DNA from: a virus
Reading direction: 5' to 3' (one strand)
Length of the DNA: 38,741 bases
IMG/VR virus record: IMGVR_UViG_3300036660_000027
Location: 1-38,741 of that record
Part shown: in pieces, positions 1 through 38,741 of the stretch
Numbering within the stretch: position 1 is the first letter of the stretch
Layout of the letters: each line of letters begins with the position of its first letter
The notes under the pieces: model-generated
What the model was told of the DNA's origin: nothing
Seen by the model: only the letters and a program-made list of their open reading frames with translations
Database searches by the model: none
Made by a program: the position numbers and the translations under genes

Positions 1-127
1 CGGGTTCTGCGGTCATTAGAAATTTCTGGAATGCGTCTGACGTTTTGACAATCATGAAGAAATTCGGCATCAGCAAGAAAGCCGCATTGGCCTTGCGTGA
101 TGACTTCGCCGCTTTGGACCCCGCTAC
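1..127. repeat. Terminal overlap copy 1, identical to 38615..38741 (circularisation signature)
   Basis: Compared base by base with the last 127 nt of the window and found identical. It lies inside an open reading frame, so it is not an end structure in itself. Confidence 0.95.
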
Positions 128-1502
128 GGCACAGCGAAACCTGGACATATCAGGCCCTAACGCAATCGTTGCCGATGCGGGCGGTGCGACACGCGATGCC
201 TTGGATAGCGCCATCGTCGCAGGCGGTGCGGCTTCTGAGGTGGGAAAAGCTGCGGTTTATGGCCGCGCAAGTGAAGCGGGCGCAAGGCTGAATAAGGTCA
301 TGGACGCGGTTCTAGGCGTGCCCAAGGGGCTACTGAAATCCGCCAAGGATATCGCCACCCGCACCGCGCCTGCGCGCAAGGCAGCATATGACGCAGCCCA
401 CGCCACCCCTATTGATTATTCAACGGGCGCTCCGGGCAGCATCGTCATGAACACGTTGGATCGCCTTGATCCAAAGATTGTGAATGGCGCAGTCGAAAAA
501 GCGAACATGCTAATGCGCGATCAGGGCATTAAAAACCAGCAGATCATGGCCACGGTAGCCAATGATGGGTCTGTCACCTACTCCAACCCGCCAAACGTGC
601 TGCAACTGGATTACATCAAGCGGGCCCTCGGCATTATGGGCCGTGATGTTGACACGCTGGGACGCCCTACGTTTGAGGCGGGCATGGCGGGCAGGCAGGC
701 CAAGGATTTGGCCGATGCTATCAAGCAAGCCACCGGCGGCGATACTGGAACTTATGCCAAGGCTCTGAAGCTTGGGGGCGATAAAATTCAAGAGGACGCG
801 GCTTTAGATATGGGTCGCAAGTTGTTCACCGAGACTAAGGAAAGCGTTGTGTCCCTAATGAGGAACGCTGATGTTTTGGTTAGGTCGGCCGCAAAGCAAG
901 GCGTTCGGGAAAATATTGACCAAGTTCTATCGCGGGTTCGTCGGAGTGCTGACGATCCTACAGTTGATATTCCAGAAACGCGCAGAATGCTTTCCATGTT
1001 CTCAACCCCGGATTTCCGTGAGAAAATCACTGTAATCATGGGTAAGCAGAAAGCTGACACGCTGTTGCGTGAGTTGGACACGGCTGGCAAGCATTTCGGC
1101 ACTATGACGGCCATTGCCAAAGGGTCACAAACAGCCGCCAGAACTCAGCGCAACGATACCTTGAACGCACTGACTGGAGGCAATTCTATAGACAGCCTGA
1201 TGTTCTTGGACCCCACTAAAACACTGCAAACAGTCGCAAGAGCGGTGACGGGGAACACCGCAGCAGCTTCCGTTGCGCGCAAAAAAGCAATCCTAACTGA
1301 AGTGACCCGGGCGCTGACCACATTGCGCGGGCAGGATGCAAAAGACGCTCTGGAAGCAGTTCAGAAGGCCATCGCAGGCCAGCCCGTAACGGACGAGGCA
1401 ATGGCCCTTATCGGTCGGACCGTTTCGACGGCTCTGGGGGTGGCGGGTTATCAATCAGGAACCCGACCGAGGCTAGGAACGACAAATGTCCTGCAAAAAT
1501 AG
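1..1502 (+). CDS. Internal virion / DNA-ejection protein: 3' part of a junction-spanning 755-aa ORF (37849..38741 joined to 128..1502)
   Basis: Track ORF 45..1502 is in the same frame as the open frame that starts at ATG 37849 (position 45 corresponds to 38659; both are frame 1). I read no stop through the overlap. It is the last and largest gene of the ejection-protein block. Confidence 0.75.
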   Translation, partial: GSAVIRNFWNASDVLTIMKKFGISKKAALALRDDFAALDPATAQRNLDISGPNAIVADAGGATRDALDSAIVAGGAASEVGKAAVYGRASEAGARLNKVMDAVLGVPKGLLKSAKDIATRTAPARKAAYDAAHATPIDYSTGAPGSIVMNTLDRLDPKIVNGAVEKANMLMRDQGIKNQQIMATVANDGSVTYSNPPNVLQLDYIKRALGIMGRDVDTLGRPTFEAGMAGRQAKDLADAIKQATGGDTGTYAKALKLGGDKIQEDAALDMGRKLFTETKESVVSLMRNADVLVRSAAKQGVRENIDQVLSRVRRSADDPTVDIPETRRMLSMFSTPDFREKITVIMGKQKADTLLRELDTAGKHFGTMTAIAKGSQTAARTQRNDTLNALTGGNSIDSLMFLDPTKTLQTVARAVTGNTAAASVARKKAILTEVTRALTTLRGQDAKDALEAVQKAIAGQPVTDEAMALIGRTVSTALGVAGYQSGTRPRLGTTNVLQK

Positions 1503-1623
1503 GCACCATCATCCACCAGGGGAGTTCGATGACTTTAGTCATCATCCATCCATAGCTGTACATAAATACCGGACTGAGAAGCCCGCCGATGACAAACGTG
1601 ATAGCGCGGATTTTGCTTTCCAT
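1408..1623 (-). CDS. Small 2-TM membrane protein on the opposite strand (possible moron)
   Basis: Track ORF of 71 aa with two hydrophobic helices (AITFVIGGLLSPVFMYSYGWMM and LPWWMMVPIFAGHLSFLASVGFLI). It fills the 158-bp gap between + strand genes. In the 95-nt convergent overlap, third-position GC is higher in this frame than in the + gene frame (hand count). The SD is weak. Confidence 0.4.
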   Translation of the reverse strand: MESKIRAITFVIGGLLSPVFMYSYGWMMTKVIELPWWMMVPIFAGHLSFLASVGFLIDNPPPPEPSKRSDR

Positions 1624-1660
1624 TCCGGAACGATAGTACGTTCACGCGCTCAAATCAACA

Positions 1661-2446
1661 ATGGGTTCAATAATGGCTGACCAGCAATCATTCACACAAC
1701 TCCGGGCGTATGACACGAACGGCAATCCGGTTGCGGGGGCTAAGGCGTATTTCTACCTGACCGGCACGCTGACTCTTACCACGGTTTATGCTGATGAGGC
1801 GCTAACCATCCCCCACCCATCGCCGTTGGTTGCGGATGCTGGCGGCGGCTTTGCGCAGGTGTTTGCGAATGGATCGATCAAGGTAAACGTCACCACGAGC
1901 GGCGGCGGGGTTGTTCCGAACTACCCGATTGATCCATGCTGGCGGTCGGCGGGCGCTATTTCGTCGGCTGCTTCGGTTTCGTTTGCGCCGACGACGAACA
2001 TTCCCACCAGCGACGTGCAGTCGGCGATTGTATTGGTGGATACCAATTCAAGAACGCGGGATACGTCAGAGGCAGGGTTAAGGGCTGCGGCAGACGCGCT
2101 GCTTGCCCCCATTGCCAGCCCGACATTCACCGGGGTGCCTGCGGTGCCAACGGCGACGGCGGGGACTAACACCACGCAGGCGGCATCTACGGCTTTTGTG
2201 ACGGCGGCAGCCATGCCGATTGCGATAGCAGGAACAGGCGCGGGGCAGTTCTTGTATAAGTTTGTCGGGGTAAGCTCCTCCTATATACTGCCATCTGGGG
2301 GCACGTGGGCATATTTCTACATTCGCAGGTCTACATCAACATCGGGCATTACCTCTAGCGGCGGTGGTATTGCCGCTGGTGGAACGAACCTGTTTGCCAC
2401 GGGGGCTTCTGAAGATGCGCTTAGCTGGATTTGGAGGATCGTATAA
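1661..2446 (+). CDS. Tail fibre protein (short)
   Basis: 261 aa. It carries SPTFTGVPAVPTATAGTNTTQAASTAFV, a motif I recall as typical of phage tail-fibre shafts, and a Gly/Ser/Thr-rich C-terminus. The start could be ATG 1661 or 1673. Confidence 0.7.
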   Translation: MGSIMADQQSFTQLRAYDTNGNPVAGAKAYFYLTGTLTLTTVYADEALTIPHPSPLVADAGGGFAQVFANGSIKVNVTTSGGGVVPNYPIDPCWRSAGAISSAASVSFAPTTNIPTSDVQSAIVLVDTNSRTRDTSEAGLRAAADALLAPIASPTFTGVPAVPTATAGTNTTQAASTAFVTAAAMPIAIAGTGAGQFLYKFVGVSSSYILPSGGTWAYFYIRRSTSTSGITSSGGGIAAGGTNLFATGASEDALSWIWRIV

Positions 2447-2853
2447 TGGAAATTCAATATAAGCGCCCGGACGGCACTTTTGTCGTCTTGTTAAACGGCA
2501 ACCCCTACCACGTCACGCATGACGACCCGTTGTATGAGGCGGCGTCAGATTTGGGCGTAGACGCGCAGTTTGAGCCGGTTGCCCCCGAACCCGGCCCTGC
2601 CGCAGTCCTCGCAGCATGGCGCGCCAATGCCCGTTGCTCCCGCATGCAAGGCATCTTGGCCTTGGGCCAAACCCGCTGGGCGACCGTGCTGGAATACCGC
2701 GCCACCGCAACATGGTCGGAGGTTGTCGTGATTGACGACGCCCGCGATTGGTTCCGCAATTCCGAAACCATCCAGCTATTCGGCTGGCTGCTGAACCTGA
2801 CCGACACCGACATTGACGCGCTGTTCATCGCGGCGGCTGCAATCACCGCCTAA
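2446..2853 (+). CDS. Hypothetical protein downstream of tail fibre (possible fibre assembly factor)
   Basis: ATG 2446 overlaps the upstream TAA (TAATG). A GGAGGA SD sits 7 nt upstream. 135 aa. The functional guess rests on position only. Confidence 0.7.
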   Translation: MEIQYKRPDGTFVVLLNGNPYHVTHDDPLYEAASDLGVDAQFEPVAPEPGPAAVLAAWRANARCSRMQGILALGQTRWATVLEYRATATWSEVVVIDDARDWFRNSETIQLFGWLLNLTDTDIDALFIAAAAITA

Positions 2854-2873
2854 TCCCGCCCACCGCAACAGTC

Positions 2874-2908
2874 GCCCCGGCCCAACGTTGAAGCATCGGG
2901 ACCGGGGC
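2874..2908 (+). terminator. GC-rich hairpin after the tail-fibre genes (weak terminator candidate)
   Basis: GCCCCGG-CCC ... GGG-A-CCGGGGC stem with one bulge. No clear U tract follows. Confidence 0.3.
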
Positions 2909-2974
2909 TATCCACATCATCAAGGACAATGACATGGCTGAAATCGCGCTAATCCAGAATCGGCAGGCCCGTCA

Positions 2975-3208
2975 ATGATCGATGCAATTCAAGAGTTCTG
3001 GCAGATCATCGCCGCCGCTTTGGGGGCTGCGTTTTTCATCGTCCGCATGGAGTCCCGCACCGCCGAGCATGGCCGCGAATTGGCCCGCCTGCAAACGCAA
3101 CGCGACAACGATCAAGCCGACCACCAGCGCAGCCGGGATGAAACCCACGGCCTGTTGCGCGATGTGAATAGCAAGCTGGATCGGCTGATTGAGCGGATGA
3201 TCAAATGA
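2975..3208 (+). CDS. Lysis-cassette membrane protein (N-terminal TM plus coiled coil; holin/antiholin-type or DUF2730-like)
   Basis: 77 aa. One TM helix (IIAAALGAAFFIV) is followed by a charged helical region. ATGA overlap with the endolysin start. Confidence 0.7.
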   Translation: MIDAIQEFWQIIAAALGAAFFIVRMESRTAEHGRELARLQTQRDNDQADHQRSRDETHGLLRDVNSKLDRLIERMIK

Positions 3209-3915
3209 GGCAGGATATGAAAACATCACCGCAGGGCATCGCGGCGCTGATCGGGCATGAAGGCATCGTGCCGGGGCCGTATCTCGATAGCGTGGGCGTC
3301 TGGACGGTTTTCGTCGGTCACACAGCCGCAGCGGGCGCACCCGATCCAGCCACCATGCCACGCGGAACGCCTGCCGATGTGGATGGCGCAATCGTCCAGG
3401 CATTGCGGCAATTCGCGGTGGACCTTGGGCGATATGAGGCGGACGTGTTGCGCGCCGTCAAGGTGCCGATGCAACAGCACGAGTTCGACGCGCTGGTGTC
3501 GTTTCATTTCAACACCGGGGCTATCAGTCGGGCGCAGATCATCAAGCGCCTCAACGCCGGATATCGGCTCAAGGCGGGCGCTGCGTTCATGGGCTGGAAG
3601 AAGCCCGCGTCCATCATCGATCGGCGCACGGCGGAACAACTGCTGTTCACGCGCGGTATCTACCCAACGGGCAAGCTGACCGTCTGGGGCGTCAGCAACA
3701 CGGGCCGGGTGATCTGGACCCCGCTGAAACGGATCACGGCGGGTGAGGCGATTGCGATGATGGCAACGGGATTTGTGGATCAAGAAACAATCAAACAAAA
3801 TACCGTTTTAAAACAAGATGTTACACTGACCTTACGGGATAATCCCGTAACCCATCAAGAAAAACCCTCATTCATCGCCCGCTTGATCGCGTGGCTATTC
3901 GGCAAAGGAGCCTGA
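3205..3915 (+). CDS. Endolysin, GH24 (T4/lambda-type) lysozyme
   Basis: 236 aa. E-x8-D-x5-T catalytic context (HEGIVPGPYLDSVGVWTVFVGHT) and a FDALVSFHFNTG motif. It has an extra AT-richer C-terminal tail ending in an amphipathic FIARLIAWLFGKG. The start could also be ATG 3217. Confidence 0.9.
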   Translation: MRQDMKTSPQGIAALIGHEGIVPGPYLDSVGVWTVFVGHTAAAGAPDPATMPRGTPADVDGAIVQALRQFAVDLGRYEADVLRAVKVPMQQHEFDALVSFHFNTGAISRAQIIKRLNAGYRLKAGAAFMGWKKPASIIDRRTAEQLLFTRGIYPTGKLTVWGVSNTGRVIWTPLKRITAGEAIAMMATGFVDQETIKQNTVLKQDVTLTLRDNPVTHQEKPSFIARLIAWLFGKGA

Positions 3916-3917
3916 CC

Positions 3918-4142
3918 ATGAACGGCTTAACCAAAACCCGCGCCATCGCATACTCCACGGCATTCGTCGTCGGCATTGCTGGCCTGTTGGCGCTGATGGG
4001 GGTCGCTGACTATGACCCTAGATCCGGCATGGTCGATTTGCACCCGATCAGCGTCTACGCGGTGGCTGGGCTGATTGCCCCGGTGTTCTCGGCGGCACTG
4101 GCGTTTGTGGCGATTGTGAAGGGCTGGGGGGCGGGCAAATGA
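3918..4142 (+). CDS. Holin candidate (2 TM)
   Basis: ATG 3918 with an AAGGAG SD 7 nt upstream. 74 aa with two hydrophobic helices (AYSTAFVVGIAGLLALMGV and VYAVAGLIAPVFSAALAFVAIV). Lies directly after the endolysin. Confidence 0.7.
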   Translation: MNGLTKTRAIAYSTAFVVGIAGLLALMGVADYDPRSGMVDLHPISVYAVAGLIAPVFSAALAFVAIVKGWGAGK

Positions 4143-4327
4143 GCGAGATTAAAACAGCCCCGGTTCTCAGCCATGACGCAAACGGCGATGAGGTTTGGTC
4201 TTTCCATGCTCATCATACGATAGCCGACATTGCGCGATGGATTGGGCGAAATCGTGGGGATGCAGATGATCTAATCACGATCCTGCAAAGCCAATTAAAC
4301 GGCACAGAAGGGGCGGTGATGCAATGA
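4139..4327 (+). CDS. Hypothetical small protein within the lysis cassette
   Basis: Track ORF of 62 aa with ATGA-type overlaps on both sides. Confidence 0.6.
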   Translation: MSEIKTAPVLSHDANGDEVWSFHAHHTIADIARWIGRNRGDADDLITILQSQLNGTEGAVMQ

Positions 4328-4533
4328 CAGACGCAGAGATCAAGCAGATGGTTAGCCGGTTCCTTGCGTGGAAACTGCCGCCAGACTTTTCTCCGGATGC
4401 GGGCATAACGTTCAAGGCTGAGTTCAACGAGAACACCGCTTGGCCTATGCGCCACGAGCCGAGCGGAACGAACCTGCTAAACTTTCCACAGGCAGAGGCC
4501 ATGATCCGGCACATCTTGGGCATCGCAGAATGA
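4324..4533 (+). CDS. Hypothetical small protein within the lysis cassette
   Basis: Track ORF of 69 aa. Start and stop overlap the neighbouring genes. I recall the FLAWKLPPDFSPDAGI pattern from other alphaproteobacterial prophages, without searching. Confidence 0.65.
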   Translation: MTDAEIKQMVSRFLAWKLPPDFSPDAGITFKAEFNENTAWPMRHEPSGTNLLNFPQAEAMIRHILGIAE

Positions 4534-4754
4534 CCGCGTGGCTTATCGCGCAGGCTTGGCCCTACCTGATCGGGCTGGTGGCGCTGGTGGGGCTGTATCT
4601 GCGGGGCAAGCATGACGGCAGGGCCGCAGAGGGGCGCGAAACCCTGCAACGATATGCGAGAGAAAGGCAGGCAATAGATGAAGCTGACTTGGGTATGGGG
4701 GCTACTGATGCTGATCGGATTGCCCGGTTGCGTCAATTCGCAGAGAAGTCCTGA
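4530..4754 (+). CDS. Inner-membrane spanin (i-spanin, Rz-like)
   Basis: ATG 4530 overlaps the upstream TGA (ATGA). 74 aa. An N-terminal TM (LIAQAWPYLIGLVALVGLYL) is followed by a charged periplasmic helix. The lipoprotein ORF is embedded at its 3' end. Confidence 0.8.
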   Translation: MTAWLIAQAWPYLIGLVALVGLYLRGKHDGRAAEGRETLQRYARERQAIDEADLGMGATDADRIARLRQFAEKS

Positions 4755-4884
4755 TGCGCTTGCCGATGCGCTGGACGCGCCCTTGCGGCGGTGTGCGGGG
4801 GCATTGGCGGGCGAGGATATGCCAACCGCACGGCGGGACTGTCTGCCCGTGGTCGCGATCTATCAGGCGGCAACGGGGAAATAG
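4678..4884 (+). CDS. Outer-membrane spanin (o-spanin, Rz1-like lipoprotein)
   Basis: 68 aa with signal peptide and lipobox LLMLIGLPGC. It starts out of frame inside the i-spanin gene (77-nt overlap), the classic overlapped spanin architecture. Confidence 0.8.
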   Translation: MKLTWVWGLLMLIGLPGCVNSQRSPDALADALDAPLRRCAGALAGEDMPTARRDCLPVVAIYQAATGK

Positions 4885-4973
4885 TTAACACGTCCCGCGC
4901 GTCATGTTAGCTTTTCGGCGGTTTGCTGACATGGGCCTTGCCATCCCCGCTGAATGTTCGCTATCCGTTCCAA

Positions 4974-5180
4974 ATGTGGACACATCGAGCAACGGTGATA
5001 GGCGGGCAAACCGCCCCCGGCGATAGGCAAGTGCTGCGTGATGGCGTGCCTGTCGGGCGGGTTTATTTCGGCAGCAACTACATTCCGCCGATGCAATGGC
5101 GCTGGTTTTGCGGATCACAGCACGGCTCGGCAGAAACGATGGCTGACGCGCTGGAATGCGTGAGGCGGGCGGCAGAGTAA
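4974..5180 (+). CDS. Hypothetical small protein next to attP
   Basis: The track ORF 4923..5180 starts at TTG; ATG 4974 gives 68 aa. Codon third positions are GC-rich and a hairpin follows. The VLRDGVPVGRVYF...WRWF pattern resembles small prophage-end proteins I recall from alphaproteobacteria. Confidence 0.5.
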   Translation: MWTHRATVIGGQTAPGDRQVLRDGVPVGRVYFGSNYIPPMQWRWFCGSQHGSAETMADALECVRRAAE

Positions 5181-5433
5181 TTATCCCGCACGGCTTAGGC
5201 CCTCGCTGTAACAGGCGGGGGCTTTCGCGTTTCAGGCGTGGCGAATCGCCTAGTGTGTCCATCGGCCTATAAATGATGGACACTTTGATTGATTTCATTG
5301 GATAATTTAGAACGGTGGTAGGTCCGGAGGGAATAGCACAATCAGAAATTATCGTTGGAAAACCGCCTGATTGTGTCCATCGCGCTGGCTTTTGCGCACT
5401 ATATGAATCAATGGGTTAGCTTAGGTGTGTCCA
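5181..5433. other. Candidate attP region with repeated GTGTCCATC arm-type sites
   Basis: This is the noncoding stretch adjacent to int. GTGTCCATC occurs at 5255-5263, 5373-5381 and 5427-5435, and inverted at 5275-5283. There is also a 9-bp inverted repeat CACAATCAG/CTGATTGTG at 5337-5345 / 5367-5375. Confidence 0.6.
5199..5231 (+). terminator. Rho-independent terminator candidate
   Basis: GCCCTCGC / GCGGGGGC stem (one G-U pair) with a 7-nt loop, followed by CTTTCGCGTTT. Confidence 0.45.
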
Positions 5434-6507
5434 TCACCACTCCATCGCAGAAAGCATCTGCATTGCCTCATTTGCCAGTTTAGCCCGATCAACGCCGCGG
5501 GTGTAAATCTCGCTCGTCTTGGCTTGGGTGTGGCCGTGAACTGCCATGATGTGATACTGGCTGGCACCCTCTAGTGCGATCAATTCCCCCGCGGCCTTTC
5601 GGATGCCGTGCGGGCTGCGGTCGGTCAATCCAGCCTGATCAACCCACACGCGAAACTTGTTGCCAAAAGCCGCACCGCTGGCGAATGGCTTGCCATGGCC
5701 TGACAAAAGATAAGTTGGGCCAATCACCTTCTGTGCCGCAATCGCCCGCGCCAATGGGGGCATGATCGGAACAGATACCGCGGCAGACCCACGCTTGCCC
5801 GGTTGCCACTCCAAAAACATCATTCCATCGCGCTTTGCCTCATTGCCGCGGCCCATGCCGATCACGTCATCTAGGCGGCAGGCCGTGAACATAAACAGCG
5901 TCAAGGCTAAGTGCGGCACTGTCCCGAGCGGGTGCCTACCGCGGAACGCCTTCAACTCGTCAACTGTCCAAGGCGTAGCCCCGGTGCCGCGGTTGATCGA
6001 GCCTATGCTTGTGGCAGGGTTTTCAGTGGCAAGCCCGCGGTCTATCGCCCAAGCGTAAAGCGCGCGAACCGACTTGATCATGTTATCCGCTGCCCCCGGC
6101 GTTGCGGTCATGCTATCGCGGAACTCAATCAGCTTATGCCGCGGCATGGCTAAATCCTTGTCGCCATATTCAGCCCGCAAGCGCGCATAGAATTGGTCGC
6201 GCTGGTGTGCCGTCCTGCGATCCATCAGCCCCGCGGCAACACGCGCCTGCATGTGGTCCGCAAACTGATAAGTGAGCCAGCCTAGGCTTTGCTCTATGGC
6301 CTTCTCTGGGGCTTCCTGCGGCTTCTCCATGCGGACCCCGGCGCGGGCGGCGCGGTAGTGTTCCATAAACGCCGGGTGATCTGGACCGATGCAAAGCGCA
6401 ATCCGCTTTGCCTTATCCTTCTCGGTGCGGACACGATAGAAAACCGCACCTGCCCGCGTGCGCTCAATCAGCAATCCGGGCAGGTCGATCTTCAACGGCT
6501 TCACCAT
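5434..6507 (-). CDS. int: Tyrosine recombinase / phage integrase
   Basis: 357 aa. C-terminal catalytic signature: TACRLDDV (Arg), HGIRKAAG (H-x-x-R) and HGHTQAKTSEIYTR (His...Tyr). It is the last gene of the leftward operon, next to attP. Confidence 0.93.
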   Translation of the reverse strand: MVKPLKIDLPGLLIERTRAGAVFYRVRTEKDKAKRIALCIGPDHPAFMEHYRAARAGVRMEKPQEAPEKAIEQSLGWLTYQFADHMQARVAAGLMDRRTAHQRDQFYARLRAEYGDKDLAMPRHKLIEFRDSMTATPGAADNMIKSVRALYAWAIDRGLATENPATSIGSINRGTGATPWTVDELKAFRGRHPLGTVPHLALTLFMFTACRLDDVIGMGRGNEAKRDGMMFLEWQPGKRGSAAVSVPIMPPLARAIAAQKVIGPTYLLSGHGKPFASGAAFGNKFRVWVDQAGLTDRSPHGIRKAAGELIALEGASQYHIMAVHGHTQAKTSEIYTRGVDRAKLANEAMQMLSAMEW

Positions 6508-6689
6508 GCTTGCGGCTTCCTGTCTTCAGCTTTGGGCGCAGTTTCAGCTTTTGACAAGATCCGGATGCGACCGCCTTCGATCACGATTTCCCCGAATTGC
6601 AGCCCGGACTCTACCGCGGCCCTGAACGTGCGAGATAAAGCAGCTTGGGTTTGCCGTTTCCGCGGCGATTTGTCAGGTTCCGGTGTCAT
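6501..6689 (-). CDS. Small basic protein upstream of int (candidate excision directionality factor, by position only)
   Basis: An internal ATG at 6689 overlaps the upstream stop (ATGA). 62 aa, overlapping the int start by 7 nt. I recognised no HTH. Confidence 0.5.
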   Translation of the reverse strand: MTPEPDKSPRKRQTQAALSRTFRAAVESGLQFGEIVIEGGRIRILSKAETAPKAEDRKPQAW

Positions 6690-6901
6690 GGCGTCTCCTG
6701 CGGTGTTGGGGGCGGGGGAAGGGGCATCCAGTGGGTTGGCCAGCGCGGCAATTCCGCTGGCGTTAGAAGCCCGTGTTGCCGCAACTGACCACGGAAATTG
6801 AAGGACAAGTTGCACATGCGACGCCCCCCGAATGTGCTGGGCACCCAAGCATCAAACCTAGTGCCATCTCTCGGCGCGGTGGAGATCGGTTGCCATTCCA
6901 T
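6686..6901 (-). CDS. DUF551-like protein
   Basis: MEWQPISTAPRDGT ... WPTHWMPLPPPP matches the DUF551 pattern as I recall it. The ATG overlaps the upstream stop by 1 nt. Confidence 0.65.
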   Translation of the reverse strand: MEWQPISTAPRDGTRFDAWVPSTFGGRRMCNLSFNFRGQLRQHGLLTPAELPRWPTHWMPLPPPPTPQETP

Positions 6902-7245
6902 CACCGCCCCTCCGTGTCTGCGATCAGGGCGCGGATGATAGCGATCAGCCATGCGCGGGCAGGGTCATAAGATACCGCAGCGAAGCCATCACCCGCCAAC
7001 TTAGCATCCCACTTTGCTACATAGGCGGCGGGTTCAGGTTCTTCGGCATTCTGCGATATGCCGTATTCCCATCCCGGCAGCACCGCATCATGCAGCGCCT
7101 TGGCCGCGTCGAGTGAGCCGTGGTATGCGTCCATAATTTGTTGCCAGTTCTTTACCATACTATCGGGCAGACAGCTTGCAGTTAGGTGCCCCGCCTCCAC
7201 CCGTTCCAGCAGTGCGATCAGCGCGGCGGTCTGTGGGTGGGTCAT
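6901..7245 (-). CDS. Hypothetical protein
   Basis: ATG 7245 overlaps the upstream stop (ATGA). 114 aa (MTHPQTAALIALLERV...). Confidence 0.6.
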   Translation of the reverse strand: MTHPQTAALIALLERVEAGHLTASCLPDSMVKNWQQIMDAYHGSLDAAKALHDAVLPGWEYGISQNAEEPEPAAYVAKWDAKLAGDGFAAVSYDPARAWLIAIIRALIADTEGR

Positions 7246-7436
7246 TGGGTGGCCTCGCATGTCCATGAATGCCGGATGTAAACGGAAACCCTGAACTCGT
7301 CGCCGCAGCCTGCGCACTCCATCGCATCCATGGTTTCGCTATACAGTTCAGGGTCGTCTGATGCGCTATGCATATGCGCGCAGTATGGGCAGATTGGCCC
7401 ATCAGTCGAATATGTTTCGTCTGGTTTCTCACTCAC
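7242..7436 (-). CDS. Small zinc-ribbon-like protein (CPYC ... CAGC)
   Basis: GTG 7436 overlaps the upstream TGA (GTGA). 64 aa with two CxxC pairs. The start is inferred from the coupling pattern. Confidence 0.5.
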   Translation of the reverse strand: MSEKPDETYSTDGPICPYCAHMHSASDDPELYSETMDAMECAGCGDEFRVSVYIRHSWTCEATQ

Positions 7437-7747
7437 ATCGCATCTCCTTTGCGGGCGCGAATGGCGGCGGCAATGTCGCGGCGCGCGTCGGTAACTCCAC
7501 GCCTCCACTCGTCGGTTGTGTGAACGCCTTGCGGCATAGACCAAACGCTGCACTCAAGGGCTACGCTGTCGGCGCGATCCCGTTCCGCCTCCACCGCCTT
7601 CGCCACGGCGGCTTGCACGGCGTCGTTGTGGTCTGCGAGGGTGATAAGCTGGCCGGAGCGGTAGGCTTCATATAGTACAGACATAAAGCGCACGCCTTCC
7701 AACTCAGCCAGCCGCGCGGCTAGGGCGGTATCGGGGGTGGGGGTCAT
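7433..7747 (-). CDS. Hypothetical protein
   Basis: Track ORF of 104 aa with start and stop overlaps to its neighbours. Confidence 0.65.
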   Translation of the reverse strand: MTPTPDTALAARLAELEGVRFMSVLYEAYRSGQLITLADHNDAVQAAVAKAVEAERDRADSVALECSVWSMPQGVHTTDEWRRGVTDARRDIAAAIRARKGDAM

Positions 7748-7929
7748 TTGCGGATCCTGTTCTGCTTGCGTGCGGCTTTGATCTTGCTGCGATCTTTAGT
7801 GGCTTTTACGGGTTCGGCAGTTTGCCAGCGAATGGGGCGATATGGAGTTTCCTCGATAGAGGACGAGACGAGTGTGCTAGTGACCATCGTGCCCATAGCC
7901 ATCAATCGGCGCATGTTTTTGAGGGTCAT
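7744..7929 (-). CDS. Hypothetical small basic protein
   Basis: Track ORF of 61 aa with a K/R-rich C-terminus and overlaps on both sides. Confidence 0.55.
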   Translation of the reverse strand: MTLKNMRRLMAMGTMVTSTLVSSSIEETPYRPIRWQTAEPVKATKDRSKIKAARKQNRIRK

Positions 7930-8108
7930 TTGCGTCCTCCGTAGACGGCTTGGGTGCAGGCGATGCGATCGGCGATCAGTTCATCTTCGAAGCGGATGCA
8001 GATGTTGTATGCCAGCCGCAGATCGGCACCGTCCACTGCATCAGGGGCGTCAGGAACGCACCCAGATAAAGCAAAGATCGCCATTGCGATAAAGGTGTTG
8101 CGCTCCAT
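7926..8108 (-). CDS. Small lipoprotein
   Basis: ATG 8108 overlaps the upstream TGA by 1 nt. 60 aa. Signal peptide and lipobox: MERNTFIAMAIFALSGC. Confidence 0.6.
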   Translation of the reverse strand: MERNTFIAMAIFALSGCVPDAPDAVDGADLRLAYNICIRFEDELIADRIACTQAVYGGRK

Positions 8109-8464
8109 CACACGCCTGCCTCCCGCGCGAACGGTGCGAGGGCTTCGGACAATTCGCGCACAGTTTTTGCTGGAAAACTCCAAGGTCTGCCTTTGGGGTA
8201 GCAGGCATCCATTGATGCTTGCGCTTTACTCACCAGCGCCGCAATCTCCGGGAGCTTCACCGCCTCGGCAAGCAACTCGGCGGAAGTGGCTTCGAGGGTC
8301 AGGGCGAGGATGGCTTCGGATGCTTTTGTCACCATGTGCCCGTTATATCGCTCTATCTCATAACCATTTGGCGAAAGGTACATGGCACGCCTTACCCATG
8401 CCGTTGCTTCGTCCGCCGCTCTTGTCCGCATTGCAGCGGCTTGTAGGTTGGGGTTGGGGGTCAT
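8108..8464 (-). CDS. Hypothetical protein
   Basis: Track ORF of 118 aa in the coupled chain. Confidence 0.65.
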   Translation of the reverse strand: MTPNPNLQAAAMRTRAADEATAWVRRAMYLSPNGYEIERYNGHMVTKASEAILALTLEATSAELLAEAVKLPEIAALVSKAQASMDACYPKGRPWSFPAKTVRELSEALAPFAREAGV

Positions 8465-8574
8465 TTGCGGGTCTGCCTATTGACAAGAACAATGATAATT
8501 ATGGCGGGCGTGACAAAGGCTGCAACCGCCAGCCCGTAAACGAATGCGTTGAAAACAAAGGTAACGTATTCCAT
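8461..8574 (-). CDS. 37-aa single-TM mini-protein (below the ORF-track cutoff)
   Basis: My hand translation gives MEYVTFVFNAFVYGLAVAAFVTPAIIIIVLVNRQTRK. Its ATG overlaps the upstream stop by 1 nt, and its TGA overlaps the downstream ATG (ATGA). It exactly fills the gap in the chain. Confidence 0.5.
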   Translation of the reverse strand: MEYVTFVFNAFVYGLAVAAFVTPAIIIIVLVNRQTRK

Positions 8575-9035
8575 CACTCCCCCTTCCCTGCGAGTGCGCG
8601 GTCTTTCCACAACCCACATTTCCAGCAACCTGTTTGCATTGCTGGATTCGAGGATTTGCAGTTATGGCAAGTCCATCGCGCCGCTTCTGCAACAGTTGAT
8701 GATAGGGCATCAACAGCCTTGTCGCTCGGAGCGGTGATCGTGATGGCCGACAAGATGCGGGTCTCGTAATCGGCTTGGGCTGCGGCTTGGGCATCAACTT
8801 TATTGGCAGCTACAGCGCCGTGCAAATAAACATCATCATCGTCAAGCGTCCACGCCCATACGCGCCCTGCGGCTCTAACGCGATATAAACCGACAACAGT
8901 GTCAGCGTTGTCCCAGTCATCCCACACCAGCGGCTTCACCACAGCGCGGGCCTCTGCTGCGTCTAGGGCGGCAGGCTTTGGCGCGCAGGTGCAATCAAAC
9001 CCAATCCGCCATTCGCAATCATTGTCATGTGTCAT
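8574..9035 (-). CDS. Hypothetical protein with a C-terminal RanBP2-type zinc finger
   Basis: WTCHNCKSSNPAMQTGCWKCG fits W-x-C-x2-C-x3-N-x6-C-x2-C exactly. The ATG at 9035 overlaps the upstream stop (ATGA), while the track start is 9041. Confidence 0.7.
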   Translation of the reverse strand: MTHDNDCEWRIGFDCTCAPKPAALDAAEARAVVKPLVWDDWDNADTVVGLYRVRAAGRVWAWTLDDDDVYLHGAVAANKVDAQAAAQADYETRILSAITITAPSDKAVDALSSTVAEAARWTCHNCKSSNPAMQTGCWKCGLWKDRALAGKGE

Positions 9036-9478
9036 TTGCATTGGTCTTGCCCTCCGATGATGATCGCGATCATATCGTTGCGCGTATTGTCATTTTCATG
9101 CGTCCACCCCTCGACAGCGTATACCCACAACTTCAACTGCGCCACGGTAACAATCCGCGTATCCGGCGATGCGGGGCGGGCGGCGAGGGCGTCAATATAC
9201 CTCTGCGTCAGTTCTTTGATTTTATCATCTCCGAACCAAGGCTTATAATAAGCCATAAGCACTTGCCGCAGCGTCGGCTCTGCTGTCGGTGCGCCAATGC
9301 TAGGAGCGATTTCAAACAGCCCCGCAACATAGTCGGCAGCGGGGGGCGTCAGGTCGGTGCGTCGGTATTCGGCCTGACCTGCGATCCCTGTCGATGATTT
9401 GCGCCACATGCCCATATCATCGCCCCAGCCACCGCCAATCGCTGGGATTGCCCAAATCTTTTCCGGCGCGCCGATCAT
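9032..9478 (-). CDS. Hypothetical protein
   Basis: Track ORF of 148 aa with ATGA overlap to the upstream HNH gene stop. Confidence 0.65.
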   Translation of the reverse strand: MIGAPEKIWAIPAIGGGWGDDMGMWRKSSTGIAGQAEYRRTDLTPPAADYVAGLFEIAPSIGAPTAEPTLRQVLMAYYKPWFGDDKIKELTQRYIDALAARPASPDTRIVTVAQLKLWVYAVEGWTHENDNTRNDMIAIIIGGQDQCK

Positions 9479-9987
9479 TTGCTCCTCCTAAATTCACCGT
9501 GAAGTTCAGCGGCAGCGGCTTCATATGCTGCACTCGCCAGTTGTGCCGACTGAAACAGTCCTAAATACTCAACTGAACCATTATGTTCAATTTGCGCTTT
9601 CCATTTTTTGCTACCAGATGCGAAGGACACTCCCTTAAAGCCGGACCTATTATTTGATCGCATGGATTGGTTCATCTGATTTTGCGCGTTATTGACAATC
9701 CTTAGATTGGATTTTTTGTTATTCAGGCCGTTTCCATCAATATGGTCGATCATTAATCCCGCACTGGTAGGCATTATCAACCGATGCATCATCTGTGTGC
9801 TTCTAGACCCTTGAAATCTGATGCCCCTCTGGGCGTAGCGACACCTTTCATTTCCTCCAGTTTGCCAATTATATGAAATCACAATATCAACATCCTCGGC
9901 ATCTATAATCGCGCCAAAGCCTTTGGTTAGAGTAACTTTAGCTATGTCACCAAATGCTGCTATTCTATCTGAAGATCTGTTGCTCAT
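9475..9987 (-). CDS. HNH homing endonuclease with AP2 DNA-binding domain
   Basis: HRLIM...IDHIDGNGLNNKKSNLRIV (HNH_3-type) is followed by SGFKGVSF...KWKAQIEHNG...YLGLF.S...AA.AY (AP2-like). ATG 9987 overlaps the upstream stop. The gene is visibly AT-richer than its flanks. Confidence 0.85.
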   Translation of the reverse strand: MSNRSSDRIAAFGDIAKVTLTKGFGAIIDAEDVDIVISYNWQTGGNERCRYAQRGIRFQGSRSTQMMHRLIMPTSAGLMIDHIDGNGLNNKKSNLRIVNNAQNQMNQSMRSNNRSGFKGVSFASGSKKWKAQIEHNGSVEYLGLFQSAQLASAAYEAAAAELHGEFRRSK

Positions 9988-10361
9988 GTCTTCGGCTCCT
10001 TGTCGGTTGTGAGGGCGGCGCGCAAAGCAAACATGCAAAACGGCGCACCAATGAAATGTTGCATAGCCCCCCCAATCCACCATTGTTCTACGTCACGGCA
10101 GATTGTTTCCATCGCAGCCGCCGCCTCGGTCAGTGCGGCAATGCGGGCCTGTGCCTGCACCTGCGCTTCGTGGGCCTCTTGCGCCTGACCCATGCTGGCA
10201 AGCGATTGCATGACGGCTTCACGGCACTCCGCATCACGCTCGGCAAGCTGGGTGGCGAGGGTGGTGATCATGTCGGCAACCTCATTGCGGTTCGGAATTG
10301 CATCCTGCCCCCGCAGTCGTGTCACCATCTGCGCCACCTCTGCTGTCAGGGGCGCGGTCAT
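9984..10361 (-). CDS. Hypothetical protein
   Basis: ATG 10361 overlaps the upstream stop (ATGA). 125 aa with a helical A/E/Q-rich centre. Confidence 0.6.
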   Translation of the reverse strand: MTAPLTAEVAQMVTRLRGQDAIPNRNEVADMITTLATQLAERDAECREAVMQSLASMGQAQEAHEAQVQAQARIAALTEAAAAMETICRDVEQWWIGGAMQHFIGAPFCMFALRAALTTDKEPKT

Positions 10362-10588
10362 GGCTGGCCTCGCGCGGCAATCATGGCGTCGGCCCATTTA
10401 TAGGCGGCCGTTGCGTCAAGATCGAAAGTTGCGCCACCGCCCTCGTGAGCGATGTGCCCCGCCAAAGCTTGCCCCGCAAACCAATCGCGCAGGGTCATGC
10501 CCCCGTTGCCCGTTTCGGCAGGCCCCATGTTGTATGCGCTCAAATCGGTCTGCGGAAATGCAGGCCCGCCGTTGTTCTGTTCGGTCAT
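10358..10588 (-). CDS. Hypothetical phage protein (GGPAFP ... GMTLRDWFA pattern)
   Basis: ATG 10588 overlaps the upstream stop. 76 aa. I recall the motif pair from many prophage proteins of unknown function. Confidence 0.6.
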   Translation of the reverse strand: MTEQNNGGPAFPQTDLSAYNMGPAETGNGGMTLRDWFAGQALAGHIAHEGGGATFDLDATAAYKWADAMIAARGQP

Positions 10589-10863
10589 GACGGTTCCCCC
10601 TGTGCGATCATCATAAAACCCGTACCGCTGGCGATCAGGCAGGCTTGCAACGGGCCGGGGGCGGGCGGGATTAAAACCATCGTCCAACTCCCCATCGATG
10701 AAACGTAAAACTCCACCAGTCCGCCGCGCGTTTCCTCGGCGCGCACCATTTGCCGCTCGGCATAGTCGGTGTCGAGGGTTGCGATCAGATCAGCGCGCGG
10801 AATGCAGACGGTTTCCGCAGCGATGGGGCTGGCGAATAGGCATAGGGCGAGTGTGCGTATCAT
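10585..10863 (-). CDS. Secreted (signal-peptide) protein
   Basis: 92 aa. The N-terminus MIRTLALCLFASPIAA|ET looks like a Sec signal peptide. Confidence 0.6.
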   Translation of the reverse strand: MIRTLALCLFASPIAAETVCIPRADLIATLDTDYAERQMVRAEETRGGLVEFYVSSMGSWTMVLIPPAPGPLQACLIASGTGFMMIAQGEPS

Positions 10864-11162
10864 TGATTTCCCTCAATTCGGTCGCGGGTTACATCGCTGT
10901 ATTCGTAGTCAAATCCATAGCGATCGGCCCATTCAGCCTTGGCGCGGTGGATCGCTAATTTCGTGTTGTCCTTGTCGCCCGTGTGATGGCCGTTGCAGAG
11001 CGGCACGGCCATGTTGTTGGGGGTCTTGCGGCCTGAGAAGCGCCCGTGGAAAACGTGGTGCGCTTCGGTTGGTGAAAGCTGCTGTTCGCCAAACGCATCG
11101 CAGATCACGCAAGGCAGATCGTGGATGGCTGCGAGATATGATTTGTTGGCGGCGTCCTTCAT
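10860..11162 (-). CDS. HNH-type nuclease, Ref/DUF968-like
   Basis: ATG 11162 overlaps the upstream stop. 100 aa. LPCVIC ... EAHHV ... PLCNGHH is a Cys/His nuclease pattern as in P1 Ref-type proteins (recalled). Confidence 0.6.
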   Translation of the reverse strand: MKDAANKSYLAAIHDLPCVICDAFGEQQLSPTEAHHVFHGRFSGRKTPNNMAVPLCNGHHTGDKDNTKLAIHRAKAEWADRYGFDYEYSDVTRDRIEGNQ

Positions 11163-11671
11163 GCTGCCCCCCGAAGCTGTTCCGGCGTCACACCGATCTT
11201 CGCCGCGATCCAATTCAGAACCGCCGACTTCGATTCCTGAAATCTTTTTCCCCCCATTGCGCGCTGTGACTGGCTTTCCGGCGTGTAGAGCGTCACCACA
11301 GGTCCGCGAATGACGGTGATGGCATATCCATGGCCTCGGGTGGCCTCTGCGTGCAGGGGCGGCGCTACCCGCGTTGCAGCGGCGTTGCTTCCGCAGTCAA
11401 TCGGGGCGCTGTGGCAATATCCGCAGGCAATTAGAGCGTGCTTGCGCAGGGTTTCCGGCGTGGTCGCCCAAGGCTGCGATTGATCAGCCTCGGGCAGATG
11501 CCGCCATGCGTCCGCGATTTCGGCAAACTGGTGCTTGTGGGTGGCTTGGCTGCGTGGGTGATCAATCTCGACAATCACCAGATCGCCGGGTTCCATGATT
11601 TCACGCGCCGCCGACAGGCCGTAGTGGCCTGCCGGCATTAATGCGCTGCCATCCCACTTGCACCGGATCAT
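11159..11671 (-). CDS. Hypothetical protein (possibly DUF1367-like)
   Basis: Track ORF of 170 aa. DHPRSQATHKHQFAEIADAW resembles the R-x-R-N-x3-H-x2-FFAL block I associate with DUF1367. This assignment is weak. Confidence 0.55.
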   Translation of the reverse strand: MIRCKWDGSALMPAGHYGLSAAREIMEPGDLVIVEIDHPRSQATHKHQFAEIADAWRHLPEADQSQPWATTPETLRKHALIACGYCHSAPIDCGSNAAATRVAPPLHAEATRGHGYAITVIRGPVVTLYTPESQSQRAMGGKRFQESKSAVLNWIAAKIGVTPEQLRGAA

Positions 11672-11672
11672 T

Positions 11673-11858
11673 TCAGTTCGCCCCCATGATCAGAAACTTG
11701 TTGCGCCAAATGGCATCGGTGATTTTCGCGGCATCATCGCCACCCGCAGCCAGTTCCCCGGCTGCGATGATTGCGGCGTCGGTTGCGCCCGCGCCCCGTG
11801 CATCGCGCATGGCGGTAAGGGCTTTGGCGGCGCGCTGGTTGGGGGTGAGGGGCTTCAT
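11673..11858 (-). CDS. Hypothetical small protein
   Basis: ATG 11858 overlaps the upstream stop (ATGA). 61 aa. Confidence 0.55.
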   Translation of the reverse strand: MKPLTPNQRAAKALTAMRDARGAGATDAAIIAAGELAAGGDDAAKITDAIWRNKFLIMGAN

Positions 11859-12157
11859 GCTGCCTTCACCCGATAGCCAAGCCACTTCTCGGATTCCGCC
11901 GTCATGCCGTGTTTTTCCAGCATAGGGCGCATGCGGCGAACAGCCTGCGAGATTGACACGCCAGTGCCATCCGGCCCGCCGTTCGGATCATTGGCCCAGA
12001 CCTGCCGCGCAATGTCGGCAGTGCGGACAAATGATCCGAAGTCAGCGGCAAGGGTGCGTAGAATTGCGGACTGGATCGGCGGCAGATTGCGCGCCACTAT
12101 TTCAGCCGGGGTTTGGGCGGCGGTTGTTTGGCCGCAGCATGGGCAATTCGTGATCAT
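11855..12157 (-). CDS. Winged-helix (OmpR/PhoB effector-like) DNA-binding protein with N-terminal CPCC
   Basis: 100 aa. ...ARQVWANDP...VSISQAVRRMRPMLEKHG...LGYRV follows the trans_reg_C pattern (VW ... I.RLR.KL ... GY.L). Confidence 0.6.
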   Translation of the reverse strand: MITNCPCCGQTTAAQTPAEIVARNLPPIQSAILRTLAADFGSFVRTADIARQVWANDPNGGPDGTGVSISQAVRRMRPMLEKHGMTAESEKWLGYRVKAA

Positions 12158-12777
12158 GCGGCTTCCTGCATATAGCGGGCGCGCAAGGCCAAAACCTTAG
12201 CGTCCAACTCTCCGAGAAATTTCACCGTCTCGGCTTCGATGTTCTGGATTGCCGCATCGTCACGCTGCACGCGCTTAACCCACATTTGCAGATCGGCCGG
12301 CAGGCGCGGGTCAAAGCTGACAAAATCGCACCACGCGCGCCCGGTGCAGGCCATTTGAACCTGCATCTGCGTCACGTATTTCCCCGGCACCACTTCGCCC
12401 AAAAGCGTCTCGATATGGGTGGCGGTGTTGGGGCATTTGATTTCGATCAGCCCGTCATCCCCGATCAGCCCATCCGGGGAAGCGCCGAACATGGCGATTG
12501 AGGGGTGATCCACCAACCCAACCTCTTGCACCCGGGCGTCGGTGATGAACTCGTAGGCAGATCGCGCGTGCGGCTCTACATCGGTTCCCCATTGCATCGC
12601 TGCGCTGCTGAACCGCTCCGCCTGCTGCCCGGTCAGGCGCTCACAGATCAATTCGGCCAAGTAGTTGGCGCGGCTGGCGCTGTAGCCTGTCTTGGTAGTA
12701 GCCATGAGGTCAGCAACGCGTGACGCCGTGACCTTGCCCAGCCGGGCTGCAAACCATTCTTCTGAGCGCTGTTCCAT
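12154..12777 (-). CDS. YqaJ-type (lambda Exo-like) recombination exonuclease
   Basis: 207 aa. The N-terminal SEEWFAARLGKVTASRVADLM signature and PD-(D/E)XK-type core (IEIK) are present. It is adjacent to the annealase. Confidence 0.88.
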   Translation of the reverse strand: MEQRSEEWFAARLGKVTASRVADLMATTKTGYSASRANYLAELICERLTGQQAERFSSAAMQWGTDVEPHARSAYEFITDARVQEVGLVDHPSIAMFGASPDGLIGDDGLIEIKCPNTATHIETLLGEVVPGKYVTQMQVQMACTGRAWCDFVSFDPRLPADLQMWVKRVQRDDAAIQNIEAETVKFLGELDAKVLALRARYMQEAA

Positions 12778-13520
12778 TACACCACCGCCTTTGCTTTGAT
12801 TTTCTTGCGCAGGGCCGACACGGCGTCGGCGAACATGCGCTGCGGCAAAACTTCCAGCGATGTGACCTTGAGGTATTCGCAGAACTTCGCCTCATCGGCC
12901 CCGGATTCATCCATCAGGTTGCGAAGCTGAAAAAACTCGTCGGCGCTGATTGTCAGTGACTTGCCGGCCGCGCGCCCATCGTCGTCGGTGTCGTCGCCCA
13001 GAGACAGGCCAAGGATGGCTTGGGCGGTGTATCGCTGCCCATATGTCTGTGATGATCCGACCGCCTGCACAGCGTTCTTGCTGCCCGATATATCCTTGGG
13101 CAATTCCATGCTTGTCGTCTTAGAATGGCCCAGAACGTGCATCAATTCGGCGGTGACAATCACGCGATCCGGGTGGCTTTCGACGCCGAAGGACAGGGCC
13201 AAGCCATGCCGCGAAAGGACGGGCCGGGTGAGGTTTATAATGTCCTTGAGAAGCGCATAGGACTTGTTCTTGTCGCCCTTGCCGTTCAACGGGATCGACG
13301 GAAAGTCAGCAGATGCAGCGGCAAACGCACTTGCGAAGGCCATCTTTGCGGCCTCTGCCTGCAAGCGGTCGCGCATATCCATCATGCGCTCCAGCTTCTC
13401 AATCGATGCGCCGGGGTCCATTGCAACGCGCTCGATCATGGCGATCATGGGCGACACATCGGACTGCGGCTGGATGCTTACAATTTCGTTCACTTTGATT
13501 TCCTCTTGCTTGCCCATCAC
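12777..13520 (-). CDS. ERF-family single-strand annealing protein
   Basis: 247 aa. AVQAVGSSQTYGQRYTAQAILGLSLGDD matches the ERF core motif (G..TY.RRY.L..L.GI..DD) as I recall it. It is paired with the YqaJ exonuclease. Confidence 0.8.
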   Translation of the reverse strand: MMGKQEEIKVNEIVSIQPQSDVSPMIAMIERVAMDPGASIEKLERMMDMRDRLQAEAAKMAFASAFAAASADFPSIPLNGKGDKNKSYALLKDIINLTRPVLSRHGLALSFGVESHPDRVIVTAELMHVLGHSKTTSMELPKDISGSKNAVQAVGSSQTYGQRYTAQAILGLSLGDDTDDDGRAAGKSLTISADEFFQLRNLMDESGADEAKFCEYLKVTSLEVLPQRMFADAVSALRKKIKAKAVV

Positions 13521-14638
13521 ATGCTCACTTTCGTGTGGGGGATTTTTCCAGCCATCAGCGCCTCTGCGATGGCATCTGGCGTTGCAGCCCCAGCCATTGC
13601 CGCAAGGGCTGCGGAAATATCGGACTTGATCCGGGCCCGGTGGGCCTGATCGGCTTCACGCTGTGCGCGCGCGTCTGCTTCAGCCTGCACCTCTGCCGCA
13701 ATTCTGTCGCGCTCGGCTTGCGCGGCCCGCTCCGTTGCCGCCAGCGCCTCGGCCAGTTCATCGGCGTGACGCTTGGCGGTTTCAGCCTCACGGTCAGCGG
13801 CATCTTTAGCGGCTTGATCTGCATCCGCCTTAGCTTTGGCCTCTGCGGCTTCCTGTGCCTGTTTCGCCGCCGCTAGTTTGTCAGCCTCGATCTGAGCCAG
13901 TCGCGCGGCGTCATGCACCGCAGCAACGCGGGCAGTCTCGGCGTCAATCTCTGCCTGCCGGACACGCACGGCCTCTGCTTCTGCGGCCTCGTTCGCCAAG
14001 CGGTCAGCTTCGTCCCTGACGGCTTTCTCAGCGCGCAAAGCCTCCAACTCCGCAGCCTGTGAAATGCGCAGATTTGCAGCGTCCAGATCGGCCTGCCATT
14101 TAGCCACACAATGGGCCAGCTTTTCATCAGCTTGGCTGGCGTACTCATCCCAAGCCCGCCCCGCATGAAAATCCTTGGCGCGGTCGATCATAGATTGAAT
14201 GAGGTCTGGCTCTGACATGGAGTCCACTCGGCCATCGTCAAACTTTTTAAGCCCGGTTTTGTGACCGTCGATGCGTACCTCTTCTTTATCTTCCCAATCA
14301 TCAGCGGGCTTTTTGACCTGATCGCGCAAGGTGGAAAGGAATGTGTCCGCCACATTTCGGCCCGCGTTCACCGATGCAACTTCTTTGCGCTGCGCCTCGG
14401 TCAATTCCTTGCCGCGCCGATCTATCTCGGCTTTTGACTGCGAAACCTTAAACGCAACCGACCGCATCAATTCTCGGTCCTTCTTGCTGGACGGGTTCAG
14501 GTCTTTGACCATGTCCAGCGCGTCAGCCCTGATCTTGTTCAGCAGCGGGTCGAGGCCATTCTCAGCCTTGAACATCGTCGCCAGCGTCGTCGGTTCTGGC
14601 AATGCCAGCGCCGTGGTTTGAGTTGAGCCGTCCATCAC
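13517..14638 (-). CDS. Coiled-coil protein of the recombination module (DUF1351-like?)
   Basis: 373 aa with a long A/E/R/Q-rich helical C-terminal half. The position upstream of the SSAP is typical. The family call is tentative. Confidence 0.6.
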   Translation of the reverse strand: MMDGSTQTTALALPEPTTLATMFKAENGLDPLLNKIRADALDMVKDLNPSSKKDRELMRSVAFKVSQSKAEIDRRGKELTEAQRKEVASVNAGRNVADTFLSTLRDQVKKPADDWEDKEEVRIDGHKTGLKKFDDGRVDSMSEPDLIQSMIDRAKDFHAGRAWDEYASQADEKLAHCVAKWQADLDAANLRISQAAELEALRAEKAVRDEADRLANEAAEAEAVRVRQAEIDAETARVAAVHDAARLAQIEADKLAAAKQAQEAAEAKAKADADQAAKDAADREAETAKRHADELAEALAATERAAQAERDRIAAEVQAEADARAQREADQAHRARIKSDISAALAAMAGAATPDAIAEALMAGKIPHTKVSM

Positions 14639-14934
14639 ATTGCTCCCATAAAATAATCAAACGCGGTGATGATCGCCACCACCACAGTTGTTGCCGCGAA
14701 CATCACCAGCCAAGCCGCGATGCCGTACATGTCGTCTGCGGCGTCAATCTCGCGCTGTGACAGGATCGGCGGCAGGCTGTCGGCTTTGAACGGCGCGGCC
14801 TCGGCCTCTGCTACCTCACGCTGCCGATCGGGGTCTTTCACCAGCGGCGCAAACACGCTGTTGCAGGCGGTGATTTTCTCGCGGCGGGCGTTGATCAGAT
14901 GCACAACGTCGCAGCAGTGCTGGGCGGCGGTCAT
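14635..14934 (-). CDS. Early protein with C-terminal TM anchor
   Basis: 99 aa. C-terminal hydrophobic helix IAAWLVMFAATTVVVAIITAF. It is the second gene of the leftward operon. Confidence 0.6.
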   Translation of the reverse strand: MTAAQHCCDVVHLINARREKITACNSVFAPLVKDPDRQREVAEAEAAPFKADSLPPILSQREIDAADDMYGIAAWLVMFAATTVVVAIITAFDYFMGAM

Positions 14935-15188
14935 TCTGCTGCCATCCGCATACCCAAGGACGATTCCGCGTCAATCAGCGCCACCGCTGCATCAACCGCC
15001 GCCGTGATCGACACGACGCCGAACAGGTACGGGCTTGGCATATCGAACCCACGGTCACGCAGCTGGGCAATGAAGTGATTGCGCTGCCCGAGGTGGTGGA
15101 TCTGCTCGGATGTGTTGCCGCGCGAAGCCCAGCCATCGGCGCAGTTCTGGTGGTAGCGGATGGAGGATGCGATCTCTGCGTTTGTCAT
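14931..15188 (-). CDS. First leftward early gene, hypothetical
   Basis: 85 aa with a GGAG SD 7 nt upstream of the ATG. It lies directly downstream of the P-L candidate. Confidence 0.65.
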   Translation of the reverse strand: MTNAEIASSIRYHQNCADGWASRGNTSEQIHHLGQRNHFIAQLRDRGFDMPSPYLFGVVSITAAVDAAVALIDAESSLGMRMAAE

Positions 15189-15223
15189 TGCGTGTCTCCC
15201 GTGGCGTGGTTGCCTATGGGGAG

Positions 15224-15252
15224 AATGTATCCGCTATTGAGGATACTGTAAA
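15224..15252 (-). promoter_or_regulatory. Leftward early promoter candidate (P-L): TTTACA-N17-TACATT
   Basis: Read on the minus strand, the -35 is at 15252..15247 and the -10 at 15229..15224. The whole spacer is occupied by operator 15227..15246. Confidence 0.55.
15227..15246. promoter_or_regulatory. Operator O-L1: GTATCCGCTATTGAGGATAC
   Basis: It has 6-bp inverted arms GTATCC/GGATAC around an 8-bp core and is one of four ATCC-N8-GGAT sites in the window. Confidence 0.6.
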
Positions 15253-15257
15253 GAGAT

Positions 15258-15277
15258 ATATCCGCTAAAGAGGATGA
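15258..15277. promoter_or_regulatory. Operator O-L2: ATATCCGCTAAAGAGGATGA
   Basis: Its central 16 nt are identical to site 17137..17152. Its centre lies 31 bp from O-L1. Confidence 0.6.
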
Positions 15278-15422
15278 ATATTTGCCACCACCCGAATCAC
15301 ATGGCATAACACCCCGGCACGATGGGCGCGGGTGGAGGGTGGCGCTATGGTGAAATTTCTGGAATTCTGCGGTAGGCGCGCCAGTCGGACGGGCGAAGAA
15401 ATGGCTTCACGACTCAGTTCGG

Positions 15423-16079
15423 TTGATACATGCTCGCCGAATGTGGTGGTTTATCAAGCATGTTTGGAAAACCGTAATTTTCGGGTCTGCTCTGCTCGGG
15501 TTGTATTATCTTCCGGCAGATTTGGAGGGTTTGTCAGCAGCATCCGGGCCTTGGAAGAAGTTTTTTGCCATGGTCAGTAGTGACGGAGTCGTGTGGTTGG
15601 CTGCGGGGGCGGTTTTCTTCTGGCTTGCGTGGACGGAACTGCGACAGATGATAAAGGACCGCCGTACCTTAGCAAGACAGCCGGATCAAACCATGTGGGG
15701 CATGAAAATGGTAGATGAAAAGCCGTCGAATATTAATCAATCCATTAACATCAACTCTATGAGCGGCGGAAGTGTGTCACCAGTTTATCATAACTTCCAT
15801 ACTATAGTGGCTCCGGGGCGGGTTGAACTTTCGGATGAAGGCGTATCGGAGCTTGTAGAGGCTCTGCGCGGAAGGACCGTTAGCATTGACATCGTTGGAG
15901 ATCAGAAATCTTTCGCGATTGGCTATAGGCTTGTTGATCGCTTGGTAGGTTTGGGTGTCACTGCCCTTAGGCCAACTACTTGCTCCCTAATGCCTGGCGT
16001 TAATGACCCCTACACACTACACCTTTCGCAAGACGGAAAAACTGCACATCTCGTTATCAGTCCGGCCACCCTGCCGTAA
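15423..16079 (+). CDS. Membrane protein of unknown family (2 N-terminal TM plus soluble C-domain), immunity-region moron
   Basis: The track ORF (218 aa) starts at TTG; ATG 15441 is an alternative. TM helices are WWFIKHVWKTVIFGSALLGLYYL and VVWLAAGAVFFWLAW. The gene is AT-richer than its flanks. I recognised no family. Confidence 0.65.
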   Translation: MIHARRMWWFIKHVWKTVIFGSALLGLYYLPADLEGLSAASGPWKKFFAMVSSDGVVWLAAGAVFFWLAWTELRQMIKDRRTLARQPDQTMWGMKMVDEKPSNINQSININSMSGGSVSPVYHNFHTIVAPGRVELSDEGVSELVEALRGRTVSIDIVGDQKSFAIGYRLVDRLVGLGVTALRPTTCSLMPGVNDPYTLHLSQDGKTAHLVISPATLP

Positions 16080-16143
16080 CCGTTTATAAGCCTTTACGGC
16101 GGTCAGGGCGGCACGCTTAGCAGCGGGAGTCATTATTTCCCCC

Positions 16144-16527
16144 TTAGTTGCAGTCAAAGGTGGGCGGCTCGTAGGAGGTCACTGTATAGCTTTTGCGGGG
16201 ATTCTTCTGCGCGTAGAGCGTGTAGAAGCACGTTTGGTTGAACACCCCGCCTCCGTGAACCTGCGTCGTCGTCATGCCGCTATAAGTGGCATAGTTTCCG
16301 GTACCGTAGAGGTTGCCAGTTGTGGATGATGTAGCATAGGTGGGCATGGAAAAGGACTGATCCATGCGCCACTGAAACGCTGTTCTGCCATCTGGCATTT
16401 TCATCACGTTTACAGGCGGTCCATACTTAACTTGGATTTCTGAAATGTCTTTTCCAACCATTTCATTCATCACTTGAGTTGCGCACCCGGCGAGTGCAAG
16501 TGCGGCAAATACAACAAAATTTTTCAA
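16144..16527 (-). CDS. Lipoprotein, SmpA/OmlA(BamE)-like, immunity-region moron
   Basis: TTG 16527 is preceded by a GGAGGA SD 5 nt upstream. This gives (M)KNFVVFAALALAGC with a canonical lipobox, 127 aa. The track's ATG 16590 would add 21 aa before the signal peptide. Confidence 0.7.
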   Translation of the reverse strand: MKNFVVFAALALAGCATQVMNEMVGKDISEIQVKYGPPVNVMKMPDGRTAFQWRMDQSFSMPTYATSSTTGNLYGTGNYATYSGMTTTQVHGGGVFNQTCFYTLYAQKNPRKSYTVTSYEPPTFDCN

Positions 16528-16740
16528 TAAATCCTCCGTAGGGTTTGATACAGATATAATCTCGATTCGATCTATGGCTGGCGTTTCCAACCTGCTTTAG
16601 CCGATCCCGTTAACCATATCGCTAGGCGTAGTGGCTTGCGTTGTTCCCGTAATGTTCACATAGTCGTGTTGCATTCAGGGGGAGTGTCATGACGGTTTCG
16701 GGGTTTGTCGGTTTACTGAGTAGCTTTTCATCTCATCAAA

Positions 16741-16759
16741 TCTGCCAAAAGCTGGCAGA
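16741..16759 (-). terminator. Hairpin just downstream of the repressor gene
   Basis: TCTGCCA / TGGCAGA is a 7-bp stem with a 5-nt loop, 12 nt after the repressor stop. On the minus strand it is followed by TTTGAT. Confidence 0.45.
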
Positions 16760-16770
16760 AATTCGCGTTC

Positions 16771-17076
16771 TCATTTTGCTTGAAGAAGCTGGAGGATCGC
16801 CTCGCGCCGCGCCGGATTCTGTTCCAATAATCGCAGAACCTCCGCCGTATCGTCGCTAATTTCGAACCCGTGGGTGACATATGACAGGCTGATCTTAGAA
16901 AACGCACAGACTGCCATCAGGCTTTCAATGCTGGGGTCTTTGCCTTCCGTCAGCCATGAATGAACCGCGCCGGGGCCAAGCCCGCCACCTAAGCTGGCCG
17001 CACGTTTCGATATTCCCTTGTCTGCGAGGGATGATTCAAGACGCGCGCGCCATGCGCCTGATGCTTCGTTTGACAT
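16771..17076 (-). CDS. CI-like repressor, Cro/C1-type HTH, 101 aa, no S24 peptidase domain
   Basis: The internal ATG 17076 of the 257-aa track ORF gives a protein with the HTH ISKRAASLGGGLGPGAVHSWLTEGKDPSIESLMAVCAFSKISLSYVTHG. It is divergent from the Cro-like gene, with operators in between. The upstream part of the track ORF reads as noncoding. Confidence 0.8.
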   Translation of the reverse strand: MSNEASGAWRARLESSLADKGISKRAASLGGGLGPGAVHSWLTEGKDPSIESLMAVCAFSKISLSYVTHGFEISDDTAEVLRLLEQNPARREAILQLLQAK

Positions 17077-17111
17077 GGTTGCATTATCAAAAAAATCTGC
17101 GCCGCCTGCAC

Positions 17112-17127
17112 GTCCTCTATAATGGAT
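17112..17127. promoter_or_regulatory. Operator O-R2-like: GTCC-TCTATAAT-GGAT (inverted orientation, degenerate)
   Basis: Its reverse complement CATCCATTATAGAGGAC matches the ATCC..TA.AGAGGA. core of the other three sites. Its centre is 25 bp from the 17135..17154 site. Confidence 0.45.
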
Positions 17128-17129
17128 GG

Positions 17130-17157
17130 TTGACGTATCCGCTAAAGAGGATATATT
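17130..17157 (+). promoter_or_regulatory. Rightward early promoter candidate (P-R): TTGACG-N16-TATATT
   Basis: The -35 is at 17130-17135 and the -10 at 17152-17157. The A of the Cro-like ATG (17164) is 7 nt after the -10, implying a leaderless transcript. Confidence 0.55.
17135..17154. promoter_or_regulatory. Operator O-R1-like: GTATCCGCTAAAGAGGATAT
   Basis: It matches the two O-L sites and fills the spacer of the rightward promoter. Confidence 0.6.
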
Positions 17158-17163
17158 GCGGGT

Positions 17164-17385
17164 ATGGAAAACATTCACCACCCTGAACTCCTGTCTGAAA
17201 TTGAGGCATTTCTTGCCGAAAGCGGCATGGGCGAAACATATCTGGGTAAGGCGGCTGTCGGGAATTCCGAGGTCGTTGCCCGCATCCGCAAGGGGCGACG
17301 CGTTTGGCCGGAAACGGCAGATGGCCTGCGTTCGTTCATCGCGGAACGCAAGCGCGGAACTAAAAGCGAAGGGATGCAAGCATGA
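17164..17385 (+). CDS. Cro-like small regulator
   Basis: 73 aa, divergent from the repressor. The pattern ...ETYLGKAAVGNSEVVARIRKGRRVWPETADGLRSFI resembles small alphaproteobacterial prophage DNA-binding proteins I recall. Confidence 0.7.
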   Translation: MENIHHPELLSEIEAFLAESGMGETYLGKAAVGNSEVVARIRKGRRVWPETADGLRSFIAERKRGTKSEGMQA

Positions 17386-17398
17386 CGGCCTGCATCCC
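17371..17398 (+). terminator. Hairpin spanning the Cro-like stop codon (tR1-like attenuator candidate)
   Basis: GGGATGCA / TGCATCCC is an 8-bp stem with a 12-nt loop, followed by the pyrimidine/T-rich TCGTTCCTTTCC. Confidence 0.35.
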
Positions 17399-17462
17399 TC
17401 GTTCCTTTCCTGCTGCTTCCAATGTTGCTCACGGCTCATGTGATCAACATAGGAGCGAACAG

Positions 17463-17717
17463 ATGAGAAAGTCCGCCGGAAAGTATTCCGCCAAAAAATC
17501 AGCATATGCCTACCGCCAGTTTTTCGCGGCGCGGTGGTCAACATTCATCCGTGACAACTTCGACAGCCCGGAACATGCCGCCATGGTTTTTGGCGTTGAT
17601 GGCTCCACGGCGCGGAAGTGGTTTGATGGCAACCACGCCCCCAGCGGCTTTGTTGTTGGTATGGCGTTTGACTTCCTGCCGGATGCCGCCCGCGCTGAAT
17701 TGCGGGTGTCAGAATGA
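17463..17717 (+). CDS. HTH regulator (CII-position)
   Basis: ATG 17463 has an AGGAG SD 7 nt upstream. 84 aa. HTH-like segment AAMVFGVDGSTARKWFDGNHAPSG. The track's earlier start at 17382 has low third-position GC (hand count). Confidence 0.65.
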   Translation: MRKSAGKYSAKKSAYAYRQFFAARWSTFIRDNFDSPEHAAMVFGVDGSTARKWFDGNHAPSGFVVGMAFDFLPDAARAELRVSE

Positions 17718-17854
17718 GGCGGATTCTACGCGCCGTCTACATCTTCGAGGCAATCACAGCAAACCGCATCGGTGCGCTGTGCGACCAATGGGCGGCTAAC
17801 GCTGCCCAGCGGCTTGGAAAACTTTCCGCGCACTTTCGCAGATCGGGGTCTTGA
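17714..17854 (+). CDS. 46-aa mini-ORF (below the track cutoff)
   Basis: The ATG overlaps the upstream TGA (ATGA). My hand translation gives MRRILRAVYIFEAITANRIGALCDQWAANAAQRLGKLSAHFRRSGS. Confidence 0.4.
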   Translation: MRRILRAVYIFEAITANRIGALCDQWAANAAQRLGKLSAHFRRSGS

Positions 17855-18127
17855 AATGGACGCCACCGCTATTAGCCCCCATCCCCACACCGCTGGCGAC
17901 TCCTCCCCGCTAGCGGCTAACCCGCGCGTTTGTTCCCTCGGGCGCGCGGCACTCCCCTCGGCTGCTGTGCTTGCGCGGGCCGGGGGATTTTCCCCCATTC
18001 TGCACAACGCAGGATCATCGCGCGGTGTCGCCGATGCAACCGATGCCCCAGCGGGCGTTTTCGACGGTCTACCCCAGACGGCTCCCGGCGTGCGTGCGCT
18101 ACACGAACAAACCGGGGGCCGCACATA

Positions 18128-18310
18128 ATGGACGCCGCAGAAATCGCGTTGAAGCTGAGCGACATCGCCCGCCTGTCAGCAGATGAGTTGCGCGGCTGGC
18201 ATCGCTGGGTCTGCGTTCGCGTCAACCGCCCTGAGTTTGACGGTGAACGGGCGGCGCTGCTGTCGCGTGCGCGCCAGCTTGGCATCGCATTGAATGAGGT
18301 TCCGGCATGA
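18128..18310 (+). CDS. Hypothetical small protein
   Basis: An internal ATG of track ORF 17930..18310. 60 aa (MDAAEIALKLSDIARLSADELRGWHRWV...). The N-terminal extension in the track is Arg/Cys-rich and not protein-like. Confidence 0.55.
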   Translation: MDAAEIALKLSDIARLSADELRGWHRWVCVRVNRPEFDGERAALLSRARQLGIALNEVPA

Positions 18311-18507
18311 ATGTTATCGCCCAACTCGCCCGCGTCAAAGCCGTATTCCAGCAGCGCACCATCACGGCATTCGTCAGCCAGCCGCCTGTAGATCGGCTTG
18401 ATGTGCAAATCGCAACGCGCGCCTTGCGGGTCCACAACCGCAGCGAACCCGGCGCGGAATTGTACCGGGGCAAGCACGCCATCCTGAAAGAAGGGCTGCG
18501 CAAGTAA
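18307..18507 (+). CDS. Hypothetical small protein
   Basis: 66 aa with ATGA overlap to the upstream stop. Third-position GC is high in this frame. The 198-aa minus-strand ORF is its antisense shadow. Confidence 0.55.
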   Translation: MNVIAQLARVKAVFQQRTITAFVSQPPVDRLDVQIATRALRVHNRSEPGAELYRGKHAILKEGLRK

Positions 18508-18548
18508 GCGCAACCTAAAGATGTTTGAAATTATTTCGGGGGCTAAAG

Positions 18549-18815
18549 ATGGACGGATCGAAAATCAATACTGACGGCGCATATAGCGTCACCGCCGATC
18601 AGCTTCGCGCCTTTATCGAGCGCATTGAATTCGTGCGCGCAGAACAGGCGGAATCGAAAGAGCGCGAGAAGGAGATTTTCGCCGAGATGAAGGGCGCGGG
18701 CTACATGACGCGCCCGGTGCGCACGATCATCAAGCTGCGGGCGCAGAACCCCGATGATCGCGCCGAAGAAGCGGCGGTTTTGGAAATGTATAAATCTGCG
18801 TTGGGCATGTCCTAA
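18549..18815 (+). CDS. GapR / DUF2312-like DNA-binding protein
   Basis: 88 aa from ATG 18549. DQLRAFIERIEFVRAEQAESKEREKEIFAEMKGAGYMTRPVRTIIKLRAQNPDDRAEEAAVLEMYKSALGM follows the DUF2312/GapR pattern closely (recalled). Confidence 0.8.
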   Translation: MDGSKINTDGAYSVTADQLRAFIERIEFVRAEQAESKEREKEIFAEMKGAGYMTRPVRTIIKLRAQNPDDRAEEAAVLEMYKSALGMS

Positions 18816-19114
18816 TGAGGCGCATCGCAGCCAGTGACGGCAACCAGCCTGAGATAGTCGCAGCCCTTCGCGCCGTGGGTGCCAGCGTAGCGACCTGCCA
18901 AGCGGTCGGTAAGGGCTTCCCTGACCTCGTAGTGGGGTATCAGGGGCGCAATTACATGATCGAGGTGAAAGACCCCTCACAGCCTAAGCACCGCCATGAG
19001 TTGACGCCTGCGCAAGTGGTGTTTCACGGCGGCTGGTGTGGCGATCTGGTGAAGGTGTTCACCGCCAAGGAAGCGCTTATTCACATTGGCGCGCTGCGGG
19101 GCCAGATCACATGA
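18815..19114 (+). CDS. PD-(D/E)XK nuclease (VRR-NUC / resolvase-like)
   Basis: 99 aa. GFPDLVVG ... YMIEVK gives the PD...(E)xK motif. The ATG overlaps the upstream TAA. Confidence 0.65.
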   Translation: MRRIAASDGNQPEIVAALRAVGASVATCQAVGKGFPDLVVGYQGRNYMIEVKDPSQPKHRHELTPAQVVFHGGWCGDLVKVFTAKEALIHIGALRGQIT

Positions 19115-19407
19115 ACGCCCTGACGCCCGAAGAATTTGCCGCGATCCGCACCCACCCGATGCTGCGCACCCGCGATGAATTCCGCGCGATTGTGGATGCG
19201 GTTTGCGCTGAGTTTGGCATCGACGCAGCGGCCATATCAGCGCCGTCACGGGGCGTTGCCCCCGTCGAGACAGCCCGCAAGGTCATATGCCTGACGGCTT
19301 CGCAGCGCGGGTTTCTGACGATCAACATCGCCCGCATGATACGCCGCGATAAAAGCACCGTCCGCAAATCCATTGCCCGATCACTCAATGCGATGGGTGC
19401 GAAATGA
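19111..19407 (+). CDS. DnaA domain IV-like HTH protein
   Basis: ATG 19111 overlaps the upstream stop (ATGA). 98 aa. SRGVAPVETARKVICLTASQRGFLTINIARMIRRDKSTVRKSI parallels the DnaA C-terminal DNA-binding domain (R.R.V..AR...MYL....S...IG..F.RDHTTV). Confidence 0.65.
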   Translation: MNALTPEEFAAIRTHPMLRTRDEFRAIVDAVCAEFGIDAAAISAPSRGVAPVETARKVICLTASQRGFLTINIARMIRRDKSTVRKSIARSLNAMGAK

Positions 19408-19913
19408 GCAAAGGTTTCGTATACATTTTGAGCAACCCATCAATGCCGGGTATCGTCAAGATTGGGAAAACCACCCGTTCCGTCGAGCAGCGTGTGGTGG
19501 AGCTATACCAGACGGGCGTGCCTACGCCATTTGTCGTCGTGTCGTCGTTCCTGACGCCTGACTGCCATGACCTTGAGGCCATCGCCCATGCGCATCTCGG
19601 TCAATCCCGCCTGACCGGGGGGCGTGAGTTTTTCGCGCTTTCGCCAGAGGAAGCAGACAGCCATGTTCGCGCGCTTCATGTCGATCAAATCGCAGAATTT
19701 ATGGCCGAATACTTGCCCGATCACAGCGTCATCCATTCCGATGATGTCATGGACCGAAATTGCATTGTGGGTCCTGAAGATGTGTGGCGGATCGCCAAGG
19801 AAATAGGTGAGCGCGATTTCGATGTGGCCCGCGCCTTTGCGACCGCCGCACCCGATGAAGCTTCCGCAATCGTAAATCGGTGGCGGAAGGAAGTGGAGGC
19901 ACTCATAAATTGA
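19404..19913 (+). CDS. T5orf172 (GIY-YIG superfamily) domain protein
   Basis: 169 aa. GFVYILSNPSMPGIVKIGKTTRSVEQRVVELYQTGVPTPF ... REFF is the T5orf172/MUG113 pattern. Confidence 0.75.
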   Translation: MSKGFVYILSNPSMPGIVKIGKTTRSVEQRVVELYQTGVPTPFVVVSSFLTPDCHDLEAIAHAHLGQSRLTGGREFFALSPEEADSHVRALHVDQIAEFMAEYLPDHSVIHSDDVMDRNCIVGPEDVWRIAKEIGERDFDVARAFATAAPDEASAIVNRWRKEVEALIN

Positions 19914-20797
19914 GCGGTTGGATCGCCATATCACGCGACCTGTTCGAGCATGATTTCTTTGCGCGCGAACCCATGTCCGAGCGTGAGGCTTGGGTGTGGA
20001 TGCTCGCTAAGGCGGCATGGAAAGACACCACCCATCGCATCGGCGGCGTGGTTGTCGATGTGCCGCGTGGATCGTTCTTCTGCACCCTGCGCGAACTGCA
20101 ATCCGCATGGGGCTGGGCCTCTGACAAGCGCGTCAGAACCTTCCTGAAGCGGACGCAAGACGGACGCATGGCGGACGCAACGGCAGCACATGGAAAGACG
20201 CAGATAACCATATGTAATTACGACGAATATCAGCATGACGGACGCAGCTCGGACTCAAGCGGGACGCAAGACCGGACGCAAAACGGACGCACAAAAGAAA
20301 CACTTAACACTAAACAAGAAATAAAAGAGGAGGTAGGGACGCCCGCGCCCGACCATTCTCAGCACTTCGCGGATTTCTGGGAAGCATACCCCCACCGCAA
20401 CGGGCAGAAGAAAAACCGCAAGGGCGCAGAGTCCGCATTTTCCAAAGCCATCGCTGCCGGGGCGGACGTCCGCGACATATCGCAGGGGGTCACGGCAATG
20501 CAGCGAGCGCCCGATGTTCAGCGCGGCTTTGCCCGCGACCCTACCACATGGCTGAACCAGCAAGGCTGGACCGACGAAATCCCCGAGCAAACCGATTTCA
20601 AGAATGGACGCACCCATGACAACCGCACTCAGAACAACTTCGGAAGCACCTCGGGACGCGGCAACAGGCCTGACCCTGCCCTTGAGCAAATCGCTCGACT
20701 CACGGGCCTTAGCTCAGCATCAGGCGATGATCGCGTTCGAGTTGGAGGTTTTGGCGAAAAAGACGGACCGCTTTGGATGGGAACGCGACCGCAATAG
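19910..20797 (+). CDS. Replication initiator / replisome organiser (lambda O-like role)
   Basis: TTG 19910 overlaps the upstream TGA and gives (M)SGWIAISRDLFEHDFF, an N-terminus typical of phage replication proteins. The C-domain has FADFWEAYPHRNGQKKNRKGAESAF. The iteron array lies in the linker. The track start is GTG 19880. Confidence 0.75.
   Translation: MSGWIAISRDLFEHDFFAREPMSEREAWVWMLAKAAWKDTTHRIGGVVVDVPRGSFFCTLRELQSAWGWASDKRVRTFLKRTQDGRMADATAAHGKTQITICNYDEYQHDGRSSDSSGTQDRTQNGRTKETLNTKQEIKEEVGTPAPDHSQHFADFWEAYPHRNGQKKNRKGAESAFSKAIAAGADVRDISQGVTAMQRAPDVQRGFARDPTTWLNQQGWTDEIPEQTDFKNGRTHDNRTQNNFGSTSGRGNRPDPALEQIARLTGLSSASGDDRVRVGGFGEKDGPLWMGTRPQ
20150..20335. repeat. Candidate origin: iteron array (CGGACGCA, six perfect copies plus GGGACGCA and AGACGCA variants) followed by an AT-rich tract
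   Basis: Perfect CGGACGCA copies start at 20150, 20161, 20172, 20239, 20273 and 20284. GGGACGCA is at 20261 and AGACGCA at 20196. The AT-rich run 20291-20328 has about 8 G/C in 38 nt (hand count). Confidence 0.65.
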
Positions 20798-21110
20798 CCC
20801 GGCCCATGATCGGCTGGTGATGGACTGGATCGCCGCGCTTCAGGATTTCACGCTGGATGAAGTCCGCGCCGCCTGCAAAGCCGCCGTTCTGGCCGATCCG
20901 AAGAACATGCCGAACGAGGGGCATATTGTCGCCAAGATCATGGCCGCACGGGCGCAATTCGTGGCGTCTCACAAGCGCCTCGCCCCGCCGCCAGTGGATG
21001 CCCGCCCGATGGACGTTGGTGATGCTGAGCGCGCCCGCCGTGCTGCGCTGGCTGCGGAATTGCTGGGATCGGCCAAGCCCTTCCCCGCCACCGGGGAGGC
21101 TGCACAATGA
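20727..21110 (+). CDS. Hypothetical replication-module protein (start uncertain)
   Basis: The track ORF is open from 20604 (168 aa). Third-position GC switches in favour of this frame only around 20727 (hand count), so ATG 20727 (127 aa) is my best guess. It overlaps the initiator 3' end. Confidence 0.55.
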   Translation: MIAFELEVLAKKTDRFGWERDRNSPAHDRLVMDWIAALQDFTLDEVRAACKAAVLADPKNMPNEGHIVAKIMAARAQFVASHKRLAPPPVDARPMDVGDAERARRAALAAELLGSAKPFPATGEAAQ

Positions 21111-21352
21111 GCGCTCAATCCATCCGCTACTGGCTGGCAGACCTGATCGCCGGGGGCGCTCTGACGCGGGCAAAAGCCGATAATGCAATGTGGTTTGAGG
21201 TATCTGCGCAGTTGGGCGCTAAGTTCGTGCTGGCGGGTGAGGCGCACGCCGATGAGGTTGATCGGCTGCGCTCAGAACGCGACATTCTCATCATCGACAA
21301 CACCGCAGCGCTATCAGCCGCGCAATATAAAGCGGCTGGGGTGATCAAATGA
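21107..21352 (+). CDS. Hypothetical protein
   Basis: Track ORF of 81 aa with ATGA overlaps on both sides. Confidence 0.6.
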   Translation: MSAQSIRYWLADLIAGGALTRAKADNAMWFEVSAQLGAKFVLAGEAHADEVDRLRSERDILIIDNTAALSAAQYKAAGVIK

Positions 21353-21780
21353 CGCCCCCCACACCGATGCACGCCTACCAATCCATCACCACCGCCCGCG
21401 TGATGCCCCCAGCAGCCCCAACGCGGCCCGCTGCGTATGCAACTCGCATGGCCCAGCACATCGCACTAGGCAAAACACCAGCGCAGGCTATGGCCGCGAT
21501 AGAGCGCGCGGATGGGCATATGGGGCGCGTGCCACCAAAAGCACAGCCCGGAAACTCGGGCATTCGGAAAACCCCGCGCCCCAACAGCGCCGCGCTAACC
21601 GCAGATCGCATCATGCCGCACCTCACCCACGAATGGCAGCCCCTCTCCCCAGCGCTGTGTGGTGCCATAGGCGTCCGCCATGAAACGATCCGCATGGCAA
21701 TCAAGGCCCTCGTCGCGGCTGGCAAAGTGGAGTGCAAGCGCGGCAACGGCAGAACCCCGTCAATGTGGAGGCTAGCATGA
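21349..21780 (+). CDS. Hypothetical protein with C-terminal winged-helix-like segment
   Basis: 143 aa. The C-terminus HETIRMAIKALVAAGKVECKRGNGRTPSMWRL resembles MarR/wHTH recognition helix plus wing. Confidence 0.6.
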   Translation: MTPPTPMHAYQSITTARVMPPAAPTRPAAYATRMAQHIALGKTPAQAMAAIERADGHMGRVPPKAQPGNSGIRKTPRPNSAALTADRIMPHLTHEWQPLSPALCGAIGVRHETIRMAIKALVAAGKVECKRGNGRTPSMWRLA

Positions 21781-22178
21781 CCTGCCAACAGCGCGCTCGC
21801 AAAGGCGCATCTATGGAACTGGTCCACGCCTGTTACGATGGCGTCAAGACTGCGCAGGAAATCGCGCTAGAGCTAAACTTCAGCAGCGCCTATGTGCGCG
21901 CCACGATCAACCGCCTTGGCCTGCCCATAGTCCGCCCCAAAGGCTTATCGCGCCGTGCGGAATACTTCGCCGCAGCCGCCGCTGGAATGACGCACGAGGA
22001 AGCCGCCGCACACCTTGGCGTCACGCACGCCGGAGTGCGCAGTATGGCGACAGCCCACGGCATTACCTTCCGCTCAAAACTGCAACACAGCGCGCCACCT
22101 AAGCCGATCAAGGTTGCCCCGGTAAAGATTTCCGCATCCCCCGAAGCCATCCGCCGATACCTGGAGAGGGCCAAATGA
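21777..22178 (+). CDS. Double-HTH protein (possible late-gene regulator)
   Basis: ATG 21777 overlaps the upstream stop. 133 aa. Two HTH-like segments: TAQEIALELNFSSAYVRATINRLG and THEEAAAHLGVTHAGVRSMATAHG. Confidence 0.6.
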   Translation: MTCQQRARKGASMELVHACYDGVKTAQEIALELNFSSAYVRATINRLGLPIVRPKGLSRRAEYFAAAAAGMTHEEAAAHLGVTHAGVRSMATAHGITFRSKLQHSAPPKPIKVAPVKISASPEAIRRYLERAK

Positions 22179-22381
22179 ACGCGCAACCCGTCCGCCGCCT
22201 TGGCATCGATTACCCATCGCAATCAGCCCTAGCGCGCGCCTTGGGCGTATCTCACCAGACAATCGCATTCCACCTTAACAATGGGTCGCTTGATCGCGCC
22301 GGGGTTCGGGATGGCAAGCGCGTGCATCAGCGCAAGCGAAAGCCCGTCACGATGCCGCAAATGCCAAACAGCCAACGATAA
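22175..22381 (+). CDS. Small HTH protein
   Basis: 68 aa. SQSALARALGVSHQTIAFHLNNG is followed by a basic tail. Confidence 0.6.
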   Translation: MNAQPVRRLGIDYPSQSALARALGVSHQTIAFHLNNGSLDRAGVRDGKRVHQRKRKPVTMPQMPNSQR

Positions 22382-22399
22382 CAAACGAGGGGCAGGGAT

Positions 22400-22531
22400 A
22401 TGAACGCCATGATCGAGAAGCCCACCAAGGCCCGCAGCAAGCGCCAGCGCATCGACCGCAAGCAGCACAGGTCACACACGAACAGTAATAAAATGGGCAA
22501 TTCGGAAAGGACGGATTACGTAATGACGTGA
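22400..22531 (+). CDS. 43-aa basic mini-ORF (tentative)
   Basis: My hand translation gives MNAMIEKPTKARSKRQRIDRKQHRSHTNSNKMGNSERTDYVMT. The first two thirds are GC3-rich. It is below the track cutoff. Confidence 0.3.
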   Translation: MNAMIEKPTKARSKRQRIDRKQHRSHTNSNKMGNSERTDYVMT

Positions 22532-22556
22532 CAAATTGCGCAATAAGTTATACATT
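22528..22556 (+). promoter_or_regulatory. Promoter candidate for the structural operon: GTGACA-N17-TACATT
   Basis: It sits in an AT-rich gap and has the same -10 hexamer as the P-L candidate. It is flanked by TTGCGCAA (22536) and TTGCGAAA (22557). Confidence 0.3.
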
Positions 22557-22583
22557 TTGCGAAATCTCACAAAAGGCCACACC

Positions 22584-22823
22584 ATGACCCTGATGACCGA
22601 TCCAGCCGCAGTTCTACAGGCGATCACACCGTCTGACACCACCAACATCGGGCCCGCGCGGGGCTTCATCATCGGCGTTGCGGGCACCGTTGCCGTGCAA
22701 ACCAAAGGCATGAGTGCGCCCGTCACCCTCACAGGTTTGGCAACCGGCATTGTCCATCCCATCAGCGCCCGGTTTATCTTCGCCACCGGAACAACCGCCA
22801 CCAGCATCGTCGCGGTGTATTGA
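22584..22823 (+). CDS. Small beta-rich structural protein, RcGTA head-spike-base (Rcc01079)-like
   Basis: ATG 22584 gives 79 aa. ITPSDTTNIGPARGFIIGVAGTVAV ... ATGTTATSIVAVY matches my recollection of the spike base protein family. The family call is tentative. Confidence 0.55.
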   Translation: MTLMTDPAAVLQAITPSDTTNIGPARGFIIGVAGTVAVQTKGMSAPVTLTGLATGIVHPISARFIFATGTTATSIVAVY

Positions 22824-22827
22824 GACC

Positions 22828-23223
22828 ATGGCAGCAAAATTCCTGCCAAGCCAAGCCGAAGAGGTTTGCGCCCGCATTAGCGAAGGCGAAAGCTTGGTGG
22901 CAGTTTGCCGTGATCCAAAATTGCCCAGCATTCGAACTGTCATGCGTTGGCTAGCTGAAAGGGAAGACTTCAGGCAAGACTACGCCCGCGCTCGCGAAGC
23001 CAAGGCAGACGCGGACGCAGACGGCATTAGCGATATCGCCGCCCGCACGCTAAAGGGCGAATATGACCCTCAAGCCGCCCGCGTTGCTATTGATGCGATG
23101 AAGTGGGCAGCGGCCAAAATGCAGCCCAAAAAATACGGCGACAAGATCGACGTAAACCACGGCGGCGGCATCGCGATTACCGGAATCGAGGTCACGTTTG
23201 TCAAGCCGACAGATAAAGCCTAG
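22828..23223 (+). CDS. terS: Terminase small subunit
   Basis: ATG 22828 gives 131 aa. The N-terminal HTH pattern EEVCARISEGESLVAVCRDPKLPSIRTVMRWLAEREDFRQDYARAREAKAD is typical of this TerS family. It lies directly upstream of TerL. Confidence 0.75.
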   Translation: MAAKFLPSQAEEVCARISEGESLVAVCRDPKLPSIRTVMRWLAEREDFRQDYARAREAKADADADGISDIAARTLKGEYDPQAARVAIDAMKWAAAKMQPKKYGDKIDVNHGGGIAITGIEVTFVKPTDKA

Positions 23224-24514
23224 CACCCCCGCAGCCTTCGCGCCTTTGTGGACGGTCAAAAGCCGATACAAAGGGGCGCATGGGGGGCGAGGTTCAGCTA
23301 AATCAAACGACCGCGCCCAAGCTGTGCTGATTGCCATGATGCAGCGCCCCGGTTGTCGGGTTGTTTGCGTTCGTGAGGTGCAAAACTCCATCAAGGACAG
23401 CGTCAAGCAATTGCTGACCGACTGGATAACCCGGCTGGATCTGCACGGCTATTTTCAAATCCTTGACACTGAAATTCGCGGGCCGAACAACAGCCTTTGC
23501 ATCTTTCGCGGGATGAACGACCAAAACGCCGACACGATCAAATCCCTTGAGGGCTATGACATTGCTTGGTGGGAGGAAGCGCAAACCGCGTCAGAACGCT
23601 CGCTGGACCTTCTGCGCCCGACACTGCGCAAGGCTGGATCGGAGTTGTGGTTCAGTTGGAACCCGCGCTTTAAAACCGATCCGATTGACATATTCCTGCG
23701 GCAAAACCCACCACCCGGCGCAGTGGTTATCGCCGTCAACTATGACAGCAACCCGTGGTTTCCTGCCGAACTGGAAGCCGAACGCCTGCATGATGAGAAG
23801 ACCCAATCGCCGGAAAAGTATGCCCATGTCTGGCTAGGCGCATATGAAAAGGCTGGCGATAGGCAATTCATTCCTGCTGGCATCGTGGAGCGCGCGCAGA
23901 AGGGCAACCCCTACACCCATCCTAGCGATGAGGTCATCATGGGCGTGGACGTGGCGCGGTTTGGCGATGATGAAACCGTCATAGCCTTCCGGCGCGGGCG
24001 CGATGCGGCTTATGAGACATGGCTGGCGCTGCCCAAGTTGGACACAATGGAAACCGCAGGACGGGTTGCGGCGCTGATTGATCGCCATCGGCCGGACGCG
24101 GTGTTTGTCGACGAGACAGGCGTGGGCGCTGGCGTGGTCGACCGGCTGAAGTCGCTGCAATACACCATCATCGGCGTGAACTTCGGGTCCAGCCCGACCG
24201 GTTTAACCAAGGTCAAAACCGCCAACAAGCGCGCTGAAATGTGGCAGCGCATGAAGGAATGGCTAGAGCAGGGCGGTGTGCGCATTCCAAACGATCCATC
24301 GCTAGAGGTCGAGCTAACCGGCGTGGAATATAAGCACGATCAGAACAACGCCATTCTGCTCGAGAAAAAAGAAGACATGAAGAAGCGCGGGCTTCGATCA
24401 CCTGACAGGGCCGACGCCTTGGCGCTCACCTTTGCATACCCCGTGTCGCCAAAAGGTTCGCAATACGAGCGTGAGGATTCTTCGCGCGGCAACAATGAAA
24501 CCACCGGCTACTGA
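23198..24514 (+). CDS. terL: Terminase large subunit
   Basis: 438 aa. Walker A context RYKGAHGGRGSAKS is present, and there is a C-terminal nuclease-type region (GVDVARFGDDETV). The TTG start has a GAGG SD 6 nt upstream. Confidence 0.9.
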   Translation: MSSRQIKPSTPAAFAPLWTVKSRYKGAHGGRGSAKSNDRAQAVLIAMMQRPGCRVVCVREVQNSIKDSVKQLLTDWITRLDLHGYFQILDTEIRGPNNSLCIFRGMNDQNADTIKSLEGYDIAWWEEAQTASERSLDLLRPTLRKAGSELWFSWNPRFKTDPIDIFLRQNPPPGAVVIAVNYDSNPWFPAELEAERLHDEKTQSPEKYAHVWLGAYEKAGDRQFIPAGIVERAQKGNPYTHPSDEVIMGVDVARFGDDETVIAFRRGRDAAYETWLALPKLDTMETAGRVAALIDRHRPDAVFVDETGVGAGVVDRLKSLQYTIIGVNFGSSPTGLTKVKTANKRAEMWQRMKEWLEQGGVRIPNDPSLEVELTGVEYKHDQNNAILLEKKEDMKKRGLRSPDRADALALTFAYPVSPKGSQYEREDSSRGNNETTGY

Positions 24515-24524
24515 GGTATTAATC

Positions 24525-26705
24525 ATGGACGATATGCAGCCTAACGACGCGATGGCAGTGGACGACAACGAAACGCCTCAGGCCGATCCGCCAATGGCCC
24601 CTGAGGCGTTCGTCGACATGGTCACGCAGGCGCAAAACCTAGCGCGCGATATGACTGACTTGGAACTAACCCGCGTTGCCCGGCAGGTGCTTGAGGATTT
24701 CGATCTGGACAAGGACAGCATGTCCGATTGGCTGGACCAAATGAAGCGCGGCATTGATCTGGCAAAGCTGGTGAAGGCCGAAAAGACCTATCCATTCAAG
24801 CGCGCATCGAACGTCAAGTATCCGCTTGTCACCAGCGCCGCGCTGCAATTCAACGCCCGCGCCTATCCCGCCATTGTGCCGTCTGATCAGGTCGTCAGGG
24901 CTGCGGTGTTTGGCGAGGACGCGCAGGGGCTAAAGGCTGCACGCGGCGAACGCATTGCGGCGCATATGTCGTGGCAGCTCACCAGCCAGATGGAGGAGTG
25001 GGAGGAGGACACCGACAAGCTGCTTCTACAACTCCCCATCGTTGGAACAATGGTGCGCAAGGTCTGGTATGATCCGGTGCAAAAGCGGCCCCGGTCGAGA
25101 CTGTTGGAGCCGGGCGCATTCGTGATCAATGACAAGGTCAAAACCCTGACCGACGCCCCGCGCGCATCTGAGGAGCTGTCGCTCTATCCGTCCGAGATCG
25201 CCACCCGCGTTAAGTCGGGTCAGTTCGTTGAATGCGACTACGACGAGGGGCAAGACAAGCAAGAGGCGCAGATGTTCATCGAGCAGCATTGCCTGCTTGA
25301 TCTCGACGAGGACGGCATCTCTGAGCCGTACATCGTGACGGTTCACCGCGACACAGAAAAGGTCGTGCGCGTGGTCGCCGATTTCGAGCCGACTGACGTG
25401 AAATATTCCACCGAGCCGCGAATGCAAATGATGACCGGCGAAATGGGTATGCCCCCCGGTCAAATGATGCAGCACGAGGTTGTGACGGGCATCACCGCAA
25501 TCAATCGCGGCAGCTATTTCATCGCATACAAGTTCATGCCTGGCATCGACGGCGGCTTTCACGGCACCGGGCTTGGCCTGCTGTTGGGCGATATCAGCGA
25601 CACCATCAACACCATTATCAACCTGATGCTAGACGCGGGCCACATGGCTAGCCTTGGCGGCGGGTTCATTGGCTCGGAGTTTCGCATCAAGGGCGGGAAC
25701 CAGCGGTTTGAACCCGGCGAATGGAAAATGATGAGCGCCACCGGCAACGACATGCGGTCAAGCATTGTTCCGATGACCTTCCCCGGACCGGATGCGGTTC
25801 TGCTGCAAATGCTCGGTATGCTGATCGAGGCTGGCAAGGAAATCAGCAGCACCAAGGATATCATGACCGGCGATAATGGCGGGCAGGTGCAAACCGCCAC
25901 CACCACGCTGGCCTTGATTGAGCAGGGCATGATGGTGTTCAGCGCGGCCTATAAGCGCATCTTCAGGGCCTTGCGCCGTGAGTACACCCTGCTAGCCAAG
26001 ATCAATTCCCGCACCGTCGATCCACAGCAGTACAACGCCTTCCACGACATTGTGGATGCCCAAGGCCAGCCGGTTATGTTCGATCCTGCGGCTGAGTATG
26101 GCGCGGCGGATATGGATATTCAGCCGGTCGCCGATCCGCGCAGCGTCACCAAAATGCAGGAAATGGCAAAGGCGAACATGCTGATGCAGATGGCACAGCA
26201 AGGGCTGATTGATCCGCAGGCGGCGGGTAAGCGCGTTCTGGAAGCCGCAGCGATTGGTAACATCGAGGAACTGTCACCAAAGCCCGACCCGCAAAAGGCC
26301 CAGCAGCAGGCGCAGATGGAGCAATTCCAGATGAACATGGCAATGGAGATGGCCCGCGCGAAACTTGTGGAAACCATGGCTGACGTTGAATTGACGCTGG
26401 CAAAGATCGAAACCGAAAAAGCCAACATGATTAAAACCATGTCGGAGGCCGACGCCAAGCACGCCACGATCCGACTGGACCGAATGACCTTGATGTTAGA
26501 GGAGCGCCGCAATGGGCTTGAGCAAGCGATTAACGCCGGAACTATGGGAGGAATGGCAGGGCAGTCTGGCAACGCAGACGGTCCAGTCAGCCTTGTCGGA
26601 TATGATACATCGCCAGCGCCTAGCCGCAACGGCGGCGTATTGGGCGGGCAACCCATGGCCGGAATCGGAGCGCCTGGCGCTTTCCCGAATGGCGGCGTGG
26701 CATGA
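24525..26705 (+). CDS. Portal protein
   Basis: ATG 24525 (GAGG SD 8 nt upstream) gives 726 aa. It immediately follows TerL and has a long C-terminal coiled coil and a Gly-rich tail. The track start 24432 lies inside terL. Confidence 0.85.
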   Translation: MDDMQPNDAMAVDDNETPQADPPMAPEAFVDMVTQAQNLARDMTDLELTRVARQVLEDFDLDKDSMSDWLDQMKRGIDLAKLVKAEKTYPFKRASNVKYPLVTSAALQFNARAYPAIVPSDQVVRAAVFGEDAQGLKAARGERIAAHMSWQLTSQMEEWEEDTDKLLLQLPIVGTMVRKVWYDPVQKRPRSRLLEPGAFVINDKVKTLTDAPRASEELSLYPSEIATRVKSGQFVECDYDEGQDKQEAQMFIEQHCLLDLDEDGISEPYIVTVHRDTEKVVRVVADFEPTDVKYSTEPRMQMMTGEMGMPPGQMMQHEVVTGITAINRGSYFIAYKFMPGIDGGFHGTGLGLLLGDISDTINTIINLMLDAGHMASLGGGFIGSEFRIKGGNQRFEPGEWKMMSATGNDMRSSIVPMTFPGPDAVLLQMLGMLIEAGKEISSTKDIMTGDNGGQVQTATTTLALIEQGMMVFSAAYKRIFRALRREYTLLAKINSRTVDPQQYNAFHDIVDAQGQPVMFDPAAEYGAADMDIQPVADPRSVTKMQEMAKANMLMQMAQQGLIDPQAAGKRVLEAAAIGNIEELSPKPDPQKAQQQAQMEQFQMNMAMEMARAKLVETMADVELTLAKIETEKANMIKTMSEADAKHATIRLDRMTLMLEERRNGLEQAINAGTMGGMAGQSGNADGPVSLVGYDTSPAPSRNGGVLGGQPMAGIGAPGAFPNGGVA

Positions 26706-26766
26706 GGACTTCTTCACCGCCACGCTTGATGAAATCACCGAAGCTTTGAGAGAGGACGGGCAATGA
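26512..26766 (+). CDS. Hypothetical 84-aa protein overprinted on the portal 3' end (start uncertain)
   Basis: Track ORF whose stop overlaps the GroES-like ATG (ATGA). Third-position GC is about 69% in this frame versus about 56% in the portal frame over the overlap (hand count). The sequence is protein-like (LTPELWEEWQGSLATQTVQSALSDMIHRQRL...). Confidence 0.45.
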   Translation: MGLSKRLTPELWEEWQGSLATQTVQSALSDMIHRQRLAATAAYWAGNPWPESERLALSRMAAWHEDFFTATLDEITEALREDGQ

Positions 26767-27083
26767 GTAACAAGAGCGGCATCAATCCGATGGAATATAA
26801 CTGCTTGGTCAAGCCGATTGCGGTCGAGGTGAAAACCAAGGGCGGTTTGTTCTTGGCGGAAAGCACCGTTGAGAAAGAGGAATTCGGGCGCATGGAGGGG
26901 CATTTGGTTGCCGCCAGCCCGATGGCATTCACGTTCGAGGATTGGCCGGACGATGCGGTTGGTCCTCAGATCGGCGACCGCGTGCTGTTCTCGCGCTATC
27001 AGGCAACTGAGGTGACGGGCAGTGATGGGGCTAAATACTGGATGCTTAAGGACAAAGCAATTATGGGGGTAATGACGCCATGA
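26763..27083 (+). CDS. GroES (Cpn10)-like co-chaperonin
   Basis: 106 aa. INPMEYNCLVKP..VEVKTKGGLFL...EK...G.LVA ... IGDRVLFSRY..TEV...G.KYWMLKDKAIMGV parallels GroES landmarks (KTxGGI, GDxVLF, DILAV). Confidence 0.75.
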   Translation: MSNKSGINPMEYNCLVKPIAVEVKTKGGLFLAESTVEKEEFGRMEGHLVAASPMAFTFEDWPDDAVGPQIGDRVLFSRYQATEVTGSDGAKYWMLKDKAIMGVMTP

Positions 27084-27907
27084 GCGAAGATCTAGAACCA
27101 CACGATCCGATTGACGATGAAGTAACCGGCGGTGAAGCTGATCCAGCGAAACCCGATTGGACCGATGAGGACGCGGCTGAAGCGAAAGCCTTTGGCTGGA
27201 AATCACCGGACGAATGGGCAGGCGAAAAGCCGAAAGGCTACATCGATGATCCGCGCCGCTATATGGACCGGGCCGAAACGTTCCGCCCGTTCAAGGTGCT
27301 GCGGGATCGGTCTGACAAGTTGGAAGCTGAATATTCAGAGCGGTTCCGCAAGATTGAAGCCACCAATTCGGCGACGATTGAAAGACAGCGTAAGCAATAT
27401 GACATCGATATCGAGAGCATCAAGCGCCAGCAGCTTGACGCAGTGGATACCGCTGACCGCGAGCGCTATGACGTCCTAGAGCGCCAGAAGTCTACGCTTG
27501 AGCGCCCGATGGAGATGCCAGCGCAACAGCAGCATGTGCCGGATCAATTCGTCGCGGAATATGCCAAGACGAATGATTGGGTCAATAACCCGATCCTGCG
27601 CGAGGTCGGGGCAAAGTTGATCGAGGCTGGCGGATATGCCAATCGGCCTGCGAAAGAGCAAATCGAATATGCAGAGGTGCAGGTTCGTAAAATGTATCCC
27701 GGCATGTTCGCGGCTCCGGTCACGCAAGCGACCCCGATGCAAAACCGCGTTGACGGCGGCGGTTTAGGTGGCAGGGCTAGTGGCGGTGCATTCGCAAAAC
27801 TGCCCAGCGAGGCCAAGTCGGCATTCAAGCGGTTTGTCGATCAGGGCATCTTCCAAGACAATGAAGCAGACAGAAAGAGGTATTCCAATGACTATGAAGC
27901 ATACTGA
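27080..27907 (+). CDS. Scaffolding protein
   Basis: 275 aa with an acidic N-terminus and a long charged helical middle. It lies between portal and capsid genes. Confidence 0.65.
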   Translation: MSEDLEPHDPIDDEVTGGEADPAKPDWTDEDAAEAKAFGWKSPDEWAGEKPKGYIDDPRRYMDRAETFRPFKVLRDRSDKLEAEYSERFRKIEATNSATIERQRKQYDIDIESIKRQQLDAVDTADRERYDVLERQKSTLERPMEMPAQQQHVPDQFVAEYAKTNDWVNNPILREVGAKLIEAGGYANRPAKEQIEYAEVQVRKMYPGMFAAPVTQATPMQNRVDGGGLGGRASGGAFAKLPSEAKSAFKRFVDQGIFQDNEADRKRYSNDYEAY

Positions 27908-28319
27908 AAACCAAGCGCGCCGGAAGCAACGCGATGGCGGCGAGATTAGTGGCAAGCGCATGGCTGTTGCCGAAAGCAAGCTCGATCACCGCAAATTTGT
28001 TTACCGCTGGATTAATGACGAGCCTTCGCGTATGTTTGCGCTGACGAAAGAGGACGATTGGGACATTGTTCCAAATGACGGCGTGAAAGACGACGCGGCT
28101 GACATGAGTACCGCAGTCACCACGGTTGTCGGAACCAAGCCCGATGGTAGCCCTTTGCTAGCCTACCTGTGCCGCAAGTTGCGCACATACTACGATGAGG
28201 ACCAAGCGGGTAAATCCGCCCTACTGGATGAGCAGATCGATGAGTTGCGGCGTGGGAATGATCGTTCCGGCGGTTCGCAATCTGACTACATCCCGCCAGC
28301 CGGAATTCGTATCGGCTGA
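27888..28319 (+). CDS. Head-module protein of unknown function
   Basis: ATG 27888 with an AAGAGG SD 7 nt upstream gives 143 aa. It overlaps the scaffold gene end by 20 nt. Confidence 0.6.
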   Translation: MTMKHTENQARRKQRDGGEISGKRMAVAESKLDHRKFVYRWINDEPSRMFALTKEDDWDIVPNDGVKDDAADMSTAVTTVVGTKPDGSPLLAYLCRKLRTYYDEDQAGKSALLDEQIDELRRGNDRSGGSQSDYIPPAGIRIG

Positions 28320-28339
28320 CCTCATCTTAGGAGCATGTC

Positions 28340-28963
28340 ATGCCCAACACCAACAACCCGACAGGTCTTCGACCCGTCAAACAGCAAGGTGCCGCTGAGT
28401 ACAGCGGGGCCATCAACACATACTATGTTCCGGCGTCGTATGCAGTGGCGCTGTTCATCGGCGACCCTGTTGTCAAAACTGGCACCGGCAACGCAACCAA
28501 GATCACTGCCCCCGGCGCTGGTTCGTTTGCGGTTGGCACGGTTGCCGAAGTCAACAAGGCCGTCGCAGGCACGACCAACCGCGTCACCGGCGTGATTGTC
28601 GGGTTCGCGCCCGATCCTGATGGCCTAGGCCGTATCCACAACCCAGCCAGCACCCTGCGTGTTGTCTATGTCTGCGATGATCCGAACGCTGTGTTCGAGA
28701 TTCAGGCAGACGGCGTTGTTGGCGTGTTGTCGGTCGGCCTGAATGCGGTTCTGACCTATGCGGTTGCAGGCAGTGCTGTGTCCGGCTTCTCCGGTGCGCA
28801 GCTTGACAGCGGCACTACGACGGCACCCGCCACCACTGCGGCTTTCCAAATGCAAATCCTGCGTGCGGTAAACCGTGAAGACAACGAAGGCGATCTGACC
28901 AACGCGAAGTTCATCGTCAAACTCATCAACCACACCGAAGTTAACGCTTCGGCTGGCATTTAA
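28340..28963 (+). CDS. Beta-rich capsid accessory protein (cement/decoration candidate)
   Basis: 207 aa, rich in G/A/V/T. It lies immediately upstream of the major capsid gene, the position held by the cement protein in BPP-1-type phages (recalled). The function is inferred. Confidence 0.55.
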   Translation: MPNTNNPTGLRPVKQQGAAEYSGAINTYYVPASYAVALFIGDPVVKTGTGNATKITAPGAGSFAVGTVAEVNKAVAGTTNRVTGVIVGFAPDPDGLGRIHNPASTLRVVYVCDDPNAVFEIQADGVVGVLSVGLNAVLTYAVAGSAVSGFSGAQLDSGTTTAPATTAAFQMQILRAVNREDNEGDLTNAKFIVKLINHTEVNASAGI

Positions 28964-28977
28964 GGGAGGGCTGAGAA

Positions 28978-29886
28978 ATGGCTGTTATTACAACTGGTTC
29001 GCACCCCAAGGCCCTTTGGCCGGGCGTGAAGGCTTACTTCGGCAAAACCTATGCTGAAAAGCCAGTCGTGGCGGATATGGTGTTCGACACCATGCAATCC
29101 GACAAGGCATATGAAGAGTACGTCGAGGAGACTGGCTTCGGGCTTGCCCCGGTTAAGCCGGAAGGCACCGGCATCAGCTACGACACTGATTCGCAGGGCT
29201 ATATCTCGCGGATTGTCAACGTGACCTACGCCCTTGGGGCCAAGGTGACGATGGAGGCCATTGACGACAACCAATATGAGAACGTCGCTAAGGCCAAAAC
29301 CAAAAAGCTGGCACGGTCTATGCGCCAGACCAAAGAGAACGTTTTCGCCAACATCCTGAACCGTGGCTTCAACTCCGCGTTCACCGGCGGCGACGGCGTG
29401 GCCTTGCTGTCGGCTTCTCACCCGACGCTCTCGGGCAACCAGTCGAACCTCGGAACCGTTGCAGCCGATATTTCGGAAGCAGCCATCGAGGACATGCTGA
29501 CCCAGATCCGTCTGGTGAAAGATAGCCGTGGTCTGCGCTTGCAGCTTAAGGGCATCACGCTGATTGTTTCGCCGCAGCAGGAATTCATCGCCTCGCGCAT
29601 CCTGTCGAGCAACAACCAATCGGCGACTGCAAACAACGACATCAACGCCATGAAGAAGCTAGGCCAACTGCCCGGCGGCGTGATTGTCTGGGACTACCTG
29701 ACGGACGCAGACGCATGGTTTATCAAAACCGATGCGGACACTGGCCTGATCCGCCAACAGCGCAAAGAACTGAGCTTCGCGCAGGACAACGACTTCGACA
29801 CGTCGAACGCCTGCATGAAAGCGATGGAGCGTTATGCTGGCGGTTGGGGCGATTGGCGCGGCATTCTCGGCTCGCCCGGCGTCTGA
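28978..29886 (+). CDS. Major capsid protein (HK97 fold)
   Basis: 302 aa. The N-terminus ALWPGVKAYFGKTYAEKP...SDKAYEEYVEETGFGLAPVKPEGTGISYD is a pattern I recall from podovirus major capsid proteins. It has a strong SD and the central position in the head module. Confidence 0.85.
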   Translation: MAVITTGSHPKALWPGVKAYFGKTYAEKPVVADMVFDTMQSDKAYEEYVEETGFGLAPVKPEGTGISYDTDSQGYISRIVNVTYALGAKVTMEAIDDNQYENVAKAKTKKLARSMRQTKENVFANILNRGFNSAFTGGDGVALLSASHPTLSGNQSNLGTVAADISEAAIEDMLTQIRLVKDSRGLRLQLKGITLIVSPQQEFIASRILSSNNQSATANNDINAMKKLGQLPGGVIVWDYLTDADAWFIKTDADTGLIRQQRKELSFAQDNDFDTSNACMKAMERYAGGWGDWRGILGSPGV

Positions 29887-29936
29887 CCCAATAGCGGGGC
29901 TGTAAAGGCCCCGCTTCATCATCAGGAGGGCTAACC

Positions 29937-30314
29937 ATGCCAGTTACGAACTTTCCAAACGGTATCAGCGCCGCCCCTGTGGGGATTTCCGGCCCGTTGA
30001 CCGGCGCTATCGGGGCCGCAACTTCTGTTGCCGGTGCCGTCACTCTTGCCGCCCTTACGGGCAAGATCACCACTGAGGCGCTGACCACGGCGGCGGTAAC
30101 GGCTTACACGCTGACGATCACCAATAGCTTGGTTGCGGCTGCGGACGTTGTTCTGGTGTCGGTGGCATTTGGAACAAACACCACCGGCGCAACTGCGGTT
30201 TCCCGAGTGCAACCTTCCGCTGGTTCGGTTGTGGTGCTCATCCGCAACGTGGATGCTGTCGCTGCGTTCAACGGCACGTTGGTTGTCTCGTTCCAAGTCC
30301 TGAAAGCCACCTAA
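29937..30314 (+). CDS. Small beta-rich structural protein, tandem paralog A
   Basis: 125 aa. The first 27 aa are identical to paralog B, with 84/125 identical overall (hand alignment, no gaps). Confidence 0.75.
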   Translation: MPVTNFPNGISAAPVGISGPLTGAIGAATSVAGAVTLAALTGKITTEALTTAAVTAYTLTITNSLVAAADVVLVSVAFGTNTTGATAVSRVQPSAGSVVVLIRNVDAVAAFNGTLVVSFQVLKAT

Positions 30315-30329
30315 TCCGGAGGGGTCGCC

Positions 30330-30707
30330 ATGCCAGTTACAAACTTTCCAAATGGAATTAGCGCTGCCCCTGTCGGCATTTCCGGACCTTTGACCGGTGC
30401 TATCGGGGCTGTCACCGCAGTTTCGGCCACAGTCTCTCTTGCCGCGCTTTCCGGGAAGGTCACAACCATATCGCTCACCACCGGTCCAAACTTGGGCTAT
30501 GGATTAGTGATCAACAACAGCATGATCGCTGCCGGAGATATTGTGGTTGCATCCGTGGCTTTGGGAACAAACACCACGGGCGCGATCGCAATCGGCCATG
30601 TGCATGTTACGGCAGGATCGGTCAATATCAATATTCGCAACGTTGATGCCGCCGCTTCCCTTAACGGCACGGCTATCGTCTCTTTCCAAGTCTTCAAAGC
30701 CACCTAA
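30330..30707 (+). CDS. Small beta-rich structural protein, tandem paralog B
   Basis: 125 aa and collinear with paralog A. Nucleotide differences in the conserved N-terminus are mostly synonymous. Confidence 0.75.
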   Translation: MPVTNFPNGISAAPVGISGPLTGAIGAVTAVSATVSLAALSGKVTTISLTTGPNLGYGLVINNSMIAAGDIVVASVALGTNTTGAIAIGHVHVTAGSVNINIRNVDAAASLNGTAIVSFQVFKAT

Positions 30708-30723
30708 TTGAGGAGGTTTCGCC

Positions 30724-30978
30724 ATGACGGTTTTCAAGTCGGGTCAATGGAATTCCAACTGCGACCGCTGCGGCCAAAAATTTAAGTCTGGCCGTTTGCG
30801 TTTGGAGTGGACCAACCTGCGGTGCTGTCATGGCGTGGGTACCAACAACTGCTGGCAGGCACGCAATGAACAGGAATTCGTCCGTGGCGTGCCTGATCGC
30901 CAAAACCCACCTTGGGTAAGGCCAAATGATGATGGCCCTGATGTGGGTCCTAACAGCGTTTTGCCGGGGGATTTATAA
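30724..30978 (+). CDS. Cys-rich (zinc-ribbon-like) virion-module protein
   Basis: 84 aa. CDRCGQKFKSGRLRLEWTNLRCCHGVGTNNCW provides the Cys pairs. It lies between the head and tail-hub genes. Confidence 0.6.
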   Translation: MTVFKSGQWNSNCDRCGQKFKSGRLRLEWTNLRCCHGVGTNNCWQARNEQEFVRGVPDRQNPPWVRPNDDGPDVGPNSVLPGDL

Positions 30979-31623
30979 ATGGCAGTCACGACAACCGAAA
31001 CCGCGCGGGTCGTTATCAGCGATGCGCTGCGCAAGTTAAACGTTGTGGCCTATGATGAAAGCATGGACGCGGATCAGGCATCTAATGGTGCGCGCGCCCT
31101 GAACCGGATGCTGAAAAGCTGGCAGAACCGCGGGCTGAACCTTTGGGGCGTTACTGCGATGAGCGTGGCGGCAACGACTGCGGCAAGCTACACCCTGACT
31201 CTGCGCCCGCTGGAAATCCTGAACATCCGATATAAAAACGGCACCAATGAGTTGCCGATGTGGCAAATGACGCGGGAGGAATACGACGACCTGCCCAACA
31301 AGTCATCGACCGGAACCCCAACGACATTTTACTTCAACCGCCAGCGCGAAACCGCGACGATTACGGTCTGGCCTGTTCTGGCAGTGACCGGAACCGCGAC
31401 ATTCGAGATCAGCTATCAGCGTGAGTTTGAGGACGTCGACCTTGACACCGCACCGGACGTGCCCGGCGAGTACTGGGAAGCAATGGTATACGGTTTGGCC
31501 GCACGGCTTGCCGATGATTATAGCGTCGATGGCCGAACCGTAACGGCACGGGCTGAGGAAGAACTTAGGCTGGCCTTGGCGTTCGACCGGGAAGGCTCTT
31601 TGTATTTCCACGGTGATCGATAA
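30979..31623 (+). CDS. Head-to-tail adaptor (P22 gp4-position) protein
   Basis: 214 aa. The pattern VISDALRKLNV...ALNRMLKSWQNRGLNLW ... MTREEYDDLPNK ... PGEYWEAMVYGLAARLADDY is one I recall from podovirus adaptor / tail-tube-A-type proteins. It is followed by the gp10-like gene. Confidence 0.6.
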   Translation: MAVTTTETARVVISDALRKLNVVAYDESMDADQASNGARALNRMLKSWQNRGLNLWGVTAMSVAATTAASYTLTLRPLEILNIRYKNGTNELPMWQMTREEYDDLPNKSSTGTPTTFYFNRQRETATITVWPVLAVTGTATFEISYQREFEDVDLDTAPDVPGEYWEAMVYGLAARLADDYSVDGRTVTARAEEELRLALAFDREGSLYFHGDR

Positions 31624-32951
31624 TGCCGAAGATTGAATTCGTCGGGCAAAGCGCCTTTGATCCGGGCAACAAGCAAGGTGCGACCGGTCGGCTGGTAAAC
31701 CTATACCGAGAGCCTGCGGAGGGTCGGTTTGTGCTGCGCCCAGCGCCGGGTATGGCGTCGTTCGCATCGCTGGGCCTCTCTCTCATGCGGGCAATGCAGG
31801 TGGTGGGCGGCGTGCTGTATGCGGTCTGCGGGGGCAGGCTGTTCAGCGTCACCAGCGCGGCTGTCGTCACCAACATCGGCGCGATTGCTGACAGCGAATC
31901 CACGACCATCGCTGGCAACTATGGCTCAATCACTGTGGTTGCGGGCGGCGTCTATTACGTCTGGAATGGCACCACGCTGACAACGCCGACCTTGCCGTTC
32001 GCGGTTTCGTCTCTGGCCTACATCGGCGGCTATACCGTGCTGGCGGAAACCAATGGGCGGCGGCTGCAATGGTCGGGGCTTGCCACGCCCGCGACACTGC
32101 CGGGCTTAAGCTTTGCTAGTTCGGAAAGCACCGACGAGCCTATCCTGAGGATTATGACGTTCGGCGACACGCTGCTGGTGTTCAAGGCCAACTCGGTCGA
32201 GCGTTGGCAGGTGACAGGATCGGCTGGGGCACTGGCCTTCGTGCTGATCACCGGATCTGTGATCGAGACCGGGCTGGATCAATATTCTCTGCTGACCAAG
32301 CTTCCGAATGGCGCTGCGTTTGTGGCGAATGATGGCCGGGTTTATCTGATCGGAACGGCGGCACCTATTTCAACGCCTGCGCTTGAGTCCGTGCTGAAGC
32401 TCTACACGGCGCAGCGGATGTTCTACTATGAGACGCGCGGGCACGGCATGATCTGCATTACGTTTGATGGCATTCCGGCGTGGTGCTTTGACATTGCAAT
32501 GGGCGAGTGGCACGAGCGGGCCGAAGGGGTTCTCCTCGGGGAGTGGACCGCCAAGGCATCCGATAAGCTAGGTTCGGACTGGGTTATTGGGCTGGACAAC
32601 GGTTCTATCGGGGTTTTCAGCGAGACACTGACCGACTTTGGTGCCACGCATCGCCGCACCGCAGTATCGAGGATGTATCAGCCGGGGCAGCGGTTCAGCA
32701 TCAAAACGTTGGAATTCCGGGCGGATATGGGCGCAACACTGCTGGCAACAACACCAAAATTGCAGGTGAAATTCAGCCGCGATGGCTTGACCTATGGGAT
32801 GGAGAAATCGCGCAACTTCGGTGCTACTGGAGAATATTATAATCGAATGCAGTTTCAGGCCATGGGGCAGTTCCGGCAAATCACGGTGCAGGTTGACATG
32901 ACCGGATCAGTCGCAACGCCATTCTTCACCGATTGTGAGATGGAAATCTAA
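31623..32951 (+). CDS. Tail hub protein, P22 gp10 (Phage_stabilise)-like
   Basis: 442 aa with beta-rich repeated blocks. The overall order of motifs resembles P22 gp10 as I recall it. This needs HMM confirmation. Confidence 0.6.
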   Translation: MPKIEFVGQSAFDPGNKQGATGRLVNLYREPAEGRFVLRPAPGMASFASLGLSLMRAMQVVGGVLYAVCGGRLFSVTSAAVVTNIGAIADSESTTIAGNYGSITVVAGGVYYVWNGTTLTTPTLPFAVSSLAYIGGYTVLAETNGRRLQWSGLATPATLPGLSFASSESTDEPILRIMTFGDTLLVFKANSVERWQVTGSAGALAFVLITGSVIETGLDQYSLLTKLPNGAAFVANDGRVYLIGTAAPISTPALESVLKLYTAQRMFYYETRGHGMICITFDGIPAWCFDIAMGEWHERAEGVLLGEWTAKASDKLGSDWVIGLDNGSIGVFSETLTDFGATHRRTAVSRMYQPGQRFSIKTLEFRADMGATLLATTPKLQVKFSRDGLTYGMEKSRNFGATGEYYNRMQFQAMGQFRQITVQVDMTGSVATPFFTDCEMEI

Positions 32952-34729
32952 TGGCGAATGTCAACATATCGGTCCAATACATCACCGCAGACGGCAAGCT
33001 GACGGCGGCGGGATTTGCGCTGTTTCGTAGTCTTGGGGGCACCAATCTGGCGTATGATGCCGTCACGCGGGTTGTGTCATCCGATACCGGAACCGATGCC
33101 ACGTTGCCGCTGGCGACATCCACCGAAGCGGGCCTTGCGCCCCTCTCTGGTGGCGGGACGGCTAATTTCCTGCGTGCGGATGGGACATGGGCTACTCCGG
33201 GCGGCAGTGGTAGCGGCGATATGGTGCTAGCCGGAGTCCAAACCAATAGCGGTCTGAAAACGTTTCTGGATGGAACCTTTGGTCTGCGCAACGTAGCGAA
33301 CACCTTCATTGCCCAGTTCTCCAATGCCATCACCGCCGCGCGGACATATACGCTGAAGGATGCTAGCGGCACCGTGGCGTTCACCTCCGACATTACGGGC
33401 GTCAATTCAGGAACTAACACGGGCGATCAGACAATCACTTTGACCGGTGATGTGACGGGTACGGGGGTAGGGTCATTTGCCGCAACGCTTGCCACGGTCA
33501 ACGCCACAGTCGGATCATTCGGCGTTGCCGCGTCTGTCTCCCAATTCACCGTCAATGCCAAAGGGCTGATCACGACAGCGGCTAACGTTGCGATCAGTAT
33601 TGCATCGGCGGCAATCTCGGACTCTACCGCCGCCGGTAGGGCCATGCTAACCGCAGCAACTGCAACCGCCCAAACTGCATTGTTGGACCTGTTCAGCAGT
33701 ACGGACAAGGGACTGACGCCCCTCTCTGGTGGTGGGACGACTAATTTCCTGCGGGCAGATGGCACATGGGCGGTCCCCGCCAGTGGTGGGTCGCCGGGTG
33801 GCGCTACAACTCAAATCCAATACAATTCGGCAGGTGCCTTTGCGGGCGATGCTGACATGACGTGGGACGCCGCAGGCAACACGCTAGGTCTAGGGGGTGT
33901 GGACACTGGCATAGAAATCGCTGCGATAACGGCTGAGCCAGCGTCTCCGGCAACGGGCAAGGCGCGGCTGTATTTCAAGAGCATCGCTGGCCGGATGAGC
34001 CTGAAATCCAAAGGGCCATCTGGACTGGATTCCAACTACCAGACTGCTGTTTGGGGTAATTCGCAATACCGTTGGACAATGTCATCCGTTCTTGCTGGGT
34101 CTTGGCAAAACGCAGCAGGGTCTGGGTCAGGGACATTCTCTACCGGATCGCCAACAACAACAAGCGTATTCACCTCAATGCGCCGCAGTCTATACGCCAA
34201 CGTTGTGACAACCTTGAATCAAAGCCTAGGCCAGCGTATTACCGAAAACCTGTTTTTCCGTGGTGCAGTATCAAGGCAAGGTGGGTTCTTTTTCGCAGCC
34301 CGAATGGGGTTTGACGTTTGGACCAACGGCGGTCGTTTCTTCGGCGGGATGATGCCAGCATCAACTGTTATCACCGCCGACCCATCCGCTCTAAATAACA
34401 CTGTCGGGTTCTGCGTTGATGCAGCCGACAGCGGCGCGATATCCTTCCTAACGCGTGGGACCGTGGCCACCAAAGCCGCAACCGGGTTTACTATTACCTC
34501 GGGCAAAGGGTACGACATTTTCATTTATTGCGCAGCCAACAGCACTCAGTACACATGGCGTATTGTTGATATTAACGCAGGCACCGAGGCCAGCGGCGTA
34601 GCAACTTTGACCCTCCCCACAAACACAGCTTTAGCGGGGGCCGGAGTTCTGGCATCTAATGCAGCACTGACAACGGTATCTGCGGTGCAGGTTGCGATAA
34701 ACGGCATTTATGTGGAAACCGATTACTGA
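32951..34729 (+). CDS. Tail fibre / receptor-binding protein (long)
   Basis: 592 aa. The motif GL(A/T)PLSGGGT(A/T)NFLRADGTWA(T/V)P occurs twice, and the shaft is G/T/A/S-rich. Confidence 0.8.
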   Translation: MANVNISVQYITADGKLTAAGFALFRSLGGTNLAYDAVTRVVSSDTGTDATLPLATSTEAGLAPLSGGGTANFLRADGTWATPGGSGSGDMVLAGVQTNSGLKTFLDGTFGLRNVANTFIAQFSNAITAARTYTLKDASGTVAFTSDITGVNSGTNTGDQTITLTGDVTGTGVGSFAATLATVNATVGSFGVAASVSQFTVNAKGLITTAANVAISIASAAISDSTAAGRAMLTAATATAQTALLDLFSSTDKGLTPLSGGGTTNFLRADGTWAVPASGGSPGGATTQIQYNSAGAFAGDADMTWDAAGNTLGLGGVDTGIEIAAITAEPASPATGKARLYFKSIAGRMSLKSKGPSGLDSNYQTAVWGNSQYRWTMSSVLAGSWQNAAGSGSGTFSTGSPTTTSVFTSMRRSLYANVVTTLNQSLGQRITENLFFRGAVSRQGGFFFAARMGFDVWTNGGRFFGGMMPASTVITADPSALNNTVGFCVDAADSGAISFLTRGTVATKAATGFTITSGKGYDIFIYCAANSTQYTWRIVDINAGTEASGVATLTLPTNTALAGAGVLASNAALTTVSAVQVAINGIYVETDY

Positions 34730-35148
34730 TGAAGATAACCGCGGCGCAGGCAGAGCCGTTCTTTGCGCACCCATCACAGCGCAGGGGGGCCATGCTAGAG
34801 GCCGGGGCCGTATTGCCCGACTGGCTGGACTACTATGCACATGATGGCGTCTGCGGGGCGTTCCACAACGCTCTATGGCCGGGTGTGCTGATGATGCACA
34901 TTGGCGTCATGCCGCAGATGTGGGGCAGGCTAGACAACGCCATACTAGACGTGGTAAGTATGGCAATATCAGGCCGTGACGTATCTCGCGTCATCGCATG
35001 GGTTCTGGATGAGAATAAGGCAGTTCTATCGCTGGCGCGACGAATTGGCTGGACCATTGATGGCAGGCTAGCACTGCCCGAACCCGTGACAATGATAGGC
35101 TTTAACCCATGCCAATTGGCCCCCTACTCGGACCCATCCTCGGAATAG
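34729..35148 (+). CDS. Hypothetical protein, possibly GNAT-fold
   Basis: 139 aa. The ...VSRVIAWVLDENKAVLSLARRIGWTIDG segment resembles the GNAT beta4-alpha3 / C-terminal region. This is a weak call. Confidence 0.5.
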   Translation: MKITAAQAEPFFAHPSQRRGAMLEAGAVLPDWLDYYAHDGVCGAFHNALWPGVLMMHIGVMPQMWGRLDNAILDVVSMAISGRDVSRVIAWVLDENKAVLSLARRIGWTIDGRLALPEPVTMIGFNPCQLAPYSDPSSE

Positions 35149-36068
35149 GCTCGGCGCTGATCGGTGCGTCGTCCGCAAACAAAGCGGCAAACGCCCAAAA
35201 GGACGCGGCCAATCGTGATCTGGCGTTCCAAAAGGAAACGCGCGATCTCATTCGGGCTGACCTCAAGCCCTACGTTGGCAGCGGCGGCAATGCCCTTGCG
35301 GCTTACAATTATGAGTTAGGCCTAGGCGCTAGACCGACATTCGGCGGCACAGCCCCGACCATCGAAACCATTGCGGGCACACCAATCGGCGGTGGTGGCG
35401 GCTCTGGGATTAATGTGAATGCTGGAAATGGCAACCCAGGCGGGCGTGAAGGGTATCTGGCTAATCAGGGTCCGTACTCGGGCCAAAGCCAACAGAAAAT
35501 GTCCCCCACTCAATACCGAGTCGGCGGGCAGAACTTCGGCACCATGGACGCGGCACAAGCCTACGCAGACAAAAACCCGACCGGCGGGCAGGATTACGGA
35601 GGGTTTACCAAAACCCCCGGCTATGATTTCAGGATGCAAGAGGGTCAGGACGCGCTGGAATCTAGTGCGGCGGCACGGGGCGGTCTGCTTTCCGGCGCGG
35701 CTTTGCAGGCATCTCAGCAGTACGGGCAAAACTACGCCACCAGCGAATATGATAAATACCTAGCGAAGCTGCAAGGCCAGCAGGGAGTTGGTTTGTCGGC
35801 GTCGGCCATGAATGCCACCGCGGCGCAGAACACAGCATCGGGCGTATCGAATGCCTTGGGCAACTATGGCGACGCAGCATCGGCGGGGGCCATTGGCGTC
35901 GGCAATGCGTTCAACACGGGCATCGGCAACGTGCTTGGGGCTTTCAACTATCAGAAAAACCTGACTTCGCCAGTCGCAGGGGCCGCCAAGTACCTAACGG
36001 GTGGTGGCGGGTCAATATCACCAGCAGGCGGCGGCGTTGGTAATTGGTTCAGCGGGTTGTTCAAATAA
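35109..36068 (+). CDS. Internal virion / ejection protein (Gly-rich)
   Basis: 319 aa with a hydrophobic N-terminus (PLLGPILGIGSALIGA). TPGYDFRMQEGQDALESSAAARGGLLSG is a motif I recall from podovirus internal proteins. Confidence 0.65.
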   Translation: MPIGPLLGPILGIGSALIGASSANKAANAQKDAANRDLAFQKETRDLIRADLKPYVGSGGNALAAYNYELGLGARPTFGGTAPTIETIAGTPIGGGGGSGINVNAGNGNPGGREGYLANQGPYSGQSQQKMSPTQYRVGGQNFGTMDAAQAYADKNPTGGQDYGGFTKTPGYDFRMQEGQDALESSAAARGGLLSGAALQASQQYGQNYATSEYDKYLAKLQGQQGVGLSASAMNATAAQNTASGVSNALGNYGDAASAGAIGVGNAFNTGIGNVLGAFNYQKNLTSPVAGAAKYLTGGGGSISPAGGGVGNWFSGLFK

Positions 36069-36679
36069 TGGCCGGGTGGGATTGGACATCATATTCAACG
36101 GGCGGAGCGCAACGCCCCGATAGCTTCACTGGCATGACTTCCGATTTTAACGGATCGTTGGAGCGGATGTTTTCGGAAGCGCCCCCCGAAATCCAAGCGC
36201 AATTGCGTGTCGGATCAGGGTTCCGGTCCGTTGAACGGCAAGCGCAGTTGTGGGCGGATGCGCTGGTTAAGTACGGATCACCGGAAGCCGCCCGCAAGTG
36301 GGTCGCCCCGCCCGGAAACAGCCAGCACAACATGGGCAACGCAGCCGATCTGAAATATCTCGATCCAGCAGCCAAGGCGTGGGCGCACCAGAATGCGTCT
36401 CGGTATGGGCTGGCGTTCCCGCTGGGGAATGAGCCGTGGCATATTGAATTAGCGTCCGCTCGTGGTGGTAGCCAACAGCCTGCATCAATGCCGTCTGGCA
36501 ATGCTTTGGCATCAAACCCAGCAGCACCGCAGGCTGCGCCACAGAACGCGCTTGCAGCCCCGCCTGCGAGAGACCCCGGATTTCAGTTGCAATCAGCAGG
36601 GCTAACCGCCGCCGATTTCGCAAACAAGCCCCGCAACGCATTGGCCCCGATGCCGATCACATATCAGAGGTTTGTATAA
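36068..36679 (+). CDS. Peptidase M15 (VanY-like) cell-wall hydrolase, probably virion-associated
   Basis: ATG 36068 overlaps the upstream TAA. 203 aa. SGFRSVERQAQLW ... APPGNSQHNMGNAADL ... EPWHIE gives the H-x6-D ... H zinc site. Confidence 0.8.
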   Translation: MAGWDWTSYSTGGAQRPDSFTGMTSDFNGSLERMFSEAPPEIQAQLRVGSGFRSVERQAQLWADALVKYGSPEAARKWVAPPGNSQHNMGNAADLKYLDPAAKAWAHQNASRYGLAFPLGNEPWHIELASARGGSQQPASMPSGNALASNPAAPQAAPQNALAAPPARDPGFQLQSAGLTAADFANKPRNALAPMPITYQRFV

Positions 36680-37852
36680 ATGGACCCGCGCATAATCCTT
36701 GGTGGAGTGCAGCCAGACTTTGTGAACGTGCTGGACACGTCGAACACGGCAGCACAACGCCAAAACCAGTTTCAGCAGCAGAACGCCCTGACCGCCTATA
36801 ACCAAGCCAATGGTGCGGCGATGATGGCTGGCGATAAGAACGCGCTGGCAGGCTATGCCGGATTTGATCCGCAGGGCGCTATGGATATGCAAACTGCTCA
36901 GGCCCAAAGCGCGCGGCTTTCGCAGCAGGACCAATGGAACATCGAGGATCGCGCGAAGGCCATGACCAAGGCTGAACGCGACGCGGCTGCGCTGGAAGTC
37001 GAGAACACGGTTAAAATGGGAATGATGATCCCAGACGCCGCGACATGGGATGCGCAAATGGCGCAACAGAGCCCGGATCTTGTCGGCCAGTTTGACAACC
37101 GCAACGCCATCGCCGCGCGATACATGAGCATGGCCGATATTCTGAAAGCTGTTGCCCCGCCTGAGCGCAAGGACGTGCTGGCGCTGGAGAAAACCCAGCT
37201 TGAAATTGATGCGCTGAGGAACCCAACCCAAGATTGGCGCAATGCAACGCCAGCGGAAGCGGCGTCACAGGGGGCTATGGCCGGTCAAATAAACACCAAA
37301 ACCGGAAAGTTTGAGGCCAATAACCCGCCTTCATCCATGTCTATGACTGGCGACGGAGAAGGCGGATTTACTCTTACTCAGGGCGTACCGGGCGGTGGTA
37401 AGCCTCCAACTGTGGATCAGGCCAAAAACGCCGGGTTCTTTATCCGCATGCAGGATTCCGGAAAAATCCTAGATGAACTGGAAACCCAAGGGGCAGACTT
37501 AAAAGCCAGAGCAATGGCATTGGACCCGACAGGTATGACAAATTATGCCCAAAGCCCAAGCTATCAGAAATTTGATCAAGCCCGACGTGATTTTGTAAAC
37601 GCTCTTTTGCGCAGAGAGAGTGGAGCAGTTATTAGCCCGGATGAATTCGCCAACGCTGATATTCAATATTTCCCTGTTCCGGGTGATGGCAAAGAAGTCA
37701 TCGCGCAGAAAAAGAAAAACCGTGCAAATGCGATTGCTGGTATTGAAATCGGCGCTGGACCATTGGCTGAGGGCATTAAGGATGCACCGGCACCGGCACC
37801 CGCGCAAGGCTCGGTCTTGCAATTCGACGCAGAAGGGAACCTTGTGCCATGA
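36680..37852 (+). CDS. Internal virion / ejection protein
   Basis: 390 aa with a Q/A/N-rich helical N-terminal half. The C-terminal third (about 37380-37760) is visibly AT-richer. Confidence 0.65.
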   Translation: MDPRIILGGVQPDFVNVLDTSNTAAQRQNQFQQQNALTAYNQANGAAMMAGDKNALAGYAGFDPQGAMDMQTAQAQSARLSQQDQWNIEDRAKAMTKAERDAAALEVENTVKMGMMIPDAATWDAQMAQQSPDLVGQFDNRNAIAARYMSMADILKAVAPPERKDVLALEKTQLEIDALRNPTQDWRNATPAEAASQGAMAGQINTKTGKFEANNPPSSMSMTGDGEGGFTLTQGVPGGGKPPTVDQAKNAGFFIRMQDSGKILDELETQGADLKARAMALDPTGMTNYAQSPSYQKFDQARRDFVNALLRRESGAVISPDEFANADIQYFPVPGDGKEVIAQKKKNRANAIAGIEIGAGPLAEGIKDAPAPAPAQGSVLQFDAEGNLVP

Positions 37853-38741
37853 CCATCACCGCAAAGCTTGCCGATGGCACAACGCTGCAATTCCCTGACG
37901 GCACCGATCCGCAGGTTATTCAGCGGACGGTTAAGAACCGTATGGCGCAGTCTGGGGCAATCGTTTCGCCACAGGCGACTCCGCAAGGCCAACCGTCTGG
38001 ACCACCTGTAGTGGCCACCACTCCGGACGGAGGTAAGGTTTACAAAATGGAAGACGGCTCTTTGTCGTTTGCAAACAGTGACTTTTCCACCAACGATCAG
38101 GCGCAGATTGCATCTATTATGAGTGGGTCAACGCCCGCACAAGTATCTACATCGGGCTTTGACCAGGCTACAATAGCGCAGAACCCGGTTGCCAGTCGTG
38201 CCGCCAAAGTTGTTCAAGGCGTTCCATTTTTGGGGCAATGGGCGGATGAGGCAGTTGGCGCGGTATCGCCTCAAGCCGGAAGCGCCATGCGCGCATCCAG
38301 CAACGCCATGGACCGCGAGAACCCAGTTCAATCCGCAGCCTTGCAAATTGGTGGCGGTATACTCGGCACCATCCCCGCAGTATTGGCGGCTGGCCCCGCC
38401 GTCATCGCCAATGCGCCCACCAGCCTCGGCATGAGGGCATTGGCGGGGGCAACTACAGGTGGCGTTGTGGGGGCCACGGAAGGCGCTGTGTCAGGCGCGG
38501 GCGCGGCTGGTGCGGGGGGAAGACTGCGCGGGGCCGTCAAGGGGGCTGCACTCGGGGGCGCATTCGGTGGGGGCATTGGTGCAACTGGACCGGTAGTTAG
38601 CAAAGGCATTGGCGCGGGTTCTGCGGTCATTAGAAATTTCTGGAATGCGTCTGACGTTTTGACAATCATGAAGAAATTCGGCATCAGCAAGAAAGCCGCA
38701 TTGGCCTTGCGTGATGACTTCGCCGCTTTGGACCCCGCTAC
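37849..38741 (+). CDS. Internal virion / ejection protein: 5' part of the junction-spanning 755-aa ORF (continues at 128..1502)
   Basis: ATG 37849 overlaps the upstream TGA (ATGA). My hand translation is open to the window end and includes Gly-zipper-like hydrophobic stretches (GGILGTIPAVLAAGPAVIA and GAALGGAFGGGIGATGPVV). It is absent from the ORF track because it has no stop before the window end. Confidence 0.75.
   Translation, partial: MTITAKLADGTTLQFPDGTDPQVIQRTVKNRMAQSGAIVSPQATPQGQPSGPPVVATTPDGGKVYKMEDGSLSFANSDFSTNDQAQIASIMSGSTPAQVSTSGFDQATIAQNPVASRAAKVVQGVPFLGQWADEAVGAVSPQAGSAMRASSNAMDRENPVQSAALQIGGGILGTIPAVLAAGPAVIANAPTSLGMRALAGATTGGVVGATEGAVSGAGAAGAGGRLRGAVKGAALGGAFGGGIGATGPVVSKGIGAGSAVIRNFWNASDVLTIMKKFGISKKAALALRDDFAALDPA
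38615..38741. repeat. Terminal overlap copy 2, identical to 1..127
   Basis: Same comparison as copy 1. 127 nt is a common maximal assembler k-mer, so this is most simply an assembly overlap of a circular molecule. Confidence 0.95.

What the first reader, a model, noticed from the sequence alone, without database searches (positions are those of the whole stretch)
15278..16770. AT-rich two-gene moron (2-TM protein plus BamE-like lipoprotein) in the rexAB slot between O-L and the repressor
Two convergent genes lie between the leftward early promoter/operators (15224-15277) and the repressor gene (16771-17076). They belong to neither early operon. The first, 15423..16079 (+), has two N-terminal TM helices and a soluble domain of about 130 aa that I cannot assign to any family. 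The second, 16144..16527 (-), has a canonical lipobox LALAGC, a GGAGGA SD before a TTG start, and an SmpA/OmlA-like GKDISEIQVKYGPP segment. The block is visibly AT-richer than both flanks. A hairpin (16741-16759) separates it from the repressor transcript. Lambda carries rexAB in this slot, and other temperate phages place sie/cor/llp-type exclusion genes in comparable positions. These are prophage-expressed functions that protect the host. An envelope-located pair of unknown family here is the best candidate in the window for an undescribed superinfection-exclusion or abortive-infection module.
Basis: partly seen in the sequence, partly recalled or inferred. Interest (0 to 1): 0.72.

Follow-up and report, generated by a model that had tools for sequence, protein, structure and literature searches.

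The report
Two unrelated accessory genes beside phage repressor
Between the left operator and the repressor of this temperate phage lie two real but unrelated add-on genes, and one of them, a small lipoprotein of an uncharacterised family seen only in Alphaproteobacteria, turns up just after unrelated repressor genes in six other phage loci, which makes it a good untested candidate for a lysogen-expressed envelope protein that blocks incoming phages.

Summary
Both ORFs are real and conserved elsewhere, and they lie between confirmed operators and a CI-like repressor in a region of lower GC.

The reading as an "envelope-located pair/module" does not hold. The two genes co-occur only in this phage. 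A second dataset carries a 100% identical copy. None of about 25 other loci carrying a relative of either gene has both.

**Lipoprotein (16527→16144, − strand).** It belongs to a family of at least 255 clusters; every member that carries an organism name is alphaproteobacterial. The family has no Pfam domain and matches PHROG 3716 (function unknown). In six other phage loci a homologue sits −4 to 313 bp downstream of the repressor, on the same strand. Those repressors are mostly unrelated to one another. That makes it a recurrent passenger of the repressor operon, as rexAB is in lambda. Its most likely role is superinfection exclusion or envelope conversion. No function was shown. BamE likeness is weak and seen only at fold level.

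**2-TM protein (15441–16079, + strand).** It is a chimera of two modules that occur separately. A 2-TM N-module appears in about 27 proteins with unrelated C-termini. A C-domain of about 95 aa appears in about 10 proteins behind a different 2-TM anchor, once at a prophage end in Pararhodobacter. The C-domain is probably cytoplasmic. It matches nothing in Pfam, NCBIfam, PADLOC or PDB.

Verdict: two independent morons of new families in a known type of slot. Interest is moderate.

The parts
15224..15276 (-). Left operator/promoter: two 18-bp operator copies (15228-15245, 15259-15276) overlapping a -35 TTTACA / -10 TACATT promoter-like site that points leftward.
   Evidence: Three copies occur in the window against 0.03 expected by chance.
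15396..15440 (+). Conserved leader of about 45 nt upstream of the 2-TM gene. DNA homology to the only full-length relative (L001) starts here and ends at the stop codon, so the gene travels as a cassette with its leader.
15441..16079 (+). 2-TM protein gene, 212 aa. Residues 1-80 form the 2-TM N-module (FWKxI..LGLYYLPADL..PW..W.E.R). Residues 80-113 are a low-confidence linker that carries the conserved NQSxNI..GGxVSPVY motif. Residues 119-206 form an alpha/beta domain (pLDDT about 90) that ends in ISPATLP.
16063..16112 (.). Imperfect GC-rich hairpin between the two convergent genes. It is a possible bidirectional transcription stop but has no U-run.
   Evidence: on the - strand, dG -36.5 kcal/mol, z -2.7.
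16144..16527 (-). Lipoprotein gene, 127-aa precursor. Signal peptide MKNFVVFAALALAG, lipid-modified Cys15, invariant Cys100 and Cys126, conserved GPP / DG..AFQW / CFYTLY motifs, and a variable Thr/Ser/Gly/Tyr-rich central segment (residues 59-98).
16532..16537 (-). Shine-Dalgarno GGAGGA, 4 nt upstream of the TTG start of the lipoprotein gene.
   Evidence: Read directly from the sequence.
16741..16759 (-). Stem-loop with a 7-bp stem, 11 nt after the repressor stop codon. No U-tract follows. At most it is a weak attenuator.
   Evidence: dG about -12 kcal/mol, z -1.4. The terminator scan did not report it.
16771..17076 (-). CI-like repressor gene, 101 aa, HTH. It lies upstream of the lipoprotein gene on the same strand.
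17113..17157 (+). Right operator/promoter: a perfect operator (17136-17153), a degenerate site (17113-17127), and a -35 TTGACG / -10 TATATT promoter-like site that points rightward.
17164..17385 (+). Cro-like first gene of the rightward operon, 73 aa.
   Evidence: PHROG transcriptional regulator, E 0.0037 (weak).

Best explanation
The 1.5-kb stretch between the left operator and the repressor is a variable accessory-gene slot. It holds two independently acquired morons, not a module.

**(1) The lipoprotein.** It is exported and lipid-anchored at Cys15, and Cys100 and Cys126 probably form a disulfide. It has a conserved N-terminal helix-helix-strand subdomain and a conserved C-terminal strand. 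Between them lies a Thr/Ser/Gly/Tyr-rich hairpin that varies in sequence and length. The gene sits downstream of the repressor gene on the same strand and is most likely transcribed with it in lysogens, as rexAB is with cI in lambda. From its position, its cell compartment and its recurrence, its most likely job is to alter or occupy an envelope component so that incoming phages cannot adsorb or eject DNA (superinfection exclusion). The variable hairpin would then set specificity.

**(2) The 2-TM protein.** It is an inner-membrane hairpin with both ends in the cytoplasm, carrying a cytoplasmic alpha/beta domain of unknown fold. It has its own leader and is transcribed away from the left early operon. 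It is a shuffled product of two mobile modules. Its role is unknown; a single-gene, membrane-anchored exclusion or abortive-infection function is only a guess.

**Shown:** gene reality, family membership, modularity, genomic linkage, composition.
**Inferred:** co-transcription, cell compartments, disulfide, and every functional statement.
For: **Lipoprotein**
- It has 14 close homologues. A profile search finds at least 255 clusters with no Pfam domain, all named 'hypothetical' or 'lipoprotein'; every organism named is alphaproteobacterial.
- 13 of 14 members hit PHROG 3716, function unknown.
- The lipobox Cys, C100 and C126 are invariant in 20 sequences.
- A homologue lies directly 3' of a repressor, on the same strand, in L003, L004, L006, L016, L017 and L021. 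The gaps run from -4 to 313 bp.
- The lipoproteins of these seven loci are 30-77% identical to one another. Most pairs of their repressors give no BLASTP hit. Window against L004 is the clearest case: lipoproteins 77% identical, repressors no hit.
- In the window, no sigma-70-like promoter and no convincing terminator lies between the repressor and the lipoprotein gene.
- The central segment is the most variable part: 26-50 aa long, entropy 1.87 bits against 1.37 for the N-terminal subdomain.
- Other copies sit on the opposite strand among tail genes (L019, L031). E. coli mEpimmI phages also carry their exclusion lipoproteins within the structural gene cluster (PMC11893012).
- Precedent for a lysogeny-module exclusion lipoprotein: Ltp of phage TP-J34 (PMC3952083).

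**2-TM protein**
- An exhaustive HMMER search gives 38 hits that split into an N-module set and a C-domain set.
- A C-domain homologue is the last gene of a Pararhodobacter zhoushanensis prophage. It lies beside the lysis and tail-fibre genes, on the opposite strand.
- GC3 is 0.52 against 0.63-0.76 in the flanking early genes.
- Homology to L001 starts about 45 nt before the ATG and ends at the stop codon.

**Independence of the two genes**
- Only L002, a 100% identical copy of the window, carries both.
Against: - There are no expression or phenotype data of any kind.
- The gap between the repressor and the lipoprotein gene is 243 bp here and contains a small hairpin, so separate regulation is possible.
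- About half of the lipoprotein contexts are not next to a repressor. L005 lies between ychF and a ParD-like gene. L032 (Ensifer) lies upstream of a two-component system with the same GC3 as its neighbours. L033 is chromosomal. The family is therefore not exclusively phage-borne and may have a housekeeping envelope role that phages borrowed.
- There is no sequence similarity to any proven exclusion protein. The Cor PHROG scores E 0.044, and only over the signal peptide.
- The AF2 model is only moderate (pLDDT 74.6, and 58-68 in the central part).
- For the 2-TM protein, N-module relatives sit in ordinary chromosomal neighbourhoods (L025), none was found in viral contigs, and there is no PADLOC hit. 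Nothing ties it to defence except its position in two prophages.
Confidence: 0.55

Rival explanations
1. One reading: the 2-TM protein and the lipoprotein work together as one two-component envelope module for exclusion or abortive infection. This would be the lambda RexA/RexB logic carried out by new proteins.
For: The two genes are adjacent in the slot between the left operator and the repressor, in two datasets (window and L002). Both are lower in GC than the early operons. Both are predicted membrane or envelope proteins.
Against: - L002 is 100% identical over 12.9 kb, so it is the same phage and not an independent occurrence.
- None of about 19 other lipoprotein loci carries a relative of the 2-TM protein. 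None of about 13 loci of the 2-TM family carries the lipoprotein.
- In L003, L004 and L006 the position beyond the lipoprotein gene is filled by unrelated genes.
- The two genes are convergent and so lie on separate transcripts.
- The predicted topology puts the globular domain of the 2-TM protein in the cytoplasm and the lipoprotein in the periplasm.
Confidence: 0.07
2. The lipoprotein is a lysogenic-conversion or host-fitness factor that has nothing to do with phage exclusion. It might modulate outer-membrane biogenesis or envelope-stress signalling, or give Bor-like resistance to external stresses. Phages would have borrowed it from a cellular alphaproteobacterial envelope family.
For: - Many family members are chromosomal genes in Ensifer, Mesorhizobium, Bradyrhizobium and Paracoccus.
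- The Ensifer copy has the same GC3 as its neighbours and lies directly upstream of an OmpR-type two-component system (L032).
- There is weak fold resemblance to BamE and to phage lipoproteins annotated as SmpA/OmlA.
Against: - The phage-linked clade (38-77% identity) is distinct from the chromosomal clade (25-35%). The phage-linked proteins have a Thr/Ser/Gly/Tyr-rich variable insert that the Ensifer protein lacks.
- Its two recurrent placements, behind repressors and on the opposite strand among tail genes, are the classic positions of exclusion genes (PMC3952083, PMC11893012).
- There is no sequence match to BamE, Bor or any Pfam family.
Confidence: 0.25
3. The lipoprotein acts mainly during the phage's own lytic cycle. 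It might mask the receptor on lysing cells so that progeny are not lost on debris (as T5 Llp does), or it might take part in lysis. In that case its position behind the repressor would be incidental.
For: Some homologues lie within virion-structural or terminase regions (L018, L019, L031). The idea that phage lipoproteins protect progeny rests on what I recall of T5 Llp.
Against: - In the window and six other loci the gene is on the repressor strand, outside both lytic operons.
- In L019 and L031 it is antisense to the tail genes, so it is not in the late operon.
- At 113 mature residues and away from any lysis cassette, it does not look like an o-spanin.
Confidence: 0.1

Closest known systems
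Lambda rexA-rexB (and sieB-type genes) in the immunity region
   Same: An accessory gene lies immediately downstream of the repressor on the same strand. It is outside both early lytic operons and is presumably expressed in lysogens.
   Different: There is no sequence or architectural similarity (no Pfam hit). Only one gene, a lipoprotein, is linked to the repressor here. It is periplasmic, not a cytoplasmic sensor paired with a multi-pass membrane channel. The neighbouring 2-TM gene is on the other strand and is not a conserved partner.
Ltp of Streptococcus thermophilus phage TP-J34 (exclusion lipoprotein in the lysogeny module)
   Same: Ltp is a lipoprotein encoded in the lysogeny module and is regarded as a moron. 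[quoted passage not shown] This is the closest functional precedent for the proposed role.
   Different: The host is Gram-positive. The fold is unrelated (Ltp has repeat domains that bind the tape-measure protein). No sequence similarity was detected. No function has been tested here.
Cor (phi80/N15/HK022), T5 Llp, and the mEpimmI Lpp exclusion lipoproteins of E. coli phages
   Same: These are small lipoproteins of Gram-negative phages that exclude phages using a given outer-membrane receptor. The mEpimmI Lpp genes lie within the structural gene cluster (PMC11893012), as the copies in L019 and L031 do.
   Different: The only sequence signal is Cor PHROG 1119 at E 0.044, confined to the signal peptide. 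The protein here is larger (113 mature residues), has a conserved Cys pair, and has a low-complexity variable hairpin. The family was seen only in Alphaproteobacteria.
BamE / SmpA_OmlA lipoproteins (PF04355)
   Same: It has an N-terminal lipobox. The predicted start is helix-helix-strand, with a G-x-x-x-x-(V/I)-x-x-x-(Y/L)-G-P-P-like motif. Foldseek lists BamE chains (probability 0.63-0.72, TM 0.31-0.41) and phage lipoproteins annotated as SmpA/OmlA (probability 0.90-0.99).
   Different: There is no Pfam hit at E<=1. hhalign against E. coli BamE aligns only the lipobox, at 1% probability. All Foldseek E-values for these hits are 0.19 or worse. The C-terminal two thirds (extra strands, Cys pair, variable hairpin) has no counterpart in BamE.
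PHROG 3716 (phage protein family of unknown function)
   Same: 13 of 14 family members match, with a best E of 2e-9. The window protein matches at 1.9e-5.
   Different: The PHROG has no annotation, so it names the family but explains nothing. tblastn finds no homologue in 50,697 GenBank phage records.

Membership tests
SmpA_OmlA / BamE (PF04355) | Significant sequence match to the family profile or to BamE itself | tested here: not met
   No Pfam family at E<=1. hhalign of A1 against E. coli BamE (sequence recalled from memory) gives probability 1.1% and aligns only the lipobox.
SmpA_OmlA / BamE (PF04355) | Alpha-alpha-beta-beta-beta fold | tested here: inconclusive
   The AF2 model (pLDDT 74.6) starts H15-23, H28-35, then strands. 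Foldseek gives BamE 5d0q_E at E 0.35, probability 0.72, TM 0.31/0.40. BFVD phage lipoproteins annotated as SmpA/OmlA score probability 0.90-0.99 at E 0.19-0.47.
SmpA_OmlA / BamE (PF04355) | N-terminal lipobox lipoprotein | tested here: met
   LALAGC with an invariant Cys15.
Cor / Llp-type outer-membrane exclusion lipoproteins | Sequence membership (PHROG 1119, Cor) | tested here: not met
   E 0.044 over residues 1-50 only, which is the signal peptide region.
Cor / Llp-type outer-membrane exclusion lipoproteins | Blocks a specific outer-membrane receptor and excludes phages that use it | not testable with these tools
   This needs plating-efficiency and adsorption assays in the (unknown) alphaproteobacterial host.
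Ltp-type lysogeny-module exclusion lipoproteins | Lipoprotein gene located in the lysogeny/immunity module | tested here: met
   In the window it lies 243 bp downstream of the repressor on the same strand. The same arrangement occurs in six other loci.
Ltp-type lysogeny-module exclusion lipoproteins | Homology to the Ltp repeat domains | tested here: not met
   No Pfam, NCBIfam or PDB sequence match.
Ltp-type lysogeny-module exclusion lipoproteins | Transcribed in the prophage state | not testable with these tools
   Only indirect evidence is available: no promoter or convincing terminator between the repressor and the gene, and gaps of -4 to 13 bp in L006, L017 and L021.
Lambda RexAB | Two co-transcribed genes downstream of cI that act as a sensor plus a membrane channel | tested here: not met
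   Only the lipoprotein gene is on the repressor strand. The 2-TM gene is convergent with it and is never linked to it elsewhere. No Pfam or PADLOC match.
PHROG 3716 | Profile match | tested here: met
   Window protein E 1.9e-5; 13 of 14 homologues match, best 2.1e-9.
Moron (independent accessory unit in a prophage) | Composition differs from the surrounding phage genes | tested here: met
   GC 0.45-0.53 against 0.58-0.66. GC3 0.52 and 0.58 against 0.63-0.76. The repressor and the cro-like gene are also lowish.
Moron (independent accessory unit in a prophage) | Present or absent among otherwise related phages, or found in unrelated contexts | tested here: met
   L003 has a 55%-identical repressor and the lipoprotein but no 2-TM gene. 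Homologues of the lipoprotein and of the 2-TM protein occur in unrelated phage and chromosomal contexts.
Moron (independent accessory unit in a prophage) | Own promoter and terminator | tested here: inconclusive
   No sigma-70-like promoter was found for either gene. The 2-TM gene has a conserved 45-nt leader. A hairpin without a U-run lies between the convergent genes.
CcmD, 'heme exporter protein D' (the JGI name for the 2-TM protein) | Match to the CcmD family | tested here: not met
   No Pfam or NCBIfam hit at E<=1. The protein is 212 aa with a globular domain. The name is most likely an artefact of the TM helix.
Known anti-phage defence proteins (PADLOC-DB v2) | Profile match of either protein or of 2-TM family members | tested here: not met
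   The only hit is a meaningless REase_II match at E 0.034. The other nine proteins give nothing.

The most novel reading that the evidence does not exclude
The lipoprotein family is a previously unrecognised superinfection-exclusion system of alphaproteobacterial temperate phages. Phages would have recruited it repeatedly into the repressor operon and into tail-gene clusters, and its hypervariable Thr/Ser/Gly/Tyr-rich hairpin would determine which receptor or incoming phage is blocked. Separately, the 2-TM protein would represent a new modular class of single-gene, membrane-anchored phage-conflict proteins in which membrane anchors and cytoplasmic domains are shuffled.
Probability: 0.3. Interest if true: 0.6.

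Novelty: new member of a known kind. Interest (0 to 1): 0.4.

Why it matters
Almost nothing is known about how prophages of Alphaproteobacteria (rhizobia, Paracoccus, roseobacters) protect their hosts from other phages.

An uncharacterised lipoprotein family that keeps appearing directly behind unrelated repressor genes is a concrete candidate that one gene can test. If it proves to be an exclusion factor, its variable hairpin would offer a way to study receptor specificity. The family could also be used to annotate immunity regions in metagenomic phages.

The work also corrects the picture of a two-gene module. Experiments should test each gene alone. The 2-TM protein should be treated as a separate orphan built from shuffled modules.

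Tried and rejected
**Family assignment**
- Pfam, NCBIfam, PHROGs and PADLOC scans of both proteins gave nothing except PHROG 3716 for the lipoprotein.
- Profile searches of PDB sequences gave only noise, with E of 0.14 or worse.
- Foldseek against PDB gave nothing better than E 0.23 for either model.
- BamE membership was rejected at sequence level.
- The JGI name 'heme exporter protein D' was rejected.
- Rfam found nothing in 14900-17600.

**Searches for relatives in annotated records**
- tblastn of both proteins against 50,697 GenBank phages found no match.
- The 2-TM protein has no match in plasmids.
- DNA similarity of the region to known phages is limited to a 166-bp weak hit to Agrobacterium phage Atu_ph08, inside the next gene.

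**Context searches that failed or gave little**
- The search for related loci failed on alignments that were too divergent.
- The N-module pattern found no viral contig and only one metagenome contig.
- The plasmid records carried no annotation, so I called ORFs myself.
- The listing of cluster members gave no host information.

**Other ideas dropped**
- I tested whether the small ORF antisense to the 3' end of the 2-TM gene is related to the DUF6471 genes that overlap N-module genes elsewhere. It is not.
- I tested whether the 98-aa 2-TM gene next to the lipoprotein in L019 is related to the window's 2-TM protein. It is not (E 0.17).
- Literature searches for a lipoprotein 'downstream of the repressor', and for SmpA or BamE phage exclusion proteins, found nothing specific.
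Full report
**1. What is in the sequence**

The window is a temperate phage.
- It carries an integrase (5434-6507), an ERF/YqaJ recombination pair in the leftward operon, a GapR-like gene and a large terminase.
- It resembles no sequenced phage at the DNA level. Its terminase is below 40% identical to any GenBank phage.

- An 18-bp near-palindrome, TATCCGCTAAAGAGGATA, occurs three times: 15228-45, 15259-76 and 17136-53. Only 0.03 copies are expected by chance.
- A degenerate fourth site lies at 17113-27.
- Sigma-70-like hexamers overlap the operators, pointing leftward at 15252-15224 and rightward at 17130-17157.
- The gene at 16771-17076 (-) is a short HTH protein. It gives weak hits to PHROG repressor families. 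It is 55% identical to an HTH_3 protein at the same position in a related metagenomic phage, L003.

Two ORFs lie between the left operator and this repressor.

**2. The lipoprotein (16527→16144, - strand)**

*The gene.* The TTG start, the GGAGGA 4 nt upstream and the lipobox LALAGC are all there. An independent gene call on a second dataset gives the same 127-aa protein (P0003).

*The family.*
- The first search found 14 homologues.
- A profile search found at least 255 clusters. None has a Pfam domain and all are named 'hypothetical' or 'lipoprotein'. Every organism named is alphaproteobacterial: Paracoccus, Ruegeria, Ensifer, Mesorhizobium, Bradyrhizobium, Novosphingobium.
- Thirteen of 14 members match PHROG 3716, whose function is unknown.
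- Across 20 sequences the lipobox Cys, Cys100 and Cys126 are invariant, as are the G36-P38 turn, A50 and W53. Two invariant cysteines in an exported protein suggest a disulfide. This is an inference.

*The model.* The AF2 model is moderate (pLDDT 74.6). It shows two short helices followed by a beta-sheet. Confidence is low in residues 60-100. That central segment is the most variable part of the family:
- It is 26-50 residues long.
- Its entropy is 1.87 bits, against 1.37 for the N-terminal part.
- In the phage-linked members it is 57-80% Ser/Thr/Gly/Tyr/Asn/Ala/Gln. In the chromosomal Ensifer homologue it is charged instead.

*The BamE question.* The 'BamE-like' label is not supported by sequence.
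- There is no Pfam hit at E<=1.
- hhalign against E. coli BamE aligns only the lipobox.
- Foldseek lists BamE and phage lipoproteins annotated as SmpA/OmlA, with fair probabilities but non-significant E-values and TM of 0.3-0.58.

I therefore rate the resemblance as inconclusive and limited to the first 45 or so mature residues.

**3. The decisive context result**

In the window the lipoprotein gene lies 243 bp downstream of the repressor on the same strand.
- The scan finds no promoter-like site in the gap.
- The hairpin at 16741-59 has a 7-bp stem, no U-run, and a z-score of -1.4.

In six other phage loci a homologue sits in the same place:

| Locus | Repressor type |
|---|---|
| L003 | HTH_3, 105 aa |
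| L004 | HTH_3, 78 aa |
| L006 | Peptidase_S24, 222 aa |
| L016 | HTH_3, 137 aa |
| L017 | distant relative of the L021 repressor |
| L021 | HTH_3 + S24, 244 aa |

- The gaps are 313, 88, 10, 173, 13 and -4 bp.
- The lipoproteins of these seven loci are 30-77% identical to one another.
- Most pairs of their repressors give no BLASTP hit. Window against L004 is the clearest case: lipoproteins 77% identical, repressors undetectably related.

So this is not one inherited block. It is a gene that has repeatedly ended up, or been kept, in the repressor operon. [quoted passage not shown]

Other copies sit elsewhere:
- On the opposite strand among tail genes (L019, and L031 in Paracoccus denitrificans). 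E. coli mEpimmI phages also keep their experimentally verified exclusion lipoproteins within the structural gene cluster (PMC11893012).
- In chromosomal settings: L005 next to ychF, L032 upstream of an Ensifer two-component system with matching GC3, and L033.

The family is therefore cellular as well as viral. That keeps open a role in envelope fitness or signalling that has nothing to do with exclusion.

**4. The 2-TM protein (15441-16079, + strand)**

*Start and rarity.* Homologues fix the start at ATG 15441. In the 5.8-billion-protein index it has one relative, P0002 at 55% identity. P0002 lies on a 1.8-kb contig beside a GGDEF-type gene.

*Modularity.* The exhaustive HMMER search gave 38 hits that split cleanly into two sets.
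- Residues 1-80 form a conserved 2-TM module (FWKxI..LGLYYLPADL..PW..AMxDQ..LW..W.D.RP). It is found in about 27 proteins whose C-termini are unrelated to each other.
- Residues 86-212 (NQSxNIGTMTGGxVSPVYNNF..VAPGR.ELS..IVGD..PPPSxPY..ISPATLP) are found in about 10 proteins behind a different 2-TM anchor.

*Structure and topology.*
- AF2 gives a membrane hairpin, a low-confidence linker (80-113) and a compact alpha/beta domain with pLDDT of about 90.
- Nothing in PDB resembles that domain (E of 0.24 or worse).
- No Pfam, NCBIfam or PADLOC model matches.
- The charge distribution (N-tail +2, loop net -1, after TM2 +5/-3) suggests that both ends, and so the globular domain, face the cytoplasm. 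This is an inference.

*Contexts.*
- One C-domain homologue is the terminal gene of a Pararhodobacter zhoushanensis prophage. It lies on the opposite strand from the adjacent lysis and tail-fibre genes, with chromosomal TRAP-transporter genes on its other side. That is a classic moron position.
- N-module relatives lie in ordinary chromosomal neighbourhoods (L025) or next to IS1595 and DUF6471 genes (L014, L030).
- No N-module relative was found in viral contigs.
- DNA homology between the window and L001 begins about 45 nt before the ATG and stops at the stop codon. The gene therefore moves as a cassette with its leader.

**5. Pair or not**

tblastn of both proteins against all 33 fetched loci shows that they co-occur only in L002. 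L002 is 100% identical to window 13614-26527, so it is the same phage.
- In L003, L004 and L006 the position beyond the lipoprotein gene holds unrelated genes.
- The two genes are convergent, separated by a GC-rich hairpin.
- Their soluble parts are predicted to lie on opposite sides of the inner membrane.

I conclude that these are two independent morons sharing a variable slot.

**6. Composition**

The block is lower in GC (0.45-0.53) than the flanks (0.58-0.66). GC3 is 0.52 and 0.58 against 0.63-0.76 for the early genes. The repressor and the cro-like gene are also lowish at 0.57. The contrast is real but not confined to the two morons.

**7. Mechanism and confidence**

I commit to the following.
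- The lipoprotein is made in lysogens from the repressor transcript, exported and lipidated. It acts in the envelope to prevent superinfection by blocking a receptor or the ejection of DNA. The variable hairpin sets its specificity.
- I put about 0.5-0.55 on this, about 0.25 on a non-defence envelope or fitness role, and about 0.1 on a role in the lytic cycle.
- For the 2-TM protein I can offer only a low-confidence guess: a single-gene, membrane-anchored exclusion or abortive-infection function.

**8. Novelty and interest**

The kind of thing, a moron in the immunity region, is well known. The two protein families are uncharacterised. The recurrent linkage of the lipoprotein to unrelated repressors is a new and testable observation. 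Interest is moderate (0.4). It would rise if exclusion were demonstrated.

Noticed in passing
window 15401-15580 (+): An alternative-frame ORF of 59 aa starts at an ATG exactly where DNA homology to L001 begins. It is open in both sequences and ends at the same place in both. It may be a chance product of DNA conservation or an overlapping leader peptide.
   Followed up: partly
window 16017-16133 (-): A 38-aa ORF has a strong AGGGGGAAATA-ATG ribosome-binding site immediately after the lipoprotein stop codon. It is antisense to the 3' end of the 2-TM gene. It is unrelated to DUF6471, and L004 has no room for it.
   Followed up: partly
window 18525-18815 (+); also L003 1654-1884: A phage-encoded GapR-like DNA-binding protein (PF10073, E 1.5e-22) lies in the rightward early operon. 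GapR is an alphaproteobacterial nucleoid protein, which fits an alphaproteobacterial host.
   Followed up: no
L014 772-978, L015 646-852, L030 782-1006: Small DUF6471 genes (68-74 aa) are convergent with, and overlap, the 3' ends of three genes of the 2-TM N-module family. This may be a conserved two-gene arrangement in that branch of the family.
   Followed up: partly
window 17369-17400 (-): A terminator-like hairpin with a 13-bp stem followed by CGCTTTTAGT lies on the minus strand, at the junction of the cro-like gene and the next gene. It would stop leftward transcription heading toward the repressor.
   Followed up: no
window 17077-17092 (-): A -10-like GATAAT lies about 6 nt upstream of the repressor ATG (17076), with no Shine-Dalgarno. 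This suggests a leaderless repressor mRNA, as lambda cI has from its maintenance promoter.
   Followed up: no
L032 5965-7086 (Ensifer adhaerens NZ_CP121309.1): A chromosomal homologue of the lipoprotein (30% identity, GC3 equal to its neighbours) lies directly upstream of an OmpR-type response regulator and a histidine kinase, on the same strand. This hints at a cellular envelope-signalling role for the ancestral family.
   Followed up: partly
window 12154-13520 (-): An ERF-family annealing protein (12777-13520) and a YqaJ-type exonuclease (12154-12777) form a recombination pair in the leftward early operon.
   Followed up: no
L003 4251-4724 (+): In the related phage L003, the position beyond the lipoprotein gene holds a different predicted membrane protein (weak DUF2335 hit, E 0.002). 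This fits the idea of a variable slot for membrane proteins.
   Followed up: no
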